Assembly (NCBI GenBank): GCA_001029675.1
Contig: CP011210.1
Coordinates: 193 to 64,192 of the forward strand
Direction of reading: 5' to 3'
DNA length: 64,000 bases
From: Candidatus Beckwithbacteria bacterium GW2011_GWC1_49_16
GTDB lineage: Bacteria; Patescibacteriota; Microgenomatia; UBA1400; CG1-02-47-37
The position numbers and the translations under genes were made by a program. The notes below the pieces were generated by a model that saw nothing but the letters and a program-made list of their open reading frames with translations, was not told where the DNA came from and did no database searches. Numbering within the stretch: position 1 is the first letter of the stretch; every line of letters starts with the position of its first letter. Positions 1 through 64,000 of the stretch are shown piece by piece.

Positions 1-590
1 TCCTTGAGGTTTCTTAGAAGGATCAAAGGAGCAATACAAGCCGTTACCACAAAGACTTTCGCAAGTTCCTTCACCTGGGCCTGCGCCTGGCGTTTGGGCA
101 CAGATTTGGGACGAGGGACACTCAATTTGGTCGTTACAGTATCCTCCCGGAGTCGCAACGCGACACTTGTCTGAATTATTGACGCAGGAGTAAATATCTT
201 TATCCCCTTCCTGTTTAACCTGACACTCTTGTCCCGGATTACAACCGGCAGCACTGCCGCACATCCCCTCAGAACCTACAAAGCACTCTCCAGTGGTTTC
301 TCGAGGACAAAACGCGTCACGTATACAGTAATAAATCTGATTAGGAAAGATGATGCTTTTATAACCTTTACATCGATAGCCTGGAAAACAACCGCCAACC
401 GTACCGCATTGACCAATCGTTCCTGTAGTGCCGCATTTAAGATCACTTTTTGCCTCGCTGCCAACCCTTTGAGAATTTTGTGCCTGAATTACCGCTAACC
501 CGAGAACCGCGACCAAAAACCCTAAGCCTAAAAGCGGTTTAAGCTTTTTATTCTTCTTAAAAAATTTCTTTAAGAATTTCACTGGTTTCA
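1..590 (-). CDS. Secreted cysteine-rich protein, C-terminally truncated by the window edge (absent from the ORF track because it has no stop)
   Basis: The reverse strand from the ATG at 590-588 reads MKPVKFLKKFFKKNKKLKPLLGLGFLVAVLGLAVIQA (a signal peptide) and then more than 150 aa with regularly spaced Cys/Gly (GTIGQCGTVGGCFPGYRC...). It is open to position 1. I translated it by hand with no stops. Confidence 0.55.
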
Positions 591-622
591 TGGTAGGCTT
601 TATGAAGTTGTTTTGTCAAGAG

Positions 623-1321
623 TTATTTACCCAAATTCTGCTGCTGTTTGGCGTACCAGTCGAGCACTTTATCAAGCTGCCCGGCGTCAAAGTCGGGGAA
701 TAAGGTGGCGGTAAAGTAGAGCTGGGCGTAGGCGGCTTGGTAAAGCATGAAGCCGGAAAAGCGCGAGTGGCCGCCGGGGCGGATGAGAAGGTCCGGGTCG
801 GGGAGGTCATGGGTGTCGAGGAAATTAGAGAAATTTTCTTCCGAAAATTTCTCTAGTTCGTAGTTCGTAGTTCGTAGTTCGTTGACAAATTTTTTGATGG
901 CGCGCAAGATTTCATCTCTGCCGCCATAGTTGATGGCAATGGTGACGGTAATTTTCTGATTATCTTTTGATTTTTGACGCCAATCTTCCAAAGATTTTTT
1001 GATGTCAGGTGGGAGCTTGGTAAGATCGCCGATTAAATTGAGCTTGGCACCCTTTTTTTGGTACTTGTCGACGTTTTCGTTAAAAAAACTTCGCAGTAAT
1101 TTGAAGTATCTATCGACCCAAGTTTTACCGCGGCGCCAGTTTTCGGTAGAAAAGACCCAGAAAGTAAGATAGGGAATTTTTAAATCAATGCAGCGGTCGA
1201 CCAAAGACTCCATGGTGACGCGGACAGCGTGTTCGTGGCCGGAAAACTCGGGCAAGTTTTTTAGTTTGGCCCAACGGCGGTTGCCGTCGGCGATGATGGC
1301 GATGTGCCGGGGAAGAGTCAT
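623..1321 (-). CDS. uppS: Undecaprenyl diphosphate synthase (cis-prenyltransferase)
   Basis: HIAIIADGNRRWA motif, and the C-terminal RPGG...SGFMLYQAAYAQLYF matches the UppS family. Confidence 0.93.
   Translation of the reverse strand: MTLPRHIAIIADGNRRWAKLKNLPEFSGHEHAVRVTMESLVDRCIDLKIPYLTFWVFSTENWRRGKTWVDRYFKLLRSFFNENVDKYQKKGAKLNLIGDLTKLPPDIKKSLEDWRQKSKDNQKITVTIAINYGGRDEILRAIKKFVNELRTTNYELEKFSEENFSNFLDTHDLPDPDLLIRPGGHSRFSGFMLYQAAYAQLYFTATLFPDFDAGQLDKVLDWYAKQQQNLGK
855..882. repeat. Exact heptad tandem repeat (AGTTCGT)x4 inside uppS; in the coding sense it is (NACGAAC)x4 and encodes NELRTTNYELE
   Basis: Read directly from the sequence at 855-882. Confidence 0.9.
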
Positions 1322-1323
1322 AG

Positions 1324-1659
1324 CTAAAAGATGTTGATGGCCAGGGTGGCCTCAAGCAGCTGGATGATCCAGTAAGAAGCAAAGATGACCAAGAAGCCAA
1401 CTAAGGCATTGACCAGCATACCCTGGCCTTTTTTGATTTTTTCCGGATTGCCGGCAGAGGTAAAAATGGTAAAGCCGCCGGCGACGATCATCCCCAGAAG
1501 AATAATGCCGGCGATGACAAAAACAAAAGGAATAACCAGGTTAATGATTTCTGCTGGGGTGGGTTTGTTGCCAAAATTCCAGCCGGAGCCGAAGATGCTC
1601 GAGTCGCCTTCGTCTATTTGGCCGATTCCTCCGGGGAATTGTAGAGCTAGTTTGGTCAT
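1324..1659 (-). CDS. TrbC/VirB2-like pilin-type small membrane protein (likely true start MTKLALQF...)
   Basis: A 111-aa protein with two hydrophobic helices and the motif FTIFTSAGNPEKIKKGQ, typical of TrbC/VirB2-like pilins. The longer 197-aa version in the ORF track is Arg-rich and unlikely; ATG at 1659. Confidence 0.55.
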   Translation of the reverse strand: MTKLALQFPGGIGQIDEGDSSIFGSGWNFGNKPTPAEIINLVIPFVFVIAGIILLGMIVAGGFTIFTSAGNPEKIKKGQGMLVNALVGFLVIFASYWIIQLLEATLAINIF

Positions 1660-2276
1660 TTGATAAACTCTGGTATTTGGAGGACGTCGACACCGATAAA
1701 GCGGAGAAGAAAAATTGAAAAAACAATGATCAGTAAACCGGAAAGGGCCGAGCCGATGATTTGTTTGCCGTCGTTGATTTTTTCCGGGTTGCCGGCGGCC
1801 AGGATGATGGTAATGCCGCCCCAGAGAGATAGGATGAAGGCAATGCCGCCGCCGGCCAAGATACCCCAGTATAAGAACCACTTGACCAAAGCGGCCGGGT
1901 CGTCTGTCGGGATACAACCTAGAGCGGTGGAAACGCCGTCACCTCCACCGGCCGCAGGACAAGGAGGAGGGGCGGTGCTGGTGCCGGGGGTAGTGCCTCC
2001 GCCGCCGGGAGAGGGGCTCGAGGCAGAACGACAGCCCCAATCACTGGGGTTGGTAATATCTCCCCCGATAAACTGGCAGGAGAAGCCCGAAGAGCAGCCA
2101 CCAGGGCAAGCGCCGCTAGGAGCGGGGGCGGTACACCACGAACATGTATCGCAAAGACCAATGGTACAATCACCAGACATACAGGTTGGAGAACAGGCTG
2201 CAAAAGCCTGCTTGGCAAAAAATAACGGGACAATTAACACCAAGCTACCTAAAAGCAGAGTTAGCAACTTTCTCAT
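1656..2276 (-). CDS. Secreted Cys-rich domain fused to a C-terminal TrbC/VirB2-like pilin domain
   Basis: Signal peptide MRKLLTLLLGSLVLIVPLFFAKQAFA, then a Cys/Gly/Pro-rich region, then AAGNPEKINDGKQ plus a transmembrane helix that is paralogous to the downstream gene. There is an ATGA start/stop overlap. Confidence 0.6.
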   Translation of the reverse strand: MRKLLTLLLGSLVLIVPLFFAKQAFAACSPTCMSGDCTIGLCDTCSWCTAPAPSGACPGGCSSGFSCQFIGGDITNPSDWGCRSASSPSPGGGGTTPGTSTAPPPCPAAGGGDGVSTALGCIPTDDPAALVKWFLYWGILAGGGIAFILSLWGGITIILAAGNPEKINDGKQIIGSALSGLLIIVFSIFLLRFIGVDVLQIPEFIK

Positions 2277-2323
2277 TACCTCAAGTTTAGCATAAGAAAG
2301 ACGATTGTTGATACAATAGAGAG

Positions 2324-4045
2324 GTGATGGGTAAATCGATAGTTAAAACCATAGTTAAAACGATAGCTTTGGTGGCAGTGTTGGCAGTAGTGGTAGTGGG
2401 GGTAAGGGCGATTGACCCGATTGACGATTTACAGCAGCAGATTAATCAGTTGTCAAGGGCGCGGGAGCAAAGCATTGCCGCTACCAAACCCTTGGAGGGC
2501 GAGCTGGCCCGGTTGACAGAGCAGCTAAACAGTATCAGGGCCGGGATCGAGCAGGCCAAGGGGCAGTTACGGGGCCTTGAGGCCAGCATTGCCGCGCGGG
2601 AAGCAGATTTTGCGGTCCAGTACGCCTTACTCTCCGAGCGGGTGGTGTCTTTTTACAAGGCCAGCCGGGCGCCGTCGGGACTGGTGCTTTTGTTGACCGG
2701 CGGGACGTCGTCAAACTTGATTTCGGACCTATTTTACCGGCAAACGGTGACTGACCAGGACAAACAGATTATCGCCCAGATTACGGCGGATTTGTTGCAG
2801 CTGGAAAAAGACAAACAAAAAGTCGAGGCGGATAGAGTCAGGTTGGCGGATTTACAGGCAAAGCTTGATAAAGAGGCGGAGTTTTTTGAGGGGGAGATTG
2901 CCGGGGCCAAGTCTTATCAGGCAAAATTGTCGCAACAGATCGCCTCACTGACGGCGCAGCAGCAGCAGATTATTGCCGCCAAACTGGGCAGTCTCAATTT
3001 GCCCCAGTCTTTGGGGGCGGGGCCTTTGTATTGTACCGACGACCGAAAACTTGACCCTGGGTTTGGCAGCGCCTTTGCTTTTTATACTTATGGTATTCCC
3101 CACAGGGTGGGGATGAACCAGTACGGGGCTTATGGCCGGTCCAAGGTAGGGCAGGATTACAGAGCGATTTTGAACGCCTACTTTAACAGTATTAGTTTTG
3201 AGGCAGGCAAGGAAAATATTCAGATTCAGGTTCAGGGGCAGGGGTCGATGCCGTTGGACGAATATTTACTGGGGATTTACGAGATGCCGGAAAGTTGGCC
3301 CTTGGAGGCGTTGAAGGCCCAGGCGGTGGCGGCCAGAAGCTATGCTTTGGCTTATACCGACAACGGCGCCAAAGAGATTTGCACCACCCAAGCGTGCCAG
3401 GTGTGGAAGCCGGAGAAGAAAACGGGTGCTTGGAAAACGGCGGTGGAGGCGACGCGGGGAGAGATTATGGTGAGCGGCGGCCAGACGGTGACGGGTTGGT
3501 ATTCTTCGACCGACGGCGGTTACACCTTTTACAACAGCGACGTTTGGGGCGGGAGCCAGCGGCCGTGGACCAAAAGAATGAGGGACACTTCGGGCGACGT
3601 CGGCGGTTTTGGCGATCTTAATGAGCGGGCTTACGACAAAGAGTCTCCGTGTTTTTATGCGGCGCAAGGTTGGAGAAATGAATACGGCAAGTCGGCCTGG
3701 CTTAAGGGTGAGGAGGTGGCCGACATTGCCAACGTGATTTTGCTGGCGAGAGCCGATTCGTCGGTACGAGCCCATCTTTATCAGGTAGACAAACCTAACC
3801 CCGAAGGCACCGATACCTGGGACGCGGCTCGCGTCAGGCAAGAGTTGTCCAGTCGAGGGGTAACGCCTTTAAGCGGAGGAGCGGGCAGTGTAGCGATCGG
3901 AGCCGATTTTGGCGAAGGCAGAACCACCCAGGTGACGGTCGACGGGGTGGCTTTTACCGGATCGGAGTTTAAAGACTGGTTTAACCTTAGGGCGCCGGCG
4001 AACATCCAGATTGTCGGGCCGCTGTATAACGTTGAAAGGAGATAA
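2324..4045 (+). CDS. SpoIID/LytB-domain protein with N-terminal TM anchor and coiled coil
   Basis: N-terminal transmembrane segment, a long Q/A/L/E-rich coiled coil, and a C-terminal domain with SpoIID-like motifs (AVAARSYAL, GWYSSTDGGYT). Confidence 0.7.
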   Translation: MMGKSIVKTIVKTIALVAVLAVVVVGVRAIDPIDDLQQQINQLSRAREQSIAATKPLEGELARLTEQLNSIRAGIEQAKGQLRGLEASIAAREADFAVQYALLSERVVSFYKASRAPSGLVLLLTGGTSSNLISDLFYRQTVTDQDKQIIAQITADLLQLEKDKQKVEADRVRLADLQAKLDKEAEFFEGEIAGAKSYQAKLSQQIASLTAQQQQIIAAKLGSLNLPQSLGAGPLYCTDDRKLDPGFGSAFAFYTYGIPHRVGMNQYGAYGRSKVGQDYRAILNAYFNSISFEAGKENIQIQVQGQGSMPLDEYLLGIYEMPESWPLEALKAQAVAARSYALAYTDNGAKEICTTQACQVWKPEKKTGAWKTAVEATRGEIMVSGGQTVTGWYSSTDGGYTFYNSDVWGGSQRPWTKRMRDTSGDVGGFGDLNERAYDKESPCFYAAQGWRNEYGKSAWLKGEEVADIANVILLARADSSVRAHLYQVDKPNPEGTDTWDAARVRQELSSRGVTPLSGGAGSVAIGADFGEGRTTQVTVDGVAFTGSEFKDWFNLRAPANIQIVGPLYNVERR

Positions 4046-4797
4046 TGGTAGACATCTTTGTGTCGGGAAAAAAGAAAGTCACCAGCAAGGTTGAACCCTC
4101 CTTCGCTGCAGCTCAGGTAAATAGCGCCAAAGGCGCTTCCCAGAAAGGGTTCAACCTTAAAAAGCCAGTGGAGCAAAAGCCAGGCTTGGGGGCAAAGTAC
4201 GTGACGGTGGAGGAGAGGCTCAAAGGGGAGAGGAGTAAACACCAGGCTCTAAGCGCTTTTTGCATTTTGCCCAGGGGGGTTAAGTTTGAAACCCAGGAAG
4301 TTAAAGAAAAGATTATTTTGCTTTTGCGCCAGCATTGGTTTACCCAGGTCGGTTGGCTGTTGACGGCACTAGCGATGGTGTTTTTGCCGGCTGCGTTGAG
4401 GGTAGTGCCGGTCATCGATTTTTTGCCGGCAAATTTCCAGTTTATGGCCATTGTTATCTGGTATCTGATCGTGATTGCTTTTGTCTATGAGAAGTTTATT
4501 TCCTGGTATTTCCATGTGTTTATCGTTACCGACGAGCGGGTGATCGACATTGATTTTTATAACTTACTTTACAAAGAGGTGAGTGAGGCCAAGATCGACA
4601 ACATCGAGGATGTGACTTACACCCAAGGCGGGGTGGCCAGAGCCGTGTTTGACTTTGGCGATGTGGCGATGCAGACGGCGGGGGAGAAGCGTGAGTTTAC
4701 CATCGAGAGCGTGCCCCAGCCTAACCGGGTGGTAAAGATTTTGAATGAATTAAAGCTCGAAGAAGAGCACGAGAAAATTATGGGGAGGGCGAGATGA
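4045..4797 (+). CDS. Membrane protein with bacterial PH (bPH_2, YdbS/YdbT-like) domain
   Basis: Two transmembrane helices followed by VTDERVIDIDF...IEDVTYTQGGV...FGDV, which is typical of bPH_2. The start overlaps the previous stop. Confidence 0.55.
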   Translation: MVDIFVSGKKKVTSKVEPSFAAAQVNSAKGASQKGFNLKKPVEQKPGLGAKYVTVEERLKGERSKHQALSAFCILPRGVKFETQEVKEKIILLLRQHWFTQVGWLLTALAMVFLPAALRVVPVIDFLPANFQFMAIVIWYLIVIAFVYEKFISWYFHVFIVTDERVIDIDFYNLLYKEVSEAKIDNIEDVTYTQGGVARAVFDFGDVAMQTAGEKREFTIESVPQPNRVVKILNELKLEEEHEKIMGRAR

Positions 4798-5048
4798 CGC
4801 CTTTTGACAAATTCATCGAGTTTATTACCCGGCAGGGAATGATTGAGTTGGAGGCGGTCATACTGGGCAAGGCGGCGGTGATCCTGTTGCTGCTACTTTA
4901 CCTGGCCTTTTCTTTGGTGGTGGTGCGGCAGGTGAATTTGATGAACAAAACCATTAACGGTTTAATGGAAAAGAGGCTTTTGGTGGCGGCCAAAGCCTTG
5001 GTGGGGCTGGCAATGGTAGTATTAATCTTAGGACTAATAGTGTTATGA
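4794..5048 (+). CDS. Small hydrophobic membrane protein
   Basis: 84-aa ORF, translationally coupled on both sides, with hydrophobic stretches. Confidence 0.4.
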   Translation: MTPFDKFIEFITRQGMIELEAVILGKAAVILLLLLYLAFSLVVVRQVNLMNKTINGLMEKRLLVAAKALVGLAMVVLILGLIVL

Positions 5049-6964
5049 AATTTAACGTGGCCAAAATTGTCGGGACGGTGAACCAAACCACTTGGTCGCA
5101 GGTGCACGTGTTTTTGCCGGAAGGGGAGAAACTTTCTAGCCATGGTCAGTTGATCGCGGCTTTGAGTTTTGCGGCCAAAAAGGAGATCGAGATTGCCTCA
5201 TTCGGTAAAGAGATAATTGTCAGACTCCAGGAGATTTATTATTCCAACGAGGCGGAAAGCAGGCTTAAAAAAGTATCCCAGAGTATGGAGAGTTTGGCGG
5301 CCGAGTTTTACAACGAGGTGGAGCTTAATATGGCGCTGGCGGTAATCGTGCCATTGGGGGAGAAAAAGCTGGTTTATGCCGGAAGAAGAGGCGGCGGGCA
5401 GGTGTATCTTAAAAGGGACGAGGCGGTGGTGGGGTTGTTGGCCGCCGAGGAAAACCAGCAGGTGGTTTCGGGCGAACTTAAGGCTTTCGACAAGCTGGTG
5501 GTGGGGACTAGTCAGTTTTTCAAGATTGTGCCGGAGAGCCATTTGGAGATGGCTTTAAAAGAGGATCGGGCCGAGGCGGCGGTGGAGAGTCTCGGGGCGC
5601 TGGTTCACGGCAGAGAGGAAAACAGCCAGGCAGCGGCAGCGGTGGTGATGCCCATTCGACAAGGCTTCGGCGGTGAGCTCAGCCCAACCGCTCAGGGTAA
5701 AGGGGTTGAGCCTGCCGACGTAAAAAGTCTATCAGCGGTGTCAAGGTTGACGGCGCTGGCGAGTTCGGCGGGGCAGAGATTTAGGGGATTAATTAAGCAA
5801 GCCGTGGAGAGAGTCAGTAAAAGAGGTGGGGCGGAAGTGTTTGTGAGACCGGGGGCGAGCCGGGGCAAAAAGTCGACGGCAACGGTGATGATCGTTTTGG
5901 TGGTGATTTTTGGCTTGAGCCTGGTGTTAGCGGGCAGGAAGCGCCAAGTTAGAGTCAGAGAGGAAAAATATCAAGCAGTGGTGGAGGAGGTAAGTTACAA
6001 GGTGGATGAAGGGGAAGGACTTTTGGAGCTTAATCCGCTTCGGGCCCGGTCGCTTTTAAGCGAAGCCCAGGGTTTGATTGACAACTACAAATCCGAGAAC
6101 GAGGGGGAGGTGAGCGGGGAGCTTTCCGATCTTGAAAAGAGGCTTGGCGATTTGTTGGCCCAGGCGCAAAGAGAGTACGCGGTAGAGTCGGCTGACGAGT
6201 GGTTTGATTTTGGTTTGGTCAAGGAAGGGTTTAAGGCGACGGCTTGGGCGAGCGACGAGGGCAAGGTGTTGATCTGGGGAGAAGGAGAGAGGACGGTGGT
6301 GGAGCTTGATTTGACCAGTAAGTCGAGCGAAATTGTGGCCGGGGGAGACGAGGTGGGGTCGGGGAACTTAATCGCTTTGACCGGAGAGCGGGGGATGGTG
6401 GTAGGGAAGGATAAAATGGTGGTGGTTGATGTCAGCGGCGGTGAGGTGGCGGCCGAGGTGGCGGCAGACGGCTGGGGCAGGATCGTGAGCGCGGTCGGCT
6501 TTGGGGGGAACCTGTATCTTCTTGACGCGGTTGATGGGGGGCAGATTTGGAAGTATTTTGGGGTGGAGGCTGGCCTGTCTGATAAGCGAGAGTATTTGGC
6601 CGGCGAAGCTTATGATTTAAGCGCGGCAGTGGCGATGGCGATCGACGCTTCTATCTATGTGTTGTTTGACGACGGGACGATTGTTAAATACACCAGAGGG
6701 GCTAAGGACGCTTTTGCGGTCACCGGGCTTAATGAACCGTTTGGCGAGCCGGTGGGTATTTTTACCGCCAGCGACCAGGACAATATCTACGTTTTGGACA
6801 GAGCCAAAACCAGAGTGGTGGTGGTAGACAAAAGCGGCGAGTACCAGGCCGAGTACCGCTGGCCGGGGATTGCCGGAGTGAAAGATTTGGTGGTGAACGA
6901 GGAGTTAGGCAAGATCTTTTTGTTGGCGGATGAAAAGGTGTTTACGCTTGATTTGAATAAATGA
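5045..6964 (+). CDS. Large hypothetical protein with central TM helix (cytoplasmic N-domain, Gly-rich extracytoplasmic C-domain)
   Basis: 639-aa ORF. A transmembrane helix at about aa 290-310 (TVMIVLVVIFGLSLVLAG) and a G/V/D-rich C-terminal region. No family recognised. Confidence 0.55.
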   Translation: MKFNVAKIVGTVNQTTWSQVHVFLPEGEKLSSHGQLIAALSFAAKKEIEIASFGKEIIVRLQEIYYSNEAESRLKKVSQSMESLAAEFYNEVELNMALAVIVPLGEKKLVYAGRRGGGQVYLKRDEAVVGLLAAEENQQVVSGELKAFDKLVVGTSQFFKIVPESHLEMALKEDRAEAAVESLGALVHGREENSQAAAAVVMPIRQGFGGELSPTAQGKGVEPADVKSLSAVSRLTALASSAGQRFRGLIKQAVERVSKRGGAEVFVRPGASRGKKSTATVMIVLVVIFGLSLVLAGRKRQVRVREEKYQAVVEEVSYKVDEGEGLLELNPLRARSLLSEAQGLIDNYKSENEGEVSGELSDLEKRLGDLLAQAQREYAVESADEWFDFGLVKEGFKATAWASDEGKVLIWGEGERTVVELDLTSKSSEIVAGGDEVGSGNLIALTGERGMVVGKDKMVVVDVSGGEVAAEVAADGWGRIVSAVGFGGNLYLLDAVDGGQIWKYFGVEAGLSDKREYLAGEAYDLSAAVAMAIDASIYVLFDDGTIVKYTRGAKDAFAVTGLNEPFGEPVGIFTASDQDNIYVLDRAKTRVVVVDKSGEYQAEYRWPGIAGVKDLVVNEELGKIFLLADEKVFTLDLNK

Positions 6965-7407
6965 AAGTTATCAACAGAAAAGCCAGGTTTAATTACGAGC
7001 TTTCCGAACGGGTGGAGGCGGGAGTGGTGCTTTCTGGGGCGGAAGTGAAAAGCGCCAAACAGGGCAAAGTGAGCCTTAATGAGAGTTTTGCCCGGGTGGA
7101 TGATAAGGGGGAGTTGTGGCTTCATAACGCCCACATTCATCCTTACCAGTTTGCCGACAACAGAAACTATGAGCCAACCAGGTCCAGAAAGCTTTTGTTA
7201 AAGAAAAAAGAGATTTTGAGTTTGGCCAAGAAGATTGAGGGGAAGAGTTTGGCTTTGGTGCCGACGGCGATGTATGTTAAAAAAGGCAGAATCAAGGTGG
7301 AGGTAGCTATTGGCCGGGGTAAGAAAAAGTGGGACAAACGCGAGGCGATTAAAAAGCGCGAGCAGCGCCGGGAGTTGGCGCGCACGATCAGAGGAAAAGT
7401 GGTATAA
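6961..7407 (+). CDS. smpB: SsrA-binding protein
   Basis: RKARFNYEL...GAEVKS...LHNAHIHPY are conserved SmpB motifs. Confidence 0.93.
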   Translation: MKVINRKARFNYELSERVEAGVVLSGAEVKSAKQGKVSLNESFARVDDKGELWLHNAHIHPYQFADNRNYEPTRSRKLLLKKKEILSLAKKIEGKSLALVPTAMYVKKGRIKVEVAIGRGKKKWDKREAIKKREQRRELARTIRGKVV

Positions 7408-7408
7408 T
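7403..7408 (+). promoter_or_regulatory. Candidate -10 box (TATAAT) immediately upstream of the tmRNA
   Basis: A TATAAT hexamer lies 11 nt before the GGGGAUG 5' end. Confidence 0.35.
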
Positions 7409-7418
7409 ATTGACTCTC

Positions 7419-7794
7419 GGGGATGATTTGATTCGACGAGATTGGCTCTTTGACACCTGCAAGCAGACTTTGGTCAGTAGTCTTAAAACATCGACCAAAA
7501 AACAGCTGTCAACACAATTGCCAGCAAAGTAAAGACTTTCATTGCGGAAGCATTTGAAGTTTTTACTCCTTCTCGCTTAGCTTTGGCTGTAGCGTAAGGC
7601 ATTCTGGCCCACTTTGTTTGCGGAGTCGGGTCAGGGTGTAAACAAACACAAACCGTAAGCTAGCAGTTGACTCGGGCTAGCCCAAATTAAGAGTCAAACT
7701 TTTCTCCCACGAAGCCTCGGCGGAGTGGGATAAGCTTGTAGACGGTTAAAAGACTTTTTCTCGGACGAGGGCTCATTACCCTCCATCTCCACCC
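7419..7794 (+). ncRNA. ssrA: tmRNA (transfer-messenger RNA)
   Basis: The 5' end GGGGATGATTTGATTCGACG matches the tmRNA consensus. The 3' end GGACGAGGGCTCATTACCCTCCATCTCCACC gives a T-arm plus an acceptor that pairs with the 5' end, including G3:U70. There is an internal tag ORF ending ...SRLALAVA-TAA. It sits directly downstream of smpB and is about 376 nt long. Confidence 0.75.
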
Positions 7795-7809
7795 CGTTTT
7801 ATAATAAAA

Positions 7810-7838
7810 CACCTGCCACTGGCAGGTGTATTATTTTA
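7810..7838 (+). terminator. Intrinsic terminator after the tmRNA
   Basis: CACCTGCC-act-GGCAGGTG hairpin followed by TATTATTTT. Confidence 0.55.
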
Positions 7839-9454
7839 TGTCTAGTGAGAGAATTAAAGTAGGTAAAAATGAGTTGGGGCCTGGGGGAAGATTTTACTGC
7901 GAAAGCGTATCTTTTGATAGAGGTGGAGAGACTAGACAGGTAGTTGGAGGGATAGTTGAGGACGTCAGGGGCGGAGGGTTTTATGGACGAACGTTGTTAC
8001 TGCCTAATGCGGTGGTAAAAACGGCAGAGCCGGACAGTTGGCATTTATTTTGGAGAAACCTTAATTGGGGTTTAAAACCTTTTCCTTCTCAAAGTAGTGA
8101 GTTAGCGGCTCAATTAGATCATTTAGCCACCAAAATTATTCATAGAATTGTCCCAGTGGCCACTGACGGAGAGGTGGTTACACCAGACTCATTAGGTTAC
8201 GCCGATTTGGGCAGGTTGGGTTACGGCCAAGTATTAGAGAGAATGAGGGGGAGAGGGGTGAGGTTTGATGTCGCAAACGGGGAAAACGTTAAATTTGCCA
8301 GAACAAGAAGGACTGTTTGGAATTTATCATCGGTTTTGGGTATAGAACACGGGTCTCAAGTTCACCCTGATAACCCTTTTGGTAAGCAAAATATGTGGAT
8401 TAATGAAGGGGGACAGATGATTTGGCTTGATGTTTTGCCGGCAATAAAGCACACGGGATTTGTATTGCCGGCTTTTTACTTCCGGTTTCATAATGATGTT
8501 AAGCGGAACATAATGAGTGAAGAGAAGACGTTTAATAAGTTAAACACGAGTCGCCTCAGAGACTTTGTGGACGGTCGTTTGGATCAAATTGCCGGAGATG
8601 ATAAACGGGAGTTGACTTTTTACTTAGATAGTTATGATGGGGTTTCAGAGAAGTTTAAGCAGGAAATGAAGAGAGGGGCTAGAGACTTAGTGATAGAAGA
8701 CGCCTATAAAAGAGGAATAGTTTCGCAAAGCGAAGCACTAAGTTTAAATGAGTCTAATTTTGCTTACTATACATTTTTGGCCGAAAGGATTGTTAGCCCG
8801 GCCGCTAGAGCGTTTTGGGAGGCGGTGGAGATAAGCGATGAGTTTAAGAGAGATGTGAGAAGATTTTTAATCGACCCAAGCTTTAGAAAGGAAAAGATAG
8901 TGGAACATACGACTCTGGCAGGGCTGAAAAGAGCCTTTGATTTGGGTTTAGTTGATGGGCCAGATTGGCAGGAAGCAAAGGAGTTGCTTGTAGAGCCCTT
9001 AATGTCTGGAGTAGAGAAGAGGCGGTTGGCGGCTACTTATTTTGGAATGCAGCTTTGGTATACAGCTTATGGCTGGGCTAATAACCTTGTGGCCTGGTCC
9101 ACCATAGGAAGTACGCCTTTTTCCGAAAATCCTGGAGCGCGATTAGCCCTAGGGTTGTTTTTTGAGCTAGCCCTACCGAGCATTGTAAGGGGGGTTTCGA
9201 CAAGGTTAGTTAATGCCTTAACTGAGGATGATTTAAGCACAATGGTTAAAGTAGCAGTTTTGCCTAAGCTGGGAGGATATTTAGCAGTGCCGGCAGATTT
9301 GGCAAAACGTTACGGCGACAGGTCAGAACAAATTTGGCATTATACGAAGAGGGGTTTGGTGGCTTCTTTTTCTAAAGTACTGCAGCCATGGGGAGGGTGG
9401 AATAGCGATTTAGAGGAAAGGCTTTGGGGAGTTTTAAAAGGTGACAGGTGGTAG
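7838..9454 (+). CDS. Hypothetical protein (AT-richer than its neighbours)
   Basis: Long ORF whose likely start is the ATG at 7838 (MSSERIKVGK...). The listed 7826 start would lie inside the terminator stem. No family recognised. Confidence 0.55.
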   Translation: MSSERIKVGKNELGPGGRFYCESVSFDRGGETRQVVGGIVEDVRGGGFYGRTLLLPNAVVKTAEPDSWHLFWRNLNWGLKPFPSQSSELAAQLDHLATKIIHRIVPVATDGEVVTPDSLGYADLGRLGYGQVLERMRGRGVRFDVANGENVKFARTRRTVWNLSSVLGIEHGSQVHPDNPFGKQNMWINEGGQMIWLDVLPAIKHTGFVLPAFYFRFHNDVKRNIMSEEKTFNKLNTSRLRDFVDGRLDQIAGDDKRELTFYLDSYDGVSEKFKQEMKRGARDLVIEDAYKRGIVSQSEALSLNESNFAYYTFLAERIVSPAARAFWEAVEISDEFKRDVRRFLIDPSFRKEKIVEHTTLAGLKRAFDLGLVDGPDWQEAKELLVEPLMSGVEKRRLAATYFGMQLWYTAYGWANNLVAWSTIGSTPFSENPGARLALGLFFELALPSIVRGVSTRLVNALTEDDLSTMVKVAVLPKLGGYLAVPADLAKRYGDRSEQIWHYTKRGLVASFSKVLQPWGGWNSDLEERLWGVLKGDRW

Positions 9455-9470
9455 TTGGTTATAATTTAAT

Positions 9471-10169
9471 TTGATGGGCTTTTGGGACCTACTTTATCCT
9501 AGGCGCTGCGTCGGTTGCGGCAGAGAGGGGCAGTATTTTTGTGATCGGTGTTTGGCTGAAACCAGTCTTGAGACCGGCTGGCGCTGTCCGGAGTGCAACC
9601 GGGCATCAGTCGGCGGGGTAACCCACTTTGGCTGCAGAAAAAAGCATGGGCTTGACGGTTTGGTGACACTAGCCAGCTATCGAGGCTTGGTGCGTTTAGG
9701 CATTCATGAATTAAAATACCGGTTTTTGACGGACATGGAGAAAGAGATGAGGGGTTTGGCGGCCTTGAGATTAAAAGAGGGGCTAAAAAGCCGGCAAGGG
9801 TTGGAGCTTAGAAACCTAGTCAAAACCAAGCCGGCGGTAGTGCCGGTACCGCTTTATTGGCGGCGAAAAAACTGGCGCGGGTTTAACCAGGCAGAGTTTA
9901 TAGCCAAAATAGTGGCCGACGAGCTTAATCTGCCGCTTAAAACAGATTTTTTAGTGAGGAGCAAACCGACCAAGCCGCAGGTGGAGATGGCGAGAAAAGA
10001 GAGAATAAAGAATGTTAAAAGGGTTTTTGGGGTGGAGGCGGAAAAGTTACCTGAAAAAGCGCTTTTGGTCGACGATGTCTGGACGACCGGGGCGACGATG
10101 CGGGCGGCGGGGGCGGCGCTCAAGCGGGCAGGGGTGAAGGTAGTTTGGGGGCTGGCTTTGTCTAGATAA
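9471..10169 (+). CDS. comF: Competence protein ComF (phosphoribosyltransferase domain with N-terminal zinc ribbon)
   Basis: N-terminal CVGCG...CDRC...CPEC Cys pairs, and a C-terminal LVDDVWTTGATM PRTase motif. Confidence 0.85.
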   Translation: MMGFWDLLYPRRCVGCGREGQYFCDRCLAETSLETGWRCPECNRASVGGVTHFGCRKKHGLDGLVTLASYRGLVRLGIHELKYRFLTDMEKEMRGLAALRLKEGLKSRQGLELRNLVKTKPAVVPVPLYWRRKNWRGFNQAEFIAKIVADELNLPLKTDFLVRSKPTKPQVEMARKERIKNVKRVFGVEAEKLPEKALLVDDVWTTGATMRAAGAALKRAGVKVVWGLALSR

Positions 10170-11148
10170 ACTTTTGGATAAAGCGGGCGGCTTTGGCTTT
10201 GGCGCGTTCAGTGACTTTGATATAGACCAGGCCTTGGTGGGGTTGGCCATAAATGACGACGCTGGTTAGGGGAGCGAGCAACACCGCCGGTAAAACCGCC
10301 AGGTCCTCTTCGCCGTCCACCAAGATGACCCGGTGTCCCGGTTGGTAAGTTAACTGTTCAAGCGACTCAAGTAGTTTTTGGGTCAGCCTCCAGGTAATTG
10401 ACCCCGGCGGATTGGCGGCCGTCAGCCTGGGCCAGGAGTTTAAGCCTAAAGAGGCGAGGCTGGTAAAAATTTGCTGCCTTTGGGTTTTAAGATCGACCAC
10501 GGTCAGGTTGGGTTTGAAACCGTGGGAAATAAGCGACATGGTGGCAATGTCGCCGACGCTTATGGTCAAAAACGGCCGGGAGGCGGTAAGTTTCAGTCTG
10601 ACCTGGCGGCTGGTTAAAAGCCGGCTGAAGGGTTTTTTAAGGCTAGGCCGTAAGTTTTTGGGTAAGTAAAGCGGCCGGCGGCTGAAAATCTGGCCGTAAG
10701 CGAGTCCAGCCCGGCTGACTTGACCCTGGCGGATGCGGCTGGAGGAGAGAATTTTTTTGTCGCTGCTTTTAACCAAATCGATGATGACGGGTTTTAAGGA
10801 TTTGAGGTGGCGCTGGCGGCGCAGCCCGTTGATAATTTCTACCTGGTTGGCGGTGTCGGTCGAGGCGATGATGGCGTCAAAGTTGCCAGAAGCGGCCGGT
10901 TCGAGTTCGTCTTTTAAGTCAAAAATAGTGTAGCGGTTGGTAAGACGAGTAAGAAAACGGGAGAGAGTTTGGCGGCGGGAGGCGGGAGTTTGAATCAGGC
11001 CGGCGAGAAATTTTTGCTGGGAAAGCTTGCTTTCCGTCAGGCCGCAAGAAACCAAGTTGGCGTTTTCGGCCGCGGCTGAAAGCAGCCTTTGGTGGCCGAG
11101 GTGAAGGTGGTCAAAGGTGCCGGCGACGACGGCATGGCGAAAGCGCAT
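10162..11148 (-). CDS. Fusion of an archaeal-type cytidylyltransferase-like phosphopantetheine adenylyltransferase with a DUF359 (GTP-dependent dephospho-CoA kinase-like) domain
   Basis: The N-terminus VVAGTFDHLHLGHQRLL carries an HxGH nucleotidyltransferase motif. The C-terminal half has ISVGDIAT...VVDLKTQR...VDGEEDLAVLPAVLLAP, which resembles DUF359. Confidence 0.55.
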   Translation of the reverse strand: MRFRHAVVAGTFDHLHLGHQRLLSAAAENANLVSCGLTESKLSQQKFLAGLIQTPASRRQTLSRFLTRLTNRYTIFDLKDELEPAASGNFDAIIASTDTANQVEIINGLRRQRHLKSLKPVIIDLVKSSDKKILSSSRIRQGQVSRAGLAYGQIFSRRPLYLPKNLRPSLKKPFSRLLTSRQVRLKLTASRPFLTISVGDIATMSLISHGFKPNLTVVDLKTQRQQIFTSLASLGLNSWPRLTAANPPGSITWRLTQKLLESLEQLTYQPGHRVILVDGEEDLAVLPAVLLAPLTSVVIYGQPHQGLVYIKVTERAKAKAARFIQKFI

Positions 11149-11152
11149 AATG

Positions 11153-11158
11153 TATAAT
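11153..11158 (+). promoter_or_regulatory. Candidate -10 box (TATAAT) upstream of tRNA-Ser(UGA)
   Basis: A TATAAT hexamer lies 40 nt upstream of the tRNA 5' end. Confidence 0.3.
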
Positions 11159-11197
11159 TCTACCAGATTACCCTTCGGTACTTCAGGGTAAAGGAGA

Positions 11198-11282
11198 GGT
11201 GGGGTGCTCCGAATCGGTTAAGGAACCGGTCTTGAAAACCGGCGCCCGCAAGGGCTTGTGAGTTCGAGTCTCACCCCCACCG
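11198..11282 (+). tRNA. tRNA-Ser (anticodon UGA)
   Basis: Acceptor GGTGGGG/CCCCACC; anticodon stem CCGGT/ACCGG with loop CTTGAAA; long variable arm GCCCgcaaGGGC; T-arm GTGAG-TTCGAGT-CTCAC. Folded by hand. Confidence 0.75.
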
Positions 11283-11294
11283 CTAGAATTGTCT

Positions 11295-11840
11295 TTAAGA
11301 GCGGAAGCCAATCTCGGAAATTTCAATTGGGTTGGACTCAAGTTTGTAAGGCCGATCTTTGGCAAAATCTACCATGTCAGGCGATCTGTAAAGCTGATAG
11401 CCTTCTTTTATAAACAGCCCAACAACCTCAATAGGAGTAATCTGAGGGGTGTAGAAAGTTCTGTCGGACAGTGAATAAGCCCAAATGAAAGAATCTCTCA
11501 TTTGGTGGAGACGGGCACCTTTGGGAGTATAGATGAGTCGTTTTGTATCGCCCAAAACTGCGACCGTACCCGACATTTGTTCTTGCGGGTCGGATATAAA
11601 AGGAAAGTACCGGTAGCTGACCCCCGAGCCGATTATCGGAGCCCTGATGTCGTTATCTATGTTTAGCGGCGCGCTCAAATTTTCGAGCTGTTGGTCGGTA
11701 ATAGCGTGGATGACAAACGGAAGACCTGAGCCAATCAGATTTTCTACCAAGGCAACCAGGGGTTGTCGTGGATGGGTGACAACCTCGAACTTAATAGTCT
11801 TAGGGCTGATTTCTCTGGTAAAAAACGGCCTTTCGGACAT
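11295..11840 (-). CDS. Hypothetical protein
   Basis: 181-aa ORF with non-repetitive composition. No family recognised. Confidence 0.45.
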   Translation of the reverse strand: MSERPFFTREISPKTIKFEVVTHPRQPLVALVENLIGSGLPFVIHAITDQQLENLSAPLNIDNDIRAPIIGSGVSYRYFPFISDPQEQMSGTVAVLGDTKRLIYTPKGARLHQMRDSFIWAYSLSDRTFYTPQITPIEVVGLFIKEGYQLYRSPDMVDFAKDRPYKLESNPIEISEIGFRS

Positions 11841-11886
11841 AAGTTTGAGGATTATATCATTGTTTAGAGGCTGTTGGGTTTAATTT

Positions 11887-11892
11887 GATATA
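11887..11892 (+). promoter_or_regulatory. Candidate -10 box (TATAAT) upstream of tRNA-Ser(GCU)
   Basis: TATAAT lies 13 nt upstream of the tRNA start. Confidence 0.3.
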
Positions 11893-11904
11893 ATGGGTTT
11901 TACT

Positions 11905-11991
11905 GGAGGAGTCGCTTAGTTGGTCCATAGCGGTGGTTTGCTAAACCGCTGAGGCGCAAGCCTCACGTGGGTTCGAATCCCACCTCCTCCG
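11905..11991 (+). tRNA. tRNA-Ser (anticodon GCU)
   Basis: Acceptor GGAGGAG/CTCCTCC; anticodon loop TTGCTAA; long variable arm; T-arm GTGGG-TTCGAAT-CCCAC. Confidence 0.75.
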
Positions 11992-12085
11992 CCTTCGTTT
12001 CACGACTTGCTCGCTCGGCGATTTAGCCGGCTTCGCATTCGGAAGCTTCGGCGGACAGGTCCGCTTTGGTGTAGAATAAATAAAT

Positions 12086-12649
12086 ATGACTGCCCTGTTT
12101 AGAAAACCAAGCCCTTTAAAAAAAGAAGAGGTTAAGGAATCGGAAGCGCCTAAGGCTCCTGTAAAAGTGGAAACGCTACTTTCCTGGCAGGCGCCGGTGC
12201 GGCCGTTTAAGAAAAGAGATCGGGAATACTACACCACCATTGGTGCCATCGGCTTTTTGCTGGCGGTGATACTCCTTTTTTTGAAAGAGTGGCTGTTGAT
12301 CGCTGTGATTGCGGCCTTGATGTTTGTGGCTTATGTTTTGGCCACGGTCGAGCCGGAAAAAACCAGCCACGAGATTACCACGGTGGGAATTCTAACGGGG
12401 GATAAGACTTACAAATGGGAAGACTTGAAGCGGTTTTGGTTTGAGACCAAGTGGAGCGATAAGATTTTACACGTCGACACCAAGCTTAGCTTTCCGGGAA
12501 GACTGATGCTCCTTTTAGGCGATACCAGCGAAGAAGAAGTGAAGAAAATTCTTGAACAGCACGTTCAGGAAGAGATACCCGAGGCGACGTTTATGGACAG
12601 GTCGGCTAAGTGGTTATCGGAAAAAGTGCCTTTGGAAAAAGAAAGCTGA
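12086..12649 (+). CDS. Hypothetical membrane protein
   Basis: 187-aa ORF with two adjacent transmembrane helices (IGAIGFLLAVILLF..., LLIAVIAALMFVAYVLA). Confidence 0.5.
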   Translation: MTALFRKPSPLKKEEVKESEAPKAPVKVETLLSWQAPVRPFKKRDREYYTTIGAIGFLLAVILLFLKEWLLIAVIAALMFVAYVLATVEPEKTSHEITTVGILTGDKTYKWEDLKRFWFETKWSDKILHVDTKLSFPGRLMLLLGDTSEEEVKKILEQHVQEEIPEATFMDRSAKWLSEKVPLEKES

Positions 12650-12663
12650 TAAAATACAGGTAG

Positions 12664-12735
12664 GCGCCCATAGTTGAATGGATACAACGGAAGATTGCGG
12701 ATCTTCTGGTGAAGGTTCGATTCCTTCTGGGCGCA
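12664..12735 (+). tRNA. tRNA-Arg (anticodon reads GCG; unusual)
   Basis: Acceptor GCGCCCA/TGGGCGC; D-arm GTTG-aatggata-CAAC; anticodon stem GAAGA/TCTTC with loop TTGCGGA; T-arm GAAGG-TTCGATT-CCTTC. Confidence 0.6.
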
Positions 12736-12846
12736 CCCATGAGCATTGACTCGGCAGACAAAAATTTTTAGCAGTGCTCACTCGGCGCCACATGGATATG
12801 CGCCATCTTCCGCGCTGGAAAATTTGTCTGCCTGCGTCTGACTATT

Positions 12847-12929
12847 GGAGGGGTGTGCCGAATGGTAAGGCACCGCTCTCGAAAAGCGGCGCCCGCAAGG
12901 GCTTGCAGGTTCGACTCCTGTCCCCTCCG
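12847..12929 (+). tRNA. tRNA-Ser (anticodon CGA)
   Basis: Acceptor GGAGGGG/CCCCTCC; anticodon stem CCGCT/AGCGG with loop CTCGAAA; long variable arm; T-loop TTCGACT. Confidence 0.75.
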
Positions 12930-12937
12930 CAACGTAA

Positions 12938-13011
12938 GCGCCTGTAGCTCAGAGGATTAGAGCGTCTGCCTCCGGAGCAGAAGGTCGTGAGTTCGAGTCT
13001 CACCAGGCGTA
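12938..13011 (+). tRNA. tRNA-Arg (anticodon CCG)
   Basis: Acceptor GCGCCTG/CAGGCGT; anticodon stem TCTGC/GCAGA with loop CTCCGGA; T-arm GTGAG-TTCGAGT-CTCAC. Confidence 0.75.
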
Positions 13012-13013
13012 CT

Positions 13014-13481
13014 ATGAAATCAAAGTCACGACGAGAGTTTTCGGCCGGGGGAGTGGTATACAGGAAACTCGAAGTACGAAACTCGAAGCACGAAACTGTT
13101 TGGTTGGTGTGCAAGCACTCGGGCTATCATCGCTGGGTATTGCCTAAAGGTTTGGTGGAGAAGGGGGAGAGTTTAAAAGACACGGCGGTGCGGGAAGTAG
13201 AGGAGGAGTGTGGCGTTAGAGCCAAAGTAATTGCTAAAATCCCCGAGCCGGAGCGCTACGTTTACACCATGGCTGGGCAAAAAGTGTTTAAGCTGGTGAC
13301 TTATTTTTTGATGGAGTATCAGTCGGGAAACATAAAAGATCACTCGTGGGAGATGGAAGAAGTGGAGTGGTTAGAGTTTGACCAAGCGGTCAAAAGGGTC
13401 GAGTTTAAGGGGGCAAAAGAAGTGTTGGAAAAGGCTAAAAAAATCAGAGACGAGCTGAAGCTAAAACAGAAGTTGATATAA
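13014..13481 (+). CDS. Nudix hydrolase
   Basis: Nudix box GLVEKGESLKDTAVREVEEECGV. The start is taken at the ATG at 13014, just after the tRNA-Arg; the 12987 start in the ORF track overlaps that tRNA. Confidence 0.8.
   Translation: MKSKSRREFSAGGVVYRKLEVRNSKHETVWLVCKHSGYHRWVLPKGLVEKGESLKDTAVREVEEECGVRAKVIAKIPEPERYVYTMAGQKVFKLVTYFLMEYQSGNIKDHSWEMEEVEWLEFDQAVKRVEFKGAKEVLEKAKKIRDELKLKQKLI
13068..13095. repeat. CGAA-heptad x4 element (ctcgaag tacgaaa ctcgaag cacgaaa) in frame in the Nudix gene
   Basis: Read directly from the sequence. It encodes KLEVRNSKHET, which is an insertion relative to the usual Nudix N-terminal strand. Confidence 0.8.
13476..13481 (+). promoter_or_regulatory. Candidate -10 box (TATAAT) upstream of tRNA-Ser(GGA)
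   Basis: TATAAT lies 12 nt upstream of the tRNA start. Confidence 0.3.
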
Positions 13482-13493
13482 TAGGAGAGTCTT

Positions 13494-13582
<89 letters not shown>

Positions 13583-13625
13583 TTTTTCCGACAATGTTGG
13601 GCAATTTTTTTCTTAAGCCAAGGCT

Positions 13626-14291
13626 ATGGACGAAGAACAAAAGATAAAAGAAAAAATAAGCAAGCTAGATCAACTTGATCCACAAAAGTTAATTCCACCA
13701 ATGTTTGCAAACATTCCAGAGATAGCAGGTCAAGTGAAAGTCGTGGCACGTAAATCGGACGGAAATATTGATTACATCATTACAGACGCAGGACAAATGT
13801 CAAGACGACAGATAAGAAATAGCTTTACCTATTTTAATGATGAAGAACTTGACGAGTACCCAGAATTATCAATTGATGAGAATAATTACGCTCGCCCTTT
13901 AGCTTATGGAAATATAAGAGAAATCTCGCCAGATATACTTTTTAGTGGGATGTTTGAGACAAACCCCGCACTCCGAGGAAAAGGAATGGGTGTGGCTTTT
14001 CAGGAACATTTAGTTAATCTAGCAAAAAAGCTGGGTTACAAATTTTTAGCTGGCTATCAAAATAATGCTGAAATTGCCCGCTTCTTTATAAAGCGCGGTC
14101 GCTACCTCCTGGAAGAGATAAAGGATGAATTGCAAGGGGAATTTGAAAGTATAAGAGATCAAGAAAACGACGAAACTTTATTTTACACAGTTAAATTTTT
14201 AAACCCCGAAGACGTCACTCGGTATATCAAACCCGAAAGGATTGATACAAGTGTTGAAGATAAGATTAGATTTAAAGAAGAGATAACTTAA
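13626..14291 (+). CDS. Hypothetical protein with a GNAT-like (acetyltransferase) core, AT-rich
   Basis: RGKGMGVAFQEHLVNLAKKLGYKFL resembles GNAT motif A. The codon usage is clearly AT-rich compared with the flanks. Confidence 0.45.
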   Translation: MDEEQKIKEKISKLDQLDPQKLIPPMFANIPEIAGQVKVVARKSDGNIDYIITDAGQMSRRQIRNSFTYFNDEELDEYPELSIDENNYARPLAYGNIREISPDILFSGMFETNPALRGKGMGVAFQEHLVNLAKKLGYKFLAGYQNNAEIARFFIKRGRYLLEEIKDELQGEFESIRDQENDETLFYTVKFLNPEDVTRYIKPERIDTSVEDKIRFKEEIT

Positions 14292-14378
14292 GTTTGTCAT
14301 CGGCTATTTAGCCGCGCCCCGCTCAGGAAATTAACGGGGAAAGCCTAATAACAGGGGAAAAGTGTTACAATAAGGAAT

Positions 14379-16172
14379 ATGGATCAGGTGGAGCAGGTAA
14401 GGCAAAAGACCGATATAGTCGAGATTATTTCCGAGGCGGTGCCTTTGAAAAAAGCCGGCCGAAACTTTAAGGCTTTGTGTCCGTTTCATGAGGAAAAGAC
14501 GCCGTCTTTCATGGTTAACCCGGAGCGGCAGATCTTCAAGTGTTTCGGCTGCGGCATCGGCGGTGATGTTTATAAGTTTGTGATGGAGCGGGAAAAAATT
14601 GACTTTGGCGAGGTTTTGAGGATGTTGGCCGACAGGGCCGGGGTGGAGCTAGTGAGCTACCGGCCGAGCGAGGAGCAAAAGAAAAAGGAGCGGTTGTTTG
14701 AAGTTAATCATTTAGCCAGCGAGTATTACCACTATTTACTCACCGAGCATAAGGTGGGTAAAAAAGCCTTGGAATATTTATTGAAACGGGGAGTGGCTAA
14801 GGCGTCGATTCGATTGTTTAAATTAGGTTTTGCGCCGGAGGAGTGGGCGGGGTTGAAGAATTTTTTGGTGAAAAAGAAAGGTTACAAGGTAGAGGAGCTT
14901 GAGGCAGCGGGGTTGGCGATAAAGGGGGAGAGGGGATATTACGATCGGTTTCGGGGCCGGGTGGTATTTGCCTTGTTTGACCATCGGGGCCGGGTGGTGG
15001 GGTTTGCCGGCAGAACCTTAGACCCTGATGCCCGCGAGGCTAAGTATGTCAATACTCCGGAGACGCCGCTTTACCATAAATCAAACGTGCTTTACGGGTT
15101 GGAAACGACCAAGGATGAAATAAAGAAAAAAAATCAAGCGGTGGTGGTGGAGGGAGAGCTGGATATGATTTCTTCGTACCAGGCGGGAGTGAAAAACGCG
15201 GTGGCGATTAAAGGGACGGCGTTAACGGCTGAACAGGTAGAATTACTGTCGCGCTTCACGGAAAACTTGGCCTTGGCTTTGGACGAGGACGCGGCCGGGG
15301 ATCAAGCCGCCCGAAGGGGAATTGAGTTGGCCGAGCAAGCCGGGCTGAACGTGAGGGTGATTAAACTCAAATACGGCAAAGACCCGGACGAGTGTGTCCA
15401 AAAGGATGCCAGGTTGTGGCGGGAGTCGGTTAAAGAAGCAGTGCCGATATATGACTTTTACATCGCCTCGGCGGTCAAACGCTACGGCGTGGATACGCCG
15501 GAGGGCAAGCGCAAGGTGAGCGAGGAAGTAGTCGAGGTTTTGGCAGGAGTAACTAACCAGGTAATCAAAAACCACTACGTTAAGAAGCTGGCCGAAAAGC
15601 TTGGCGTCACCGAAGAAGCGGTGACGATGGAGGTGGACAAGTCCCGGTCCACGACTTCTAGTCGGGACCGAGGATCCACGGCTGATAAGCCGGGAGCAGA
15701 GAAGTTTGTCGACTCCGCTGGCGGCAAGAGCCGGGAGGAAAGGTTGGCAGAATACACCCTGGCTTTGGTGTTAAACATCGATGCCGAGGTTGAGGCACTG
15801 GTCAAGCAGGTGGACGAGAAAGCTTTGCCCGAGGGGGCGGTTAAAAAAGTGATCGAGAAGCTTAAAGCTTGGTTTAAGGCGAAGAAAAAGTGGGAGGTGA
15901 ATAAGTTTGTCCGTAGCCTGCCGGAAGAGTTGACGGCGGCGGTGGACAGAGCCTATTTAACCGAGGTTGACAGGGCGGAAAGAGACATTGACAAGCTGGA
16001 GTTGGAGCTATCCCGGGCGATGGCGGAGCTAACTAAATCCAGGCTGAAAGGTAAGCTTAACCGGCTTTCGGAGAGAATCAAACAGGTCGAAGCCGAAGGC
16101 AAGAAAAACACCTTGAATAAACTTAAGCAGGAGTTTGTCGAAACAGCCAAAAGATTGAAGGTGGTTGGTTAA
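14379..16172 (+). CDS. dnaG: DNA primase
   Basis: Zinc finger CPFHEEKTPSF...CFGCG, and a TOPRIM region EGELDMIS...DEDAAGD. Confidence 0.93.
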   Translation: MDQVEQVRQKTDIVEIISEAVPLKKAGRNFKALCPFHEEKTPSFMVNPERQIFKCFGCGIGGDVYKFVMEREKIDFGEVLRMLADRAGVELVSYRPSEEQKKKERLFEVNHLASEYYHYLLTEHKVGKKALEYLLKRGVAKASIRLFKLGFAPEEWAGLKNFLVKKKGYKVEELEAAGLAIKGERGYYDRFRGRVVFALFDHRGRVVGFAGRTLDPDAREAKYVNTPETPLYHKSNVLYGLETTKDEIKKKNQAVVVEGELDMISSYQAGVKNAVAIKGTALTAEQVELLSRFTENLALALDEDAAGDQAARRGIELAEQAGLNVRVIKLKYGKDPDECVQKDARLWRESVKEAVPIYDFYIASAVKRYGVDTPEGKRKVSEEVVEVLAGVTNQVIKNHYVKKLAEKLGVTEEAVTMEVDKSRSTTSSRDRGSTADKPGAEKFVDSAGGKSREERLAEYTLALVLNIDAEVEALVKQVDEKALPEGAVKKVIEKLKAWFKAKKKWEVNKFVRSLPEELTAAVDRAYLTEVDRAERDIDKLELELSRAMAELTKSRLKGKLNRLSERIKQVEAEGKKNTLNKLKQEFVETAKRLKVVG

Positions 16173-16190
16173 CTGATATAATCAGAGACT

Positions 16191-17294
16191 ATGGCAGTAA
16201 AATCCCCTAAAAAGCTCAAGCCCTTAGACACGACTAAGCTACTAAAAAAAGCGAAAAAAGAAGGTTTTGTCACCCAAGACGAGATTTTAAAGCTGTTTGC
16301 CGACGCCGAGCACAGAGTAGATGAGTTGGACGCTTTATACGATAAGCTCGACCGCTACAACATCGACGTTTTTGATACGTCTGACGAAGAGTTAAAAGCC
16401 GACGCCAAGGCGGCGACAGAGTTGGAGAAAGAACTGGATGATTTATCTAAACTTGAGGCCAAAGGCAGCGCCGATCCGGTGCGGATGTATTTAAAAGAGA
16501 TCGGCCGGATTCCGCTTTTGACCCGGGAGCAGGAGATCGAACTGGCCCAAAAAGTGGAAAAGGGCGATAAAAAGGCCAAAGAGCATTTGACCACGTCGAA
16601 CTTGAGGCTGGTGGTGTCGATTGCCAAAAAGTATATTGGCCGGGGGATGAGCTTTTTGGACTTGATTCAGGAAGGCAACAAGGGCTTGATCCGGGCGGTG
16701 GAAAAGTACGACTGGACCAAGGGGTTTAAGTTTTCGACTTACGCGACTTGGTGGATCCGCCAGGCGATTACCCGGGCGATCGCCGACCAGGCCAGAACCA
16801 TCAGGATTCCGGTGCACATGGTGGAGACGATCAATAAGCTCATCCGCATCAGCCGCAAGCTGATGCAGGAGTTGGGCCGGGAGCCGGCGCCGGAAGAGAT
16901 TGCTAAAGAAATGGATATTGAGCCGTCGAAGGTTCGGGAAATAATGAAGATTAGCCAAAAAACCACTTCGTTGGAAACGCCGATCGGGGACGATGAGGAC
17001 AGCTACCTGGGTGACTTTATTCCCGATGACACCCAGCTGTCGCCCTATGACGTGACTTCGATAAAGATGCTCAAGGAGAACGTTGACGAGGTGTTAAAGT
17101 CGCTTTCGGACCGGGAGGCCAGGGTACTGAAGATGCGTTTTGGGCTGGAGGGAAATAAAAGGCCGATGACTTTGGAGGAGGTGGGCCGCGAATTCGGCGT
17201 CACCCGCGAGCGCATCCGCCAAATTGAAGCCAAGGCTTTAAGAAAGTTAAAGCACCCGTCGCAAAGAAAGAAACTTCAGGACTACTTAGACTAA
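16191..17294 (+). CDS. rpoD: RNA polymerase sigma-70 (primary sigma factor)
   Basis: Regions 1.2-4 are recognisable: [71 protein letters not shown]. Confidence 0.93.
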
Positions 17295-17317
17295 GCGTGG
17301 TAAAATATTAGTCACGT

Positions 17318-17389
17318 TCCGGGGTAGCTCAATGGCAGAGCAAGCGCCTGTTAAGCGCAAGGTTGCGAGTTCGAATCTCGCCTCCGGAG
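17318..17389 (+). tRNA. tRNA-Asn (anticodon GUU)
   Basis: Acceptor TCCGGGG/CTCCGGA with a U1; anticodon loop CTGTTAA, as in the E. coli Asn tRNA; T-arm GCGAG-TTCGAAT-CTCGC. Confidence 0.8.
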
Positions 17390-17437
17390 CACATCATACA
17401 AAGTTCGAATTATTGATTCCAGTGTTATACTTTAATA

Positions 17438-17710
17438 ATGGTGAAATTAAATTTTCTGAAACCTCAAGCAAGAAACCTTTTGATAACTTTTGTAGTTTTA
17501 CTTTTACCTCTCATTAGAGAAAGGGCTCCATTAACCACTGGCGGATATGAGGTATCGCGTTATAGCCCACTGCTTTTGCTTTCTTTATATTTACAAATGG
17601 GAGACTATTATCCTTTCTTGTTAATGGTAGGATTTTCGCTAGTGGTTTATTTTGGGGTATCGGCTATCTTAGCCATTTCTTTAAGGCTCTTCACGAATAA
17701 GAAAAAATAA
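17438..17710 (+). CDS. Small hydrophobic protein (weak)
   Basis: 90-aa AT-rich ORF with transmembrane-like segments. It lies in the AT-rich islet downstream of tRNA-Asn. Confidence 0.25.
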   Translation: MVKLNFLKPQARNLLITFVVLLLPLIRERAPLTTGGYEVSRYSPLLLLSLYLQMGDYYPFLLMVGFSLVVYFGVSAILAISLRLFTNKKK

Positions 17711-17807
17711 TTTCAGGTTTGTTTTCGTAAAACCAGTTTCGAAGTTTGTATGCTAGGGGGAGCCAAGCAGGATTCGAACTTAATGGCTGGTTTGGTAAAA
17801 TTGGGAA

Positions 17808-18308
17808 ATGAGTAAAGTGAAAATAATTCAGAGTTTTGAAAAGGGGATTGTGGTAATGCACAATGCCGGTTTATGGATGGAGAAGAGTGGGTTGAAGCCT
17901 AATAAATGGTGGAAGCCGGAGAACATGAATCGTAATTTTATACTAAAGCACACAGAGCCTGATGAGTTTTATGTGGCTTTAGTGGGAGATAAGCCAGCGG
18001 CTTCTATGGTTCTTCAGGAAACAGAGAGAAACCAAAGCTGGAAGAGCGTTGATGGGGATAAACCCAAAAGAGCTTTATATCTTCATTGGTTATGTGTGCA
18101 AAGGGACTTTGCCGGCAAGGGTTTTCCTAAAGTGATGGTGGAGTTTGCCAAAGGCGAAGCAAAAAAGAGAGGTTTTAGTTTATTAAGGCTTGATACGAAT
18201 GCCAACGAAGAAAAGCTGTGCTCGCTTTATGAAGGGTTGGGTTTTAGGTTGATGGGAAACGAAGAAGGAGATGGGCACAAAACGGCTTTTTACCAAATAA
18301 GGCTTTAG
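17808..18308 (+). CDS. GNAT family N-acetyltransferase
   Basis: LHWLCVQRDFAGKGFPKVMVEFAKGEAKKRGFSLLRLDTN matches GNAT motifs A and B. Confidence 0.65.
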   Translation: MSKVKIIQSFEKGIVVMHNAGLWMEKSGLKPNKWWKPENMNRNFILKHTEPDEFYVALVGDKPAASMVLQETERNQSWKSVDGDKPKRALYLHWLCVQRDFAGKGFPKVMVEFAKGEAKKRGFSLLRLDTNANEEKLCSLYEGLGFRLMGNEEGDGHKTAFYQIRL

Positions 18309-18405
18309 GCTGAGGATTTTATCCCAGAAGGGGAGCTGCGCCTTTGCCTCAAGAAAATAAATTGACATCGTATGGGAAGATAGAGCTTTTGGGTATAATG
18401 TATCA

Positions 18406-18741
18406 GTGAAGCTAAAAACATTAACTCAATATCAAGAAGAAGTAAAAAGGCTGGTAAAGAAGTTTAACTTGAACTGGTCTGTTTATATCCGATATATTCA
18501 TTTGGTTGAAGAGATTGGTGAGTTAGGCGAGGCGATTACAGTTCATCAAGGCGACAGAAAGGCGGGTTCAGGCGAGTCCGCTCTCGCAGATCATACAGAC
18601 TTAAAAGAAGAGCTCGGCGATGCTCTTTTCGGATTGATTGATATTGCCAGTCAGTTAGGGATTAGTATGGGTGAGGCATTAGAAGATGCTTTTAGGAGGT
18701 ATGAAGGAAAACTGAACAGTTTAAATAAAAAGATAGAGTGA
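18406..18741 (+). CDS. MazG-like nucleotide pyrophosphohydrolase (small all-alpha NTP-PPase)
   Basis: EEIGELGEAI...EELGDALFGLIDIA is the EExxE/D...ExxD MazG signature. Confidence 0.7.
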   Translation: MKLKTLTQYQEEVKRLVKKFNLNWSVYIRYIHLVEEIGELGEAITVHQGDRKAGSGESALADHTDLKEELGDALFGLIDIASQLGISMGEALEDAFRRYEGKLNSLNKKIE

Positions 18742-18848
18742 AGTCCTAACTTGGTCTAATGCGGGGAGGCAATATTTCTAGCTTTAAATAGCCTCAACAC
18801 CTATGCGTAGTTTCTTAATTTAACTTAGAACTTAGTATAATAACGTTT

Positions 18849-19337
18849 ATGAAAAGAAAATCTATCGTTTATCTAATTTGTGGATTTATCGGTGCTGGTA
18901 AAACTGCTTTTGCAAAGAAGCTAGAGGAAAAAACTGGTGCAGTGAGAATCACGAAAGATGAGTGGTCAATTCGTTTAATTGGAAACGATCCTACAATCGA
19001 TGGATATGAGGAATGGGATCATAAAATCTGCGATTTATCAAGGGATTTTGCATTCCAGCTTGCTGAAAAAGGGATTGATGTTATTATTGACGAGGGATTT
19101 TGGGAAAAAGAACTACGAGAGGAAATGAGAAGGAGAACAGGTAGAATTGGTGCTAAAGCTGTAATGTACTATGTTGAGACGCCGATAGAAACGATACGAG
19201 AAAGGGTTGTGGGAAGAAACGATAATCTCACGAAAGACTCGTTTAAGATTAGCAGAGAAATGTTTGAAAATTACCTGAAGTATTGGCAACCTCCTAGTGA
19301 AGATGAGGATTACGTTCTTGCCAGTGAAGTGAAATAA
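18849..19337 (+). CDS. P-loop kinase (AAA_33 / zeta-toxin / chloramphenicol-phosphotransferase-like fold)
   Basis: Walker A ICGFIGAGKTAF and Walker B-like VIIDEGFW. Confidence 0.65.
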   Translation: MKRKSIVYLICGFIGAGKTAFAKKLEEKTGAVRITKDEWSIRLIGNDPTIDGYEEWDHKICDLSRDFAFQLAEKGIDVIIDEGFWEKELREEMRRRTGRIGAKAVMYYVETPIETIRERVVGRNDNLTKDSFKISREMFENYLKYWQPPSEDEDYVLASEVK

Positions 19338-19486
19338 AATATATCAATTCTTGATATCCTCCTTCCCTTCAATATTTTCTAAACTAACGTCTAATTGAAG
19401 TTTCTTGTTCCTGAACATGTTTACTAAGGAAAGCCAAGGGTTATAGAAATTTGCAAAAAAGGCAATAAAAGAGATAAAGTAAGTAA

Positions 19487-20125
19487 ATGAATAATAAACT
19501 GGCTATGGGCATCCTTTTTGCCGTGGTTATCATCGGCGGCGTGGGAGCGTGGTTTCTGTTGGGTAGCAAAGGCGAAGGACAGCCGGCGGCAATAAGCACA
19601 GGGTCGGGGGTTGATACGGCAGCCGAAGAGGGAATGGATGACTGCTTTATCCCCAAACAGGGTGAAGCAGAATGTGTTATTGATGCCACTGCCGTGGTGG
19701 TGGAACGAGTAGTAACCGGCGGCCGGTGCGAAGGCCTTCGGGCGACCATAACTTTTGATACTGAAATGACTTCGCTTGAGCCTCAACAGCAAGGTGAGGT
19801 AGTGATGCAGATACATCCGCGAGGGGAAACTAATGACGGTTCGGCAGACACCGGTGCAGGAGTGGGCCACTACTCCGGCGGCAGATGGCTTCCTTTTAGC
19901 TTTGGCCCGGGCGACTCCCAGCCCGCGGAGGGGACTTTTACAGCTGAAGTGGAAGGTAATACCGTGACCCTTGAATTGTACGAGTTTGCCGACGGCAGCT
20001 GTATCACGGATGACAGCCAAATGCGACTGAAGGCAGAAATGACCAATCCTGCGGGCGAGCGCGTCTATGACGTTATCGGCACCTCCGATCTGATGGAGTA
20101 TGCGCCGCCTTTGTCGTACAAGTAG
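19487..20125 (+). CDS. Hypothetical secreted / membrane-anchored protein
   Basis: N-terminal transmembrane helix MGILFAVVIIGGVGAWFLL, then an acidic soluble domain. I prefer it to the Arg/His-rich antisense ORF at 19424-20143. Confidence 0.5.
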   Translation: MNNKLAMGILFAVVIIGGVGAWFLLGSKGEGQPAAISTGSGVDTAAEEGMDDCFIPKQGEAECVIDATAVVVERVVTGGRCEGLRATITFDTEMTSLEPQQQGEVVMQIHPRGETNDGSADTGAGVGHYSGGRWLPFSFGPGDSQPAEGTFTAEVEGNTVTLELYEFADGSCITDDSQMRLKAEMTNPAGERVYDVIGTSDLMEYAPPLSYK

Positions 20126-20147
20126 GAGAAGTCTCCAAACCATCCAA

Positions 20148-20531
20148 ATGGCTTTTGATTACACCGTCACCACCAAAAAATCGTTTGCTGAAGCGGTGGC
20201 GGAGGTTGAGAGGGAGACAGTCAGGGTAGGTTTTAAAGTTCTTTACGTCCACGACATCGCCTCTGCCCTGAAGGAGAAGGGATTTGAGCTTGAGCCATTT
20301 AAAATCATCGAGGTCTGCAGTGCCCAAAGCGCGAACAGAGTCCTTAAAGCGGACATCAAAATGGGTTTATGCCTGCCTTGTAAGATCAACGTCTACCAAA
20401 AGGGCGGGCAAACGTTTATCTCCGGGATGCGGCCGATTCTTTTGTCTCAACTTTTCCCCCAGGCAGATCTAGGCAGTTTTCCCGCAGAAGTCGACGGCAT
20501 TGTCAGGAAGATTATAGACAGGAGTAAGTAG
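20148..20531 (+). CDS. DUF302 family protein
   Basis: MAFDYTVTTKKSFAEAVAEVER...GFKVLYVHDI resembles DUF302. The start is trimmed to the internal ATG so that it does not overlap the previous gene. Confidence 0.6.
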   Translation: MAFDYTVTTKKSFAEAVAEVERETVRVGFKVLYVHDIASALKEKGFELEPFKIIEVCSAQSANRVLKADIKMGLCLPCKINVYQKGGQTFISGMRPILLSQLFPQADLGSFPAEVDGIVRKIIDRSK

Positions 20532-20532
20532 G

Positions 20533-20937
20533 ATGGATGAGGGTCAGGATTTAAGACGACTTTATCAAAGCATCAAAACCATTGCCGTGGTGGGGTTGTC
20601 GGACAATGAGGCGCGGCCGTCTTTTGAAGTAGCCAGTTACCTAAAAAACCAGGGTTATAAAATCATTCCGGTCAATCCGATGATTGAGAGTTGGATGGGC
20701 GAGAAAAGTTATTCGTCGCTTGAAGACATTGCCGAGCGGGTTGATGTGGTTGATATCTTTAGAAAACCGGAGTTTGTAGGTGAAATTATGGACCAAGCGA
20801 TTAAAATCGACGCCAAAGTGGTCTGGATGCAAGAGGGAATAGTGAACGAAAAAGCGGCTCAAAAAGGCCGGGATGCAGGGCTAACGGTGGTGATGGACCG
20901 GTGCCTGATGAAAGAGCACAAAAAGCTATTTAAGTGA
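20533..20937 (+). CDS. CoA-binding domain protein (YccU-like)
   Basis: IAVVGLSDNEARPSFEVASYLKNQGYKIIPVNP matches the CoA_binding_2 family. Confidence 0.75.
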   Translation: MDEGQDLRRLYQSIKTIAVVGLSDNEARPSFEVASYLKNQGYKIIPVNPMIESWMGEKSYSSLEDIAERVDVVDIFRKPEFVGEIMDQAIKIDAKVVWMQEGIVNEKAAQKGRDAGLTVVMDRCLMKEHKKLFK

Positions 20938-20938
20938 A

Positions 20939-22813
20939 GTGGCGCGATTAGTGGCGCGAATGTGGCGCGAATGGCGGTGTGGCGTTAGGGAGAGAGGTAA
21001 AAGTAGTTTGGACAAAGGTGATATCATACCTCAAATGAACAAAGAGTTTGGGGAGATAGTCAGGGGTTTTAAAAGAACCGTTGGGTTGATGGAGAGGTCA
21101 GAAAAGGCGATGCTAGCTTTGGCCTCTTTTTTGATGCTGGCCACCGGTGTTTTGACCAACTTGCCGGCGGTGATACTGGGGCGGTTGGTAGATAATCTCA
21201 TCGGTCTTAAAGACATTCAGTTCAGCCAAGCGACTCCTTTTATCGGCCTGATCGTGGTTATCATCCTTTTGCGGGAGATTTTGACGGTAATAAGAAAGTA
21301 TTTGGTAGAAAACATTGCCACCCAAACAGAAAAGAAGCAGACCGTAGCGGTGATTGAACGCTTGTTGAAAACGGATATTGCAGTAGTCAACAGAAAACAG
21401 ATTGGTTCGCTTCACGGCAGGATATTTCGCTCTATTCAAGGCATGGTCAGGGTGATCAAGCTGGGTTTTTTGGATTTTTTCCCGGTGTTTTTCAGCGCTT
21501 TGGCGGCCGTGGCCATAGCCGTGTCCCAAAAGCCGCTACTGGCCTCGGTGATGATTCTGGTCATTCCCACGGGCGTGCTTCTTATCGTCAAACAAGTTGC
21601 TTCGCAAAAGGGAATTAGGGTGGCTCTGCTTCGGGGCAAAGAGAAAATAGACGGGGCGGTAATCGAAATGTTGGGGGGACTGGAGACGGTTAGGGTGGCT
21701 AACACCACCGCCAATGAGGTGGAAAAGGTGGAAACCGTTGCCGAGGATTTAAGGCGCCAGGAGATTAAACACCATATTTATATGGCTCTTTTTGATTCCG
21801 GTAAATACTTAAACGAGGGCTTTTTCTATATTTTGGTAGTCAGTCTATCCATTCTGTTTTCAGCCCAAGGGGTGATTAGCCGGGGTGACATTTTGGTGTA
21901 CTCAATACTATTTTTAAGCATTACCGGGCCTTTAAGAGAAATTCACCGGATTCTGGATGAGGCTCACGAGAGCTCTATCAGGGTGAATGATTTATATGAG
22001 CTGCTAGAACAGCCTTTAGATGAATCATTTATGACCGCGTCTTCTGGGAAAAGATTGAAGAAAATTAAAAAAGCAGTGGTTAAAGCGGACAATTTGTCTT
22101 TTGGCTACCCGGAAAGAACCACTATGGCTCTGAAGGGCATTAACCTTGCCATTGCAAAAGGGGAAAAAGTGGGGATTGCCGGAGCTTCTGGTTGTGGTAA
22201 ATCCACTTTCATTAAAATACTTTTGCGGCTGATGCACGACTACTCGGGAAAAGTAACCTTGTTTGGCAAAGATTTAAAAAGTATTACCAGGGAAGAGATA
22301 GCCGGAAAAATTGCTTACGTGCCGCAAAAAACCTACATTTTTTCTGGCACCATCAAAGACAATATTATTTATGGTTGTTTGAGAAAAAGAATCTCTAACA
22401 GAGAAATTGTTAGGGCAGCCAAAAAGGCACATATTTACGAGGAAATAGTCGGCTTTCTGGGTGGTTTTGACGGCGTGGTGACGGAAAACGGCAACAACCT
22501 AAGCGGCGGCCAAAAACAAAGGCTGGCTTTAGCCAGGCTGATCTTAAAATCTCCGGAGCTATTTATCTTTGACGAGGCCACTTCGGCGCTGGATAACACT
22601 AATGAAATTTTAATTCAGAGAAACATGGAAAAGCTGTTTAAAGACAAAACTATGATTACCATTGCCCACAGACTAACCACGCTTAAAAACAGCGACAGGA
22701 TTTTGGTTTTTGATAAGGGCAAGATTGTGCAGGAAGGAAAGTATGGAGAACTAGCTAAAAAGGCAGGTTTGTTTAGAGACTTTCTGAAACAAAAAGAGAA
22801 AGAGGGGGTATGA
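20939..22813 (+). CDS. ABC transporter, fused permease/ATP-binding exporter (MsbA-like)
   Basis: Six-helix transmembrane domain followed by Walker A GASGCGKST, the signature LSGGQKQR and Walker B LFIFDEATSALD. The true start may be the ATG at 21035 (MNKEF...). Confidence 0.88.
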   Translation: MARLVARMWREWRCGVRERGKSSLDKGDIIPQMNKEFGEIVRGFKRTVGLMERSEKAMLALASFLMLATGVLTNLPAVILGRLVDNLIGLKDIQFSQATPFIGLIVVIILLREILTVIRKYLVENIATQTEKKQTVAVIERLLKTDIAVVNRKQIGSLHGRIFRSIQGMVRVIKLGFLDFFPVFFSALAAVAIAVSQKPLLASVMILVIPTGVLLIVKQVASQKGIRVALLRGKEKIDGAVIEMLGGLETVRVANTTANEVEKVETVAEDLRRQEIKHHIYMALFDSGKYLNEGFFYILVVSLSILFSAQGVISRGDILVYSILFLSITGPLREIHRILDEAHESSIRVNDLYELLEQPLDESFMTASSGKRLKKIKKAVVKADNLSFGYPERTTMALKGINLAIAKGEKVGIAGASGCGKSTFIKILLRLMHDYSGKVTLFGKDLKSITREEIAGKIAYVPQKTYIFSGTIKDNIIYGCLRKRISNREIVRAAKKAHIYEEIVGFLGGFDGVVTENGNNLSGGQKQRLALARLILKSPELFIFDEATSALDNTNEILIQRNMEKLFKDKTMITIAHRLTTLKNSDRILVFDKGKIVQEGKYGELAKKAGLFRDFLKQKEKEGV

Positions 22814-23061
22814 TGATATCTTCTTTTATGAAAAGTAAAAAAATCTTAGTCTTGTTGGTGCTATTGTTTGTGGCGCTGTTGGGCTTGATAGATTTTGTTA
22901 ATCAGAAGTCAATTGCCAGTCGCCAGGCAGAAATCCGCGCGACGGGAGCCAGGGTAATGCCGTTTGATTTAAGCAAAACTACCTATATATTTGACAGGAC
23001 GGATACGGGTGGAGTGCAACAAGTGAAGGTAAAAAAGCATGCCCGGTCTGTCTGTGCTTGA
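22810..23061 (+). CDS. Small membrane protein (weak)
   Basis: 83-aa ORF with an N-terminal transmembrane helix. Its start overlaps the stop of the ABC transporter. Confidence 0.35.
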   Translation: MMISSFMKSKKILVLLVLLFVALLGLIDFVNQKSIASRQAEIRATGARVMPFDLSKTTYIFDRTDTGGVQQVKVKKHARSVCA

Positions 23062-23215
23062 GAAAGCTCAAGGGAAATTTACCGTCGAATATTCTGATTT
23101 ATCCGATGGAGGGCAAATTGTTTACACGACAGGCGAAAGCGATGTTTTAGAAGCCTTTCACTTGTGGTTTATGGCCCAGCTTCAGGATCACGGATCAGAC
23201 GCGATGGAACATAGG
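23039..23215 (+). CDS. Candidate small ORF (58 aa), not in the ORF track
   Basis: Hand translation gives MPGLSVLEKAQGKFTVEYSDLSDGGQIVYTTGESDVLEAFHLWFMAQLQDHGSDAMEHR. Composition is protein-like and there is a GAAGG Shine-Dalgarno-like motif about 9 nt upstream. Confidence 0.3.
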
Positions 23216-23235
23216 TGATAGAGTTCAACTCTGGT

Positions 23236-23241
23236 ATAATA
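23236..23241 (+). promoter_or_regulatory. Candidate -10 box (TATAAT) of a short non-coding transcript
   Basis: TATAAT lies about 105 nt upstream of an intrinsic terminator, with no credible ORF between them. Confidence 0.3.
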
Positions 23242-23344
23242 TTTTCATATGGCTAACATGGCCTCTCTAAAATTTTTCTTTTTCCAAAGAGATTTGGGGA
23301 GGTTGTTAGTGGCTATATAGTCAACTAGATAAAATACATTTAAA

Positions 23345-23367
23345 CCTCCCCGCAGGGAGGTTTTTTT
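23345..23367 (+). terminator. Intrinsic terminator (CCTCCC-cgca-GGGAGG plus T7)
   Basis: Perfect 6-bp GC-rich hairpin followed by TTTTTTT. Confidence 0.6.
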
Positions 23368-23392
23368 GTGGTCTAGAAAAGAGGTTGTAAGT

Positions 23393-24040
23393 ATGAGTGA
23401 GAGATTGAGACATGAGAGTTCGAGAGTAGCCAACGCCAGCGACGGCTGGATTACTCCGGCTGGAGTTTTTTACGGTTGCGAGTCAGATGAGCATGATGAG
23501 CTGGCAAGGTTTTTGTGGGAGAGTCAGAGGGAGAAGATCCTGGCTGGTATTACAGAAGATATAGATAACTTAAATCCGAGGATAATCTTGAAACAAGCCG
23601 GTTATGCTTTGTTGTCGCGGGGTCTGTTAGCCGAAGAAAATTTGCCCGACCGTCTGTCGGCCAAACAGTTGGTGTTTATATCTGAGAACAGATTGCTTTT
23701 GGTGCCCGGAAGCAGTCGATGGAACTCATTTAGCCTCAATGTCGTTAGCTTTAGGGAAGGCAAGGCAATATTTGATGCTTTAACCCAGGGGGATAGAGAT
23801 GAAATTGTTTTACATAAATCGTCGGGAGATATGATTTTGTGGAGGCAATTGATGTTGCCTTCTGGTGAGGAAAAGTTTGTGCAATATCACCTTCATATCC
23901 ACCAGGGAGTTTTTAGTTCCAGGGAAAAGAAGGCGAGCTTTTCCTTAGTAACAAAAGCTGAGGTTAAAAGTTTTATTGATGAGATCAAGAAGTGGACAAA
24001 AGACTTTCGGCTTCAAGGCGAAGGGTTGCTGGAAGGTTAA
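23393..24040 (+). CDS. Hypothetical protein
   Basis: ORF with an AAAGAGG Shine-Dalgarno motif 8 nt before the ATG at 23393. The longer version from 23366 would span the terminator. Confidence 0.5.
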   Translation: MSERLRHESSRVANASDGWITPAGVFYGCESDEHDELARFLWESQREKILAGITEDIDNLNPRIILKQAGYALLSRGLLAEENLPDRLSAKQLVFISENRLLLVPGSSRWNSFSLNVVSFREGKAIFDALTQGDRDEIVLHKSSGDMILWRQLMLPSGEEKFVQYHLHIHQGVFSSREKKASFSLVTKAEVKSFIDEIKKWTKDFRLQGEGLLEG

Positions 24041-24088
24041 AGTCACCAAGCGGCGCGATTAGGAGAGCTAATTTGATAGAATAGAGCA

Positions 24089-24394
24089 ATGACTAAAAAC
24101 CCACTAGTGAATGCGTTGGCGGCGATCCTTTACATTGCGGCTGTGGCCTCGGTGATGTTTTATGGGGGAAAGTTTTCCGGACCGGTGAATTCGGTGATCG
24201 CGCCGATGGCGGTGGTATCACTTTTTACCTTGTCGGCAGCGGTAATGGGCTACGTATTATTGTACCAGCCGTTTCAGCTTTACTTTGACGGCAAAAAGAA
24301 GCTAGCGATAGGGCTTTTTTTCAAGACTTTGGCAATTTTTGCGGCAGTAACAATTTTAACTTTTGTGTGGATCTTTGCCAGGGACTGGAGTTAG
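24089..24394 (+). CDS. Hypothetical membrane protein (3 TM)
   Basis: 101-aa ORF with three hydrophobic helices. Confidence 0.45.
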   Translation: MTKNPLVNALAAILYIAAVASVMFYGGKFSGPVNSVIAPMAVVSLFTLSAAVMGYVLLYQPFQLYFDGKKKLAIGLFFKTLAIFAAVTILTFVWIFARDWS

Positions 24395-24409
24395 CCTTGG
24401 CAGGAAGAC

Positions 24410-24616
24410 ATGGACAAAATAAAAACAGAAGCCATCCTAACCTGTCCCAAGTGTGGCAAGCCTCAAGAAGTAGAAATGCCCATTGATGCCTGTCAGTTTT
24501 TTTACAAATGCGTTCATTGTGGGGAGATGCTCAAACCCAAAAAGGGAGATTGTTGCGTTTTCTGCTCGTACGCTGATAGCAAATGCCCGTCCAAACAAAT
24601 AGAAGCCAAAGCCTAG
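24410..24616 (+). CDS. Small Cys-rich zinc-ribbon protein (CPKCG...CVHCG...GDCCVFCSY...CP)
   Basis: Eight Cys in 68 aa arranged as CxxC pairs. Confidence 0.5.
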   Translation: MDKIKTEAILTCPKCGKPQEVEMPIDACQFFYKCVHCGEMLKPKKGDCCVFCSYADSKCPSKQIEAKA

Positions 24617-24631
24617 TTAGTTAGTGTCTTT

Positions 24632-24910
24632 TTACTCTTGGTGTTGTTTGACCGTTTCTTCCATGCCTTCCAGGGAGAGTTTATCAAGGGCGGTGGCGGT
24701 GGCGTTTTGTCTTAGTTGAGGCGGAACGACTATAAGGGCTTCTTCTTTGCTGTCAAGCTCGATAATAAACCAGGCTTTGTGGACGTTGTCTTTGCAACCC
24801 CAGTCGGCGTTAACTAAAAAGTGCGAGCCGGTGGCTTTGAAAATGGCCACGGTTCGGTCACAGGCAGCTTGATTATTTTCGTGGTTGACTTCGATTAAGA
24901 ATCTAGCCAT
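24632..24910 (-). CDS. Hypothetical protein
   Basis: 92-aa ORF. No family recognised. Confidence 0.45.
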   Translation of the reverse strand: MARFLIEVNHENNQAACDRTVAIFKATGSHFLVNADWGCKDNVHKAWFIIELDSKEEALIVVPPQLRQNATATALDKLSLEGMEETVKQHQE

Positions 24911-24918
24911 TGTTGCCT

Positions 24919-25389
24919 TTAGCCTTGATAGGTGGCGACGAGGTTGCCGTCTTGGTCGCGGGCTTCAAGGTGGTCCCAGTCAATGTCCGGGTCGGGGCCG
25001 TCGATACTACAGGCGTTGGCGTCGGCACAGTTTGACTGATTGTCTTCAATAACTGCCTGCCAAACCTTTTGGCCGTTTCTGGTGGCAGTCAGGGTAACCG
25101 GCCTGGAGTTTTGAACTCCGGGAGCGCGAACGATGATGTGGGCTTTCTCTCCAAAGGGAAAAGCATCAAGCGGAGTGTAGTTTGGGGGCTTGATGAATTC
25201 AAAATCGCCTAGGGGAGTTTCGTCGGCTTGCCCCACTTCGCGCGAGGCTTCAAGGGGTGAAGTTTGGTCTGTCCCCGAGCGGAGGGAAAAGTTGGCCTTG
25301 GGAGCAAATAACAAATAGAGAATGATGGCCAGAACGATTAGAAACAGGAGAATAATGGCCAGAGCGGGGGATTTGGTTTTGGTAGCCAT
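24919..25389 (-). CDS. Hypothetical membrane-anchored extracytoplasmic protein
   Basis: N-terminal transmembrane helix PALAIILLFLIVLAIILYLLF, followed by a soluble domain. Confidence 0.5.
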   Translation of the reverse strand: MATKTKSPALAIILLFLIVLAIILYLLFAPKANFSLRSGTDQTSPLEASREVGQADETPLGDFEFIKPPNYTPLDAFPFGEKAHIIVRAPGVQNSRPVTLTATRNGQKVWQAVIEDNQSNCADANACSIDGPDPDIDWDHLEARDQDGNLVATYQG

Positions 25390-25452
25390 CTAACTAAAAT
25401 GCTACCGAATCGGTAGCATATTGTCAAGATTTAAAAGAAGAGCGTAAGGAAT

Positions 25453-25827
25453 TTGGGGTTTGGCCGTCTTATAGGTAGAGGATATATGAAGCAGGTCATA
25501 CCCCAAAAGACGGTTCAGATGATCAACTACGCAGTGGGGGGAATTAACTTCTTCTTGCTCTTAAGGTTGTTGTTTAAGGCCTTTGGGGCCAATACTTTTT
25601 CTCCGATTGTGTCGGTGACTTATTCTTTGTCTGACGCTTTGCTGATACCTTTCCGGGGTATTTTTGATCCGGCGGTTTCGGGGCAGTCGGTGATCGAGCC
25701 GTCGATCCTGGTGGCGATGCTGATTTACTCGGTTTTGGCCAGGGCGGCGGTAGAGCTGATGGCGATTATGGCTGACGGAGAAGAAAACGAGGCTAAGGAG
25801 GTCGACTATGAAATGGGGTTTGAGTAG
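25453..25827 (+). CDS. YggT-family membrane protein (probable)
   Basis: INYAVGGINFFLLLRLLFKAF...LLIPFRGIF resembles YggT/Ycf19. Confidence 0.5.
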   Translation: MGFGRLIGRGYMKQVIPQKTVQMINYAVGGINFFLLLRLLFKAFGANTFSPIVSVTYSLSDALLIPFRGIFDPAVSGQSVIEPSILVAMLIYSVLARAAVELMAIMADGEENEAKEVDYEMGFE

Positions 25828-26227
25828 AATCAATCCTATCTGGTGGCTGGCGGCGGCGGCAGTTTTGGTGGCAGCGGCTTTGGTGATCAGAAATTGGGGA
25901 GAAATGAGCCAGGCTGGTCGTGGAGAAGAAATAGCCCTGGCGGTGCCCCAACAAACTCTGGAAGGTTTCTACCAAGACGCTGCGGTAAAAATCGAGGCGG
26001 CGGCGAGTAAAATGAAAGATTTGTCGAGTGCGGCCGAGGTGGAGCTAGCCTTGATGCGCCTGAGATCCGATTTGTGGTTTAACTATGGGAGCCTGGGGGG
26101 AGAGGTGGGCGCCGCCTGGCAAAACCTGGATAGCCGGTTGGGGGCGATTGAGGCTCAAGCCAGTTTGGGCGCCAGCCAGACGGTAGAGTCCTTAAAATTC
26201 CTCTTGGTGTCGGGGGCAGGATTTTGA
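25808..26227 (+). CDS. Hypothetical membrane-anchored protein
   Basis: N-terminal transmembrane helix WWLAAAAVLVAAALVI, then an Ala-rich soluble region. Confidence 0.45.
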   Translation: MKWGLSRINPIWWLAAAAVLVAAALVIRNWGEMSQAGRGEEIALAVPQQTLEGFYQDAAVKIEAAASKMKDLSSAAEVELALMRLRSDLWFNYGSLGGEVGAAWQNLDSRLGAIEAQASLGASQTVESLKFLLVSGAGF

Positions 26228-26455
26228 GAGTGTAAGAAAAAGGCCGGGATAGCGTCTTATAGATGATGGAATATTTAAACGACACCTGGAAACTGAAAGT
26301 ACAACTTGAATGCCTGAAATATGTTAAACATGCTTTTTAGCGCCATCAGCGAAACGATCAGCGACATTATCAAGTTAATTTCAATGGATCCCGAGGGAAA
26401 AAACCATGGACAGGGAAAGCGGCCAAGATCAGTTTAATATATACTGGGAGACTCG

Positions 26456-26974
26456 ATGGATAAAAAATCCTTTGCCCGAGCTTACCAGAAGTACGCCGAA
26501 GCCATCTTTCGACACTGCTACTTTAGGGTTTATGAAAGAAGCGATGCCCGAGATATTACCCAGGACACATTCGTTCGAGCATGGGAATACTTATCAAATG
26601 GGCAGGAGATTGATAATATGAGAGCATTTTTATACAAGGTAGCCGGCAACCTGGTGGTGGATTATTACCGGAAGAAGAAAGAGGTGTCTTTGGACCACTT
26701 GCGCGAGAAGGGCTTTGAGCCGGAAGGCGATTCGGGCAATGGCTATGAAACTAGACTAGATGCCAAGACGATTAGGCGGCTGCTAACCAAGCTTGACGAC
26801 GGCTACCGGGAAGTAATCGTTTTGCGGTACATCGACGGCTACAAGCCGAAAGAGATGGCGGAGATTATGGGCGTTGAAGCCAACACGGTGTCGGTTAGGC
26901 TCCACAGGGCAGCTAAAGAATTTAAAAAAATTTTAAGGAGGAACGGTTTTAACCATGAATATGGACAGATTTGA
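26456..26974 (+). CDS. ECF-type RNA polymerase sigma factor
   Basis: Region 2 (DITQDTFVRAWEY) and region 4 (VIVLRYIDGYKPKEMAEIMGVEANTVSVRLHRA). Confidence 0.85.
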   Translation: MDKKSFARAYQKYAEAIFRHCYFRVYERSDARDITQDTFVRAWEYLSNGQEIDNMRAFLYKVAGNLVVDYYRKKKEVSLDHLREKGFEPEGDSGNGYETRLDAKTIRRLLTKLDDGYREVIVLRYIDGYKPKEMAEIMGVEANTVSVRLHRAAKEFKKILRRNGFNHEYGQI

Positions 26975-27728
26975 TCAGGATTTAAACCAAATATTGGCCA
27001 AGGGTCGTGAAGTAAACTTAGGCTTTTGGGAAAAACAAGCGATGGGCTTTAGCATCATGGGGAAGATTTTCGGGAGTCTGACGGCGGGACTTCTATTGGT
27101 GCCGAAAAAGGCGGTGGCACTCGCCGGGCTGAGCTTACTCGCAATCGGGGGCGGGAGTGTTTGGGCCGCCGAGCAGGCTTTGCCCGGCGATGCGCTTTAT
27201 GGTTTGAAGGTAGCGGCACATAACGGGGTGGGGGTAGTGGTTCAAGTAGCGCCGGAAGCAAAGGCCAACTGGGCGATCAAAGAAATCGACAGAACGATGA
27301 GAGAGATAGAGAAGTTTGAAGAAGAAGGCGGCCAGGTGGATGTTGAACTGGAAGCGCAGACTAATACCATAATTGAAACTCAGCTTGATAATTTTTATGA
27401 AGCCAAAGCCAAAGTAGTAGCCAAAAAGGGGGCCAAAGCGGGAGAAAAGCTGGAAACCAGGCTAGGCAGCCGGGTGAGAAACTTAGCCCGTTGGCTTGAC
27501 GGCGAGGCGATGGTAGGCGGGGGAGCCGAAGGCAAGATCGAGGCAGAAACCGAGGCGGAGGTCAAAGGTGAGGCGGTTGAGGGAGACGCAGAAGGCAAGA
27601 CAGAGATAGAAACCCAGGCAGAGGCAGAAGGGGAGGCAGAAAAAGACGAGGCAGAAGCGGCAGAGGCGAGGGGCAAAAGCGGGGTGCGTTTCGAACTGCC
27701 GAAGATCAAGCTCGATTTTAGTTTTTGA
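26955..27728 (+). CDS. Putative anti-sigma factor / membrane protein with acidic E-A repeat tail
   Basis: Overlaps the sigma-factor gene; single transmembrane helix; the C-terminus is EAETEAEVKGEAVEGDAEGKTEIETQAEAEGEAEKDEAEAAEA. Confidence 0.5.
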   Translation: MNMDRFDQDLNQILAKGREVNLGFWEKQAMGFSIMGKIFGSLTAGLLLVPKKAVALAGLSLLAIGGGSVWAAEQALPGDALYGLKVAAHNGVGVVVQVAPEAKANWAIKEIDRTMREIEKFEEEGGQVDVELEAQTNTIIETQLDNFYEAKAKVVAKKGAKAGEKLETRLGSRVRNLARWLDGEAMVGGGAEGKIEAETEAEVKGEAVEGDAEGKTEIETQAEAEGEAEKDEAEAAEARGKSGVRFELPKIKLDFSF

Positions 27729-29406
27729 AGAAGTCGGCGGTGCGGGACATGGCGGTGTTGAAAACTGCCCCTTCGAGGTTGTGGCCGCCGCTGGGGTATT
27801 CAAAAAGCTGGTGGGGAATGGCGGTGGTATTGAGGATTTGGATTAAATTTTGCGAGTAGCCGATATTGACCACGTTATCGTTTTCGGCGTGGTGGATTTG
27901 GATGGCGCCTTGGACACCGTCCAAAAAATTGGTGGCAGGGACCTGGCTCCAGAAAGAGGATGAAGGGTCAAACTCGCCGTGGGTGGCAAAAAGTTCTTCT
28001 CGCCGGCGTCTGCGATCGTCGTCCATGCCGGGCGGGCGGTAGGAACGGTCGGCCAGGCGGTACTCCTGCCAATCCTCATAGGTATAAACTGCCCCGGCCC
28101 AGATGACCACTTTGGGGATGTCGGGTTTGGCGGCCAAGGCGCGCATGACGACGTTGCCGGCCATGGAGTGGCCCCAGAGGCCGATTCTATTTGGGTTGAC
28201 CAGGTCGAAAGATTCTAAAGCGGCGTAAGCGTTTAAGGTATCGATGACGTAGTCGCCGGAGTAATAGGCCCCGCTAGCCTGACCCTCTGACTGGTCGTGG
28301 CCCCGAAGGTCGATTTTGAAAACCACCAAGCCTTGTTCGGCTAAATACGAGGCATAGGCATGATAGTTTTCCAGAGTGCGGTAGTTAGCCGGCGGAATAT
28401 AGCCGTGGATAAAAACGACGGTGGGGAAACCTGCCGGCGGCGGCTCGGCTTTGGGGACATATAAAAGGCCGTTGACTTTTAAGCCGTCGGAGGCGTAGCT
28501 GGTTAAGTAAGCGATATAGTCATCGCTTTCCAGCGCCAGGTTTAACTGGCCTAGCCGGCTTTGGTAGGAGCGGTTTTTTAAATAAGGGATGGTTAACTTT
28601 TCAAAAGGCATGGGGTTGGCCGGGTTGTCCTCGGCGGCTTGGTTGGTGGTGGTCCGCCAGCTGGCGGAAGGGGCGGCGGTTTTGGGGCCGGTAAAGATAA
28701 GGTAGCCGAGGCCGACGATAAAAAGGGCGACCAGCACCAGGCGGCGGAATTTTTGGCGGTTGAGGCGCCCGGCCATTTTTTTGGCTAAAGCCGCGGCCAG
28801 GAAAGAAACCAAAATAGCCCAAACCAGGGTGGTGGGGCCGTAGTCTTTTAAGCTAAAGTGGTTGAGCCAGTAGCCGCTTAATCTGGCAGTGTCAATGAGC
28901 AAGCCGATGGCGCCGGAAGTAAAGATGTAGATGGATTTGTCAAGGTTGAAGGCAGTCAAAAAGGCACTTCTGACGGCGCCGCCGACGCCAAAGACGGCGG
29001 CAGTCAGACCCGAGAGGCCGCCGCCTAGAGCAGCGTTTAAGTTGGTGGGTTTGAGACGCCAGCGGGGCTTTTTAAAAATGAAAATGACGTAGCCGACTAA
29101 GAAAAGACCTAAAAGTTTTTTGAGTTCAAACTCGGGCAGGATGCCGGGGAGGCCGGCGGCGGCAAAAGCAACGATGATGCCGGGGAGGCCAAAAAGCCAG
29201 ATTAATTTCCAGTTGAGGCCCCTTTTAAAAAGAAAGATTTTCCAGACATCGACGAACCAGTGGATAATGCCGGCAAAAAACAAGGTTTCGGGCAGAGGGT
29301 AGAAAAGCGATAGCGTGGGCACCAGGATGGTGGAGGAGCCGAAGCCGGTGATGGTGCCGACAAAAGCGCCGACGAAAGTCAAAAGAACGACTAGGAGAGC
29401 AGCCAT
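27718..29406 (-). CDS. Fusion of a TSUP (TauE/SafE) permease with an alpha/beta-hydrolase (S9/dienelactone-hydrolase-like)
   Basis: N-terminal multi-transmembrane region with G-rich TSUP repeats. The C-terminal domain has a GLWGHSMAG nucleophile elbow and a HHAENDNVV region. Confidence 0.7.
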   Translation of the reverse strand: MAALLVVLLTFVGAFVGTITGFGSSTILVPTLSLFYPLPETLFFAGIIHWFVDVWKIFLFKRGLNWKLIWLFGLPGIIVAFAAAGLPGILPEFELKKLLGLFLVGYVIFIFKKPRWRLKPTNLNAALGGGLSGLTAAVFGVGGAVRSAFLTAFNLDKSIYIFTSGAIGLLIDTARLSGYWLNHFSLKDYGPTTLVWAILVSFLAAALAKKMAGRLNRQKFRRLVLVALFIVGLGYLIFTGPKTAAPSASWRTTTNQAAEDNPANPMPFEKLTIPYLKNRSYQSRLGQLNLALESDDYIAYLTSYASDGLKVNGLLYVPKAEPPPAGFPTVVFIHGYIPPANYRTLENYHAYASYLAEQGLVVFKIDLRGHDQSEGQASGAYYSGDYVIDTLNAYAALESFDLVNPNRIGLWGHSMAGNVVMRALAAKPDIPKVVIWAGAVYTYEDWQEYRLADRSYRPPGMDDDRRRRREELFATHGEFDPSSSFWSQVPATNFLDGVQGAIQIHHAENDNVVNIGYSQNLIQILNTTAIPHQLFEYPSGGHNLEGAVFNTAMSRTADFFKN

Positions 29407-29410
29407 CAGG

Positions 29411-29845
29411 CTATTTTAGTTTTTCCAGCTTCATCATGGCGGCGCCTTGAGCAAAGTCAAGCACCAAAGCCAAAACGAAAGCGACGCGCCAGGAAGAGAT
29501 GCCAAAGCCTAAATTGTCGGCCAAGCGGGCGATTGCCCAGACGGCGACAAAGTTTAGGATGAAGTATTTAACCATCCATTCTTTTGCGGTGAGCCTTCGG
29601 CCTTTGACTCGCTCGATTTCCCTGACAAAAGGAATGGCAAAGGTGTTTAGAAGCGCCAAGGTGCCGACGGCGTGGATTAAAGCCCAGCCGGGGGTGATAT
29701 TGGCGGTGCCTAAAACTACGGCGCGGGGAAAGTAGCGGGAGCTCAAGTAAACGATGAGGGCGTTGACCGTCCAGAGAACAAAGAAAGTGACCACCAGGAC
29801 AATGCCGGGGTTTTTGAGAGGAGAGAAAGATTTGGTTTTGGCCAT
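29411..29845 (-). CDS. Hypothetical membrane protein (4 TM)
   Basis: 144-aa hydrophobic ORF. Confidence 0.5.
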   Translation of the reverse strand: MAKTKSFSPLKNPGIVLVVTFFVLWTVNALIVYLSSRYFPRAVVLGTANITPGWALIHAVGTLALLNTFAIPFVREIERVKGRRLTAKEWMVKYFILNFVAVWAIARLADNLGFGISSWRVAFVLALVLDFAQGAAMMKLEKLK

Positions 29846-29899
29846 ATTTTAAGTGTAGCAAATTTTGATTTTGAAAGCTAGGTGTATGATGTTTAGTGT

Positions 29900-31204
29900 A
29901 TGTGGCGCAAAATAGCAGTCTGGGTCGGTTTGGTCGGCGTTTTAATCGGGGGGGGTTTGACGGGTTTAAAGTTGTTACCCAAAAAGGAGTGGGTGGGGCC
30001 GAAGCACACGGTAGCGGTAGTGGCGATAGACACGGCGCCGAAAAATTTGTGGGACGAGGAGATAGGCATTTATGTTAAGGGCAATCACGACAATTACCTG
30101 CAGAAAGGAAAAGTTTGGGAGAGGCCGGCAGAGATAAAGTTTTATGAGGTTGACGGCAAGTTGGTTTTTGAAAACAAAATTGGTTTGAGGCTCCACGGCG
30201 AAGGGACCCGGTTAATGCCGCAAAAGTCGTTTAGAGTTTATTTTAAAGAAGTGGAGGGCGGGGCAGGGATAATAAGCTACCCGGTGTTTGGAGCCGAGGG
30301 AAGTAAAAGATACGCCAGCTTGGTGTTGAGGCCGGGAGACAACCAGGAGACGATGATTAGGGATGAGCTGGCCAGTAGGTTGGTGAGACAAAACTCGGAT
30401 ATAGACGTGCGTTTGGCCCGGCCGGTGGCGGTGTACCTTAACGGAGAATATTGGGGACTTTATTTTCTTCAGGAGAGGTTCGACCAGGCTTACTTTAGGG
30501 AAAGATACGGCGCCAGTTCTAACTTATTGGATTTAGTCGAAGTGGTTTTGGCCAGCGGGGAAAACAAGGGTTTGGCGGTGGTGGATAAAGAACTTAACAA
30601 CCAGGTAGCCGTGGAAGAATATAATCAGCTTTTGGCCAAGGTGCGGGAGTGTCATGGTTGTTTCGGTTACTATTCTTTGGACGGGATAGTAGATCTGACT
30701 AACTTAAGGGATTATTTGGTTTGGGAGATGTTTTTTGGCAATGCCGACTGGCCCTACAATAATACTAGGGCTTGGCGGTATAAAAAAGAAGGCAAGGGCG
30801 AACTGGATGGGAGATGGCGCTGGTTGCTGTTTGACCTTGATGCGGGCATGGGGGAGGCTGCCGTCAATCCTTATGACCAGTTGGTGGATGAAGCCTTCCC
30901 CTTAAGAAACTTGTTTTATGATCCGAACTTTATCAGCGGTTATTCGAGGAGGGTTGAGGAGCTTTTTGGCGGAAAGTTTCGCGGGGAGGAGTTGGCGGCG
31001 GAGGTTGACAGCTTAGCGGCCGAGGTGAGGCCGGAGATGGCGCGCCAAATTGAGCGTTGGGGCAATCAAGTTGCAGACGATGGCTCGCATGGAGTCGGGA
31101 GCCTGGATGAATGGGAGAGGCAAATTGAATTGTTGAAAGTGTTTTTAAGCAATCGGCCCGAGGAGTTTGTCAGCTTAACGAAAAGTTTTGCGGCCGGGGT
31201 TTGA
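29900..31204 (+). CDS. CotH-family protein (atypical kinase fold), membrane-anchored
   Basis: KKSFRVYF, YLNGEYWGLYFLQE and DLTNLRDYLVWEMFFGNADW are CotH motifs. Confidence 0.7.
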   Translation: MWRKIAVWVGLVGVLIGGGLTGLKLLPKKEWVGPKHTVAVVAIDTAPKNLWDEEIGIYVKGNHDNYLQKGKVWERPAEIKFYEVDGKLVFENKIGLRLHGEGTRLMPQKSFRVYFKEVEGGAGIISYPVFGAEGSKRYASLVLRPGDNQETMIRDELASRLVRQNSDIDVRLARPVAVYLNGEYWGLYFLQERFDQAYFRERYGASSNLLDLVEVVLASGENKGLAVVDKELNNQVAVEEYNQLLAKVRECHGCFGYYSLDGIVDLTNLRDYLVWEMFFGNADWPYNNTRAWRYKKEGKGELDGRWRWLLFDLDAGMGEAAVNPYDQLVDEAFPLRNLFYDPNFISGYSRRVEELFGGKFRGEELAAEVDSLAAEVRPEMARQIERWGNQVADDGSHGVGSLDEWERQIELLKVFLSNRPEEFVSLTKSFAAGV

Positions 31205-31236
31205 CAGCCCAGAGTGGCTGGTTTAGGATTTAATCC

Positions 31237-33024
31237 GTGGCTAAACTTAGTCAAGAATTAACAGATTTATACCGGCGGATAGGGGAGCTTGGCTTACCCA
31301 CTTTGAGTTTTGCGGCGATTCACTTAAACTCAAAAGGTTTTTCCTGGGCGGAGCTGGGGCGCGAGCGGGGGGTAACTTACCAAAAGGTCAACCAAGGCAA
31401 AAAGGAAACTGATTTTTTGATTGCCTGGATTAAAAAGCGGATGGAGGCTGAAAAAGTTAAGTACGTGGCGGTGAACATTTCCGGCAAGGGAGACTTGGAA
31501 GAGTTGGGGGCGGGGCTGTGGCTTAAGCTTGACGCGGTGCCTTTAATCGACAGGCGAACCAAAAATCCCAGCAAAAGGCGGTTGGATTGGCTGGCCAGAA
31601 GGACGCAAACTAAGTTTGAAGCCGACGACGTGGTCAAGGTGAAGCTAAAATCAAGAAACCAGGTGGAGGTAGCTTGGCTGGTGAGAAGCCAGGAATACGA
31701 AAAGGTGGATAAAAAGTGGTGGCGCAGGCTAGTTAGTCAAGCGGAGGAGTTTGGGAGTAAAAAAATTTTGTTTATTAATGCCACTCCCCGCGGCGGCGGG
31801 GTGGCGATGATGCGCCACGCCTTGGTGAGGCTTTATAAGTTAATCGGGGTTGACGCCCGCTGGCACGTGTTGCAGGAGCGGGCCGAGGCTTTTGAGGTGA
31901 CCAAACGCAAGTTTCATAACGTGCTCCAGGGAGCGGCCGGGCGGGGGGTTAGTTTGACCGGCAAGGATAGGCAAGTTTATGAGGCATGGATCGGCGAGAA
32001 CGCCGAGATGCTCAAGCCGGTGATAGAGCGGGCCGACGTGGTGGTGATTGATGACCCGCAGCCTTCGGGGTTAATTAAGTTTATCAGGCGTTGGGCCGAA
32101 GACAAAAAAATTATTTACCGGTCGCACATTCACCTTGACAGTAAGTTGATTAACCGCTCGGGGACGGCGGCAAGGAGAAGCTTTGAGTATATTTGGGCCA
32201 ATGCCAAAAAGGCGAACGTGTTTATCAGCCACCCGATGTTGGAGTTTATCCCCAAGGTGGTATCCCGTGACCAGGTAGTACTTTGGGGGGCGGCCACCGA
32301 TCCTTGGGACGGGATCAACAAACCCTTGACGCGAGCGCAAACCAACTACTACTTGAAGCGGTTTAACAAAATCCTTTTGGAGGAGGGACAGGAACCTTTG
32401 GATTTAACCAGAGACTACATTATCCAGATTGCCAGATTTGACCCGTCAAAGGGAATTGAAGATGTGCTGGAAGCTTTTAGATTGCTTAGGGCAAAAATGG
32501 AGAGTAAGCCCCCCCGTAAAGCTAGGCTACGGGGTAAACCCCAGTTAGTGCTGGCCGGCCATGGGTCGATAGACGATCCCGACGGGGCGCCGATTTTTAA
32601 CTTGATTTCAGGGTTAGTTGGTAGCCAGCGCTACCGGCACCTGAAAGATGACATCAAGATAGCCAGGCTGCCGGCGGTGGATCAGATTTTAAACGCACTC
32701 TTGCGCCGCTCAAAAGTTGCCTTGCAGCTGTCTCACAAAGAAGGTTTTGAGATTAAGGTGACCGAGGCTTTGATGAAAGGGGTGCCGGTAGTCAGCTACA
32801 ACGTCGGGGGGATACCGCTTCAAATCAAAGACGGCGTCAGCGGCTTGGTGGTGAAAAAGACTGGCAACACCAGGCAGGTGGCAGAAAAACTTTACCGGCT
32901 TTTGACCGACAAAAGGTTTTATCAAAAGATGAGCCGGGGGGCCAAACGGGAAGCAATCAAAGAGGGGTTGACGGTGCCCAACGCCGCCGTTTGGCTGTAT
33001 CTGGCTAACAAACTGGTAGAATAG
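31237..33024 (+). CDS. treT: Trehalose glycosyltransferring synthase-like GT4 glycosyltransferase with ~170-aa N-terminal extension
   Basis: INATPRGGGVAMM...ARWHVLQ...FEVTKRKFHNVLQGA closely mirrors the TreT N-domain signature, and the C-terminus has GFEIKVTEALMKGVPVV (GT-B). Confidence 0.65.
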   Translation: MAKLSQELTDLYRRIGELGLPTLSFAAIHLNSKGFSWAELGRERGVTYQKVNQGKKETDFLIAWIKKRMEAEKVKYVAVNISGKGDLEELGAGLWLKLDAVPLIDRRTKNPSKRRLDWLARRTQTKFEADDVVKVKLKSRNQVEVAWLVRSQEYEKVDKKWWRRLVSQAEEFGSKKILFINATPRGGGVAMMRHALVRLYKLIGVDARWHVLQERAEAFEVTKRKFHNVLQGAAGRGVSLTGKDRQVYEAWIGENAEMLKPVIERADVVVIDDPQPSGLIKFIRRWAEDKKIIYRSHIHLDSKLINRSGTAARRSFEYIWANAKKANVFISHPMLEFIPKVVSRDQVVLWGAATDPWDGINKPLTRAQTNYYLKRFNKILLEEGQEPLDLTRDYIIQIARFDPSKGIEDVLEAFRLLRAKMESKPPRKARLRGKPQLVLAGHGSIDDPDGAPIFNLISGLVGSQRYRHLKDDIKIARLPAVDQILNALLRRSKVALQLSHKEGFEIKVTEALMKGVPVVSYNVGGIPLQIKDGVSGLVVKKTGNTRQVAEKLYRLLTDKRFYQKMSRGAKREAIKEGLTVPNAAVWLYLANKLVE

Positions 33025-33028
33025 AGGG

Positions 33029-33769
33029 ATGGAAAATTTAGGTTTGATTTTATTAGCGACGGGGCTGATCAGTCTGGGTGGCTTAATCGGGATTGTTAGC
33101 TTGGCGGTTAACCAAAAGCGTTTAGAGCGAGCCCTTTTAGTCTTGGTGAGTTTGTCGGCGGGGGCTTTAATGGGTGGCGCCTTTTTACACTTGCTGCCTG
33201 AAGCGGTAAACCAGCTTGATTCGGAATTGGCTTTTGGGGGAGTTTTGGTGGTATTTATTGGGTTTTTCTTGGTGGAGAAAGTGCTTCACTGGCATCACTG
33301 CCATAAGGGAAATTGTGAACAAAAGGAGCTTTTGGGGAGGATTAATTTGATCGGCGACAGCCTGCACAATTTTTTGGACGGGCTGATTATTGCGGCCGGG
33401 TTTGGGGTGAGTCGAAATTTGGGTTGGGCGACAACATTGGCGGTGGCTTTGCACGAAATTCCCCAGGAGATCGGCGATTTTGGGGTGCTACTTTACGCCG
33501 GTTGGGGAAGAAGGAAAGCTTTGGTAGCCAATTTTTTGGCGGCCCTGACGGTGGTTTTGGGAGGAGCGATTGGGTACCTGATTTCGGTGAGCGACAACTT
33601 AATTGCCTACATGCTGCCGGTGGCGGCCGGTGGCTTTATCTACATTGCTGCGTCAGACCTGATGCCGGAGATTAAAAAAGAAGAGAGTTTGAGAAAGTCG
33701 GTGAAGCTTTTTTTGGTGTTTTTGCTGGGAGTAGGGTTAATGTGGGCGTTAAAATTACTGGAGCCTTAA
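33029..33769 (+). CDS. ZIP-family zinc/iron permease
   Basis: HEIPQEIGDFGVL and HNFLDGL are ZIP motifs; eight transmembrane helices. Confidence 0.85.
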   Translation: MENLGLILLATGLISLGGLIGIVSLAVNQKRLERALLVLVSLSAGALMGGAFLHLLPEAVNQLDSELAFGGVLVVFIGFFLVEKVLHWHHCHKGNCEQKELLGRINLIGDSLHNFLDGLIIAAGFGVSRNLGWATTLAVALHEIPQEIGDFGVLLYAGWGRRKALVANFLAALTVVLGGAIGYLISVSDNLIAYMLPVAAGGFIYIAASDLMPEIKKEESLRKSVKLFLVFLLGVGLMWALKLLEP

Positions 33770-33772
33770 ACT

Positions 33773-34531
33773 ATGGAAGCGAGAGACTTTAAGCAAAGAT
33801 TAAAGGCGGCGGAAAGCCTCTTGGCTCAAAAAACCACCAGCCGGACTAAGTTTGAGGCGGCACGAAAGCTAATCTCCGGGATTAATCCGACGCTTGACGC
33901 CAAATTGAAGCGGGTGGCCAAGGTTTTGGCGACGGTGGAGAAAATAAAAAAGGGTAAAGTGATCGAGCTGGCGGCCGAGCGCTTGTCGGCGGGTACCCCC
34001 GAGCAGAAAAAAAGAAAAAAGAAATTACTGCTTTTGATTAATGCTTGGAAAGACTTAAAGGCAGAGGTTGGCAGGGTGAGAAGCGAGTTTGAAAAACCAG
34101 ACGCCAAAGGAATGGCTCAATTGGCAGCTTACGCCAAAGGCCCATTGGGGTTGGTAACAGCAGCGGCAGCGGTAGTGGTGGGGGCAGGTTGGTGGTTGAG
34201 TCAGAATGCGGCTGAAGTCGAGCTAGTCAACCGCGGCTGTGACCCGATTCAGCCGGCGGTGTCCCGGACGCTTAACTTGCCGGGCTTGAGGCTGCCGAGC
34301 CAGCCGATTGGCGACGGGGAATCAGCGGTGGCTTTAGTGCCGCCTTTAAAAGTGGCGGTAGAGGGTGGAGAGCGGCAAGTGGGTTTGTCAATTTACGGTT
34401 TGAAGATGGGGTTTGAGCTTGCGGAAGGAGCCAGCGATGTCAAGTACGACGGCCAGTCGCTTTTAAACCAAACCAATGTGATCAAGCTAGCGCCGGGATC
34501 GAGGCACCAAGTAGAGCTTGAGTGCGATTAA
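33773..34531 (+). CDS. Hypothetical protein with one TM helix
   Basis: 252-aa ORF whose 3' end overlaps the convergent VKOR gene by about 45 nt. Confidence 0.45.
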   Translation: MEARDFKQRLKAAESLLAQKTTSRTKFEAARKLISGINPTLDAKLKRVAKVLATVEKIKKGKVIELAAERLSAGTPEQKKRKKKLLLLINAWKDLKAEVGRVRSEFEKPDAKGMAQLAAYAKGPLGLVTAAAAVVVGAGWWLSQNAAEVELVNRGCDPIQPAVSRTLNLPGLRLPSQPIGDGESAVALVPPLKVAVEGGERQVGLSIYGLKMGFELAEGASDVKYDGQSLLNQTNVIKLAPGSRHQVELECD

Positions 34532-34897
34532 AAACAGCGCCAGCATGACTATTTGGCAGGCGCCGCAGACGGGGCAAAAAACCTTTTCGACAAAGATTTC
34601 CAAGTAGGTGAGTCTTAAGCAAAAGACCATGCCAAAGGCGGCCATGGCGAGCATCAGTTTGGGGAGTTTCATCAGGGCAGAGTAAAGAATCAGGATGTAG
34701 CCGACTAGACCGATGAGGGCGACGGGCAGGCCCAAGAATTCGGCCAAAGGCCCCTTGGTGACGGCGTCGCAGTTGACGGTGGCGGTAATGTCGCACAGCC
34801 CCGGAGGGACGGGGGCAAGGTAGGAGTAGAAAAGGTAGCTGGCCAGGATAATGCCGAAGACAGAGAGCCAAGTGGCGGCTTTATAGAGTTTAGCCAT
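34487..34897 (-). CDS. Vitamin K epoxide reductase (VKOR) family membrane protein
   Basis: Taking the start at MAKLYKA... (ATG at 34897), it has loop Cys residues (CDITATVNC), a CPVCGAC active-site motif and four transmembrane helices. Confidence 0.7.
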   Translation of the reverse strand: MAKLYKAATWLSVFGIILASYLFYSYLAPVPPGLCDITATVNCDAVTKGPLAEFLGLPVALIGLVGYILILYSALMKLPKLMLAMAAFGMVFCLRLTYLEIFVEKVFCPVCGACQIVMLALFLIALKLYLVPRSRR

Positions 34898-34915
34898 TAA
34901 GGTATTATACACACA

Positions 34916-35296
34916 ATGGATAAAAAGAGTTGGTGGTTGACCGCGGGGACGATTTTGGCGGTGTTGGTGCCGGTGGTGGTGTTTGCGCTGGTGGCAGGCA
35001 AGCCCAAGGTTGAGCCGGGCAGATACGATGCTCTGGCCCAGTGTTTGAGCGACAAGGGAGTAAAAATGTACGGGGCTTATTGGTGCTCGCATTGCCAGAA
35101 TCAAAAAGAGATGTTTGGTGAAAGTTTTAGCAAGGTAGACTATGTAGAGTGCTCTCTTCCCGGAGGCCAAGGGCAAACCGACGAGTGTGCGGCAGCCGGT
35201 ATTTCCGGCTATCCGACGTGGGAGTTTGGGGATGGCAGTAGGGTTGAGGGTGAGCTTCAGCTTTCAGTTTTAGCCCAAAAGTCCGGCTGTGAGTAA
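34916..35296 (+). CDS. Thioredoxin-fold protein (periplasmic, CxxC), likely VKOR partner
   Basis: Transmembrane anchor followed by YGAYWCSHCQNQKEMF. Confidence 0.7.
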   Translation: MDKKSWWLTAGTILAVLVPVVVFALVAGKPKVEPGRYDALAQCLSDKGVKMYGAYWCSHCQNQKEMFGESFSKVDYVECSLPGGQGQTDECAAAGISGYPTWEFGDGSRVEGELQLSVLAQKSGCE

Positions 35297-35729
35297 GTGG
35301 GGTATTTTAAGTTTGTTGTTTTTGGTTTTAGTAGTGGTAGTTTTGGCGTTGCCTAGGGCAGAGAAGCGGTGGAGGATAAATGGGGTGGAGATAAATCTTG
35401 AGGTGGCCGATAGCCCGGAGGAGAGGGTTAAGGGCTTGTCGGGCAGAGACAGTTTGGGTGAAAATGAGGGGATGGTGTTTGTGTTTGAGCAGCCGGGGAT
35501 TTACCCGTTTTGGATGAGGCAGATGAAGTTTGAGCTTGATTTTTTATGGGTGAGGGATTGCCGGGTGGTGGAGCTAACCGAGAAGGTCCCGCCGACAGCT
35601 TGGCAGTCTGGGCGGGCAGGGCCTACTAGAGTCAGTCCAAGCCAGCCGGTGGATATGGTGATCGAGGTAAATGGAGGCTTTGTCGAAAGGCATGGGGTCG
35701 AGTTGGGAGACAAGATAGAAAAGTGTTAA
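35289..35729 (+). CDS. DUF192 (COG1430) family protein
   Basis: VEIADSPEERVKGLSGR...GMVFVF...PFWMRQMKFELDFLWV matches DUF192. Confidence 0.65.
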   Translation: MSKWGILSLLFLVLVVVVLALPRAEKRWRINGVEINLEVADSPEERVKGLSGRDSLGENEGMVFVFEQPGIYPFWMRQMKFELDFLWVRDCRVVELTEKVPPTAWQSGRAGPTRVSPSQPVDMVIEVNGGFVERHGVELGDKIEKC

Positions 35730-35743
35730 GATTGAAGTGAGTT

Positions 35744-37450
35744 ATGCCCTTGAGCCTGCCCCAAGTCCAGGAGATTGTTTTAAAGTCTGGTAAAGTTTCC
35801 CCAGAAGATTTAAACGAGGCGGTAAAGACAGCCAAGCATTTAGAAGTGCCTTTGGAAGAAGTGTTGGTGGGGAGACGTTTGATTTCACCGGAAGAACTAG
35901 GCGGGTTACTCGCCGAGGCTTACCGGATTTCTTATCTAGACCTTAAAACCCTGGAGCTTAACCGGGAGGTTTTAAAGCTGGTGGCGGAAGAGTTTGCCGA
36001 GAGCCATCATGTAGTGCCGGTGGAGGTGCGCGACAACGTGGTGACTTTGGCGATGGAAGACCCCAGCGACTTGGAAGCGATCGAGTTTGTTAAAAAACAG
36101 ACCGGTTATGGAGTGATGCCGGCGTTTACCGACAAGGCAGGGATGAGTCAGGCCTTGCGGCTTTATAAGGGAACTTTAAAAGAAGAGTTTGCCGAGTTGG
36201 TAGAAAAGACGACGGTAAAAAGAGTAGACGTTAACCGACCGTTAGTAGAGCTAGCCAAAGACGTGTCGGTGGTAAAGGCAGTGGACGCGCTTCTTTCTTC
36301 GGCCGTGGTGGAACAGGCTTCGGACATTCATCTGGAGCCTTTGGGGAATGAGGTAGTAGTCAGATATAGGATCGACGGAGTCTTAAACGATGTCTTGATT
36401 TTACCCTCAGAGCTTCATCCGGCGCTGGTAGCCAGGATCAAGATTCTTGCCAACCTTAAACTTGACGAGACCAGGCTGCCTCAGGACGGCAGGATGCAGT
36501 TTTTGAGCAAAAAAGGCGACAAGGTGTCGCTTAGGGTGTCGGTGTTGCCGACGGTAGAAGGGGAGAAGGTAGTTTTGAGAATTTTAGAAGAAGTGCTTCA
36601 GCATTTTTCTCTGAATTCTTTGGGGCTTGAGGCAGACCAGGAAAAACGGGTGGCCAGGTCGATTAATAAGCCGCACGGGATGGTGCTGGTGACCGGGCCG
36701 ACCGGGTCGGGCAAGACGACGACGCTTTACACCATTTTGGGGATGTTGAATACTGTCGGGGTAAACATTTGCACCGTTGAAGACCCGGTGGAAAACAGGA
36801 TCAGGCGGGTAAACCAAACCCAGGTTAATCCGCAGGCAGGCTACAGCTTTGCCACTGGGTTGAGGAGTTTGTTGCGGCAAGACCCGGACATTATCATGGT
36901 GGGAGAAATCAGGGATCAGGAGACAGCGAAAATCGCCGTCAACGCGGCCATGACCGGGCATTTGGTGTTGTCGACGCTTCACACCAATGACGCGCCGGGG
37001 ACGGTGCCGCGGCTGCTTGATTTATCGGTAGAGTCGTTTTTGCTGGCGTCAACTTTGGAGCTGGTGGTGGCTCAAAGGTTGATTCGTAAAGTGTGTAAGC
37101 ATTGTTTAGTGGAGTACGCGCCGCAAAAAAACTGGGAGGAGACGTTAAAGCAGGTGGTCAATGATGAGGCGGAACTAACAGAGGTGTTGACGCTTTTTCC
37201 TAAAAAATTAATCGGGGGCAAAGGCTGTCCTAAGTGCCGTTATTCCGGCTACAGGGGCAGGATGGGAATTTTTGAAGTCATGGGAGTGAGTGAAGCAATG
37301 AGGGAACTGATTGTGAAGCAAAAGTCTGGGGCAGAATTGAGGCGGGTGGCGAGGGCTGAGGGGATGAAGTCGATGTTGATGGCGGGGATGATGAAGGTGG
37401 CTTCCGGGGTGACGACGGTGGAGGAAGTACTTAGGGTCAGTCTGGAGTGA
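35744..37450 (+). CDS. pilB: Type IV pilus assembly ATPase PilB/GspE
   Basis: Walker A GPTGSGKTTT, the Asp box, the His box GHLVLSTLHTND and a C-terminal zinc motif CPKC. Confidence 0.9.
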   Translation: MPLSLPQVQEIVLKSGKVSPEDLNEAVKTAKHLEVPLEEVLVGRRLISPEELGGLLAEAYRISYLDLKTLELNREVLKLVAEEFAESHHVVPVEVRDNVVTLAMEDPSDLEAIEFVKKQTGYGVMPAFTDKAGMSQALRLYKGTLKEEFAELVEKTTVKRVDVNRPLVELAKDVSVVKAVDALLSSAVVEQASDIHLEPLGNEVVVRYRIDGVLNDVLILPSELHPALVARIKILANLKLDETRLPQDGRMQFLSKKGDKVSLRVSVLPTVEGEKVVLRILEEVLQHFSLNSLGLEADQEKRVARSINKPHGMVLVTGPTGSGKTTTLYTILGMLNTVGVNICTVEDPVENRIRRVNQTQVNPQAGYSFATGLRSLLRQDPDIIMVGEIRDQETAKIAVNAAMTGHLVLSTLHTNDAPGTVPRLLDLSVESFLLASTLELVVAQRLIRKVCKHCLVEYAPQKNWEETLKQVVNDEAELTEVLTLFPKKLIGGKGCPKCRYSGYRGRMGIFEVMGVSEAMRELIVKQKSGAELRRVARAEGMKSMLMAGMMKVASGVTTVEEVLRVSLE

Positions 37451-37451
37451 T

Positions 37452-38678
37452 ATGGCGCAGTTTAAGTACTTAGTCAGTCTTAAAGGCGAGGAAGAGGCGG
37501 GAGTCTTGGAAGCCGACTCTTTGGCGGAAGCGGCGGAAAAATTAACCGAGCAAGGAGGGTATATTTTGAAGCTGGTGCCGCGGTTTTCCTTGGGGCCGGC
37601 AAGGGTAAGGCAGTGGTTGGAAGAGGCAATGGCCGCCGGAGAGGGGATGAAGGCGAGTGAAAAAATTTTGTTTACTACCCAATTGGGGTCGATGCTCAAA
37701 ACCGGGCTGCCGATAATCGAGGCGATCGAGGTGTTTGTGGAGGAAAAAGGCGGCGGCTCGTCGGCGTTACTGCGGCAAATCATGGAGCAGCTTAAAAGCG
37801 GCAAAAAATTGTCGCGGGCTTTGGAGAGATATGCTAAAGTATTTGACCGGGCTTACGTCAACGTGGTCCGTTCGGGAGAAACAATGGGGACTTTGGCTGA
37901 GAGTTTGGAGTATTTAGGGGATCAAATGAGGCGAGAGCACGAGTTAAAGGTTAAGGTTCGCTCGGCGATGATTTATCCGCTGGTGGTGGTGATTGCTATG
38001 GCGGCGGTGATGACGTTTATTTTGCTGTCGGTGGTGCCCAAGATCGTGATTTTTGCCGAGAATTCTGGAGCCCAGCTGCCGAGGATAACTGCCATAATGG
38101 TGGCGGCAACAGGTTGGCTTAATAAGTTTTGGTGGTTGGCGCTTTTGGCGGTGACCTTTGTCGGGGGTTTAGTTTGGAGATTAACCAAAACCAAGGAGGG
38201 CAAGAAGTTTTTTGCCGGGTTGGTTTTGAAGCTGCCGGTGTTAGGCAGCTTGGTGGCGCGCTACAACCAGGTGAGGTTTGCGCGGTTACTCGCTGGGTTT
38301 TATGCCCATGGGATTAGCGTCGAGTCGGCGTTTGAGATTCTATCTGAATCGCTAACTAACTATTATTACTCTGAAGCGTGTTTGAGGCTGAAGCAAAAGC
38401 TGGTGATGGGGAGGAGTTTATCGGAGGCGTTGGAGTCGGAAAAAAAGCTGTTTCCGCCGATTATGAGCCGGGTGGTTAAAGGGGCGGAGAGGACGGGGGA
38501 TTTAGACAAGACTTTGACCAGGCTGTCGACCTACTACGAACAGGAGTTGGAAACGGCTTTAAAGAATTTGACCACGATTATCGAGCCGGTATTGATCGTA
38601 CTATTAGGAGTCGGGGTGATCGGGATTGCGCTGGCGGTGATTGTGCCGATTTATCGAGTTACCACGCAACTGAAATGA
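37452..38678 (+). CDS. pilC: Type IV pilus inner-membrane platform protein PilC/GspF
   Basis: Two GspF repeats (IEPVLIVLLGVGVIG) and typical length. Confidence 0.88.
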   Translation: MAQFKYLVSLKGEEEAGVLEADSLAEAAEKLTEQGGYILKLVPRFSLGPARVRQWLEEAMAAGEGMKASEKILFTTQLGSMLKTGLPIIEAIEVFVEEKGGGSSALLRQIMEQLKSGKKLSRALERYAKVFDRAYVNVVRSGETMGTLAESLEYLGDQMRREHELKVKVRSAMIYPLVVVIAMAAVMTFILLSVVPKIVIFAENSGAQLPRITAIMVAATGWLNKFWWLALLAVTFVGGLVWRLTKTKEGKKFFAGLVLKLPVLGSLVARYNQVRFARLLAGFYAHGISVESAFEILSESLTNYYYSEACLRLKQKLVMGRSLSEALESEKKLFPPIMSRVVKGAERTGDLDKTLTRLSTYYEQELETALKNLTTIIEPVLIVLLGVGVIGIALAVIVPIYRVTTQLK

Positions 38679-39106
38679 AGTCAAACGGTTTTACTTTTTT
38701 GGAAATTTTGGTAGTGATGGCGATGATGGCGACGATGGGGATAGCCGGGGTTATAACTTACGGTCGGGTACAGAGACAAGAAGAAATGACGGCAGTGGTG
38801 GTGACCGTAGCGGAAATTTTAGCCAGGGCTAGAGTGGGTTCGGTGAGCGGAGACAAGGATACCAGTTGGCGGGTCGATCTTCTGGCCAACAAGGCGGAGT
38901 TAAAGGATGGCTTGGGCAACTTGGTGGTCCAGTACAGCCTACCGGCAAGATACAGTTTGAGTTCGCCGGTGAGTCAAGTCGAGTTTGGGCGGGGTGACGG
39001 CCGGGTGGCCGGTTGTGAGTCGGGGTGTTTAGTCACCGTTAGCCAACTGGGGGGGAGTTTAAGCCAGAGCTTTCGCATTTTGTATTCAGGGGTAGTGGAG
39101 TACTAA
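38675..39106 (+). CDS. Prepilin-type (pseudopilin/minor pilin) protein
   Basis: N-terminal MKSNGFTFLEILVVMAMM is a class III signal and N-methylation motif. Confidence 0.75.
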   Translation: MKSNGFTFLEILVVMAMMATMGIAGVITYGRVQRQEEMTAVVVTVAEILARARVGSVSGDKDTSWRVDLLANKAELKDGLGNLVVQYSLPARYSLSSPVSQVEFGRGDGRVAGCESGCLVTVSQLGGSLSQSFRILYSGVVEY

Positions 39107-39570
39107 TGAGGCGGGGTTTTACACTAGTCGAAGTGTTGGTAGCCTTGGCGTTACTTTCGACTTTGGTGGTAGGAGTGGTGACTTTGACCGGTTTATCCAC
39201 GAAGGCGAGCGCCACCTTGAGGTTGAAAGCATCGGCCGGAGCGATATTGACAAAAACGATGGAGGCGACGCTGGCAGTGAGAGCCTCAAACTTTGGCAGT
39301 TTGACCGAGGGAACTTTTCATCCAGAAGTGGTGGGGGGGAAGTGGGCTTTGACCCCCGGTAAAGAAACGGTGGATGGGGTAGAACGCTGGGTGGAGATTT
39401 CCCGGGTGCAGCGGGAAGTTTCTTGCGGCGGTGAAAGGGTGTGCCCGATCGTTGACAGCGGCGGAGTGGTAGACCCGGTTACTTTTAGAGGGAAAGCTTT
39501 TGTTTCTTGGAGTGAGTTAGGAGAGGTGAGACAAGAGAGTTTAGAAAGTTTGTTGACTTTTTGGAGGTAA
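39106..39570 (+). CDS. Prepilin-type minor pilin
   Basis: MRRGFTLVEVLVALALLS. Confidence 0.75.
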   Translation: MRRGFTLVEVLVALALLSTLVVGVVTLTGLSTKASATLRLKASAGAILTKTMEATLAVRASNFGSLTEGTFHPEVVGGKWALTPGKETVDGVERWVEISRVQREVSCGGERVCPIVDSGGVVDPVTFRGKAFVSWSELGEVRQESLESLLTFWR

Positions 39571-40124
39571 CAGTGTTAAGTACGAAGCTCGAAGCACGAA
39601 ATTCGAAAGCTGCTTTTAGCCTGATTGAGATTTTGGTGGCCCTGGGCGGGTTGGTGGTGTTGAGCGTTTTGGCGATCTCGTTTTTCTTTTTGACTTTGAC
39701 GCAAAGGGATGAGGCGGTGGCGGAATCTAGCGCTGTGGAGCAGACGGAGGCCGCCTTTGCCTTAGTGGGCAGGGCGGTGAGGGCGGCTCAAACCATCACG
39801 GTATCAGAGGCGGGGACGAGGTTGGAGTTAACCGGCGCCAGCGAGTGCTGGTTGTTTGATTGGGACGAAATCAATGGAGAATTAAAGTACGGCCGGACGC
39901 AAGGATCAAGCTGCAGCTTGCCGGCTGGAGCAGACGAGCGGGTGACCAGCCAGACGGCAGAAATAGAAAACGTCAGTTTCAGCTTGCTGGCGCCGGATGA
40001 TTCAAGTCGGAGCATAGAAATGACCTTAGGGGTGGCGGTTTTCCGCCCCTTGGCTTCGAGTCAACAAACGTTTTCTCAAGTGTTTGTCAATGTGGTTGAT
40101 GAGAGGGGAGAGGAAGATGATTAA
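39561..40124 (+). CDS. Prepilin-type minor pilin with extended leader containing the CGAA-heptad element
   Basis: The leader STKLEARNSKAA is followed by FSLIEILVAL. The start codon is uncertain (ATG at 39561, or GTG at 39573). Confidence 0.6.
   Translation: MEVTVLSTKLEARNSKAAFSLIEILVALGGLVVLSVLAISFFFLTLTQRDEAVAESSAVEQTEAAFALVGRAVRAAQTITVSEAGTRLELTGASECWLFDWDEINGELKYGRTQGSSCSLPAGADERVTSQTAEIENVSFSLLAPDDSSRSIEMTLGVAVFRPLASSQQTFSQVFVNVVDERGEEDD
39581..39608. repeat. CGAA-heptad x4 element (tacgaag ctcgaag cacgaaa ttcgaaa) in the pilin leader
   Basis: Read directly from the sequence. Confidence 0.8.
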
Positions 40125-41472
40125 GTCGGGGAATTCTACGGGGCAGGTGGCGTTGATCATCGTTTTTGGACTGGGGGTGTTGGGGGTGCTTTTGGCGGTG
40201 GCTTTTTCTCGGTTGGCGCCCCAGGCGGTGGTGCGGCAGCAGGCCCTGGCTGATTCGAGTAAGGCCTACTTTGCGGCCCAGAGTGGAATTGAAGAACTGA
40301 TGCTAAGGCTTAGGAGCCATCACAACTTTGGCGACAGTTGGGAGATGGTTTATCAGCTCGATAACGGGGCGGTGTTTTATGCTACCATTTCCGGTAATTT
40401 ATCGACTAAGATTGCTACTTCGACGGGCATGTTTAAAACTTATGTCAGAAAGCTTGAGGTGCAAGTAGCGGAGAGCGACAGCAAAACGTCATTTTTGTTT
40501 GCGGTTCAATCGGGTGAGGGGGGTTTTGAGCTGGAAAGAAACACCGTGATACGGGGTATCGGAGGGGCGGCGGGAAATGTTTATACCAACGGCGACATTT
40601 TGGGAGAGAATAAAACCAGCGGCACGTCGGGGTCAAAAATTTTGGGTCAGGCTTGGGCGGTGGGGAAGGTGAGCGGGTTGACGGGTGACACAAGCGGCGG
40701 AGTTTACATCCAAAGTGACGCGGCGGCCAACGAGCTGGTTAGGTGTGGTATAGGTGGGAATGCGCTGGCGCCGGCGGCTCCGGGACCGGGGTGTGAGTTT
40801 GAGGGCGACTTTACGGTTGCGGCTCCGCCGGAAGCGCTTTCGATAGAGTCAGTGGATACAGAGTTTTGGAAACAGCAAGCGGTGCAGTCGTCGCTGTGGC
40901 CGGGAAACTGCGTCATCCAAAGCGGCGGAGGAGTGGAGGATTGTTCGGGGGCGGATAAAAGGTTGGGGTCGGTTAAAATCGAGGGTGATTTGGTGGTCAA
41001 TTCCAACTCCAGTTTTACCTTGACCGGTCCGGTGTGGGTAGAAGGAGATTTGACGATCAACTCGAACGTCGATGTTTATGTAGATGACGCATTAGGCAGC
41101 GAGGGAGTGGTGGTGGTAATCGACTATCCGGCAAACCAATTTAGCCGGGGCAAAGTGGTGGTAGCAAGCAACGTCGATTTTTTCCAGACATCAGAGGGCG
41201 GGCCGGCGGTGTTGGTGACGACTAATACAGAAGAATCTTGCTCGGGAGTGCCGGCGGTGACGGCGGCCTCAAACACAACTTCGGTGGTGTTTTCGGCGCC
41301 TAGCGGCTGCGTTTTCTTTGAAAGCAACTCTTTCGTTAGAGGGGTGTTGGCCAACGCGGTCCACTTGTCGAGCAATTCGGTGATCGAGTACGACCCGAGG
41401 TTGGCGGCGGTGATTTTGACTACTGGTTTGGGTGGTTGGCAGGTGATTGGTTTCACCGAACTGGTAGAATAG
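40117..41472 (+). CDS. PilX-like large pilus-associated protein (N-terminal TM + PilX_N-like region, Gly/Ser-rich beta-rich C-domain)
   Basis: MIKSGNSTGQVALIIVFGLGVLGVLLAVAF...AAQSGIEELM resembles the PilX N-terminus. It sits within the pilin gene run. Confidence 0.5.
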   Translation: MIKSGNSTGQVALIIVFGLGVLGVLLAVAFSRLAPQAVVRQQALADSSKAYFAAQSGIEELMLRLRSHHNFGDSWEMVYQLDNGAVFYATISGNLSTKIATSTGMFKTYVRKLEVQVAESDSKTSFLFAVQSGEGGFELERNTVIRGIGGAAGNVYTNGDILGENKTSGTSGSKILGQAWAVGKVSGLTGDTSGGVYIQSDAAANELVRCGIGGNALAPAAPGPGCEFEGDFTVAAPPEALSIESVDTEFWKQQAVQSSLWPGNCVIQSGGGVEDCSGADKRLGSVKIEGDLVVNSNSSFTLTGPVWVEGDLTINSNVDVYVDDALGSEGVVVVIDYPANQFSRGKVVVASNVDFFQTSEGGPAVLVTTNTEESCSGVPAVTAASNTTSVVFSAPSGCVFFESNSFVRGVLANAVHLSSNSVIEYDPRLAAVILTTGLGGWQVIGFTELVE

Positions 41473-41476
41473 GTTA

Positions 41477-42922
41477 ATGCCCAAAAAAGCTGCCCTAGGA
41501 CTATTGATCAGTGATACTTCGTTGGAAGCGGTGGAACTTAATACGGCGCAAGGCAAGTTTTTTGTAAAGAGCTACTCGTGGTTGAAGCTAAAGCAGGGAG
41601 TGGTTTCCGGAGGCAGGGTGGTAGATGAGGCGGTTTTATCAGAGAACTTGAAGCTTTTATTAAAGAATGCCAAGCCGAGCCAGATGCGGGGGCCGGTGGT
41701 TTTTGGTTTGCCCCAGTCGCAAGTATTTTTGAAAGTGTTTAACATTCCCGGTTTTGAAGGCAAAGAAATGGATGAGGCGATCAATTGGCACGTTGGCTCT
41801 TTGGCGCCGGTTTTGCCCGGAGACTCTTATACTTCTTATGAGATTATTGGCAAAGCTAAGGAAAATCAGGTAAAAATTTTGTTGGTGGCGGCGGGGAAAA
41901 TAGCGGTTGACGGCTACTTGAAGACTTTTGACAAGGCAGGTATCGAGGTGGCAGCGATCGAGCCGGTGGCCGAGGCTCGCGCCAGGCTGATCGATCCGAA
42001 AATGCTTTCTGGTAAGACGGTGGTAAGCCTGCACGTTTATCGAAGTTTATTGGCAGTGGCGATTTTGACCCACGGCAAGTTGTGGTTTAGTAGCGAGAAG
42101 GTGATTTCCGGCAACGGGCGGGAGATTAATGATGCCGTAGATGAAATGGTCGGCTTTTTTAACAGTAAACGAGAGGGAGACGAACCGGACATATCGCAAA
42201 TTATTTACAGCGGCGACCAGCAAGGGGTGGAATGGGTTAAGGCGGCGTTGACGGGGAGGAGTCTGCCGGTGACTAAGGCGGAGGGCGGTATGGTTTTAAA
42301 AAAATCGACGGCGGTTGCCGACCTCACGGCAGCAGCCTTTGCGCCGGCTTTGGGGTTGGCGATGCGGGGCAGGGTAGAGCAAAAGGGTTTAGTAGACTTA
42401 CTGCCCGATTGGCCCACGAACAAACTCAAGGCCGGTAGATTAAAGCGGGGTTTGGTGGCGGCAGTAAATTTAGGAGCAGTAGCGGTGTGGTTAACGGTGG
42501 GGTTTTGGCTTTTTTTCTGGTGGCAGCTGACACAAAACAAGGCGGCTTTAAGTGAAAGGCTCGACCAGGTAAACCAGCTGGTAAACGAGCAGCAAACGAG
42601 TCAGCTTTCTTCATGGAAGCGGGAGTTTGACCAAATAGTAAAGTCAGCAACGTTGATCGACGATTCGCGGGTGGCGATGAGCCAGGTTTTGAGCAACTTG
42701 GCGTCGCTGACACCCTCGGGGGTAAGAATTACGGCTTTTGCTTACGAGGGGGGGACCAAGAAGTGGTCGATTGCCGGCATAGCCGATAGCCGGGAAGCGG
42801 TGCTAAGCTTTGACAAGTCTTTAGAGGATTCTTCCTTCTTTTTCGACCACCAGCTTTATTTTAGCAGCCTGGAAAGCAACCAAGGAGTATTGTTTAGAGT
42901 CAGCGGGGGCAGCAATGGTTAA
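41477..42922 (+). CDS. pilM: PilM (actin-like ATPase) fused to PilN-like TM/coiled-coil domain
   Basis: An N-terminal FtsA/PilM-like domain, then a transmembrane helix LVAAVNLGAVAVWLTVGFWLFFWW and a coiled coil. Confidence 0.75.
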   Translation: MPKKAALGLLISDTSLEAVELNTAQGKFFVKSYSWLKLKQGVVSGGRVVDEAVLSENLKLLLKNAKPSQMRGPVVFGLPQSQVFLKVFNIPGFEGKEMDEAINWHVGSLAPVLPGDSYTSYEIIGKAKENQVKILLVAAGKIAVDGYLKTFDKAGIEVAAIEPVAEARARLIDPKMLSGKTVVSLHVYRSLLAVAILTHGKLWFSSEKVISGNGREINDAVDEMVGFFNSKREGDEPDISQIIYSGDQQGVEWVKAALTGRSLPVTKAEGGMVLKKSTAVADLTAAAFAPALGLAMRGRVEQKGLVDLLPDWPTNKLKAGRLKRGLVAAVNLGAVAVWLTVGFWLFFWWQLTQNKAALSERLDQVNQLVNEQQTSQLSSWKREFDQIVKSATLIDDSRVAMSQVLSNLASLTPSGVRITAFAYEGGTKKWSIAGIADSREAVLSFDKSLEDSSFFFDHQLYFSSLESNQGVLFRVSGGSNG

Positions 42923-43418
42923 AAAGATATTGCTCTCGGTGGGGATTTTGGTTTCAATCAGCTTGATGTTGGTGGTGAGGAAGGAGTGGATAGCAGTCAG
43001 CCAAGTAGAAAGGGAAGTTGAGGCTAAGGCTGTTAAGGTTAAAGACCTTGATGCCTTGGTTTTCGAGCAGCAGTTTGTGGAAAAGGATTACGACCAGCTG
43101 AAGCGTTTTTTCCCTGAAGGAGAAGAGGGGGTGGCGCGGGTGGCAGAAAGTTTGGAGGCGATGGCGGCAAGTAGCGGAGTGGTGTTACGCTTAGAGTTTG
43201 AAGATTTTCCGGATCGGGTGGATATTGGTGGGGCGTATCAAACGGGCTTGGCGATTGAAGCGGTAGTGGAGGGCCCGTATCAGAGCGTTATTTCTTGGCT
43301 TAAGGCGGTGGAGGCTCTGCCTTATTTTGTCAAGCTTACCGATGTTAAAGTGGGTCCGCCGCGGTTGGGTGGGGGAGGGGTGAGGGCCGAATTTAGCGGG
43401 GTGATATTTTTAAGATGA
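42915..43418 (+). CDS. PilO-like pilus assembly protein
   Basis: N-terminal transmembrane helix plus coiled coil. Its position after pilM/N is the main evidence. Confidence 0.45.
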   Translation: MVKKILLSVGILVSISLMLVVRKEWIAVSQVEREVEAKAVKVKDLDALVFEQQFVEKDYDQLKRFFPEGEEGVARVAESLEAMAASSGVVLRLEFEDFPDRVDIGGAYQTGLAIEAVVEGPYQSVISWLKAVEALPYFVKLTDVKVGPPRLGGGGVRAEFSGVIFLR

Positions 43419-43702
43419 GTATGAGTGAAACAAATTATCAAGACGAAATTAAGTATTATCAAATCAGGTTGACGGTAGTGCTGCTCTTGGTGGCGGGGTT
43501 GATGGGGCTAGAGGCAGTGTTGGCTTGGCGTTGGTACCAGAACGAAAAACAAGCAGCGAAGCCGCAGGAAACGATGAGCCAGTTTCAGCGCCAGGAGTTT
43601 AATGGGCTGTGGCAAAGACTCAAGGAAAAGACGATAGAGGTTGATATTAACCAGGGAATTAGTTATGGTAGTCAAGTAGGAAGGCTAGAGCCTTTTGACT
43701 AA
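43415..43702 (+). CDS. Small membrane protein (possible PilP-like)
   Basis: 95-aa ORF with a single transmembrane helix. Confidence 0.35.
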   Translation: MSMSETNYQDEIKYYQIRLTVVLLLVAGLMGLEAVLAWRWYQNEKQAAKPQETMSQFQRQEFNGLWQRLKEKTIEVDINQGISYGSQVGRLEPFD

Positions 43703-43726
43703 TTTGAAAGGAGGTGAGAAAAGTAA

Positions 43727-44281
43727 ATGTTATCTGCCCGAATGAAGAAATTAACCGGTTTTACCTTGGTAGAGCTTTTAGTAGTAGTAGCGATTTTGGG
43801 GATTTTGGCAGCGATTTTGATTTTGGCGATTAACCCGGCCGAGGCTCAAAGAAAGACTCGAGACTCGACCAGAATTTCCGACTTGGCCACAGTCAGGCAA
43901 GCGGTAGACTTGTCGATAGCCAATGGAGCGGTGTTGCCGGGAACGACGGCGGCACCATTTTCCGGCGATTCGTCCGGCAGTCGGGACACGACGGCGGCCA
44001 CCAACTGGGTGGGCTTGGTCGTATCCGACTATCTGTCGGTACTGCCGATTGACCCAAGACAAAATGCTACCGACGCCACCAGGCTATCTGACGGGACAAC
44101 GACGATTGCGGCCGGCGGCATGGTGTACTCCTACGTTTCCGACGGGGACACCTACGAACTAAACGCCTTTTTGGAGTCGACTGACAACGCGGCTTTTGCC
44201 ACCAACGACGGCGGCAACCAGAACTTGCGCTACGAGATCGGCACCAATCCTGGTCTAGGATTATCCTCGACCAACCCGTAA
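43727..44281 (+). CDS. pilA: Type IV major pilin (PilA-like)
   Basis: MKKLTGFTLVELLVVVAILGILAAI is a canonical class III signal with an N-terminal helix. Confidence 0.8.
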   Translation: MLSARMKKLTGFTLVELLVVVAILGILAAILILAINPAEAQRKTRDSTRISDLATVRQAVDLSIANGAVLPGTTAAPFSGDSSGSRDTTAATNWVGLVVSDYLSVLPIDPRQNATDATRLSDGTTTIAAGGMVYSYVSDGDTYELNAFLESTDNAAFATNDGGNQNLRYEIGTNPGLGLSSTNP

Positions 44282-44319
44282 AACTACTACTTGATCGGTA
44301 GGAGTTTATTTGTTAGGCT

Positions 44320-44952
44320 TTGGGTATGTTTGAGTTACCCAATTTGCCATATTCTTTTGACGCTCTGGAGCCGGCGATCGACGCTGCCACCATGGAAATT
44401 CACCACGGCAAGCACCACGCCGGTTATGTGAATAATCTCAACGCGGCCTTAGAGGGGAAAGAGGAGTTAGCGGCAAAGAGTGTGGAAGAACTGGTGGGAG
44501 ACCTTAATAGTGTACCGGAAGAGATAAGGACGGCGGTGCGAAACAACGGCGGCGGGCACTTTAATCATTCGCTTTTCTGGGAGATTATGTCCCCCTCCGC
44601 TAAAGCTACGGGGGATGCGCCAGCCGAAAAGCTCAAAGAGGCAATAGACAGAGATTTAGGTGGTTTGGTTAAGTTTAAAGAGGATTTTGCCAAGGCGGCC
44701 ATGGGCCGGTTTGGCTCGGGCTGGGCCTGGTTGGTTGTGGACGGCGGTAAGCTCAAAGTCGGTTCAACCCCGAATCAGGACAATCCATTGATGAAGGGAG
44801 TGAGTGAATTTTTGGGGACACCGATTTTGGGCCTGGATGTTTGGGAACATGCGTATTACATCCAATATAAATGGGAAAGGGCTAAATACGTCGAAAACTG
44901 GTGGAAAGTTGTGAATTGGGCCAAGGTGGGGGAGAAGTTTGCCGCGGCATGA
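44320..44952 (+). CDS. sodA: Fe/Mn superoxide dismutase
   Basis: [10 protein letters not shown]...[14 protein letters not shown]. Confidence 0.93.
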
Positions 44953-45191
44953 TTAACCCGCTGCTGGCAGCCAAGCTGGTTTTTGTTTTGGGGTGGACTA
45001 ATCTCGTAGGGTTGGCGATGGTGTTTTTGACCTGCCGCTGTTTTATTAGGCCCAAGCTGTTTGCCAAGCTGGTAAATTACAACTGGTACAAAAAGCTGTA
45101 TCAAACGCATTGCTGGTGGTGGTATTTGTTCTTTGGTTCGGTAGCCGCCCACGCTCTTTTAGCCCTTGGTGTCTACGGCAACCCGTTTTAG
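44949..45191 (+). CDS. Small membrane protein (weak)
   Basis: 81 aa from [10 protein letters not shown]..., with an ATGA overlap onto the sod stop and two transmembrane helices. Confidence 0.35.
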
Positions 45192-45874
45192 GCTAAGAAC
45201 AGGTAGGCGTAGGTAGCCAGGGTGAAGATAGTCCAGAGGGGGACCAGTTTGCGGGCGAGATTTTGGCCCAAGGGTTCGGAGAGGCGCACCAGAATGACCC
45301 ATGCGGCAAAGACGGCGGTGATGAGGCCGGTAGGAGGCAGGGGTTTGGGAGAAGAAGCCAGCCAAGTTTTCCAAGCCGAAAAGCGCAGGACGGTTAAGTG
45401 AGTTACGGCCAGGATAAAGGCTAAGCGGGCGCCCCAGTACTGGAATTGCCACCAGCGCTTTTTGCCCAAGGCGTTTACCACCCAGTTGATGGAGACAAGC
45501 ATCAGCAAAGCCATAACTATGAAGCTGGCTAGCCCCGGATAGGCCGACAGCGGCCGGGACTTAAAAACCCCCAACGGACCGCTTCGGGCTAGGGGAAACA
45601 TGACCAAATAAAGGTGAACCGCCGCCAGCCAGAAGGCTAATACCCCTAGCTCTTTGCGAAAGACCAGCCAGCGGTCAAAGCGGGCGTAAAGCCGGCTTAA
45701 GGGGCCTAATAAAAGCACCAGGCCCAGAAGGGTGATAGAGCCGGAGGCGAGGCCGAGGTTTAAAAATCTTAAGCTTACAGGCTTGCCGGCGGCGGCCAAA
45801 GTGACGACGCCGGTGACTAGACCCAAAGCGATCAAGAAAGCGATCAGGTATTGGCGCAGTGACTCCTTGAGCAT
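45188..45874 (-). CDS. Ferric-reductase-like / MsrQ (YedZ)-like heme-binding membrane protein
   Basis: Six transmembrane helices with conserved His residues (AAVHLYLVMF, AVTHLTVL). Confidence 0.5.
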   Translation of the reverse strand: MLKESLRQYLIAFLIALGLVTGVVTLAAAGKPVSLRFLNLGLASGSITLLGLVLLLGPLSRLYARFDRWLVFRKELGVLAFWLAAVHLYLVMFPLARSGPLGVFKSRPLSAYPGLASFIVMALLMLVSINWVVNALGKKRWWQFQYWGARLAFILAVTHLTVLRFSAWKTWLASSPKPLPPTGLITAVFAAWVILVRLSEPLGQNLARKLVPLWTIFTLATYAYLFLA

Positions 45875-46113
45875 GTAAAAATAGTTTAGCAGATTGTGTT
45901 ATATTTTATTAAACATGTGTTTTGTGATGCCGCTTAGAGTTAAATCAATCAAAAAGGGAAAGTTTATCATGGAAACTGGAAGGGCAGTGGAGCAGGCGTT
46001 TGCCGGTAAAGTGAAAGTGGGCGATTATCTTATATGTCAACAAGACATGGCGGTGGAGAAGGTTAATCAAACGGCCGCCCGCGCCATGCGCCAGGCGATA
46101 AAAGGGGTAAGCG

Positions 46114-47010
46114 ATGAACAAAACTGACGGCGTGAAGCTGGCTTTGGCCACCGCCGGCTTTTCCGGGGCGGCGGTGTTTATTAATGGTCTAGTAGTTAAA
46201 GCCGTCGGTGACGCCCTGGTGTTTACCACCTTGAAAAACTTGGGGGTAGCCCTGGTGGTAGCGGCCATGCTTTTGAGTCGAGGCGTTGACTGGCGCCAAG
46301 TGAGACAAAACTGGTTTAAGCTTTTGGCGATCGCGGTGATCGGCGGCAGTCTGCCGTTTTATTTATTTTTTGAGGGGTTGAGGCAGGCGGCTTCGGTCAA
46401 CGCCGCACTTATCCACAAGACCCTGGTGTTTTGGGTGGCTTTGTGGGCAATACCGGTGTTAAAAGAAAAAGTATCTTTAAAGCAACTTTTGGCTTTGGGG
46501 CTTATCTTTGGTAGTAACTTGGTGATAGGGGGGTATCAGGGTTTGGTGTGGGGGAGAGGCGAGACGATGATTCTTGCGGCGACTATTTTGTGGGCGGTAG
46601 AAAACGTCATCGCCAAAGTGGCGCTGCGGCAAGTGGCGGTAGACACGGTGGTGGGAGCGAGGATGATTTTGGGATCAATTTTATTGCTTTTGGCCACTTT
46701 AGCTACGGGTAAAATGGGTTTGATTTTTAAGCTTAGCATCGGCCAGTGGGGGTTGACGGCGGTTTCGGTGGGGCTGCTTGCCGGTTACGTTCTAAGTTGG
46801 TATCGGGCATTAAAGCAAGCACCGGTGACGCTGGTGGCTACAGTCTTGACTTTGGCCACTTTAGTGACCAACGGACTGTCGGCGATATTTGTTACCCACA
46901 ATCTTAATCTTGGCTTTATATATCAGTCTGTTCTCTTGGTAGCCGGAGCCTGGTTTTTTTACACAGAAGCTAAAAGGTTGAGGGATGAAGGGCGTTTTGC
47001 GCTGCGCTAG
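46114..47010 (+). CDS. EamA/DMT-family transporter
   Basis: Ten transmembrane helices in duplicated EamA halves. Confidence 0.75.
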   Translation: MNKTDGVKLALATAGFSGAAVFINGLVVKAVGDALVFTTLKNLGVALVVAAMLLSRGVDWRQVRQNWFKLLAIAVIGGSLPFYLFFEGLRQAASVNAALIHKTLVFWVALWAIPVLKEKVSLKQLLALGLIFGSNLVIGGYQGLVWGRGETMILAATILWAVENVIAKVALRQVAVDTVVGARMILGSILLLLATLATGKMGLIFKLSIGQWGLTAVSVGLLAGYVLSWYRALKQAPVTLVATVLTLATLVTNGLSAIFVTHNLNLGFIYQSVLLVAGAWFFYTEAKRLRDEGRFALR

Positions 47011-47716
47011 GTATGCCTTTGCGCCCAACCGGTTAAAGTACTGCGGGCCGGATAAAAATAACCAGGTGGCGGCGTATTTGGCGGCAGGGGTGGAAGACGC
47101 GGGGTTGAAAGAAATTTTGGATGATTTTGCCGGCATGTACCCCTACCTGAAGTTAATTGGCGACAGCAATGGTTTGGGTCCGTTTGACGACAAAGTGGTC
47201 GAGGCCTACTGGATCGGCAGTAAGTTACTCGATGGGGTGGGGCTGAAGCAGTTTTATGACCATTTAAACGAGAGGCTGAAAAAACGGTTGAGCCTGGGGC
47301 AGTTGAAATGGGTGGTTAACAAAGTGCCCCAAGGGGCCAAAGCCCACCACAGCTTCCACGTGTTTAACATTTGGAATCGAACCGGGCACCAAGAGAGTCA
47401 ACATACGGTGAGCTCGATGGACGCTTGTAGAATCTCGTGGGGCGAAGTGGTGTCAAACGGTCAGCTAGGGCAGAGTGAACTGCGCCTCAAAACGCAAAAA
47501 TTAGTTTACGAAAATGGCAAGTTGAAGCTCGTGCCGGAGGTGGTGAGGCAGGTTAGTTGGCGGCTGGGGGACAAAAAGCTTATTTCCGGACTCAAAGCCG
47601 GCGATTTAGTTACTATGCATTGGGGCTGGGTGTGTGAGAAGATTTCGCTTCAACAGGCGAAAAACTTAGAAAAATACACCAAGTGGCATTTGAAGTTGGC
47701 GAATACTACAATTTAG
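46985..47716 (+). CDS. Hypothetical protein
   Basis: 243-aa ORF. No family recognised. Confidence 0.45.
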   Translation: MKGVLRCARYAFAPNRLKYCGPDKNNQVAAYLAAGVEDAGLKEILDDFAGMYPYLKLIGDSNGLGPFDDKVVEAYWIGSKLLDGVGLKQFYDHLNERLKKRLSLGQLKWVVNKVPQGAKAHHSFHVFNIWNRTGHQESQHTVSSMDACRISWGEVVSNGQLGQSELRLKTQKLVYENGKLKLVPEVVRQVSWRLGDKKLISGLKAGDLVTMHWGWVCEKISLQQAKNLEKYTKWHLKLANTTI

Positions 47717-47760
47717 GTTGGGCTCGGCAGCTATGGTATACTATAGGTTAGATAAAGTTT

Positions 47761-48975
47761 ATGACAGAACTTGTTGGCAATTATCCAGACGGGTTAGGCG
47801 AGAGACTGGGAGTGGATTTCGACCATAAGTTACTTTTTAGATTGAATCCGAAAATACATCGTGATCTATTTAAAGAAGAAGACATTAAAGCCAGATTCGA
47901 TGCTTTAAAGCCGGGTGAGAGTCTTTTTGCAGTGAGGTATCTTTCTAACAGTCTTACCAAAGAAGGCTTTTTTGAGTTAGCGACAGACCCCTCAGTTGGT
48001 TTAGACGAGCTGATTAAATGGCAGAAGAGACGAGTTTATTTATCTAAAGATATTTTTCCAGTTGAGTCTGAATTTTTTAGATTTGACCCCGACTCATGGC
48101 AGTCTGTGAGTAAACTTGATCGACTCCAAAGCGACGAAAGGTTTAGCCGGCTCGACTTGCGACCTGATGTCAGTAGGCACTTTTTGCCTTTAACCTTATT
48201 CGAAAGAACTAGTCCTTATGATGGTTGGTTAAATGTTGTCTTTGCCTGGAGTCTGACGCAGACGGATTTTCATGAACTAGGATTGACAAATGCGGCTAGT
48301 TTAGAAGCCTATGCAGAGGGTCAGGGTTCGGCAGTTGGCTGGGAAGCTTTGAAGTTTGGTTTAGCAGACTTGACTAGCAAAGTTTTAGTGAATGAGTTTA
48401 TTGAAAAGGGTTTGTTGCCTCCTGAGGGGTTGGAGGCGTTTTACTCTAATTCAGCTTTTTGGTTAAGGGAGGCAGCGGTTAAGTTTTCCTTTGGAAAAAA
48501 TTTAACTCCGCAAGGTATTTATCCATACTTGACTCACGAGTTACCCCGTTTGGATTTTTTGCCATACTTAGCCCAAAACCTGTTGGGGTATATGGTTGGT
48601 ATTCCGCAACACTTAAAGGCTGGGCAGGTGTTTAGCCCTCAGGCAATGCACTCTTTAATTAGCGAATTTAATGATTTTGGAGAAAGGGTAGTTAAAGAAG
48701 CAAGGGTCTACCAGCCGGAGGGATTGACAGGGTTAGATTGGATAGATATTAAATCAGCTCAGTGGTATATAAAAGCGATGATTGGGGTAAAGGACTATAT
48801 ATTGAGAAGAAATGAGCTTTGGGATAAGAGGACAGACGAGATGTATGTTCAAGAAGAAGGGGTGATCCCAGAAGTTGCCGGATTAAGACAGGAAATTTTA
48901 GCCAGCGGGGGTGATGTTTCTAAAACACGAATAGGTTTTGATGTTAAATACCGGTTGCAACCCGGGACGGAGTAA
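47761..48975 (+). CDS. Hypothetical protein (AT-rich)
   Basis: 404-aa ORF, noticeably AT-richer than the flanking genes. Confidence 0.5.
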   Translation: MTELVGNYPDGLGERLGVDFDHKLLFRLNPKIHRDLFKEEDIKARFDALKPGESLFAVRYLSNSLTKEGFFELATDPSVGLDELIKWQKRRVYLSKDIFPVESEFFRFDPDSWQSVSKLDRLQSDERFSRLDLRPDVSRHFLPLTLFERTSPYDGWLNVVFAWSLTQTDFHELGLTNAASLEAYAEGQGSAVGWEALKFGLADLTSKVLVNEFIEKGLLPPEGLEAFYSNSAFWLREAAVKFSFGKNLTPQGIYPYLTHELPRLDFLPYLAQNLLGYMVGIPQHLKAGQVFSPQAMHSLISEFNDFGERVVKEARVYQPEGLTGLDWIDIKSAQWYIKAMIGVKDYILRRNELWDKRTDEMYVQEEGVIPEVAGLRQEILASGGDVSKTRIGFDVKYRLQPGTE

Positions 48976-48980
48976 CTTAG

Positions 48981-49370
48981 ATGTTGGTATCGGTTTTTGG
49001 CAACCCGGATTTAAAGGAAGATAGTTTGGTGGTGGGGTTGGTGCCGCAATTGCGCCGCCAGTTTCCTGGTGTTGAGTTTCGCATTGAGGATCCAAGCGAG
49101 GGACTGGCGCCACCCGAAGATGATTTGTGGGTGATTGTGGATGTGGCCGGTGGCATCGATGGGGTCAAAGTGCTTGACGACTTGGAGAGGCTTGACAGTC
49201 TGCGGCGGGCCAGCGTTCATGATTATGATTTGGCGATGGAGTTAAAGTTGTTGGCAAAACTGGGCAGGCTCAAAAAGTTTAAGATCATCGCCGTGCCTGT
49301 AGGAATGAGACAAAATGCTGCCCTGCAGGGAATTATAAAGGTTTTACAAGAAATTTCTAATTCCAGTTAA
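48981..49370 (+). CDS. Hydrogenase maturation endopeptidase (HycI/HybD family)
   Basis: MLVSVFGNPDLKEDSLVVGL...DDLWVIVDVAGGID is the family pattern. Confidence 0.7.
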   Translation: MLVSVFGNPDLKEDSLVVGLVPQLRRQFPGVEFRIEDPSEGLAPPEDDLWVIVDVAGGIDGVKVLDDLERLDSLRRASVHDYDLAMELKLLAKLGRLKKFKIIAVPVGMRQNAALQGIIKVLQEISNSS

Positions 49371-50697
49371 TTTTCAAAAAGTGGCTGGCGCAGGACATGC
49401 AGGGGTCATAGGCGCGGATTAAGACTTCCATGTCGTGGGTGAGTTCTTGTTTTAATTCCACTCCGGGAGAGTCCATTCGGCCACTCCCGGAGTGTTTTTT
49501 CCCGGTGTGTTGTTGGAGTTTCCGGTTGACAAGGATTTTAAGGTCGTTTTCGATGTTTAATTGATTTTGGCCGGTGGGGACTAAGATTTCTGCGTCTTTG
49601 ACCACATTGTCTTCAATCGTCAGGCGGTGATAAAGAATACCCCGGGGGGCCTCGATGACGCCAAAGCCGGTACCCGAAATGACGGCAGGTTTAACCGGCG
49701 GTTCGGGGTTAAAACTGGTAGAAGATAAGATGGCAATAGAGTCGTCGATGGCATTTAAGATCTCGATGGCTTGGGCCAGGTTGTTGTGGTAGAGATTGTC
49801 GGAGGGGAATTTTTGTAAAGCCTGCGCGGCGTCTTTTTGGGTTTGGGGGTTTAAGGAGGCCTTATTGAGATTGAGTCGGGCCAAGGCGCCGGTCATGTAG
49901 AACCCCTTTTTGTAGGTGTAGGCAGAGGCGTGGGAGTAGGGCAGGTCGACTCGATTAAGTTGGCCGCGGTAGTCTTCGCTGGGAATGTTGATGCCGTCGG
50001 TAGAGACTATTTGGCCGGCAAGGAACGAGTAATTTTCTCCCCTTAAAGCCAGATAGGGGATGTGTTGGGTTTGATTTAGGGGGGCTTTGAGAAAAGTGTC
50101 GATGAGGTTGAGGACGGCCGGGCGGACGGCGGTAAGTTTGGCTATAATTTCTTTTTGTTTTTCCGGGTCAGGGAATTTTAAAAAGCCGCCGACGGTGGGA
50201 TAGGGGGCGTGAACGCTTCTGCCGCCGGTGAGAATAGACAGGTTGTTGCCGGCGTCTTTGACGGCAAAGGCGTCGTGCAAGAGTTGGTGCTGGCGGGGGT
50301 CTTGGTCGTCAAAATCTAGGAGTGAATCTTTTTGGAAGAGGTCGGGGAGGACGAAGATGTAAAGATGGAGGGCATGGTCTCGAATAATCAAACCATTTAC
50401 CACCAGGCGGCGCAAGATTAAGGTTTGAGGCGAGGGAGTAATTTTGAAAGCGTTTTCGACGGCTTTGATGGCAGCCAGAATGTGGGCATTACTACAGGTG
50501 CCGCAGATTCTGGCCAAAAGCGTCGGTGCGGCCAGCGCCGCTTTGCCGCGGATGGCTTGGGTGTAAAATCTTTTGTATTCGGTGATTTTGAAGTTTAATT
50601 TTTCGACTTGGCCGTTTCTGATGGTGAGGTCCAGGCCGGCACCGCCTTCGATTTTGCTGATTTCTTCTAAAGAGAGATCGAGGTTAATTTGGTGCAT
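49357..50697 (-). CDS. [NiFe]-hydrogenase large (catalytic) subunit, group 3-like
   Basis: N-terminal RICGTCSNAH and C-terminal DPCMSCASH, which are the Ni-Fe ligand motifs. Confidence 0.88.
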   Translation of the reverse strand: MHQINLDLSLEEISKIEGGAGLDLTIRNGQVEKLNFKITEYKRFYTQAIRGKAALAAPTLLARICGTCSNAHILAAIKAVENAFKITPSPQTLILRRLVVNGLIIRDHALHLYIFVLPDLFQKDSLLDFDDQDPRQHQLLHDAFAVKDAGNNLSILTGGRSVHAPYPTVGGFLKFPDPEKQKEIIAKLTAVRPAVLNLIDTFLKAPLNQTQHIPYLALRGENYSFLAGQIVSTDGINIPSEDYRGQLNRVDLPYSHASAYTYKKGFYMTGALARLNLNKASLNPQTQKDAAQALQKFPSDNLYHNNLAQAIEILNAIDDSIAILSSTSFNPEPPVKPAVISGTGFGVIEAPRGILYHRLTIEDNVVKDAEILVPTGQNQLNIENDLKILVNRKLQQHTGKKHSGSGRMDSPGVELKQELTHDMEVLIRAYDPCMSCASHFLKINWN

Positions 50698-51154
50698 GGA
50701 TTAATTTATTAATTAGGCTTAAGAATTTTTGTTCATCCATGGGGCAGCCGGGGACTGAGTGGTCGACGGCGACGAGGTCGGAGAGTTTTTGGACTTTGTC
50801 GGCGTAGTCAAAGCGCTCCAGAATGGTTTTTATTTCAGCCTTTTGGGTTTGGTTAAACTCGTTTCTTTGGGCCGAGGGTTGGCCGGTGATGGCGCAGGAG
50901 CCGATGGCGACTAAAATCTTAGCCAGGGAGCGAATCTGTTTGAGTTTTTGACTCTGCTTTACAGAGGAGATGGCCCCCTCGACAAAGGCGACATCCATGG
51001 GCCCCAAATCAACCGAGCGGCGTAAAGTTTTGGCGTATTTAAAGTCGATTTTTTTGGTCCAGTCCTGCCAGTGTTGGTTTAAAAGTTCGGTGAAGATGAT
51101 GGTGGAGTCTTCGCAGCAGGTGAAAGTGAACCAGCCGACGGTTAGTTTAGCCAT
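50684..51154 (-). CDS. [NiFe]-hydrogenase small subunit (short, MvhG/HydD-like)
   Basis: FTCCEDS...GSCAITG...GCP are the proximal-cluster Cys motifs; it overlaps the large-subunit gene. Confidence 0.8.
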   Translation of the reverse strand: MAKLTVGWFTFTCCEDSTIIFTELLNQHWQDWTKKIDFKYAKTLRRSVDLGPMDVAFVEGAISSVKQSQKLKQIRSLAKILVAIGSCAITGQPSAQRNEFNQTQKAEIKTILERFDYADKVQKLSDLVAVDHSVPGCPMDEQKFLSLINKLIHAPN

Positions 51155-51172
51155 AGATAAAGTGTAGCAAAT

Positions 51173-52156
51173 TTGCTATATTCAGGATACTTTATGGAGA
51201 ATAGCTTAACGCTAGCCCTGTCCCATGCCACAGAGGTCGGAGCGATCGGCGCGGCTAGGGCGGCTGGGTTTGGCGATAAGAAGGGAGCGGATCGGGCAGC
51301 GGTTAAGGCGATGAGAAAGTTTTTCAATACGGTTGAGTTTAACGGTCGGGTAGTGATTGGCGAGGGGGAGAAGGATGAGGCGCCGATGCTTTATATCGGC
51401 GAAAAACTGGGAACGGGCAAGGGGATGGCGGTGGATATTGCGGTGGATCCTTTGGAAAACACTAACGCCACGGCTACTTTAGGCCCGAGGGCGATTTCGG
51501 TGCTGGCGGCAAGCGAGCGGGGGGGTTTGTTTCACTGCCCGGAAGTATATATGGACAAATTGGTGGTGGGCTCAGAGGCGGCGGGCAAGGTACACCTTGA
51601 CGTTAAACCCAAGGCCAACTTAAAAGCGCTGGCCCGCGCTTTAAACAGAGAGATACGAGATTTAGTGATCGTGGTTTTGGAGCGGGATAGAAACGAGGAG
51701 CTGGTAGCTAAAATTCGTGAGGCGGGAGCGAGAGTTAAACTCATTCCAGACGGCGACCTGATGCCGGGGATCGCCGCTTGTATGCGGGGGACCGGCGTGC
51801 ACGCGGTCATGGGCATTGGCGGGGCGCCGGAGGGGGTGGCGACAGCGGCGGCGATTCGGTGTCTTAAAGGTGAGCTTCAGGCCAGGTTTTGGCCCAAGAG
51901 CCAGGAAGAGGTAGATAAAATCAGAAAGATGGGCAAGTCAGAAAAAAAAGTTTATAGTCACGAGGATTTGGCCAGCGGCAAGCAAGTAATTTTTTGTGCC
52001 ACCGGAGTAACCAACGGTGATGTTTTACGCGGGGTGAGGTTTTTTGGCGGAGGGGCCAGAACCCACAGCTTGGTGATGAGCACCCAGACGGAGAAGGTAC
52101 GCTTTATCGATACTACCCATGTCTTTTCCAAAAAAGATATCAATTATCGCCTTTAA
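51173..52156 (+). CDS. glpX: Fructose-1,6-bisphosphatase class II
   Basis: Whole-length GlpX similarity (ATEVGAIGAARAAG, DPLENTNATATLG). Confidence 0.93.
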   Translation: MLYSGYFMENSLTLALSHATEVGAIGAARAAGFGDKKGADRAAVKAMRKFFNTVEFNGRVVIGEGEKDEAPMLYIGEKLGTGKGMAVDIAVDPLENTNATATLGPRAISVLAASERGGLFHCPEVYMDKLVVGSEAAGKVHLDVKPKANLKALARALNREIRDLVIVVLERDRNEELVAKIREAGARVKLIPDGDLMPGIAACMRGTGVHAVMGIGGAPEGVATAAAIRCLKGELQARFWPKSQEEVDKIRKMGKSEKKVYSHEDLASGKQVIFCATGVTNGDVLRGVRFFGGGARTHSLVMSTQTEKVRFIDTTHVFSKKDINYRL

Positions 52157-52165
52157 GGAGGGTTT

Positions 52166-53167
52166 ATGAACAAGACGAAGTTAGCTCAAACTGCCAAAAA
52201 GTTAGCGGCCCGGGGGAAGGGGATTTTGGCGGCAGACGAGAGCTCGGGGACGATTGAGAAGAGATTTAAGGATATCAATTTGCCCTCGACGGAAACAAAT
52301 CGACGGAATTGGCGGGAACTCTTGTTTACGGCGCCGGGGCTGGAGAAGTTTATCAGCGGGGTAATTTTGTTTGACGAAACGATCAGGCAGAAGGCTAGCA
52401 GTGGAACGGCTTTTGCCAAACTACTGAAAAGAAAAGGGGTAATTCCGGGGATCAAAGTGGACCAAAAGTCTCACTCTTTGGCCAACTTTTCTGAAGAAGA
52501 GGTAACCGAGGGTTTAGACGGCTTGCGGGACAGGTTGGCAGAGTATGCCAAATTGGGAGCAGAGTTTACTAAGTGGCGGGCGGTGATCACCATGGGCAAA
52601 GGTTTGCCGACAGATGAAGCGATTGGGGCTAACGCTCACGCACTAGCTCGCTACGCGGCTTTATCTCAAGAGGCCGGTTTGGTGCCGATCGTGGAACCGG
52701 AAGTGTTGATGAAAGGAACCCACACCATAGCGGCTCACGAGAAGGCTTCGAGGCGGACCTTGATGATTGTCTTCGATGAGCTGAAAAAGTACCGGATTTA
52801 TCTTCCGGGAATGCTCTTAAAAACCAACATGGCGGCCTCCGGGCTTGAGGCTAAGGCCCAAGCCAGCCCCAGACTGGTGGCTCAAGCCACCATCAGGCTG
52901 TTTAGAAAGACCGTTCCCGGCTCAGTGCCGGGAATTATGTTTTTGTCGGGGGGCTTGAGCCCGGAACAGGCTACGGTGAATCTTAACGCCATCAACAAAT
53001 TCTCCGGTCGGCGGATGCCCTGGGAGTTGTCTTATTCTTACGGCCGGGCGCTGCAGGGCGAGGCCTTGGAGATTTGGGGCGGTAGACCCAAAAATGTGGC
53101 CGCGGCCCAAAGGGCGTTTTTGGATAGGGCGGAGAAAGTGGCCTCGGCCCGGGAGGGCCAGTTATAA
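52166..53167 (+). CDS. fba: Fructose-bisphosphate aldolase, class I
   Basis: GKGILAADES and IPGIKVDQ, with the Schiff-base Lys region and a class I layout. Confidence 0.88.
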   Translation: MNKTKLAQTAKKLAARGKGILAADESSGTIEKRFKDINLPSTETNRRNWRELLFTAPGLEKFISGVILFDETIRQKASSGTAFAKLLKRKGVIPGIKVDQKSHSLANFSEEEVTEGLDGLRDRLAEYAKLGAEFTKWRAVITMGKGLPTDEAIGANAHALARYAALSQEAGLVPIVEPEVLMKGTHTIAAHEKASRRTLMIVFDELKKYRIYLPGMLLKTNMAASGLEAKAQASPRLVAQATIRLFRKTVPGSVPGIMFLSGGLSPEQATVNLNAINKFSGRRMPWELSYSYGRALQGEALEIWGGRPKNVAAAQRAFLDRAEKVASAREGQL

Positions 53168-53175
53168 ATAAATTC

Positions 53176-53964
53176 TTGAAAACTGTGAAGATGTATAGAC
53201 AAGACAGCTGGTCTATTGCTGGGAAAAGGTTTAATTCTAGACTGTTGCATTGTTTTGGAAACGCAACAGATAAGATAGATTTAAAAACGGCTGTTGGGTT
53301 TATAAACAGAACAGAAACAGATTTTTTAACTGTTTATACCCAGGGAAGCTTAGATGATTTTAAGGACGCGGAAGAATTACCGATGGGGTACTCTGGGATA
53401 AGCTATGGAGATATTAAGCATTGGCTTAAGAGAAAATATACTATTTTGGTGAATACAAATCATGCATTAAGCGTAGAAGAGGCCGTGAAGAGGGGAGAGT
53501 TAGGCAGCAGGTTGTTAAAAAGCAGATGGATTAAGTTAGAGGTTTTGAATAAGAAATTGACCAGGCCGATGAATAAAAAGACAGCGAGGGCGGCTAAAAT
53601 ATTACTAAAAAAAGGTTATTTGGTAATGCCATTAATGACAGCTAATTTGAAAGATGCGTTAAGATTTGAAAAAATTGGTTGTAGTGTAGTTCGAGTTTTA
53701 TTGAGCGATATTGGATCGGAGCAGGGAATGAAAGATGAAAAACTGTTTAGAAAAATTTGTGAGAGAGTAACTATTCCGGTAATTGCAGAGGGGGGAATAG
53801 GTGGATCTGAAGATGCTTATAAGGCAATGGCGGTAGGAGCTTCGGCGGTGTTGGTAAATAAGTCATTATTTAGCTACCAGGACCCGTTTTTGTTTGTGGA
53901 GGCCTTGAAAAGTTCTATCAAGGGTGGGAGGTTAACATATTTGTGTAATCAGCAAAAATATTAA
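53176..53964 (+). CDS. thiG: Thiazole synthase ThiG-like (orphan, AT-rich)
   Basis: IAGKRFNSRLL, IKLEVL, GYLVMPL...IGSEQG and IPVIAEGGIGGSEDAYKAMAVGASAVLVN align with the ThiG blocks. Confidence 0.7.
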   Translation: MKTVKMYRQDSWSIAGKRFNSRLLHCFGNATDKIDLKTAVGFINRTETDFLTVYTQGSLDDFKDAEELPMGYSGISYGDIKHWLKRKYTILVNTNHALSVEEAVKRGELGSRLLKSRWIKLEVLNKKLTRPMNKKTARAAKILLKKGYLVMPLMTANLKDALRFEKIGCSVVRVLLSDIGSEQGMKDEKLFRKICERVTIPVIAEGGIGGSEDAYKAMAVGASAVLVNKSLFSYQDPFLFVEALKSSIKGGRLTYLCNQQKY

Positions 53965-54008
53965 TAAGTAGATATATAAACAGGAGGTTCGCCTGAGGCG
54001 AAGTAAGC

Positions 54009-55241
54009 ATGATTGATAAAAAGACATTACGGGACGTCGAGTTGACCGGTAAACGGGTGATTCATCACTGCGACTTTAACATCAAGTTAAAGCAGAATGG
54101 CGTGGGGCAAACGGTGCCGGTGTCGGATGTAAGGATCAAGGCTTACTTTCCGTCGATTTTTTATTTACTGGAAAAAAAGTGCAAGATTATTTTTATTTCG
54201 TATCTGGAACGGCCGGGAGGAAAAGTGGTGGAGGAGTTGAGGATGAAGCCGATTGCTAGGCGCTTATCAGAGCTTATTAACCGCGAAGTGAAGTATTTGC
54301 CCGAGACGGTGGGGCCTGATGTCAAAAAGTTTATCGACAAAATGCGTCCCGGGGAGATGGTGATGTTGGAGAATACCAGATTTTATCCGGGTGAAGAGGC
54401 TGATGACGATAAGTTTGCCAAGGCGCTAGCGGCAAACGGCGACCTGATGGTGGAGGATGCTTTTGGCCACTGCCACCGGGTGCACGCCTCGACCACCGGT
54501 ATTCCCAGGCACATTCCGGCAGTGGCGGGGTTGTACCTTGAAGGTGAGATGCAGACTTTTGATAAGTTAAAGAAAGACCCGAAAAGGCCCTTGGTGTTGA
54601 TTGTGGGAGGAACCAAGACTTATGACAAGATCCTGGCGGTGAGATACCTGATTGACCGGGCCGACCAGGTTTTAATCGGCGGAGCGGTGGCCAACATTTT
54701 TCTTAAAGCCCGCGGGGTGGATGTGGGCAGTTCGTTTATGGAAGAACCGTTTGTGGACAAGGCCAAAGGGACGAGGATCGACCCGGTAGATGAGGCTAAA
54801 AGACTGATGGAAAAGTATCCTGGTAAGATAATTTTGCCCGACGACTATGTGGCGGCCGACTCGGCCGAGAAACCGAAAAAGAAAAAAGTGATTGATTTTA
54901 AAAAGGGTCAAAAGCTGCCAACCGGTTGGGCTTTTTTGGATATCGGGCCGAGGACCATCAAGGAGAACTTGAGGATAATCAAGCAAGCCAAAACCGTTTT
55001 CTGGGACGGGCCGATGGGTAAATACGAGGATGCCAGGTTTCGCGCCGGAACGCTGGAGTTGGCCGAGGCGGTGGCCGAGAACGACAAAACGACGATTTTA
55101 GCCGGAGGCGACACGGCGGCCTTGGCGGAGAACTTCGGTCTTATCTTCCGTTACACCCACGTATCGATTGCCGGGGGAGCCACGCTAGAGTATCTGGCCG
55201 ATAAACCCATGCCGGGGATCGAGGCGTTGCTGGATAGGTAA
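54009..55241 (+). CDS. pgk: Phosphoglycerate kinase
   Basis: N- and C-domain PGK motifs (VLIVGGTKTYDKI, LAGGDTAA). Confidence 0.93.
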   Translation: MIDKKTLRDVELTGKRVIHHCDFNIKLKQNGVGQTVPVSDVRIKAYFPSIFYLLEKKCKIIFISYLERPGGKVVEELRMKPIARRLSELINREVKYLPETVGPDVKKFIDKMRPGEMVMLENTRFYPGEEADDDKFAKALAANGDLMVEDAFGHCHRVHASTTGIPRHIPAVAGLYLEGEMQTFDKLKKDPKRPLVLIVGGTKTYDKILAVRYLIDRADQVLIGGAVANIFLKARGVDVGSSFMEEPFVDKAKGTRIDPVDEAKRLMEKYPGKIILPDDYVAADSAEKPKKKKVIDFKKGQKLPTGWAFLDIGPRTIKENLRIIKQAKTVFWDGPMGKYEDARFRAGTLELAEAVAENDKTTILAGGDTAALAENFGLIFRYTHVSIAGGATLEYLADKPMPGIEALLDR

Positions 55242-55290
55242 ACTTATGATAAACTCCTCCTTTGGAGGTAGGAGTTTGTCCTAAAGTGCT

Positions 55291-55686
55291 GTGTTTAGAA
55301 TTTCGCGCGAAACAGATTTAGGGTTGTTGCTAATGTCGGAACTAGCCCAAAATAGCGGGTCGGTAGGGCTTAAAGGCTGGGCGAAAGAAAAAGATTTGCC
55401 TTACCGGTTTTTGAGCAAAGTGGCGGTGAAACTCAAGAAAGCGGGGCTGATTGTCAGCCGGCAGGGGAGAAGCGGCGGCTACAAACTAGCCAAGACGGCG
55501 GAGACAATTTCGGCAGGAGAAGTAATTAGGGTGTTTGAGGGTAAGACGCTCCCGGTGGGGTGCATGAGGGGAAGAGACTGTGTGGCGGAAGGTTTTTGCG
55601 TCCACAAGGGGCTGATGGGCAGGGTAGCCAGCGTGGTTGATGACCGGCTTGACCAGGTGAGTTTGGCAGAATTGGTAAGGGGATAG
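55291..55686 (+). CDS. Rrf2-family transcriptional regulator (IscR/SufR-like), GTG start
   Basis: wHTH region RISRETDLGLLLMSELA...SRQGRSGGYKLAK plus three Cys (C...C..C). Confidence 0.78.
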   Translation: MFRISRETDLGLLLMSELAQNSGSVGLKGWAKEKDLPYRFLSKVAVKLKKAGLIVSRQGRSGGYKLAKTAETISAGEVIRVFEGKTLPVGCMRGRDCVAEGFCVHKGLMGRVASVVDDRLDQVSLAELVRG

Positions 55687-55690
55687 ATAA

Positions 55691-56440
55691 ATGTTGGTGA
55701 TCGAAAATCTCAAGGTTAAGGCAGAGGGCAAACTGATTCTTAGCGGGGTGAACCTGACGATTAAACCGGGTGAGGTGGTGGCAGTGATGGGGCCGAACGG
55801 GTCGGGTAAGAGCACGCTGGCGTATAGTTTGGCGGGGCACCCTAACTATACAGTAGTAAATTCGAAGCACGAAGCACGAAATCCGAAAGCGTTTTTGAAC
55901 GGGAAGAATCTGTTAAAGATGAGTCCGGACGAGCGGGCCAAGGCCGGGTTGTTTTTGGCCTTTCAGTATCCGGTGGGGGTGGCAGGGGTGACTTTAAACA
56001 GTTTTTTGAGGCTAGCTTTCGAACAGGTAAAAGGGAAGAAAATGGCTCCGTTTGAGTTTAGAAAAAAGCTTTTCAAGGCAGCCCGCGAGTTGAAAATTAA
56101 ACAAGAACTTTTGGAGCGATCGGTGAATGAGGGTTTTTCCGGAGGAGAGAAAAAGAAAGCGGAGGTGTTGCAGCTGGCTATCCTTGCTCCCAAGTACGCC
56201 ATTTTAGACGAGACCGATTCTGGTTTGGACATCGACGCTTTGAGACAGGTAGCCGAGGGAGTCAACCGGGTAAGGAATAAAAATCCCAAAATGGGAGTGA
56301 TTTTGATTACTCACTATCAAAGGATTTTAAAATACATTGAGCCTGACCGGGTGGTGGTGATCAAGGCGGGGAAAGTGGTTAAAGAGGGAGGGAGAGAATT
56401 GGTTAACCAGCTGGAGGAGAAAGGCTATGAAGGGATTTAA
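55691..56440 (+). CDS. sufC: Fe-S cluster assembly ATPase SufC
   Basis: Walker [18 protein letters not shown] and LDETDSGLD. It carries a 10-aa insertion [10 protein letters not shown]. Confidence 0.93.
55861..55888. repeat. CGAA-heptad x4 element (ttcgaag cacgaag cacgaaa tccgaaa) inserted in frame in sufC
   Basis: Read directly from the sequence. Confidence 0.85.
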
Positions 56441-57815
56441 AACAGATTATCAGTTTGGGTTTCATGACCGGGTAAAGCCTCGGTTTAAAACCAAAAAAGG
56501 TTTAAGCGAACAGGTGGTCAGGGAGATTTCCGCCAAAAAAGATGAACCAAAATGGATGCTTGAGTTTAGGCTTAAGGCTTTGAAGGTGTTTGAAGCCAAG
56601 AAAATGCCGACCTGGGGGGCGGATTTGTCAAAGATCGATTTTAATGAGTTGACTTATTACTTGGAGCCAACCGAAAAGACAGAAAAAAGGTGGCAGGATG
56701 TGCCGAAAGATATTAAGAATACTTTTGATCGCTTGGGGATTCCGGAAGCAGAGAAAAAGTATTTGGCCGGAGTCAAAAGCCAGTACGACAGCCAGGTGGT
56801 CTATGGGTCGTTAAAAAAGGAACTAGCCGACAAAGGAGTGATTTTTTTAGGATTTGACGAGGCGGTGCAAAAATACCCACGCCTGGTGAAAAAATATCTT
56901 GGTACGGTCATACCCATCGGTGACAACAAATTTGCCGCTTTAAACAGCGCGGTCTGGTCGGGAGGCAGTTTTGTCTACGTGCCGGCCCGAGTTAAGGTAG
57001 ACAAGCCTTTGCAAGCTTATTTCAGGATTAACGAGCCCCAGTTTGGCCAGTTTGAGCGGACGCTGATTATTGCCGAGGAGGATTCCTCGGTTCACTACGG
57101 GGAGGGCTGCACCGCCCCTGCGTTTTCTGAAGGATCGCTTCACGCGGCGGTAGTGGAGATTATCGTCAAAAAACGCGCCCGGGTGCAGTACACCACGGTG
57201 CAAAACTGGTACAAAAACGTTTATAATCTGGTGACCAAAAGGGCCTGGGTGGGGGAGCGGGGGGAGATGATTTGGACCGATGCTAATTTGGGAGCAAGAG
57301 TGACGATGAAGTATCCGTCGTTTATCCTCGCCGAAGAGGGAGCCAGGGGGGAGACGTTGTCGGTGGCTTTGGCCGGCGAGGGGCAGCATCAGGACGTGGG
57401 CAGCAAAGCGACTCATTTGGCGCCAGACACCCGTAGCATCATTGTGTCTAAATCCATCAGCCTCAACGGCGGCAGGAGCACCTACCGGGGTCTGGTCAAT
57501 GTGGCCCGGGGGGCTAAGGGAGCCAAGTCCAAGGTTATCTGCGACGCTTTGATTTTGGATCCCAAATCGAGAACCGATACTTACCCGACCAACAAGATTT
57601 TTGAAAAGGAAGTGACGCTTGAGCACGAAGCGACGGTGTCAAAAGTGGGGGAGGAGCAACTGTTTTATCTCACTAGCCGGGGCTTGAGCCAAACCCAAGC
57701 TATGGGGATGGTGGTCAATGGTTTTATCGAGCCGGTGGTGAAGAAACTGCCAATGGAGTATGCGGTGGAGATGAACCGGCTGATTGATTTAGAGATGGAA
57801 GGGTCGGTGGGATGA
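56427..57815 (+). CDS. sufB: Fe-S cluster assembly scaffold SufB
   Basis: Full-length SufB similarity. Confidence 0.93.
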
Positions 57816-58396
57816 AGTGGCGGTTGATAGATAAACCAGGGAAGCATGTGGTCAGCTCGGGAAAAGACCAGCAGGTAGGGATAGTTCTACTGGTAGATAA
57901 AGGGGGAGAATACGGCGTGACGGTGGAGTTAGTTGGCGCGGGGGCGAAAGCGCTTATGTTGGGGTTGGTGGTAGGCCGCGGTCGGGAATGGATTAATTTA
58001 AGCACCGAGACGGTGCACCAGGTGGCCAACACCCATGCGGAAACGATGATTCACGGGGTGATGTTTGATCAAGCCACGGCCAATATTTCCGGGCTGATAA
58101 AGATTGTCAAAAGAGCCCAGACGGTGACAGATTTTTTGACGGAAAGAATACTCCTTTTATCTCCTTCTGCCCAGGCGATAGCCGAGCCGGCACTGGAGAT
58201 TGAGGCAGACGAGGTCAGGGCGTCGCACGCGGCGACCGTGGCGCCGGTAGACGAGAACCAGGTATTTTATCTAACCAGCCGGGGCTTGAGCCAGAATCAG
58301 GCAGAGAGCCAGATGGTTAAGGGGTTTTTGGGAGTGGTAGTTAATAAAATCGAAGATGATAAAATACGGCATCAGGTATTAAAAAGGATATGTTAG
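57812..58396 (+). CDS. sufD: SufD-like protein (short form)
   Basis: Its C-terminus [27 protein letters not shown] parallels the SufB C-terminus. Confidence 0.7.
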
Positions 58397-59610
58397 ATGT
58401 CAATAAGATCAAAAAAGATTTTCCGATTTTAAGCCGTAAGGTTAACGGCAAGCGGTTGGTGTATTTGGATAACGCGGCTACGAGTCAAAAACCAAAAGCC
58501 GTAATAGAAGCAGAGGTTGAGTTTTATCGCCGGCATAACGCCAATGTCCACCGGGGGCTTCATAGTTTAAGTGAAGCAGCGACCGTTATCTATGAGGAGG
58601 CTCGAAAGACGGTGGCCGGGTTTATCGGGGGCGAGGCCGACGAGTTGGTGTTTGTCAGAAACGCCACCGAAGGGTTGAACTTAGTCGCCTGGGCGTGGGC
58701 GGCGGCGAGTTTAAAAAGGGGTGACGAGATTTTAACCAGCGTGATCGAGCACCATAGCAACTTGATCCCCTGGCAAAGGTTGAGCCGGGCCAAGGGGTTA
58801 AAGCTGGTGGTGGCGGGGGTGGCCGAAAACGGGGTTTTGGATATGGCGGATTTTGCCAATAAATTGACTAGAAAAACTAAGCTGGTGGCGATCGGCCACA
58901 TGTCTAACACCACCGGAGCGATTAACCCGGTGGCAAAAATTGTCAAAATGGCCAAGAGAGTTAGGGCGAGAGTGGCAGTGGACGCAGCCCAGAGCGTGCC
59001 GCACCTTAAAGTCAATTTCAAGGACTTGGGAGTGGATTTTTTGGCTTTTTCCGGCCACAAAATGCTCGGGCCGATGGGAATTGGGGGAGTCTTAATCAAA
59101 AAAGAGCGCCAAGAAGAAATGGAGCCGTTTCTGACCGGGGGAGGGATGATCTCGGAAGTTTGGCCGCAGAGGGCGACCTGGGCGGCGGGGGTGGAGAAGT
59201 TTGAGGCGGGGACGCCCAATGTCGCCGGGGCAGTGGGGTTGGCGGCGGCCGTGGAGTATTTGACCAAGCTTGGTATGGCGAGGGTTTATGAGCATGAAAA
59301 GAAAATGGTGGCTTATGCGTTGAAGAGACTTGGTGAGATTGAGGGGTTGAGGGTAATCGGGCCCAAAACCACAGAGAGTAGAGGAGGAGTAATCAGTTTT
59401 GTGATGGAGGGAGTGCACGCCCACGACATTGCCCAGGTGCTTTCCAGTGAGGGGGTGGCGGTTCGATCCGGCCACCATTGCACCATGCCGCTTCATAAAC
59501 GTTTGAAACTGGCGGCCACCACCCGAGCCAGTTTTTACATCTATAACGATAAAAAAGACGTCGATGCTTTGATAGATGGATTGAAAAAAGTGAAAAACGT
59601 TTTCACTTAA
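58390..59610 (+). CDS. sufS: Cysteine desulfurase SufS
   Basis: PLP-Lys region SGHKMLGP and active-site RSGHHC. Confidence 0.93.
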   Translation: MLDVNKIKKDFPILSRKVNGKRLVYLDNAATSQKPKAVIEAEVEFYRRHNANVHRGLHSLSEAATVIYEEARKTVAGFIGGEADELVFVRNATEGLNLVAWAWAAASLKRGDEILTSVIEHHSNLIPWQRLSRAKGLKLVVAGVAENGVLDMADFANKLTRKTKLVAIGHMSNTTGAINPVAKIVKMAKRVRARVAVDAAQSVPHLKVNFKDLGVDFLAFSGHKMLGPMGIGGVLIKKERQEEMEPFLTGGGMISEVWPQRATWAAGVEKFEAGTPNVAGAVGLAAAVEYLTKLGMARVYEHEKKMVAYALKRLGEIEGLRVIGPKTTESRGGVISFVMEGVHAHDIAQVLSSEGVAVRSGHHCTMPLHKRLKLAATTRASFYIYNDKKDVDALIDGLKKVKNVFT

Positions 59611-59616
59611 CAGGAT

Positions 59617-59991
59617 ATGGACATATATAGAGAAGAGATTTTAGATCATTACAAAAATCCGAGGAATTTCGGCCCCACTTCGCTTAAAGCTTCGCGGGGT
59701 GAACGGGTTTTTAAAGCCAGAGAAACCAATGCTTCCTGCGGCGACGTCATGGAGATGGCGGTGGTGCTAAAGGGAGGAAGGCTCTCGGCGATAAAATTTG
59801 AGGGCGAAGGCTGTGCTGTTTCCATGGCGGCCGCCAGCATGTTGACGGAAAAGGTGAAAGGCAAGAAGGTGGCCGAAGCAGAGAAAATGACTGATGATGA
59901 AATGATCGGTTTATTAAAAATCGAGGTCGGCCCGACCAGAAGAAAGTGTGCTACACTGGGCTTGGTATGTCTAAGAAAAGCTCTACCATAA
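59617..59991 (+). CDS. sufU: SufU/IscU-type sulfur-transfer/scaffold protein
   Basis: NASCGDVM...GEGCAVS...KCATL; three Cys in a SufU-like spacing. Confidence 0.85.
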   Translation: MDIYREEILDHYKNPRNFGPTSLKASRGERVFKARETNASCGDVMEMAVVLKGGRLSAIKFEGEGCAVSMAAASMLTEKVKGKKVAEAEKMTDDEMIGLLKIEVGPTRRKCATLGLVCLRKALP

Positions 59992-60194
59992 TTGACCGGC
60001 ACATGAATCTGGGGGAACTAGCGGCAAGCTTTCCTGATGTGGCTGAAGTGTTGAACCGCGATTATGGTCTTCACTGCATCGGCTGTTTTGCTTCCGGGTT
60101 TGATACTTTAGAGATGGGGGCCAAGGTCCACGGCTACGATGACCACGACATCGACAAGATGGTTAAACGCTTAAACTCCTTGGTTGGGAAATAA
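59967..60194 (+). CDS. DUF1858 family protein (hybrid-cluster-protein-associated redox disulfide protein)
   Basis: TIIDRHMNLGELAASFPDVAEVL...CIGC. Start taken at MSKK (59967). Confidence 0.6.
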   Translation: MSKKSSTIIDRHMNLGELAASFPDVAEVLNRDYGLHCIGCFASGFDTLEMGAKVHGYDDHDIDKMVKRLNSLVGK

Positions 60195-60915
60195 ACTCTG
60201 CCGCTTGACTGGTGGCCCGCTTCATTGACAGGGGAATATTTTTAGTTTTGAGGTAATGGAGAACGAAGCTGGCGATATAAACGTCGCCGGCACCGGTGGT
60301 GTCTTGGGTTTTAACTGGCGGTGCCGGGGAGAAAAACTGCCTACCCTGATAAACCACGCGGCTGCCCTGGGAGCCGAGGGTGGTTAAGACCAGGGGGTGG
60401 TGTTTAATGGTGAGGTGGCGACTGGTAATGACCAAGTCAAAAGCTGAGGCAAATTTGTCAACGGCGGCGTTACTAAAGGTGTAAGGAGTATGGCCGTCAA
60501 AGTCGATGGCTGTAAATGGTGATGCGGGCAGGGTCATCAGCTGCTTAATGGGTTTGAACCCGGTGGTGATAAGCGCGTCTTGGCTTTGGGGAAAGCCGCC
60601 GGGTCGAAAATTTTTCAACCCTTCCAGTTTCCAGGCGGAAAACCGGGCTCTTTTTTGCCGGTCGAGGGTGATATTAATATGGCTGGTTGGGCCGGGAATG
60701 ACCGATAGCCAGGTGATATTAATTTTTAGTTTACGGCAAATGTCTAAATATTTTTTGCCCCAGGTATCGTTGCCGACTGCTGAGACTAAACTGACGCGAA
60801 CATCGTTTTGAGCCAGCCAGACGGCTCGGTTGAAGGCGGTTCCTCCCAGAAAGTGCTTCTTTTGTTGGGGATAAACATCGACGACGCAGTCGCCGATCGA
60901 GGCAATCTTGACCAT
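60163..60915 (-). CDS. PfkB-family carbohydrate kinase (ribokinase-like)
   Basis: N-terminal GG motif (IGDCVVD...GGTAFN) and C-terminal DTTGAGDVY. Confidence 0.78.
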   Translation of the reverse strand: MVKIASIGDCVVDVYPQQKKHFLGGTAFNRAVWLAQNDVRVSLVSAVGNDTWGKKYLDICRKLKINITWLSVIPGPTSHINITLDRQKRARFSAWKLEGLKNFRPGGFPQSQDALITTGFKPIKQLMTLPASPFTAIDFDGHTPYTFSNAAVDKFASAFDLVITSRHLTIKHHPLVLTTLGSQGSRVVYQGRQFFSPAPPVKTQDTTGAGDVYIASFVLHYLKTKNIPLSMKRATSQAAEFISQPRSLSV

Positions 60916-60948
60916 GGCTAGGGTATAATACCACGCTGCGGGAGAAAT

Positions 60949-61611
60949 ATGACTTCAGTTGGCAGAAAACCAGAAATCGGCGTTAGCGGCTCTTCCAGCC
61001 AAGAAGCGGTGGACTTGGTCAGGCGTCTTTTGGGAGAGAGGCTGCCGCGGCGGGGCGAGTTTGAGCCGATCCGGCCCAAGCCAGAGTATTTTTTAAACGG
61101 TGGCGTCAAAGATCACTGGGCGCCGCATTTCACTCGAGTTCCGGTTATAGCCCTGAATGAAGCCAGAACCTGGCAAGCCCTAGTACCGTCTTTGGTCATC
61201 GACCAAGCAGTGGTGATTTGGTCAGGAGCACTCCATGATACCCAAAGATTGGGTGTCATCGACGACCCGGATCACGGTGAGCGGGCCGCCCAGTGGGTCA
61301 AAGCCAAACTCGACGGCAAACTCAACCTCGACCAGCTTTATAAGGTGATGAGAATTTGTCGATTCCACTCGGTTAACGGGGTCAACCAAGACTTAGGCCC
61401 GGAAGCGGCCGTAGTCAGGGAGGCCGATCGGCTTGACAGGCAAAGGCTGGATGATTTTAACCCCGGGAGGTTAAAACTGCCGTTTTCCGAGCCTTTCATT
61501 GCCATCGCCAGAGACTTGATTGATCTCACCGACAGGTCTTATTCAAGCGTAGACGAGGCTTTTGATCGGGTTTTAGACGCAGGGGTGGCTTTGGGTATAA
61601 TTAGGTCATGA
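60949..61611 (+). CDS. HD-domain phosphohydrolase (probable)
   Basis: H...HD...D spacing (ALHDTQRLGVIDDPDHGERAA ... RFHSVNG ... EADRLD). Confidence 0.5.
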   Translation: MTSVGRKPEIGVSGSSSQEAVDLVRRLLGERLPRRGEFEPIRPKPEYFLNGGVKDHWAPHFTRVPVIALNEARTWQALVPSLVIDQAVVIWSGALHDTQRLGVIDDPDHGERAAQWVKAKLDGKLNLDQLYKVMRICRFHSVNGVNQDLGPEAAVVREADRLDRQRLDDFNPGRLKLPFSEPFIAIARDLIDLTDRSYSSVDEAFDRVLDAGVALGIIRS

Positions 61612-62273
61612 CCAAACCCCAAGAATTTCTCGGCCGGGTGAGCCGAGTGGAGCTGACAGGCCATTTTAGGTTCTTTAAAGTTAAGCTGGTTGAGCCCAAA
61701 AACTTAGATTTTAGCGCCGGCCAGTTTTTGTCTGTGGCCATCGGCGGCGGCCAGAGGCGGGCTTATTCGATCGCTTCGCCGCCGAGAGATTCGAGACTTG
61801 ATTTGGTGGTGGATTTGTCGCCAGGGAGAGCGGGGTCAAAGTTTATGGCTGGGTTGAAACAGGGGGATGAGATTAGCTTTTTGGCGCCTTTGGGGCGGTT
61901 CGTGGTGGAAAACGAGGCAAAGCTTTTGTTTGTGGCCACGACCTCGGGTATAGCCCCGATAAGAAGCATGGTGCTTGATTTGCTTAATCAAAACGACCCA
62001 AGGTCGACCTATCTTTATTGGTATGTGCGGCAAGCCGATGCTGCGGCGTTTCAGGATTGGGACCGCGAGTTTGAGCAAAAAGTCAAGGCTAGAGTGGGGT
62101 TTTACTACCGGCTGGTTAAAAGCGGCGGGCAAGAGAGTTGGCCTGACGGGGGCAGGAACTTAGAAAAGATAAAAACCTTAGGCGGGGATAAAAACCGGGG
62201 AGTGTATCTTTGCGGCAGTCAAAAGATGCTGGCGGGTTTTCCCCAGAGTCGGGTTCATGTAGAGCGTTTTTGA
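61608..62273 (+). CDS. FNR-family FAD/NAD(P)-binding oxidoreductase (ferredoxin-NAD(P)+ reductase-like)
   Basis: FAD motif RAYSIAS, a GSKFM region and the NAD-binding LFVATTSGIAP. Confidence 0.78.
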   Translation: MTKPQEFLGRVSRVELTGHFRFFKVKLVEPKNLDFSAGQFLSVAIGGGQRRAYSIASPPRDSRLDLVVDLSPGRAGSKFMAGLKQGDEISFLAPLGRFVVENEAKLLFVATTSGIAPIRSMVLDLLNQNDPRSTYLYWYVRQADAAAFQDWDREFEQKVKARVGFYYRLVKSGGQESWPDGGRNLEKIKTLGGDKNRGVYLCGSQKMLAGFPQSRVHVERF

Positions 62274-62296
62274 GCCAACGTGTTATATTGAAGGAC

Positions 62297-62998
62297 ATGC
62301 AAAAGCCCCAACAGTTTACCGGCAAGGTGGCAGAACACATCTTGATCAACAATAAATTTCAGTACCTGCATATTGAGCTGACTCATCCTTTCAGGCTCGA
62401 GTTTGAGGCGGGCCAGTACGTTTCTTTTGCCATCGGCGGGGGAGAAAGAAGGAGTTATTCGATTGCTTCTGAACCGCAGATAGACAGCAGTATCGAGGTT
62501 TGCGTCGACGTTACCCCGGAGGGTAAGGGTTCAAGTTTTTTGAAAAGCTTAAAACCGGGCGATGAGGTTAGCTTTTTGGCGCCTTTGGGAAAGTTTAAGG
62601 TAGAAGACGAGTCCAAGTTGTTGTTTGTGGCAACCGGCTCGGGGATTACGCCGGTGAGAAGCATGATTTTGGATTTACTGGAGTATAAAAAAGACCCAAG
62701 GCAAATCCAGCTTCACTGGGGGTTGCGGCACGTCGATGACATGTTTTGGGTCGAGCACTTTCGCAAATTCCATGAGTACTACGATAACTTTACCTTTCAC
62801 CTGACTTTGAGCCAGCCGCCGGAGCACTGGCCCTTGTGCGCCGGCTATGTGACCGATTGCGTCAGAGACGAGCTGACGTTGGATTCAAGCTGGGGGGTGT
62901 ATCTTTGCGGCAATAAATTTATGATCGATGACGCCACCAAGCTGGTAACCAAAATGGGCGTACCCCCAGAGCAGATTCACACGGAGAAATTCTTTTAA
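62297..62998 (+). CDS. FNR-family FAD/NAD(P)-binding oxidoreductase, tandem paralog
   Basis: RSYSIAS, GKGSSFL, LFVATGSGITP. Start taken at MQKPQQF (62297). Confidence 0.78.
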   Translation: MQKPQQFTGKVAEHILINNKFQYLHIELTHPFRLEFEAGQYVSFAIGGGERRSYSIASEPQIDSSIEVCVDVTPEGKGSSFLKSLKPGDEVSFLAPLGKFKVEDESKLLFVATGSGITPVRSMILDLLEYKKDPRQIQLHWGLRHVDDMFWVEHFRKFHEYYDNFTFHLTLSQPPEHWPLCAGYVTDCVRDELTLDSSWGVYLCGNKFMIDDATKLVTKMGVPPEQIHTEKFF

Positions 62999-63000
62999 TT

Positions 63001-63028
63001 TACAATTTACAATTTACAATTTACAATT
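63001..63028. repeat. Exact heptad tandem repeat (TACAATT)x4 in the intergenic region upstream of the ferredoxin gene
   Basis: Read directly from the sequence; each unit resembles a -10 hexamer (TACAAT). Confidence 0.9.
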
Positions 63029-63034
63029 ACTATC

Positions 63035-63262
63035 ATGGCTAAATACAAGATCAAGATTTTGCGGGATAAGTGTATCGGGGCGGCGTCTTGCGTCGGGTTG
63101 GCGCCGGGAGCGTACCAGCTTGATGACGAAAACATCGCTTATGTGGTATCAGAGGAGGGAGACACACCGGAAAATATTCTCTTGGGGGCGCAGAGTTGTC
63201 CGACCAATGCCATCGAGATTTACGACGCGGAAACTGGTGAAAAGGTGTGGCCCAAGGAATAG
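63035..63262 (+). CDS. Small ferredoxin (single [4Fe-4S]/[3Fe-4S] cluster, Pyrococcus-Fd-like)
   Basis: CIGAASCVGLAP ... AQSCPTNAIEI. Confidence 0.8.
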   Translation: MAKYKIKILRDKCIGAASCVGLAPGAYQLDDENIAYVVSEEGDTPENILLGAQSCPTNAIEIYDAETGEKVWPKE

Positions 63263-63349
63263 CCTTGACAGAACAGAGGAAAGTGCGCTAGGCTACCTCT
63301 GTAATAGCAAATAGCTGCCCGAGATTAAAATTTAAAGGAGGTGAATAGA

Positions 63350-63547
63350 ATGGCTTATTCATACAAGAACTCGAAGGGCGTGACTTATTATCTTCACTAC
63401 AAGGACGTGACCTTGCGTGGAGGTAAGAAGCAAAGGATTTACTTCTTTGCCCGAGATGTGCGAAGCGGTGCTCTTGACGACCTGCCTAGTGGTTACGAGG
63501 TGATGGAAACCAAGAGAACTGGTATGCCTGTCTTAAAGAAAGCGTAA
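63350..63547 (+). CDS. Small hypothetical protein (65 aa)
   Basis: An AGGAGG Shine-Dalgarno motif 8 nt before the ATG at 63350, and a strong intrinsic terminator downstream. Confidence 0.45.
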   Translation: MAYSYKNSKGVTYYLHYKDVTLRGGKKQRIYFFARDVRSGALDDLPSGYEVMETKRTGMPVLKKA

Positions 63548-63597
63548 TTGAGGAACTAGGCAATAGCTTCTAGCTCCTAGATAAAGCTTAGAGAAAA

Positions 63598-63627
63598 CCA
63601 GCTTCAGTGTTGGAGCTGGTTTTTTTG
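63598..63627 (+). terminator. Intrinsic terminator (CCAGCTTCA-gtgt-TGGAGCTGG plus T8)
   Basis: Hairpin plus T-run, read directly. Confidence 0.6.
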
Positions 63628-63652
63628 GACCTCTCGTGTTAGATTAGGGACA

Positions 63653-64000
63653 ATGAGGCGAGTAAATAACAAGTTGGTGTCCGTGGGTTTAGCGGTAACG
63701 GCGGTAGTCTTGGGATTGGTTTGGTGGCAGGGTCAACAGGGTAAAGAGACAGTAGCGCCGGAGATGACCCTGGAAAGATCGAAGATGATGGAGAGTGAGG
63801 TTGACCTTGAGGCGCCGATGAGTGAGAGTCAAAAACAAAAGATTGAGGCGGAGCTTGAGAGTGCGGCCGAGACGGCGGTTTTGGATGATGTCAGCGGGGG
63901 GCAGGCGACAGGGACAGCCTGGAGGAAGTTTAGTGATAATTTCTATCACCAAGTGGAAACCACGGGCTTGCCGTCTTTAGAGAAGGGGTTTTTTTACGAG
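63653..64000 (+). CDS. Signal-anchored hypothetical protein, 3'-truncated at the window end
   Basis: MRRVNNKLVSVGLAVTAVVLGLVWW..., open to position 64000. Not in the ORF track because it has no stop. Confidence 0.4.
   Translation, partial: MRRVNNKLVSVGLAVTAVVLGLVWWQGQQGKETVAPEMTLERSKMMESEVDLEAPMSESQKQKIEAELESAAETAVLDDVSGGQATGTAWRKFSDNFYHQVETTGLPSLEKGFFYE

Follow-up and report, generated by a model that had tools for sequence, protein, structure and literature searches.

The DNA examined here, a 64-kb window from Candidatus Beckwithbacteria (Microgenomatia, Patescibacteria), carries two small pilin-family genes, A and B, and raises the question of whether such genes encode the part of a T4SS with which these bacteria recognize their hosts. 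A large part of bacterial diversity belongs to the Patescibacteria, whose members live attached to other microbes. To our knowledge, no pilus, adhesin or host-specificity determinant has been identified for their T4SS. In one species tested, T4SS and pilin genes are essential to the epibiont lifestyle (PMC10633639). An earlier reading of the letters of this DNA (the original prediction) had proposed two pilin-family genes that share an AGNPEKI motif, one of them fused to a secreted Cys-rich domain, and this was confirmed, with both genes on the minus strand. The features of the locus are collected in Table 1.

Table 1. Features at and beside the pilin pair, with positions in the 64-kb window
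Feature	Position	Strand	Description or basis
Cys-rich secreted or anchored orphan, first 197 of 258 aa	1..591	-	translation, Cys spacing
uppS (undecaprenyl-diphosphate synthase)	623..1321	-	PF01255 E=6.6e-67, TIGR00055 E=4.3e-64
Gene B	1324..1659	-	111-aa PF18895 pilin without signal peptide; HMM, homologues, AF2
Gene A	1656..2276	-	206-aa signal-peptide-bearing PF18895 pilin with N-terminal Cys/Gly/Pro/Ser-rich ectodomain; ORF
Gene A neck (TALGCIPTDDP, aa 117-127) and two-helix pilin hairpin, aa 115-206	1659..1934	-	alignment, AF2
Gene A hypervariable disulfide-rich ectodomain, aa 27-114	1935..2198	-	Cys positions, homologue identity, AF2
Gene A signal peptide, aa 1-26	2199..2276	-	predicted cleavage AFA/A; read from sequence
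Divergent intergenic region between gene A and SpoIID-domain gene, about 50 bp	2277..2326	.	coordinates
Coiled-coil and SpoIID/LytB-domain (peptidoglycan-remodelling) gene	2324..4045	+	PF08486 E=3.2e-20, TIGR02669 E=3.4e-40

Genes A and B are translationally coupled, the ATG of gene B overlapping the TGA of gene A by four nucleotides (ATGA). The uppS gene begins 2 nt downstream of gene B and stands between it and the Cys-rich gene, which the original prediction had placed next to the pilins; it is indeed nearby, but uppS had been omitted. On the other side, the SpoIID-domain gene is transcribed divergently from gene A. A scan of the region between these two genes gave no convincing sigma-70-like promoter and no terminator; the promoter and terminator scan returned three promoter-like sites against 2.0 expected, and zero terminators. 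Across five assemblies, genes A and B contain no frameshifts. Gene A appears truncated in three assemblies, which we rejected as variation and attribute to N-gaps or gene calling. The window also contains a VKOR homologue.

The two genes had been predicted to be of the TrbC/VirB2 type. This identity was not borne out, as neither gene matches PF04956 (TrbC/VirB2) at E<=1; by every sequence test that we ran, genes A and B belong to PF18895 (T4SS_pilin) and not to PF04956. Gene B matches PF18895 with 32.6 bits (E=8.7e-8, profile positions 6-69 of 71), above the gathering cut-off of 26.6 bits. The match of gene A (18.7 bits, E=0.0019, aa 137-194) lies under this cut-off, and we place gene A in the family because its core is 45-75% identical to proteins with a precomputed PF18895 assignment and because its family matches that of gene B by hhalign. 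PF18895 is also matched by all 11 paralogues in the genome and by all 42 signal-peptide-bearing subfamily members tested, and the PF18895-type family comprises 29,968 representative clusters at E<=1e-3. A second model, NF045849 (Mbov_0395 family pilin-like conjugal transfer protein), has a curated cut-off of 40 bits; gene B scores 21.2 bits (E=1.7e-4), below it, gene A has no match, and 10 of the 11 paralogues match, all below the cut-off (best E=9.4e-9). Matches to PF04956 are weak and confined to three of the 11 paralogues (best E=0.018) and two of the 42 subfamily members (best E=0.23).

When the pilin alignments were compared by hhalign with a four-sequence VirB2/TrbC alignment, its VirB2 sequences taken from Ti-type plasmids, the probability was 0.3-0.7%, to be read with the shallowness of the VirB2 profile (Neff 1.8). 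The sole aligned stretch in that comparison, a 'TDPA' segment before helix 1, is not significant. A profile of 50 gene B orthologues run against PDB sequences returned only GPCR transmembrane noise and no pilin. A Foldseek search with the pilin model was not discriminating, with a best E of 2 and the conjugation pilus 8dfu ranked 19th (E=4.4). Topology and gene context, together with the literature, are what links genes A and B to VirB2.

Genes A and B are paralogues whose products are both two-helix hairpins in the membrane, about the size of VirB2. They align by BLASTP (E=1e-8, 33% identity over 76 aa), and profile-profile comparison of the two families by hhalign gives a probability of 99.1% (E=7e-19). 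Gene B has 97 homologues, in which Met1 and an MxxLALxFPGG motif are conserved; it has no signal peptide, and in 50 orthologues Met1 is likewise conserved and the N-tail hydrophilic. AF2 predicts two helices (35-66 and 72-106) with pLDDT above 90, following a disordered N-tail. The motif common to both proteins reads AGNPEKIKKGQ in gene B and AGNPEKINDGK in gene A. It had been described as preceding a single transmembrane helix; the motif is shared as predicted, but in the AF2 models of both proteins it forms the short loop that joins two transmembrane helices.

Gene A differs in what precedes the hairpin. Its signal peptide, MRKLLTLLLGSLVLIVPLFFAKQAFA, with a predicted cleavage before A, consists of an n-region (MRK), a 17-aa hydrophobic region and an AxA site, as judged from the sequence. 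The strongest hydropathy window of the protein is at the N-terminus, and 47 of the 50 closest database homologues have a similar N-terminal hydrophobic peak (>1.8). We considered and rejected a lipoprotein reading of 'AFAAC': K22 interrupts the hydrophobic region and Cys28 is part of an even Cys count, which together favour SPase I cleavage and disulfide bonding. The signal peptide would place the ectodomain that follows, here called the head, outside the cell. It is rich in G (18), S (13), P (12) and C (11) among 89 residues (aa 27-114); with Cys121 of the neck, the cysteines number 12, from which six disulfides are expected. From C57 to C82 the head contains a C-x3-C-x5-C-x14-C module, which is exactly what population variant P0099 of gene A lacks, a 37-aa deletion that suggests variation of the ectodomain in the population; aa 89-100 form a disordered G/S/T/P linker. 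Even cysteine numbers are the rule in family ectodomains (45 of 47 and 107 of 111). Together with the signal peptide and the VKOR homologue encoded in the window, this speaks for an extracellular, disulfide-bonded head.

The head and the core are conserved to very different degrees. Against 48 homologues the core of gene A is 45-75% identical, and the identity of the ectodomain is at the level of a shuffled control. Among proteins with about 70% identical cores, the ectodomain varies from 6 to 176 aa; its median is 144 aa in the top family members, and it reaches 330 aa in the family. The neck, VSTALGCIPTDDP, leads into two hydrophobic helices, joined by the AGNPEK loop and ending in a VLQIPEFIK tail. 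In the family alignment T117, G120, G143, G144, G162 and P164 are invariant and C121 nearly so. The AF2 model of gene A has a signal-peptide helix (2-24), a beta-hairpin (113-123) and helices at 127-159 and 164-193 (helix pLDDT 75-83). An AlphaFold check of the disulfide-rich structure had been suggested; in the model, pLDDT in the head is low except in a small beta-hairpin at 65-84. The combination of signal peptide, hypervariable even-Cys ectodomain, GCIPTDP neck and pilin hairpin appears undescribed in the literature searched. It defines a large subfamily, with at least 2,790 50%-identity clusters at E<=1e-30.

A headed pilin paired with a pilin lacking a signal peptide lies beside SpoIID and UppS genes in four divergent Microgenomatia, including those with loci L041, L042 and L043. 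The tight coupling of A and B is kept in four lineages, uppS also adjoins the pilin pair and the SpoIID-domain gene occupies the same position in all three named loci, and BacA is near the pair in L043. Orthologues across the syntenic loci are only 40-58% identical. The pair stands apart from the main pilin array in four lineages.

The Cys-rich gene at the window's edge is not part of this arrangement. A truncated Cys-rich secreted gene had been predicted at positions 1-590; it is present, but its end is at 591. It encodes 22 Cys in about four repeats of C-x8-C-x5-C-x5-C-x13-C and has no Pfam, NCBIfam or PHROG match, its sole database match being its own 98%-identical cluster. As it is also absent at the syntenic loci L041-L043, the 258-aa protein is a lineage-specific orphan and not part of the conserved module. 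A common origin with the ectodomain of gene A is not shown (BLASTP E=0.28), the two sharing only a C-x3-C-x5-C-x13/14-C spacing.

The original prediction called the pilins orphans and saw no T4SS core genes in the window. The latter holds as far as Pfam sees, several window ORFs having no family assignment: VirB4, VirB6 and PrgI are not recognizable by Pfam in the 64-kb window or in the approximately 6-10 kb past the main array, and the window holds no relaxase, coupling protein or VirB4. A full conjugative T4SS just upstream, which had been named as counter-evidence, was looked for, and none lies there. However, the pilins are not orphans. About 9-15 kb beyond the left edge of the window is an array of nine PF18895 genes, followed by an 808-aa M23 peptidase (wall hydrolase), and Table S1 of PMC12102498 lists 'VirB4: Yes' for each of the four public assemblies in which exactly these proteins occur. 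Together with genes A and B, the genome thus has at least 11 PF18895 paralogues, which are 20-40% identical; nine of the 11 lack a signal peptide, in which they differ from classical prepilins and which weighs against the pilus reading given below. The contig of a relative carries a nine-gene pilin array at its end. PMC12102498 defines an array as 2-11 pilin genes (PF18895 or PF04956) in tandem or with one non-pilin gene between; genes A and B, adjacent and overlapping, form an array in this sense, as does the separate set of nine. The nearest plasmid relatives found by tblastn (E 7e-3 to 6, not significant alone) are annotated 'pilin' or 'Mbov_0395 family pilin-like' and sit in modules on Bacillota plasmids with the order pilin-PrgI-VirB4-(large protein)-M23 peptidase.

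The tandem-pilin arrangement alone is not new, since tandem VirB2-like pilin genes in Patescibacteria have been published (Wang 2023, PMC10633639; Quiñonero-Coronel 2025, PMC12102498), including the S. epibionticum ML1 array SEML1_0006-0019 (PMC10633639). The genes described here resemble the arrays of those two studies in belonging to PF18895, to the same phylum and to the class with most arrays (Microgenomatia), in their tandem divergent paralogues (20-40% identity here, against a published average of 25%; PMC12102498), and in their monoderm-type system with no relaxase nearby. In contrast to them, the pair is detached from the nine-gene array and from virB4, in a conserved SpoIID/UppS locus, and gene A begins with a signal peptide followed by a disulfide-rich, hypervariable ectodomain, neither of which is mentioned in PMC10633639 or PMC12102498.

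Like VirB2, TrbC and TraA of diderm T4SS, the genes encode two hydrophobic helices in a short-looped hairpin (about 70-90 aa), and they share with them a precursor signal peptide (gene A only), a probable N-out/C-out topology, and a multi-gene T4SS context with a wall hydrolase. However, there is no significant sequence or profile match, nine of 11 paralogues have no signal peptide, the host is monoderm, and there is no sign of cyclization and no VirB5 here. We know of no VirB2 with a folded N-terminal domain. The Mbov_0395/NF045849 genes of Mollicutes ICEs and Bacillota conjugative plasmids lie in pilin-PrgI-VirB4-M23 modules that mirror the array and M23 gene found here, but they are single-copy genes of mobile elements, whereas ours form a multi-copy chromosomal family with a conserved core-genome position. 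In Bartonella and Anaplasma, VirB2 paralogues have likewise been amplified in tandem and have diverged in a host-dependent bacterium, and host-facing surface variation has been proposed (PMC12102498); there the variation is inside the pilin, and here it is in a separate N-terminal cassette on a conserved pilin core. A 2026 CPR preprint on a 'Pam pilus' concerns a different system, with Ig-fold donor-strand exchange.

We consider it reasonably probable that genes A and B encode T4SS pilus subunits, with gene A as a minor subunit bearing a host-specific adhesin. If the ectodomain is outside, helix 1 runs out-to-in, the loop is cytoplasmic and the C-terminus is outside, an orientation that would be that of VirB2 and TraA. 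Both products would be held in the membrane as a pilin pool, from which a monoderm-type T4SS, its VirB4 encoded elsewhere, would extract pilins and polymerize a structure that crosses the wall, either a pilus or a short conduit. Help would come from wall hydrolases such as the M23 protein encoded behind the main array, with the neighbouring SpoIID protein as a further possible contributor. The shaft would be built from gene B and the paralogues of the array, with gene A as a minor or tip subunit, whose head, on its flexible G/S/T/P linker and disulfide-closed neck, would project from the filament surface and bind the host cell. Wholesale replacement of heads between close relatives would then set or shift host specificity. 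Consistent with this model, S. epibionticum cannot do without a pilin array that lies within its T4SS cluster (PMC10633639), and pilin arrays are common in Microgenomatia (PMC12102498). No adhesin has been detected for the Patescibacteria T4SS (PMC12102498), which leaves the host-binding role vacant, and the head of gene A is a plausible candidate for it. The host-attachment fibres suggested in the original prediction likewise stay a plausible inference. The functional coupling of the pair to a T4SS is indirect, as T4SS core genes are not recognizable near it.

The same absence of nearby core genes would fit another role, in which the hairpin of gene A is a mere two-helix surface anchor for its variable domain and does not polymerize, gene B acting as a membrane partner or chaperone. 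The pair is kept off the main array in four lineages, and neither a pilus nor any other filament of PF18895 proteins has been visualized in the literature searched. Ectodomains of the size seen in the top members would also crowd a VirB2-type helical lattice; an N-terminal domain of 60-330 aa on each subunit may not fit such packing, which weighs against a pilus. However, gene A matches the pilin hairpin over the full length of its core, loop and glycine-rich helix 1 included, and this conservation is a stronger constraint than an anchor would require. That it is so consistently and tightly paired with a headless pilin points to co-assembly, and the related arrays of S. epibionticum are both essential and embedded in a T4SS cluster (PMC10633639). 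We regard a mere anchor as rather unlikely.

The conserved neighbours of the pair are cell-wall genes (SpoIID and UppS) and not secretion genes, a further point against the pilus reading. The pair might act with them in an envelope or peptidoglycan module with no secretion role, as holin- or antiholin-like regulators or as organizers of wall synthesis or division. The synteny of SpoIID, pilin pair and UppS across four divergent Microgenomatia, to which L043 adds a nearby BacA, speaks for such a module, and small two-TM proteins beside a wall hydrolase resemble holin/endolysin layouts. Yet a holin or phage origin is unsupported, with zero PHROG matches and no match to a holin family; membership in PF18895 is clear, all but one of the 11 paralogues match a pilin model for conjugal transfer, and a signal peptide with a hypervariable ectodomain that can reach 330 aa is unlike a holin. 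T4SS loci contain wall hydrolases too, so that the neighbourhood also fits a pilus, and we judge the envelope module to be improbable. More improbable still is that the genes are remnants of a decayed conjugative element, its machine gone, that are drifting or were randomly co-opted. The window indeed lacks the relaxase, coupling protein and VirB4 of such an element, but the locus keeps its synteny and is intact in lineages whose orthologues have diverged widely, the genes are tightly coupled and free of frameshifts, the genome is VirB4-positive (PMC12102498 Table S1), and the family is very large and conserved.

Returning to the pilus reading, its broader form, that signal-peptide-bearing headed PF18895 pilins are the adhesins by which the Patescibacteria T4SS pilus recognizes the host and that head turnover determines the host, is a tentative proposal that we hold to be possible but doubtful. 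If true, these would be the first VirB2-type pilins with their own folded receptor-binding domain, and they would fill the 'no adhesins detected' gap. It predicts that head swaps change host range. Headed pilins are in any case concrete host-recognition candidates that form a large and easily recognized class, and the GCIPTDP neck with the AGNPEK loop provides a sequence marker with which to mine them. Should the heads only be displayed at the surface, the CPR would still have in them a major and rapidly evolving class of surface proteins.

We identified a pair of adjacent genes at the left end of the window, gene A and gene B, that very probably encode paralogues of the PF18895 (T4SS_pilin) family. 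Judged from their sequences, the two are true paralogues (BLASTP E=1e-8; hhalign probability 99.1%). The shared motif of the original prediction is exact. However, it lies in the loop between two helices rather than before a single helix. Gene A begins with a classical signal peptide, MRKLLTLLLGSLVLIVPLFFAKQAFA, with predicted cleavage before A. The 88-aa region that follows (the head) is rich in G, S, P, C and T and contains 11 Cys, or 12 with Cys121 of the neck. Past the head come the neck VSTALGCIPTDDP, two hydrophobic helices with AAGNPEKINDGK between them, and the tail VLQIPEFIK. Gene B, whose ATG overlaps the gene A stop codon (ATGA), lacks a signal peptide and consists of a hydrophilic N-tail of 34 aa and two hydrophobic helices around SAGNPEKIKKGQ. 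In the AF2 model of gene A, a signal helix precedes the Cys region, which is poorly defined and shows one small hairpin. Residues 89-100 form a disordered linker, beyond which lie a hairpin at the neck and both pilin helices. Where gene A looks broken in some assemblies, the cause is an N-gap or a difference in gene calling.

Features of the window and of related loci (L001, L007 and L020, contigs with copies of this locus or its left flank; L041, a syntenic locus in another member of Microgenomatia)
Feature	Sequence	Position	Strand	Remarks
Gene A	window	2276..1656	-	206 aa
Gene B	window	1659..1324	-	111 aa
uppS	window	1321..623	-	PF01255 E=6.6e-67; starts 2 nt past gene B
258-aa Cys-rich protein gene, 5' part	window	591..1	-	31 nt past uppS; 22 Cys; N-terminal signal or anchor
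Tandem repeat in uppS	window	854-882		perfect, 7 nt x 4.1
Region of P0099 deletion in gene A	window	1941-2108		in-frame, 37 aa
bPH-like, DUF5657 and 639-aa protein genes	window	4045-6964	+	250, 84 and 639 aa
tRNA cluster	window	11198-13582, 17318-17390	+	four tRNA-Ser, two tRNA-Arg, interleaved short ORFs, tRNA-Asn
VKOR homologue	window	~34487-34897	-	PF07884 (precomputed Pfam)
Type IV pilus cluster	window	35744-44281	+	precomputed Pfam
NiFe-hydrogenase-like genes	window	49357-51154	-	large subunit PF00374, small subunit PF01058
Nine tandem pilin genes	L020	6403-9601
808-aa secreted protein	L020	9585-12011		C-terminal M23 peptidase domain, PF01551 E=9.4e-15
NN gap in GCA_003534915.1	L007	~9670		at the P0099 deletion spot
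Mevalonate pathway genes	L001	12485-18790
MEP pathway genes	L041	11497-16338

All four genes of the locus (gene A, gene B, uppS and the Cys-rich gene) share one strand. The truncated Cys-rich secreted gene is present as predicted, although its right-hand boundary is 591 and not the predicted 590, and uppS, omitted from the predicted neighbours, separates it from gene B. GC skew is positive across window 1-64000 (0.08-0.33), and the plus strand carries almost all of the long ORFs; the skew is lowest (0.08) over 1-2000, where the pilin operon occupies the minus strand.

The TrbC/VirB2 identity originally proposed was not upheld, as neither gene matches PF04956 in an HMM scan. A profile search of PDB sequences, Foldseek with the confident AF2 hairpin model, and hhalign against VirB2 sequences from Ti-type plasmids likewise gave no significant link to VirB2, and we therefore file both genes under PF18895. 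Gene B, at 32.6 bits, passes the 26.6-bit gathering threshold of this family. Gene A alone falls under it at 18.7 bits, yet its core is 45-75% identical to many PF18895-annotated proteins. All 11 paralogues of the genome match PF18895 (best E=1.3e-11), and 10 of the 11 match NCBIfam NF045849, "pilin-like conjugal transfer protein", below its cut-off. Both window genes are new members of an already known Patescibacteria pilin family.

A functional tie to type IV secretion is suggested by gene context and the literature. A survey of Patescibacteria lists 1,948 assemblies with VirB2-like pilins (PF18895 or PF04956) and 441 arrays, each of 2-11 genes and found most notably in Microgenomatia, a class whose T4SS genes are often scattered; the same study states explicitly that no adhesins were detected (PMC12102498). 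In Southlakia epibionticum a series of predicted pilins within the T4SS cluster is essential (PMC10633639). The nearest plasmid relatives, which are statistically weak (tblastn E 7e-3 to 6), sit in Bacillota-plasmid modules of pilin, PrgI, VirB4, a large protein and an M23 peptidase. As predicted, precomputed Pfam matches and extra scans revealed no VirB4, VirB6, VirD4 or relaxase in the window. However, 4/4 source assemblies are scored VirB4-positive (PMC12102498 Table S1), so the predicted "orphan" status holds only for the window. Identical proteins are present in many Rifle-aquifer contigs and in four assemblies: GCA_001003755.1 (Candidatus Beckwithbacteria bacterium GW2011_GWC2_49_11), GCA_001774335.1, GCA_001774295.1 and GCA_003534915.1. 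Homologues are labelled Beckwithbacteria, Microgenomates or Daviesbacteria.

To the left of the window, the Cys-rich gene is completed. Next come an operon for the mevalonate pathway on the opposite strand, the genes of a small membrane protein and of an ECF sigma factor, nine divergently transcribed tandem pilin genes, and the gene for the M23 peptidase protein. The array pilins are 111, 110, 117, 116, 123, 102, 110, about 110 and 130 aa long, the last having a signal peptide and two Cys. A related member of the Beckwithbacteria carries the same nine-gene array. No VirB4 was found in the 6 kb past the M23 peptidase gene in L020.

The pilin pair belongs to a conserved locus common to the window and three other Microgenomatia (L041, L042 and L043). 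The order is SmpB, a protein of ~600 aa, DUF5657, a bPH-like membrane protein and SpoIID, then, divergently, a signal-peptide-bearing pilin, a pilin lacking one, and UppS. The two pilin genes overlap by 4 nt or 1 nt or are separated by 5 nt, and the second is a gene B orthologue (40-58% identity). A few kb on, two of the three loci carry an ECF sigma factor and a pilin array, then a protein of ~850-970 aa; the sigma factor/array arrangement of L020 is seen again in L041 and L043. The genes between pair and array are isoprenoid pathways, mevalonate in this lineage and L042 and MEP in L041, and a pathway swap at a fixed position appears to have occurred. The bPH-like, DUF5657 and 639-aa genes, syntenic in four lineages, are uncharacterised; the C-terminal end of the 639-aa protein weakly matches the NHL-repeat model NF035926, and the term DUF5657 was absent from the literature searched. 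The uppS tandem repeat sits in a patch (aa ~143-165) that is wholly different in the L001 copy, which is near-identical elsewhere (232 vs 237 aa), so UppS has a strain-variable insert. We rejected the 258-aa Cys-rich protein as part of the conserved module and regard it as a lineage-specific neighbour, since it is absent from all three syntenic loci and a database search found no homologue outside its own cluster. Its similarity to the gene A head is not significant.

Headed pilins form a subfamily. Among the 50 closest database homologues of gene A (124 to 296 aa), a signal-peptide-like hydrophobic N-terminal peak is clear in 47, the neck G-C-I-P-T is present in 33, and an AGNPEK-type loop is recognisable in all but two; most of the 27 fully read end in LQ(I/L)PGF. 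A further Cys lies 7-15 residues upstream of the neck, so that the shortest members have exactly two. The insert between signal peptide and neck ranges from 6 to 176 aa, and it is no more identical to the gene A insert than shuffled controls are, even at a core identity of 70-75%. Some inserts are small Cys-rich modules, others larger and Cys-poorer (e.g. homologues P0106 and P0109). The ectodomain Cys count is even in 45/47 homologues and in 107 of the 111 best representatives from an exhaustive profile search. Because the inserts cannot be aligned, this parity is maintained independently and strongly supports an oxidised extracellular domain. At E<=1e-3 the exhaustive search returned 29,968 representative clusters, and at E<=1e-30 it returned 2,790 (top-set ectodomains 59-335 aa, median 144 aa), making the headed pilin a widespread architecture rather than a curiosity of one genome.

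Some heads may adopt defensin-like disulfide folds: that of homologue P0127 matches the beta-defensin model PF13841 (E=6.5e-6), and another headed pilin weakly matches gamma-thionin. In the 169-aa population variant P0099, the deletion removes exactly one 4-Cys module (C57, C61, C67, C82) between GCGGCG direct repeats; together with the NN gap at the same spot, it suggests strain-level heterogeneity of the head. The VKOR homologue plausibly forms disulfides outside the cytoplasm, in keeping with the many secreted proteins here that have even Cys numbers. The window also holds a complete-looking type IV pilus (not T4SS) cluster with a PilB/MshE-type ATPase, PilC, several N_methyl pseudopilins and PilM/PilN/PilO, a second surface-filament system unrelated to the PF18895 pilins.

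This analysis establishes PF18895 membership, paralogy and, in the AF2 model, the hairpin fold. It likewise shows the gene A signal peptide, the hypervariable ectodomain with its even Cys number, the conservation of pairing and synteny, and the array and M23 hydrolase nearby. Building on these, we tentatively favour an adhesin-pilus mechanism, which as a whole is possible rather than probable. The signal peptide would place the gene A head outside the cell, leaving the loop cytoplasmic and both termini outside. This is the topology of VirB2 and TraA, established for F- and T-pilus pilins, and the gene B loop (net +2) and acidic N-tail agree with it under the positive-inside rule. A T4SS pilus or conduit would have a shaft of headless paralogues; a VirB4 machine encoded elsewhere would drive it, and M23 enzymes, perhaps also SpoIID ones, would aid its passage through the wall. 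Gene A would supply a minor or tip subunit showing a host-binding head on its flexible linker, and head replacement would tune host specificity.

Three other readings are, in declining order, less credible. The gene A hairpin could instead be a non-polymerising membrane anchor for surface display, which we consider unlikely. The SpoIID and UppS genes flanking the pair in all four lineages could indicate an envelope or peptidoglycan module, a still more doubtful reading. That the genes are decayed orphan remnants is highly improbable, the pair being present in all four loci and the source assemblies VirB4-positive.

Tandem VirB2-like pilin genes of Patescibacteria are already known (2023, 2025), and the pilins themselves would not surprise a specialist. 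In the literature searched, however, we found no description of the headed, signal-peptide-bearing subfamily, of its pairing with a headless pilin, or of a conserved SpoIID/UppS locus apart from the main array. For the way in which CPR bacteria recognise their hosts, the headed subfamily is a concrete candidate that can be tested.

Follow-up and report, generated by a model that had tools for sequence, protein, structure and literature searches.

A perfect four-copy heptad tract in the uppS gene of a Candidatus Beckwithbacteria genome and its probable place among dispersed CGAA-heptad arrays

Described repeat systems closest to the uppS locus

Dispersed repeats that lie in frame in housekeeping genes and encode a hydrophilic peptide were described in 2000 in Rickettsia, where they are termed RPEs (as summarised in PMC10969869). 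We compared them with a tandem tract of four heptanucleotides in the uppS gene of Candidatus Beckwithbacteria bacterium GW2011_GWC1_49_16, which lies in a stretch of 64,000 nucleotides of contig CP011210.1 (hereafter the window). The two are alike in that the genome is small and gene-dense, the copies are in frame in unrelated housekeeping genes, and a short hydrophilic peptide is added at sites compatible with the protein fold. However, RPEs are palindromes of ∼100-150 bp with a conserved peptide, whereas here we find a solo array of 28-33 nt, made of four heptads that may be read in any of the three frames. Moreover, the palindromic form of our repeat was seen only in other phyla, the lineage belongs to CPR/Patescibacteria and not to Rickettsia, and no likeness in sequence to RPEs is expected.

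Heptanucleotide repeats are the second group to be considered. They include the cyanobacterial STRR, GGGAATC of Xanthomonas and GGGGAYT of Nostoc (PMC4692102) as well as TAACTGA, which occurs in Beggiatoaceae, Cyanobacteria and Bacteroidetes (PMC4679880). In common with the CGAA arrays described below they have a 7-nt unit, tandem sets of 2-6 copies or more, inverted pairs, and a patchy spread across phyla that suggests horizontal transfer. In contrast to the CGAA arrays they are overwhelmingly intergenic and their units are not of the form NNNCGAA (TAACTGA even contains forward stop codons), while the CGAA arrays are fixed at four units, are heterogeneous in the first three bases of the unit and lie in frame in conserved enzymes.

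REP/REPIN sequences are comparable by position, as the CGAA element elsewhere forms inverted doublets in intergenic gaps, where REPs and REPINs are usually found. Its arms, however, are heptad-periodic and not palindromic themselves, they are conserved across phyla whereas REPs are species-specific, and the copies in the window are solo arms inside genes. Finally, mosaic genes arise from short-tract recombination, for example the pbp genes of transformable Neisseria and Streptococcus. The uppS locus resembles them in that a housekeeping segment of ∼90-135 nt is swapped for a divergent homologous one, with synonymous differences and with flanking SNPs that reassort. Yet mosaic blocks are typically far longer than the uppS tract, and the two uppS alleles both carry different small repeat elements.

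The uppS tract and related arrays

At positions 855-882 the plus strand of the window reads exactly (AGTTCGT)x4, and the perfect period-7 run covers 854-882 both in our own scan and in TRF (period 7, 4.1 copies, 100% matches, score 58). As in a heptanucleotide simple-sequence repeat, the copies of the short unit stand head to tail; from base composition, ∼3e-8 perfect 28-nt period-7 runs would be expected per 64 kb ((sum p^2)^21 x 64000). The tract is in frame within an ORF on the minus strand (623..1321, 232 aa) of the cis-prenyltransferase/undecaprenyl-diphosphate synthase family. In the coding sense it reads AAC GAA CTA CGA ACT ACG AAC TAC GAA CTA, which encodes UppS residues 147-156 (NELRTTNYEL) and which can be written by unit as AA-CGAA-CTA-CGAA-CTA-CGAA-CTA-CGAA-C, the unit being CTACGAA. 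The ORF product matched Pfam PF01255 (Prenyltransf, E=6.6e-67), and among solved structures the undecaprenyl-diphosphate synthases were closest to it (1f75, E=1.1e-48). These results agree with a first-pass annotation made from the letters alone, which had reported a perfect 7-nt x4 repeat within the coding sequence and had named the host gene as uppS. By analogy with model bacteria, uppS is presumably essential.

The same annotation had related the tract to other CGAA-heptad arrays, and this relation holds. The window contains four loci with exactly four CGAA heptads (in uppS, a Nudix gene, a prepilin-like gene and sufC), each sense to its gene; for three or more CGAA at 7-nt spacing, four loci were seen compared to 0.005 expected from shuffles. 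When all 256 four-mers were scanned at periods 5-12, the four-fold arrays in the window were nearly all of period 7 (∼6 position bins, i.e. five arrays; the only other bin was at period 6), and CGAA/TTCG was the sole four-mer that recurred in periodic arrays at several loci. The window also has an unrelated AATTTAC x4.6 array.

All three sister arrays of the window lie on the plus strand, in frame and sense. The array in the Nudix (Ap4A-hydrolase-like) gene (13064..13102) has the units ACTCGAA, GTACGAA, ACTCGAA and GCACGAA and encodes the peptide KLEVRNSKHET; the protein is ∼8 aa longer than PDB 3i7u at this place. The second array lies in the prepilin-like leader (39577..39615, STKLEARNSKAAFSLIEILVAL) and the third in sufC (55857..55895). 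Compared to solved SufC structures and to the closest orthologs, which have 242 aa, the sufC array is an insertion of exactly 7 aa (21 nt). A fifth array, a perfect (ACTCGAA)x4, is present in frame and sense in the mevalonate-kinase gene (mvk) just outside the window, which brings the density to ∼5 arrays per 73 kb of genome. The uppS tract is probably one of a family that is dispersed in frame in unrelated housekeeping genes (SufC, Nudix, mevalonate kinase, prepilin leader and UppS). A simple-sequence repeat of local origin would have no related copies elsewhere, whereas four further CGAA x4 arrays occur in ∼73 kb. In the sense frames of the arrays we found 17% hydrophobic/aromatic residues and no stops, compared to 46% and four stops in the antisense frames, and the uppS unit places a TAG in every antisense frame; the sense-strand bias itself is a matter of 5-6 loci in this genome.

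Elsewhere, in many phyla, the CGAA element makes up the two arms of an intergenic palindrome of ∼170-200 nt. The arms (∼45 nt) form inverted doublets between genes (at least one of these doublets separates convergent genes or lies at the 3' end of a gene), and their sequence is nearly identical across phyla with genomic GC from 42% to 68%. The arm consensus is ∼TAAATYCGAA-NNN-CGAA-NNN-CGAA-NNN-CGAA-ACAAAT. All 21 collected arms had exactly four CGAA units followed by ACAA. This count is in part an effect of ascertainment, since arms with fewer than four units were outside the scan; longer arms would have been found, and there were none. These arms were from Planctomycetota, Omnitrophota, Syntrophia, Saccharibacteria, viral contigs and others, with the proviso that labels of short contigs may be wrong because many of the matches come from metagenome bins. 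In-frame CGAA arrays also occur in RecJ, transketolase, ThiL and UvrC of other phyla; here we kept Pfam-confirmed cases, as for the 150 arrays of other phyla the length of the stop-free frame was too noisy a guide to coding status in GC-rich genomes.

An nhmmer profile built solely from the 21 cross-phylum arms recognised the arrays in sufC (E=8.9e-9), mvk (1.4e-7), the prepilin-like leader (9.2e-7) and Nudix (4.7e-6), as well as the array that another species, L006, has at this uppS site (1.7e-8). The match to the uppS tract of the window was weak (E=0.11, 8.3 bits); it was the fourth-best in the window and on the correct strand, and the next match had E=9.5. The tract is made of exactly four such heptads (NNNCGAA), all in register. 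The common units are ATYCGAA or GCACGAA, not CTACGAA as in the tract, the 3' ACAA(A/T) tail is absent (the next sequence is CTAGAGAAAT), and no TTCG-heptad partner was found anywhere else in the window for the inverted arm, which in the palindrome lies 60-130 nt away. The uppS array (28-29 nt) is not palindromic, it has no palindromic body or terminal inverted repeats of ∼100-150 bp, and no flanking direct repeat (target-site duplication) was evident in the sequence.

Searches of 18 element-bearing loci in Rfam at gathering thresholds gave rRNA matches alone and no family for the element. In the literature, the repeat sequences searched as such matched unrelated primers only, and searches on CPR and repeats gave nothing relevant. 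Neither Rfam nor the searchable literature gave us a description of this four-heptad element, which is conserved across many phyla.

Allelic and structural variation at the uppS site

The first-pass annotation was right about the repeat but missed the 87-nt segment around it (821..907, minus strand; allele A), which is replaced wholesale in near-clonal strains. We gathered uppS alleles by exact-protein look-ups of neighbouring genes. In allele B the segment is 102 nt long, is unrelated to allele A and contains the palindromes ACACTCCCGGAGTGT and CACTCCGGGAGTG. The allele-B strains are otherwise 99.76-99.99% identical to the window; L001, for instance, shares 99.99% identity over 10.4 kb, and yet 87 nt are exchanged for 102 nt. 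Alleles A and B differ further by synonymous changes in the homologous codons on either side, and the SNPs that flank the segment occur in four combinations, i.e. they have been reassorted. A metagenome scan with both flanks and a variable gap yielded no cassette alleles, though its pattern matches L001-L004 locally, and a scan with a 24-nt left flank yielded one unrelated uppS only (L008). Neither a silent donor copy nor a second copy of either cassette was present in the window or in the 20-kb loci. As a side observation, the only related match in the donor search (by blastn) was a CACTCCSGGAGTG palindrome pair in a hydrogenase gene. A diversity-generating retroelement or hypermutation can be rejected as the source of the swap, since the alleles differ at all base types, including synonymous ones, and also in length. 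In several assemblies (L137, L140, L141 and L145) uppS is broken or gapped because alleles A and B co-occur in the same samples.

Within allele A the tract has four copies in all five assemblies (L138, L139, L143, L144 and the window). We saw no copy-number variant of the tract among 10 places inspected and no near-identical UppS of 225 aa or 239 aa among the homologs, and a cluster look-up for allele-A length variants gave single-member clusters. The microsatellite proposed in the annotation is therefore a true tandem repeat but does not behave as a free-running one, given the lack of copy-number variants and the four units fixed in the family. The annotation had also pointed out that a change by one unit would shift the reading frame, and exactly this is seen at the sister array in sufC: in metagenome L131, which is otherwise identical over 4.4 kb, an exact 7-nt, one-unit deletion causes a frameshift and splits the gene into ORFs of 66 aa and 173 aa. 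As the unit is not a multiple of three, each copy of the array is a latent frameshift hazard.

Orthologs of UppS are hypervariable exactly at the site of the tract, and some are without the segment altogether; its length among Beckwithbacteria orthologs ranges from -26 to +6 columns, and the allele-A segment is 7 aa longer than the plain allele of L008. The alignment of UppS with PDB 1f75 and 6acs is gapless across the tract. The tract thus adds no length compared to solved UppS structures, and at uppS, therefore, an ‘insertion’ cannot be demonstrated. In an AlphaFold2 model the tract falls on the end of a helix and on the loop that follows, and confidence dips there. Heptad arrays occur at this site of uppS in two other species as well, but they differ in unit, in reading frame and in peptide, which means that protein function is not the explanation. 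The concern that the tract might be common in orthologs for protein reasons is answered by these same differences.

Directly 3' of the tract (mRNA sense) we found a hairpin, AGAGAAAUUUUC-GGAA-GAAAAUUUCUCU (827..854, minus strand), with 12-nt arms that also gave a self-inverted match in blastn and with 13 bp in the predicted fold. The fold of 800-930 on the minus strand had z = -4.29, and none of 200 shuffles was as good. In four of six lineages this position of uppS has a strong hairpin, although the sequences are unrelated.

Explanations for the tract and their implications

We lean towards the view that the uppS tract goes back to a short dispersed repeat element with exactly four NNNCGAA heptads, of which it would be a copy that has diverged and has become homogenised internally, and that it is selfish or neutral DNA tolerated by its host; the tract is probably not an isolated microsatellite. 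The intergenic palindromes of other phyla would stand where REP-like or MITE-like repeats usually sit, and in the gene-dense Beckwithbacteria genome single arms would persist inside genes. An array could persist there if its net length preserves the reading frame, if the CGAA strand is the sense strand, so that the peptides are stop-free and hydrophilic (E/R/K/N/S/T), and if the segment of the host protein is permissive, which in UppS would be the end of a predicted helix (134-151) and the following loop. The tract would have no function of its own; its selfish or neutral status and the way in which the element may have spread are inferred. Purifying selection may hold the copy number at four because a change by one or two units frameshifts a presumed essential gene, so that such variants would be purged. 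The segment 821-907 would then be one of at least two alleles that are maintained in the population and shuffled by short-tract homologous recombination, with putative crossovers in the flanks that code for the conserved NYGGRDEI and LDTHDLPDPD. Points against the tract being a copy of the element are the marginal profile match together with the uncommon unit, the lack of added length compared to solved UppS, and the hairpins at the uppS site, which could instead mean a selected structure.

A bolder version of the same idea, which we put forward only tentatively and would not bet on, is that the tract is a solo arm of an undescribed cross-phylum palindromic element that colonises essential CPR genes in frame. 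The helix-loop of uppS would be a hot spot where CGAA heptads, CACTCCSGGAGTG palindromes and AAGGTCSGACCTT palindromes replace each other and where at least two alleles are kept. The architecture of the arms, always with four units, would in that case mean that the element has a specific partner molecule, such as a transposase or a protein that binds nucleic acids.

Could the tract simply be a local microsatellite, amplified in place by slippage at an unconstrained site and independent of the other CGAA arrays? In favour are the perfect, homogeneous repeat, a unit unlike those of the other arrays, the weak match to the arm profile, an unrelated heptad array in the window and the slippage by a unit that is documented at sufC. 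Among long-unit simple repeats, bacteria favour heptanucleotides; their over-representation and a polymerase-slippage hypothesis have been reported (Mrazek et al. 2007, as summarised in PMC4692102 and PMC4679880). We nevertheless consider this origin unlikely: the tract has exactly four CGAA units, like every other array in the genome and all 21 cross-phylum arms, two other species have arrays at this uppS site (and one of these arrays is a strong family match), stepwise slippage would pass through frameshifted intermediates in a presumed essential gene, and variants in copy number were not seen.

Less likely still is a functional cis-element, in which four in-register CGAA heptads, with or without the hairpin, would act as a binding array or a structure on DNA or mRNA and would be retained in genes for the work that it does there. 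Candidates would be a site for a single-strand-binding cold-shock-type protein, with one protein on each heptamer, a signal for pausing, processing or termination, or one for DNA uptake or recombination. Such a role would fit the near-identical arms across phyla of different GC content, the fixed number of units, the sense orientation of every array and the stable hairpins at one uppS position in unrelated sequence, and binding of CspB to heptamer direct repeats is cited in PMC4679880. On the other hand, there is no Rfam family match, the host genes have no function in common, the closest SufC orthologs and many UppS orthologs lack the array, the allele-B strains do without it, and peptide tolerance alone accounts for the sense bias. 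The known DNA-uptake sequences of Neisseria and Haemophilus have a density far above that of our arrays; a DNA-uptake sequence on its own was rejected for this reason.

It is very improbable that the array is a contingency (phase-variation) switch, by which gain or loss of a unit would toggle uppS and sufC in and out of frame. The unit is not a multiple of three and lies inside coding sequence, one metagenome assembly has the one-unit deletion in sufC, and uppS is broken or gapped in four assemblies. However, these breaks are accounted for by alleles A and B sharing samples, all allele-A assemblies have four units with no ON/OFF length variants at the places inspected, and the hosts are housekeeping genes, not surface, host-interaction or restriction-modification genes. 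In contingency loci, four copies are short for efficient slippage, and with a tract in the middle of the gene the OFF state would be a truncated enzyme. Lastly, an assembly or sequencing artefact, which the annotation had named as a way in which it could be wrong, has next to no chance of being the explanation: assemblies do break repeatedly in the uppS region (at an N-run, at a contig end and, in LCNT01000008.1, with a 204-nt ‘deletion’), but the same 4-copy allele comes from different assemblers and different samples and is shared by the five allele-A assemblies, the protein is 100% identical to an NCBI Candidatus Beckwithbacteria protein and is found on 10 contigs (one of 1.05 Mb), and the intact reading frame yields a protein that aligns end to end with solved UppS structures.

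The exchange of 87 nt for 102 nt is a concrete case of a sub-gene allelic swap among environmental genomes that are otherwise 99.99% identical, and it also explains why uppS genes are mis-annotated in public CPR bins and why assemblies repeatedly break there. If the tract is indeed a tolerated copy of a dispersed element, ultra-small CPR genomes would tolerate short repeats in core enzymes (UppS, SufC, mevalonate kinase and Nudix hydrolase), and one frameshift from such an array has already been seen, in sufC.

A heptad tract in uppS and its relatives

In this genome of Candidatus Beckwithbacteria (CPR/Patescibacteria), uppS is a minus-strand ORF of 232 aa (window 623-1321) encoding a cis-prenyltransferase of the UppS family (Pfam PF01255, E=6.6e-67), whose best solved relatives are undecaprenyl-diphosphate synthases (1f75, 1.1e-48). 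NCBI entries from several Rifle-aquifer genomes match the protein at 100% identity, and it was found on 10 contigs, the largest of 1,049,888 bp. Within the gene, window 855-882 reads exactly (AGTTCGT)x4, which in the coding sense is AAC GAA CTA CGA ACT ACG AAC TAC GAA CTA (N147-L156). TRF placed the perfect period-7 run at 854-882 (4.1 copies, 100% matches) and our own independent scan agreed; together with the Pfam assignment, this confirmed the perfect four-fold repeat inside uppS described by the first-pass annotation. From the base composition of the window, ∼3e-8 perfect 28-nt runs of period 7 are expected by chance per 64 kb.

The proposed kinship of the tract to other CGAA-heptad arrays was supported by a scan of the window, in which four loci carry exactly four CGAA at 7-nt spacing (0.005 expected). 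All four share this architecture and lie on the sense strand of their host genes, uppS being the only minus-strand host. The other three are in a Nudix hydrolase (13064-13102, peptide KLEVRNSKHET), the leader of a prepilin-like protein (39577-39615, peptide STKLEARNSKAAFSLIEILVAL) and sufC (55857-55895). Just beyond the window, the mevalonate kinase gene on L001, a contig from a near-identical strain, contains a perfect (ACTCGAA)x4 (L001:13594-13631, minus strand, KLETRNSKLET). When all 256 four-mers were compared at periods 5-12 in the window, four-fold periodic arrays were almost confined to period 7, and only CGAA recurred at several loci. Against solved SufC structures and the closest orthologs (242 aa), the SufC array inserts exactly 7 residues (21 nt), and the Nudix array adds ∼8 residues relative to 3i7u; UppS and mevalonate kinase show no net length change against distant solved homologs.

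Two further arrays were seen. A CAAA-type variant (AACGCAA AACTCAA AACGCAA AACTCAA; NAKLKTQNSK) lies outside the window in the C-terminal tail of an ECF sigma factor (L001:18160-18200, minus strand). The window has one other perfect tract, AATTTAC x4.6 at 62997-63028, which is also its sole heptad array not built on CGAA. It fills the interval separating an FNR-like ORF (62210-62998) from a ferredoxin ORF (63035-63262), beginning at the upstream TAA stop codon and ending 6 nt short of the ferredoxin ATG, and no Shine-Dalgarno-like sequence is visible.

The pattern (CGAANNN)x3CGAA was scanned in one genome per species, which also returned ordinary microsatellites. Among the matches listed, one element recurred in many phyla, e.g. 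TAAATTCGAAATCCGAAGCACGAAATCCGAAACAAATCC (contig L020) and TAAATTCGAAGCACGAAGCACGAAATCCGAAACAAT (contig L095, Saccharibacteria), the latter identical over 31 nt to the window sufC array. The element is palindromic, ∼170-200 nt long, with arms of four CGAA heptads plus ACAAAT (L020, L021, L023, L053, L070, L074, L095, L102, L149-L155 and others). Among the matches listed it takes the form of inverted doublets spaced 60-130 nt apart, either between genes (in L070, between convergent open frames) or at gene 3' ends, and such doublets were also seen on seven IMG/VR contigs, whose GC spans 42% to 68%. Every one of the 21 collected arms has exactly four CGAA units followed by ACAA. The arm is near-identical in viral contigs and in contigs assigned to Planctomycetota, Omnitrophota, Syntrophia, Thermodesulfobacteriota, Saccharibacteria and Patescibacteria, many of them short metagenome-bin pieces whose labels may be unreliable. 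Rfam holds no family for the element, and a literature search by the literal repeat sequence found no description of it. In-frame copies were found in hosts confirmed by Pfam, namely RecJ (Taylorbacteria), a transketolase-like protein (Saccharibacteria), ThiL (Margulisbacteria) and UvrC (Ignavibacteriales), and further copies in the C-terminal tails of RadA and RNase HII.

Two of these hosts carry additional sequence. The ThiL-like ORF (L079) has a second in-frame element, translated as KYETRNSCLPAGTAKYETRLRE; back-translation of the SCLPAGTA in this peptide would be compatible with a GC-rich palindrome (for instance TGCCTGCCGGCAGGCA) between KYETR-type heptads. The RNase HII tail of L095 runs on after the array with PAKAGNQNSGFPLSRE, and this stretch looks like a different widespread palindromic repeat in translated form.

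A profile HMM built from the 21 cross-phylum arms alone matched the arrays in sufC (8.9e-9), the prepilin-like gene (9.2e-7), Nudix (4.7e-6) and mevalonate kinase (1.4e-7), and an array in the uppS gene of another species (L006, 1.7e-8). By these scores, the sister arrays clearly belong to the family. The window uppS tract matched weakly (E=0.11), on the correct strand; it ranked fourth among the window hits and was followed by one at E=9.5. Judged by sequence, it would be a marginal member. It shares with the family the four-unit architecture, the strand and a site homologous to that of a clear member. Weighing these likenesses together with the weak score, we consider it unlikely that the tract is an independent local microsatellite.

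The uppS segment as a host site

The segment of UppS that contains the tract is hypervariable among Beckwithbacteria and is wholly missing in 216-aa forms. Heptad arrays occupy this position in two other species, as a perfect (ATTCGAA)x4 at locus L006 and as GTACGAA-GTTCGAG-GTACGAA at locus L148, and both then run into the same AAATTAAC(Y)GAR. These arrays differ from the window tract in unit, reading frame and peptide. At locus L146 the position holds another small palindrome, AAGGTCCGACCTT...AAGGTCGGACCTT, and similar cases occur in other species.

The uppS gene sits among many small T4SS-pilin-like (PF18895) genes (window 1324-2276, minus strand), and at least six to nine PF18895 paralogs follow in a row downstream in every Beckwithbacteria locus fetched, including L001, L146, L147 and L148. 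The isoprenoid route encoded beside uppS is mevalonate in the window species and MEP (IspD/E/F/G/H, Dxr) in L146-L148.

In the three sense frames, 17% of the residues encoded by the arrays are hydrophobic or aromatic and no stops occur, whereas the antisense frames give 46% and four stops, with TAG in every antisense frame of the uppS unit. The sense-strand bias can thus be accounted for by selection on the peptide alone. The window as a whole has a strong strand asymmetry (G 31.1% versus C 18.7% on the plus strand). The long ORFs inspected are nearly all encoded on that strand, and the few minus-strand exceptions include uppS and its neighbours (1-2300). In an AlphaFold2 model (mean pLDDT 84), residues 147-156 form the end of helix 134-151 and the loop after it, where confidence falls to 74.

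Directly 3' of the tract in the mRNA sense, a hairpin of 13 bp is predicted (window 827-854, z = -4.3). The same uppS position also folds unusually well in L006, L146 and near-identical strains with a different segment (allele B, below), but not in L147 and L148. This pattern of predicted folds fits small palindromic elements landing at a permissive site and leaves room for a selected structure. That the tract itself is a functional binding or structural signal seems to us quite improbable.

Copy number and allelic exchange

Ten independent places were collected through the neighbouring pilin-like gene and aligned. The heptad allele has exactly four units in the window and in four homologous contigs (L138, L139, L143 and L144); forms with 3, 5 or 7 units were absent from the ten places, and no near-identical UppS of 225 or 239 aa was present among the homologs. 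The frameshift hazard of unit slippage, anticipated by the first-pass annotation, was seen at a sister array: contig L131 (ena:ERZ27254739:k141_200298) lacks one sufC unit, CGAAGCA, by a precise 7-nt deletion (homologous to window 55863-55876) that splits sufC into ORFs of 66 and 173 aa, the remaining 4.4 kb being identical to the window. This deletion may represent a real subpopulation, a dead-end mutant or an error. With a uniform four units in uppS across the heptad-allele assemblies, a phase-variation switch is very unlikely. An assembly error, which had been raised as a possible source of the tract, is contradicted by the recurrence of the four-unit allele, and an artefact has virtually no probability.

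The segment also exists in a second form. L001-L004 (protein P0004, 237 aa) match the window at 99.99% identity over 10,414 bp, with one mismatch, and at 99.76% over the next 820 bp; between these stretches, an unrelated 102-nt segment (allele B) replaces window 821-907 (87 nt, allele A). Allele B contains two palindrome copies, ACACTCCCGGAGTGT and CACTCCGGGAGTG. The alleles differ at synonymous positions of homologous flanking codons (EILRAIKKFV versus EIVRAINKLF; FSEENFSNF versus ITEQDVQKH; and, 40 nt beyond, CTT versus TTA), which points to recombination with a divergent uppS and not to hypermutation. Flanking SNPs occur in four combinations (A-A-CTT, G-A-CTT, A-A-TTA and G-B-TTA), and thus the alleles recombine within the population. 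The swap is local, since an allele-B contig matches the window at 100% identity across the Nudix heptad locus (L132).

Several public assemblies are interrupted in this variable segment: L137 has an NN gap, L141 an N-run together with a duplicated flank, and L145 a contig end. In GW2011_GWB1_47_15 (GCA_001001955.1, LCNT01000008.1; L005/L140), 204 nt of uppS homologous to window 789-991 are absent in-frame, with TCT microhomology at the junction, and the shortened gene is annotated as a 164-aa 'isoprenyl transferase'. Judging from the assembled sequences, the breaks and this 'deletion' are probably artefacts of co-assembling two alleles.

The palindrome CACTCCSGGAGTG occurs twice, 23 nt apart and in frame, at window 49455-49500 in a NiFe-hydrogenase large-subunit ORF (49357-50697, minus strand; peptide KKHSGSGRMDSPGVE). 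Allele B of the sister strains consists of this motif pair, and these palindromes are a second family of short intragenic repeats.

Origin and meaning of the tract

We lean slightly towards reading the uppS tract as a homogenised solo arm of the four-heptad family. Such an arm would be selfish or neutral DNA within uppS, selection against frameshifts would hold it at four units, and it would be hosted by a permissive UppS segment, which exists as at least two recombining alleles. The four-heptad element is akin to the Rickettsia RPEs, a dispersed family with many in-frame copies in unrelated housekeeping genes, but differs from them in size, architecture and lineage. It is also similar to the heptanucleotide repeats described in cyanobacteria, Xanthomonas and Beggiatoaceae, which are essentially intergenic (PMC4692102, PMC4679880). 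On its own the uppS tract is a modest curiosity; it is worth following for the family to which it may belong, for the four-unit architecture shared across phyla and for the sub-gene allele swap.

Follow-up and report, generated by a model that had tools for sequence, protein, structure and literature searches.

An archaeal-type fusion of PPAT and dephospho-CoA kinase domains in a Microgenomates bacterium, a predicted bifunctional coenzyme A synthase

Introduction

Could a single polypeptide made of archaeal-type domains carry out the two final steps of coenzyme A (CoA) synthesis in a bacterium? The question is raised by an ORF in a 64-kb stretch of DNA (64,000 nucleotides, hereafter the window) from Candidatus Beckwithbacteria, a groundwater bacterium with a very small genome, in which a sequence-only reading had seen a fusion of an archaeal-type pantetheine-phosphate adenylyltransferase (PPAT) to DUF359, a family of GTP-dependent dephospho-CoA kinases (DPCK). 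DUF359/arCOG04076 is viewed as an archaeal hallmark: of the genes of the pan-archaeal core, in which arCOG04076 occurs in 454 of 524 genomes (PMC6393860), it was the last still uncharacterised, it became in 2019 the archaeal answer to bacterial CoaE, and its Pfam family, PF04019, is one of the 149 universal archaeal markers of CheckM1 (PMC10134863). The clue behind the 2019 discovery of the archaeal DPCK was the same PPAT–arCOG04076 fusion in uncultured archaea, and the family was there confined to arCOG04076 members, that is, to archaea, with bacteria not discussed (PMC6650551). Neither the enzyme type nor the architecture is new; what we describe is the known PPAT–DPCK fusion in a bacterial host.

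Results

The gene and its bacterial setting

The ORF encodes 328 residues on the minus strand, from an ATG start to a TAG stop, and spans window positions 10162–11148, exactly as first read; its 3′ end overlaps a convergent comF-like gene by 8 nt. All peptides on which the sequence-only reading was built lie in it, namely VVAGTFDHLHLGHQ (aa 7–20), ISVGD (196–200), VDLKTQR (218–224) and VDGEEDLAVLP (277–287). The gene is real: its product is 100% identical to UX85_C0008G0043 of Ca. Beckwithbacteria GW2011_GWB1_47_15 (P0001), 87 blocks of the assembly collection contain the identical protein, and the gene neighbourhood is the same in four independent assemblies (ENA, NCBI and JGI). Upstream of the gene, a scan for promoters turned up no sigma-70 consensus, only TAGAAT ~10 nt ahead of the ATG.

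The host is a bacterium, as had been supposed from the letters: a tmRNA gene lies 2.4 kb from the fusion gene, and the genes for SmpB (6961–7407), DnaG and the sigma-70 factor RpoD are within 6 kb, in keeping with the identity to the Ca. Beckwithbacteria protein. That the organism uses CoA is indicated by two genes within 10 kb, one for a CoA_binding_2 protein and one for a GNAT acetyltransferase. Two other proteins encoded in the window were considered and rejected as CoA enzymes. A 162-aa AAA_33 P-loop kinase (18849–19337), tried as a hidden CoaE, gave zero CoaE signal even at E ≤ 1, and a NUDIX protein (12987–13481), tried as a CoA pyrophosphatase, had MutT/RppH-like models as its best matches, all under cutoff.

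Two archaeal-type domains with intact active sites

The N-terminal half matched the archaeal-type PPAT model NF001985 of NCBIfam over aa 2–148 (E 1.8e-30; 106.0 bits, narrowly above the cutoff of 104) and Pfam PF01467 over aa 8–141 (E 1.7e-9), whereas the bacterial CoaD model TIGR01510 gave only 13.1 bits against a cutoff of 103.3, so that its reading as a PPAT of archaeal type and not a CoaD holds. In the PDB its sequence matched 3do8, the Archaeoglobus fulgidus PPAT (E 8.5e-8, identity only ~20%), to which the AlphaFold2 model could also be aligned with Foldseek (E 6.5e-7; TM normalised to target 0.79). Both PPAT signatures, (H/T)xGH and ISxxxxR, are present, as H16-L-G-H19 and S135-S136-S-R138-I139-R140.

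The C-terminal half matched PF04019/DUF359 over aa 203–327 (E 1.9e-31; 108.7 bits, cutoff 25; profile positions 2–125 of 126) and the GTP-dependent DPCK model NF041125 over aa 161–326 (E 1.2e-31; model positions 4–168 of 176). The equivalog cutoff of the latter was not reached (109.6 versus 300 bits), but the model is specific to Thermococcales, and the score therefore rules out a Thermococcales ortholog, not membership of the DPCK family. The sequence matched PDB 8jvc, a GTP-dependent DPCK, at E 8.1e-24 and 35% identity, and the AlphaFold2 model did so in Foldseek at E 5.5e-16, with TM values normalised to target of 0.81–0.86 across 8jvc, 8jvg and 8jvf (34–36% identity). HMM searches of this half found no match to CoaE (PF01121), and it has no P-loop. 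Its three aspartates that align with Asp48, Asp67 and Asp125 of the Thermococcus kodakarensis enzyme TK1697 (Table 1) correspond to positions at which mutation caused dramatic (D48A, D67A) or milder (D125A) growth loss (PMC6650551). The HMM searches proposed along with the sequence-only reading thus assigned both halves as predicted, and the DUF359 identity, suggested there from short peptides, is borne out by family model, structure match and catalytic aspartates alike.

The AlphaFold2 model of the whole protein has a pLDDT of 95.3 and a pTM of 0.91. Across 35 homologs, whose alignment columns are on average 32% identical, the HxGH and ISSxRIR motifs and D200, D219 and D282 are conserved, and the active sites are hence under purifying selection.

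Table 1. Positions in the window of the fusion gene, its domains and key residues, and of the nearby tmRNA gene
Feature	Position	Strand	Evidence
Bifunctional PPAT/DPCK gene, complete	10162..11148	-	ATG 11148-11146, TAG 10164-10162
Archaeal/eukaryotic-type PPAT domain, nucleotidyltransferase Rossmann fold, aa 1-150	10699..11148	-	NF001985, PF01467, PDB 3do8
GTFDHLHLGH, aa 10-19, with HxGH nucleotide-binding signature (H16, G18, H19)	11092..11121	-	G10, D13, H16, G18 and H19 invariant in 35 homologs
LSSSRIR, aa 134-140, second nucleotidyltransferase motif (ISxxRIR)	10729..10749	-	S136 and I139 invariant; S135, R138 and R140 at least 90%, 35 homologs
Short interdomain junction, aa 151-160	10669..10698	-	PPAT model stops at aa 148, DPCK model begins at aa 161; pLDDT at least 89
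DUF359/arCOG04076 GTP-dependent DPCK-type domain, aa 161-328, spanning the Thermococcus enzyme from end to end	10165..10668	-	PF04019, NF041125, 8jvc
Asp200 in SVGD, counterpart of catalytic Asp48 in T. kodakarensis DPCK	10549..10551	-	8jvc alignment; invariant in 35 homologs
Asp219 in VDLKTQR, counterpart of catalytic Asp67 in T. kodakarensis DPCK	10492..10494	-	8jvc alignment; invariant in 35 homologs
Asp282, equivalent to Asp125 of T. kodakarensis DPCK (in GEEDL)	10303..10305	-	8jvc alignment; G279, E280, E281, D282 and L283 invariant
tmRNA gene, bacterial-replicon marker	7419..7794	+	Rfam RF00023, 79.3 bits

Comparison with known enzymes

Archaeal fusions (e.g., AIF21550.1 of marine group II/III Euryarchaeota; Shimosaka, Makarova, Koonin & Atomi 2019, PMC6650551) resemble the window protein in domain order, families and size (~330–375 aa), and three Poseidoniales loci (L064, L066 and L067) encode proteins that align with it end to end at 31–34% identity. 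They differ in host, which is archaeal for these known fusions and a CPR bacterium of the Microgenomates here, and form a separate clade in the full-length neighbour-joining (NJ) tree. TK1697 (PDB 8jvc, 8jvf and 8jvg) shares 35% identity with the window DPCK domain over 160–170 residues, with the three aspartates kept and, as judged from the model, the same fold, but is a standalone protein, whereas the window domain forms the C-terminal half of its fusion; the low score of the window domain against NF041125 reflects its divergence from Thermococcales. The preference for GTP of DUF359-type DPCK is established for a single archaeal enzyme.

With PPATs of the archaeal/eukaryotic family (COG1019; P. 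abyssi PPAT, TK2128 and A. fulgidus 3do8) the window domain has in common its NF001985 score, the HxGH and ISxxRIR motifs and the fold, but it is fused to a DPCK and distant in sequence from 3do8. Eukaryotic COASY also has PPAT and DPCK on one polypeptide, in the same order as in the window fusion, and its PPAT is of the archaeal/eukaryotic family. The COASY kinase, however, is a P-loop homolog of CoaE (PDB 2f6r, named 'Bifunctional coenzyme A synthase', matches E. coli CoaE), whereas that of the window protein has the unrelated, Rossmann-like DUF359 fold, and the two fusions are therefore analogous and convergent. Bacterial CoaD and CoaE catalyse the same two reactions as predicted for the fusion, and the fold of CoaD is likewise that of the nucleotidyltransferase superfamily (Foldseek E ~5e-5, TM ~0.6), but they are encoded by separate genes, to neither of which the window protein can be assigned given its TIGR01510 score and its lack of a P-loop and of CoaE similarity.

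Distribution and origin of the fusion

Relatives of the fusion were found in at least 523 GTDB species genomes, mostly of Microgenomates, together with Poseidoniales and one DPANN archaeon; the fusion is widespread in an entire group of candidate-phyla bacteria. Among the matches listed, all 142 homologs at E ≤ 1e-5 had PF04019 and 141 also PF01467; the full two-domain protein was encoded at each of the 80 genomic loci retrieved, and, of the top 150 representatives of DUF359 clusters, 112 had at least 300 aa. Whereas the bacterial host of the fusion, flagged as notable for a single polypeptide of archaeal type, stands, its singularity does not, the architecture having been published for archaea and being shared by hundreds of CPR species; a literature search found no published account of a PPAT–DPCK fusion in bacteria or CPR.

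Among the records examined, bacterial labels for the DUF359 fusion are confined to Patescibacteria, those labelled 'uncultured Gammaproteobacteria', 'Pseudomonadales' or 'Vitreimonas' being mislabels with 31–50% GC, tree positions interleaved with CPR and Levyibacteria synteny. The Levyibacteria block comprises SBP, VanW, GreA, DUF192, TsaD, RmuC, Ham1 and SerRS, and synteny is lineage-specific; this conserved neighbourhood has no CoA-pathway genes, and a standalone cytidylyltransferase that recurs in Levyibacteria, tried as CoaD, proved to be like RfaE domain II instead. No other DUF359 fusion partners pointing to CoaBC or PanK were found.

In an NJ tree of the DPCK domain from 74 bacterial fusions, six archaeal fusions and 11 labelled archaeal standalone proteins (157 columns, 200 bootstraps), deep nodes had bootstrap values of ~0, so that the proposed number and direction of transfers rest on distribution rather than on a rooted phylogeny. 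The full-length tree set the Poseidoniales/Euryarchaeota fusions, as a clade with 100% bootstrap, apart from the CPR fusions and the one DPANN fusion, and recovered Levyi-, Roizman- and Gottesmanbacteria clades (bootstrap 0.76–1.0), which supports vertical inheritance. An archaeal origin is supported by the pan-archaeal presence of arCOG04076, by the place of PF04019 among the CheckM1 archaeal markers and by the restriction of the bacterial labels encountered to Patescibacteria. The distribution would fit an ancient transfer from archaea to CPR followed by vertical descent within the Microgenomates branch, the DPANN archaeon apparently carrying the same fusion lineage as Microgenomates.

Canonical CoA genes and alternative explanations

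Canonical CoA genes were searched for in the window (positions about 160–63,170; ~6% of the genome) and in 10-kb flanks of the related loci (1.48 Mb from 80 fusion-bearing genomes). None for CoaE, CoaD, CoaBC or PanK was found in either, the CoaE/CoaD motif and phmmer screens of the flanks being low-powered. An active but redundant fusion, acting as an accessory or differently regulated isozyme beside a canonical CoaD and CoaE (perhaps the whole pathway) kept elsewhere, is nonetheless unlikely in our judgement. It gains from the ~6% coverage of the genome by the CoaD/CoaE search, and the two families can coexist, since T. kodakarensis has the P-loop DPCK homologs TK1334 and TK2192, without DPCK activity, beside the real enzyme (PMC6650551). 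Against it are the absence of CoaE and CoaD homologs from the window and the 1.48 Mb of flanks, and the strict conservation of the active sites across deep divergence, which argues for an essential role. Moreover, CPR genomes are ~1 Mb in size, at which redundancy is expected to be rare.

A further alternative is that the domains are PPAT and DPCK homologs with other substrates, the N-terminal one making FAD, NAD or a CDP/ADP-activated alcohol and the DUF359 one phosphorylating another nucleotide cofactor, so that the protein would be no CoA synthase. PF01467 is indeed a broad superfamily, with weak matches here to FAD synthetase, NMN adenylyltransferase (NMNAT) and glycerol-3-phosphate cytidylyltransferase models, the subfamily score for NF001985 exceeds its cutoff by a mere 2 bits, DUF359 is distantly akin to thiamine pyrophosphokinases (PMC6650551), and one relative (P0210) has a 6-phosphogluconolactonase-type domain as an alternative fusion partner. 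Yet the PPAT and DPCK models rank top by at least 20 orders of magnitude (RibF and NMNAT reach 1e-4 or weaker, against the NF001985 value), genetic and biochemical work on standalone orthologs links the archaeal counterpart architecture with CoA synthesis (PMC6650551), and where relatives have an NMNAT function it is an additional, separate domain, implying that the central PPAT-like domain is not itself an NMNAT; we consider this explanation quite improbable. That the gene entered a bacterial bin through archaeal contamination or a chimeric assembly is effectively refuted, and its probability negligible, even though PF04019 passes for a universal archaeal marker, CPR and DPANN organisms turn up in the same groundwater samples and several public records with the fusion gene bear plainly wrong taxonomic labels. 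The gene is embedded in the window among the tmRNA, SmpB, DnaG and RpoD genes, in a neighbourhood that the four assemblies share, with no compositional break around it. Of the 80 related loci, 74 belong to bacteria; these share CPR-specific synteny, and some lie on contigs of 0.6–1.2 Mb.

Discussion

The likeliest function of the fusion, as predicted from its sequence, is that of a two-step CoA synthase that converts 4′-phosphopantetheine to CoA and was acquired from archaea. The N-terminal domain would adenylylate 4′-phosphopantetheine with ATP to dephospho-CoA, and the C-terminal DUF359 domain would phosphorylate the 3′-OH of dephospho-CoA to yield CoA, with GTP as the probable donor by analogy with Thermococcus. 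Having consecutive steps on one chain would ensure 1:1 stoichiometry and might allow direct hand-over of the intermediate between sites. In reduced genomes, the fusion would most likely provide a short route to CoA from scavenged 4′-phosphopantetheine (or dephospho-CoA), much as scavenging of 4′-phosphopantetheine with PPAT and DPCK only has been proposed for mycoplasmas (PMC8721197). We think it probable that these parts hold jointly, that is, a bifunctional CoA synthase of archaeal-type domains, an ancient transfer from archaea with vertical descent in Microgenomates, and 4′-phosphopantetheine scavenging.

A more far-reaching proposal, which we advance tentatively as possible but somewhat doubtful, is that in Microgenomates the archaeal-derived fusion, of a lineage shared with DPANN Micrarchaeia, has wholly replaced CoaD and CoaE as the sole CoA machinery, fed by host-derived 4′-phosphopantetheine, and that one Roizmanbacteria subclade has added an archaeal-type NMN adenylyltransferase to give a three-domain enzyme that finishes both NAD and CoA. 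If so, a supposedly archaea-specific enzyme would be a trait common to two ultra-small symbiotic radiations.

With the bifunctional synthase as the preferred reading, a large bacterial lineage would most likely use archaeal parts to finish its CoA synthesis, in the last two steps. The presence of the fusion in hundreds of CPR species is a tangible example of genes being shared by CPR bacteria with DPANN or other archaea, and scavenging of 4′-phosphopantetheine a testable idea for the CoA supply of very small organisms. There are consequences for annotation as well: CPR bins are open to misreading when archaeal marker sets are applied, and public databases already call the fusion either 'pantetheine-phosphate adenylyltransferase' or 'GTP-dependent dephospho-CoA kinase', annotation pipelines labelling just half of the protein.

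Domain identity and active sites

As a sequence-only reading had proposed, the ORF encodes, on a single chain in a bacterium, domains of the phosphopantetheine adenylyltransferase (PPAT) and DUF359-type dephospho-CoA kinase (DPCK) families; both catalytic domains are complete and their active sites intact. All the peptides quoted in that reading lie within its 328 codons. Pfam assigned PF01467 (cytidylyltransferase-like) to residues 8-141, and in NCBIfam the N-terminal half scored 106.0 bits (curated cutoff 104) against NF001985, the archaeal-type pantetheine-phosphate adenylyltransferase, but only 13 bits (cutoff 103) against the bacterial CoaD model TIGR01510, which bears out the proposed archaeal PPAT type. 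Residues 203-327 matched PF04019 (DUF359) at 108.7 bits (gathering score 25), and the C-terminal half aligned to positions 4-168 of the 176 in NF041125 (GTP-dependent dephospho-CoA kinase; E 1.2e-31) without reaching that model's Thermococcales-specific cutoff. The top sequence matches among solved structures were Thermococcus kodakarensis DPCK (8jvc, E 8.1e-24), in line with the archaeal DPCK family named beforehand, and Archaeoglobus fulgidus PPAT (3do8, E 8.5e-8). With an AlphaFold2 model built from a 35-sequence alignment (mean pLDDT 95.3, pTM 0.91), Foldseek retrieved 8jvc, 8jvg and 8jvf (E down to 5.5e-16, target-normalised TM 0.81-0.86) and 3do8 (TM 0.79), and bacterial CoaD structures only at superfamily level (E about 5e-5, TM about 0.6).

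The putative catalytic residues of TK1697, the standalone T. kodakarensis DPCK, are Asp48, Asp67 and Asp125, and growth rate dropped dramatically in D48A or D67A strains and less in D125A (Shimosaka et al., PMC6650551). By pairwise alignment, these correspond to D200 (SVGD), D219 (VDLKT) and D282 (GEEDL). Among 35 fusion homologues 29-54% identical to the query, G199, D200, D219, R224, G279-E-E-D-L283, Y300 and G301 are invariant in the DPCK half, as are G10, D13, H16, G18, H19 (HxGH motif), S136 and I139 in the PPAT half, with S135, R138 and R140 at least 90% conserved. Such invariance amid a mean column identity of 32% indicates strong purifying selection on both catalytic centres, and speaks against decay or a merely regulatory role of either domain.

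The architecture and the enzyme type are not new. DUF359 (arCOG04076) was the sole uncharacterised pan-archaeal core gene (454 of 524 genomes), with domain fusions hinting at a role in CoA biosynthesis (Makarova et al. 2019, PMC6393860). A PPAT-arCOG04076 fusion from uncultured group II/III euryarchaea (AIF21550.1) was the clue used in showing that TK1697 is a GTP-dependent DPCK; iterative PSI-BLAST there retrieved nothing beyond arCOG04076, and the enzyme was treated as archaeal (Shimosaka et al., PMC6650551). Our full-text literature search found no paper mentioning the enzyme or the fusion in the Candidate Phyla Radiation (CPR)/Patescibacteria, and a 2025 review of bacterial CoA metabolism leaves archaeal-type enzymes unmentioned. 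The protein fits best in the known archaeal PPAT-DPCK fusion family, of which it is a bacterial (CPR) member; its kinase and the kinase half of eukaryotic COASY are analogues rather than homologues.

Genomic setting and bacterial host

The window is bacterial: genes for DnaG primase and full-length sigma-70 RpoD lie 3-6 kb from the fusion, smpB adjoins the tmRNA, and type IV pilus, SUF, glycolytic and [NiFe]-hydrogenase genes follow further along. The same protein, at 100% identity, occurs in Candidatus Beckwithbacteria bacterium GW2011_GWB1_47_15 (UX85_C0008G0043) and is recorded in 87 blocks of the assembly collection, gene order is the same in four independent assemblies (ENA, NCBI, JGI), and composition shows no break at the gene. 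Together, these observations exclude contamination or chimerism.

Upstream of the fusion, 50 nt separate the ATG from the start of a divergent tRNA-Ser gene; the upstream sequence has no sigma-70 consensus, only TAGAAT ~10 nt ahead of the ATG, and no obvious Shine-Dalgarno. This tRNA-Ser(tga) is flanked by the fusion gene and the 181-aa ORF, both on the opposite strand, and belongs to a cluster (11198-13582) of four tRNA-Ser (tga, gct, cga, gga) and two tRNA-Arg (gcg, ccg) interspersed with small protein genes (a DUF5673-like protein, a NUDIX hydrolase). Nearly all genes in the window are on the + strand, the fusion being among the few on the - strand, and GC skew is strongly positive across 1-64000 (0.08-0.33 per 2-kb window, cumulative skew monotonic). 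At 17808-20937, a series of small genes encodes a GNAT acetyltransferase, MazG, an AAA_33 P-loop kinase, an unannotated 212-aa protein, DUF302 and a CoA_binding_2 protein. The window also encodes an Fe/Mn superoxide dismutase and a SUF Fe-S cluster operon.

Features of the window and of related loci (L handles, fusion-bearing loci)
Feature	Position	Strand	Remarks
ORF, 639 aa	5045-6964	+	flanks fusion; no Pfam match at E<=1e-3
tmRNA	7419-7794		RF00023, 79 bits
ORF, 542 aa	7826-9454	+	flanks fusion; no Pfam match at E<=1e-3
comF-like phosphoribosyltransferase gene	9471-10169	+	convergent; stop overlaps fusion's stop region by 8 nt
PPAT-DPCK fusion ORF	10162-11148	-	328 codons, ATG start
ORF, 181 aa	11295-11840	-	flanks fusion; no Pfam match at E<=1e-3
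ORF, 221 aa	13626-14291	+	flanks fusion; no Pfam match at E<=1e-3
GNAT acetyltransferase	17808-18308		within 10 kb of fusion
AAA_33 P-loop kinase, 162 aa	18849-19337		nearest models PSTK/gluconokinase, far under cutoff
CoA_binding_2 protein	20533-20937		E 2e-41; within 10 kb of fusion
CotH-family protein	29900-31204
Type IV pilus/T2SS-like cluster	35744-44281	+	T2SSE, T2SSF, PilM/N/O, prepilins
[NiFe]-hydrogenase large and small subunits	49357-51154	-	PF00374, PF01058
NMN adenylyltransferase-PPAT-DPCK genes	L008:9506-11050; L010:9497-10984; L026:9497-11041; L056:9494-11026	+	also proteins P0097, P0158
Standalone cytidylyltransferase-like gene (example)	L037:5630-6115	-	nearest model RfaE domain II
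Archaeal fusion	L035:9713-10957	+	neighbours at 9445-9840 (-) and tRNA-Arg 9858-9933

Probable role in CoA synthesis

The fusion would turn 4'-phosphopantetheine into dephospho-CoA and then dephospho-CoA into CoA, a conversion that we consider probable. Judging from one archaeal enzyme, its kinase domain may well prefer GTP. CoA is clearly in use in this organism, which encodes a CoA_binding_2 protein and a GNAT acetyltransferase nearby. Precomputed Pfam annotation of called genes, spanning about 160-63,170 of the window, contains no CoaE (PF01121), CoaBC (PF02441/PF04127), pantothenate kinase or second PPAT. The only ambiguous CoaE candidate, the AAA_33 kinase, was rejected, with CoaE signal absent even at E<=1. 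In phmmer searches of six-frame ORFs from the window and 86 loci (1.48 Mb) with PDB-verified Escherichia coli CoaE and CoaD, at low power since they cover about 6% of this genome and about 2% of others, CoaE gave no match at E<=1 and CoaD only weak superfamily-level matches to the fusions themselves and other nucleotidyltransferases. For mycoplasmas, a truncated route from scavenged 4'-phosphopantetheine with PPAT and DPCK only has been proposed (PMC8721197), and such a route is the most plausible role for the fusion. A tentative extension, weakly tested and perhaps a little short of an even chance, is that the fusion stands in for CoaD and CoaE and sustains a scavenging lifestyle; this gives a model of cofactor acquisition that can be put to the test.

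Distribution, architectures and record titles

A word-indexed search gave 142 homologues at E<=1e-5; those named are Beckwithbacteria, Levyibacteriota, Microgenomates or Patescibacteria, and among those listed all have PF04019 and all but one PF01467. Scanning one genome per GTDB species confirmed at least 523 relatives, and all 80 of the loci retrieved from these encode the full two-domain protein, split by a frameshift in one (L069). Their labels are Levyi-, Roizman-, Gottesman- and Chisholmbacteria, unclassified Patescibacteria, one 'Saccharibacteria', one Paceibacterota and six archaea. Exhaustive phmmer with the DPCK half alone gave 2,244 cluster representatives at E<=1e-3 (1,411 at E<=1e-10); 112 of the 150 best are of fusion length (>=300 aa), several short top matches are fusion fragments off short contigs, and the genuine standalones are archaeal (Hadarchaeales, Methanopyrus and others). 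The view of DUF359 DPCK as archaea-specific hence needs qualifying. PF04019 is one of CheckM1's 149 universal archaeal markers (PMC10134863); carried by hundreds of CPR species, it could slightly skew estimates of archaeal completeness or contamination, or the domain assigned, for mixed bins.

Public annotation of the bacterial fusions usually names one half only: 'pantetheine-phosphate adenylyltransferase' at NCBI, 'GTP-dependent dephospho-CoA kinase' or 'UPF0218/PPAT' at JGI. Proteobacterial titles stand on 33 of the 80 GTDB-representative records: 'uncultured Gammaproteobacteria' (L001, L004, L005, L009, L012, L013, L016 and others), 'uncultured Pseudomonadales' (L052, L076, L078) and 'Vitreimonas sp.' (L080, on a 1.41-Mb contig). 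Proteobacterial hosts were rejected, GC content (31-50%), tree position and synteny all pointing to Patescibacteria: the proteins interleave with those of Levyi-, Roizman- and Gottesmanbacteria, and ten of the 33 loci have at least six syntenic neighbour families in common with Levyibacteria-labelled loci. The titles are taxonomic errors of a systematic kind in TPA/co-assembly MAG submissions (binchicken, SMAG).

In a Roizmanbacteria-type subclade (bootstrap 1.0), an archaeal-type NMN adenylyltransferase (NF002243, 122 bits, cutoff 127; TIGR01527, E 2.4e-32) precedes PPAT-DPCK in a three-domain protein of ~495-514 aa, which may finish both NAD and CoA and of which we found no description. In P0210, a 505-aa protein, DUF359 (residues 130-259) is joined not to PPAT but to a C-terminal glucosamine-6-phosphate isomerase/6-phosphogluconolactonase domain (PF01182). 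In 23 Levyibacteria-type loci (L004-L077) a standalone cytidylyltransferase-like protein of 156-170 aa is kept 3-9 kb upstream of the fusion; its nearest model is RfaE domain II (heptose-1-phosphate adenylyltransferase; 107 bits, cutoff 181), and a CoaD identity was rejected.

Origin of the fused gene

The unrooted tree of full-length fusions (324 columns, 300 bootstraps) has one robust split (100%), which separates five Poseidoniales/Euryarchaeota fusions from all 74 bacterial ones plus the archaeal L035. On the bacterial side, clades match candidate-phylum labels (support 0.76-1.0), consistent with a gene acquired long ago and then inherited vertically within Microgenomates. A neighbour-joining tree of the DPCK domain with 11 labelled archaeal standalones left deep nodes without support. 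Nearly all archaea carry the family, and in bacteria its phylogenetic range is narrow, so the parsimonious reading is a transfer from archaea to CPR; on this distribution the fused gene very probably came from archaea. Sharing between domains is documented here for CPR and archaea, DPANN among them.

L035 is from 'Ca. Norongarragalina meridionalis' LFW-144_1, a 93.5% complete DPANN Micrarchaeia MAG (PMC8561730), and is a genuine archaeon judging by its neighbours, which encode archaeal-type SRP54, a class I CCA-adding enzyme, GatE, Elp3 and a RibL-like protein. Its fusion groups with CPR versions, apart from other archaeal fusions, and the gene lies back to back with a RibL-like, FMN adenylyltransferase-type gene. 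These features are a hint that CPR and DPANN have exchanged genes and that cofactor-finishing nucleotidyltransferases are clustered.
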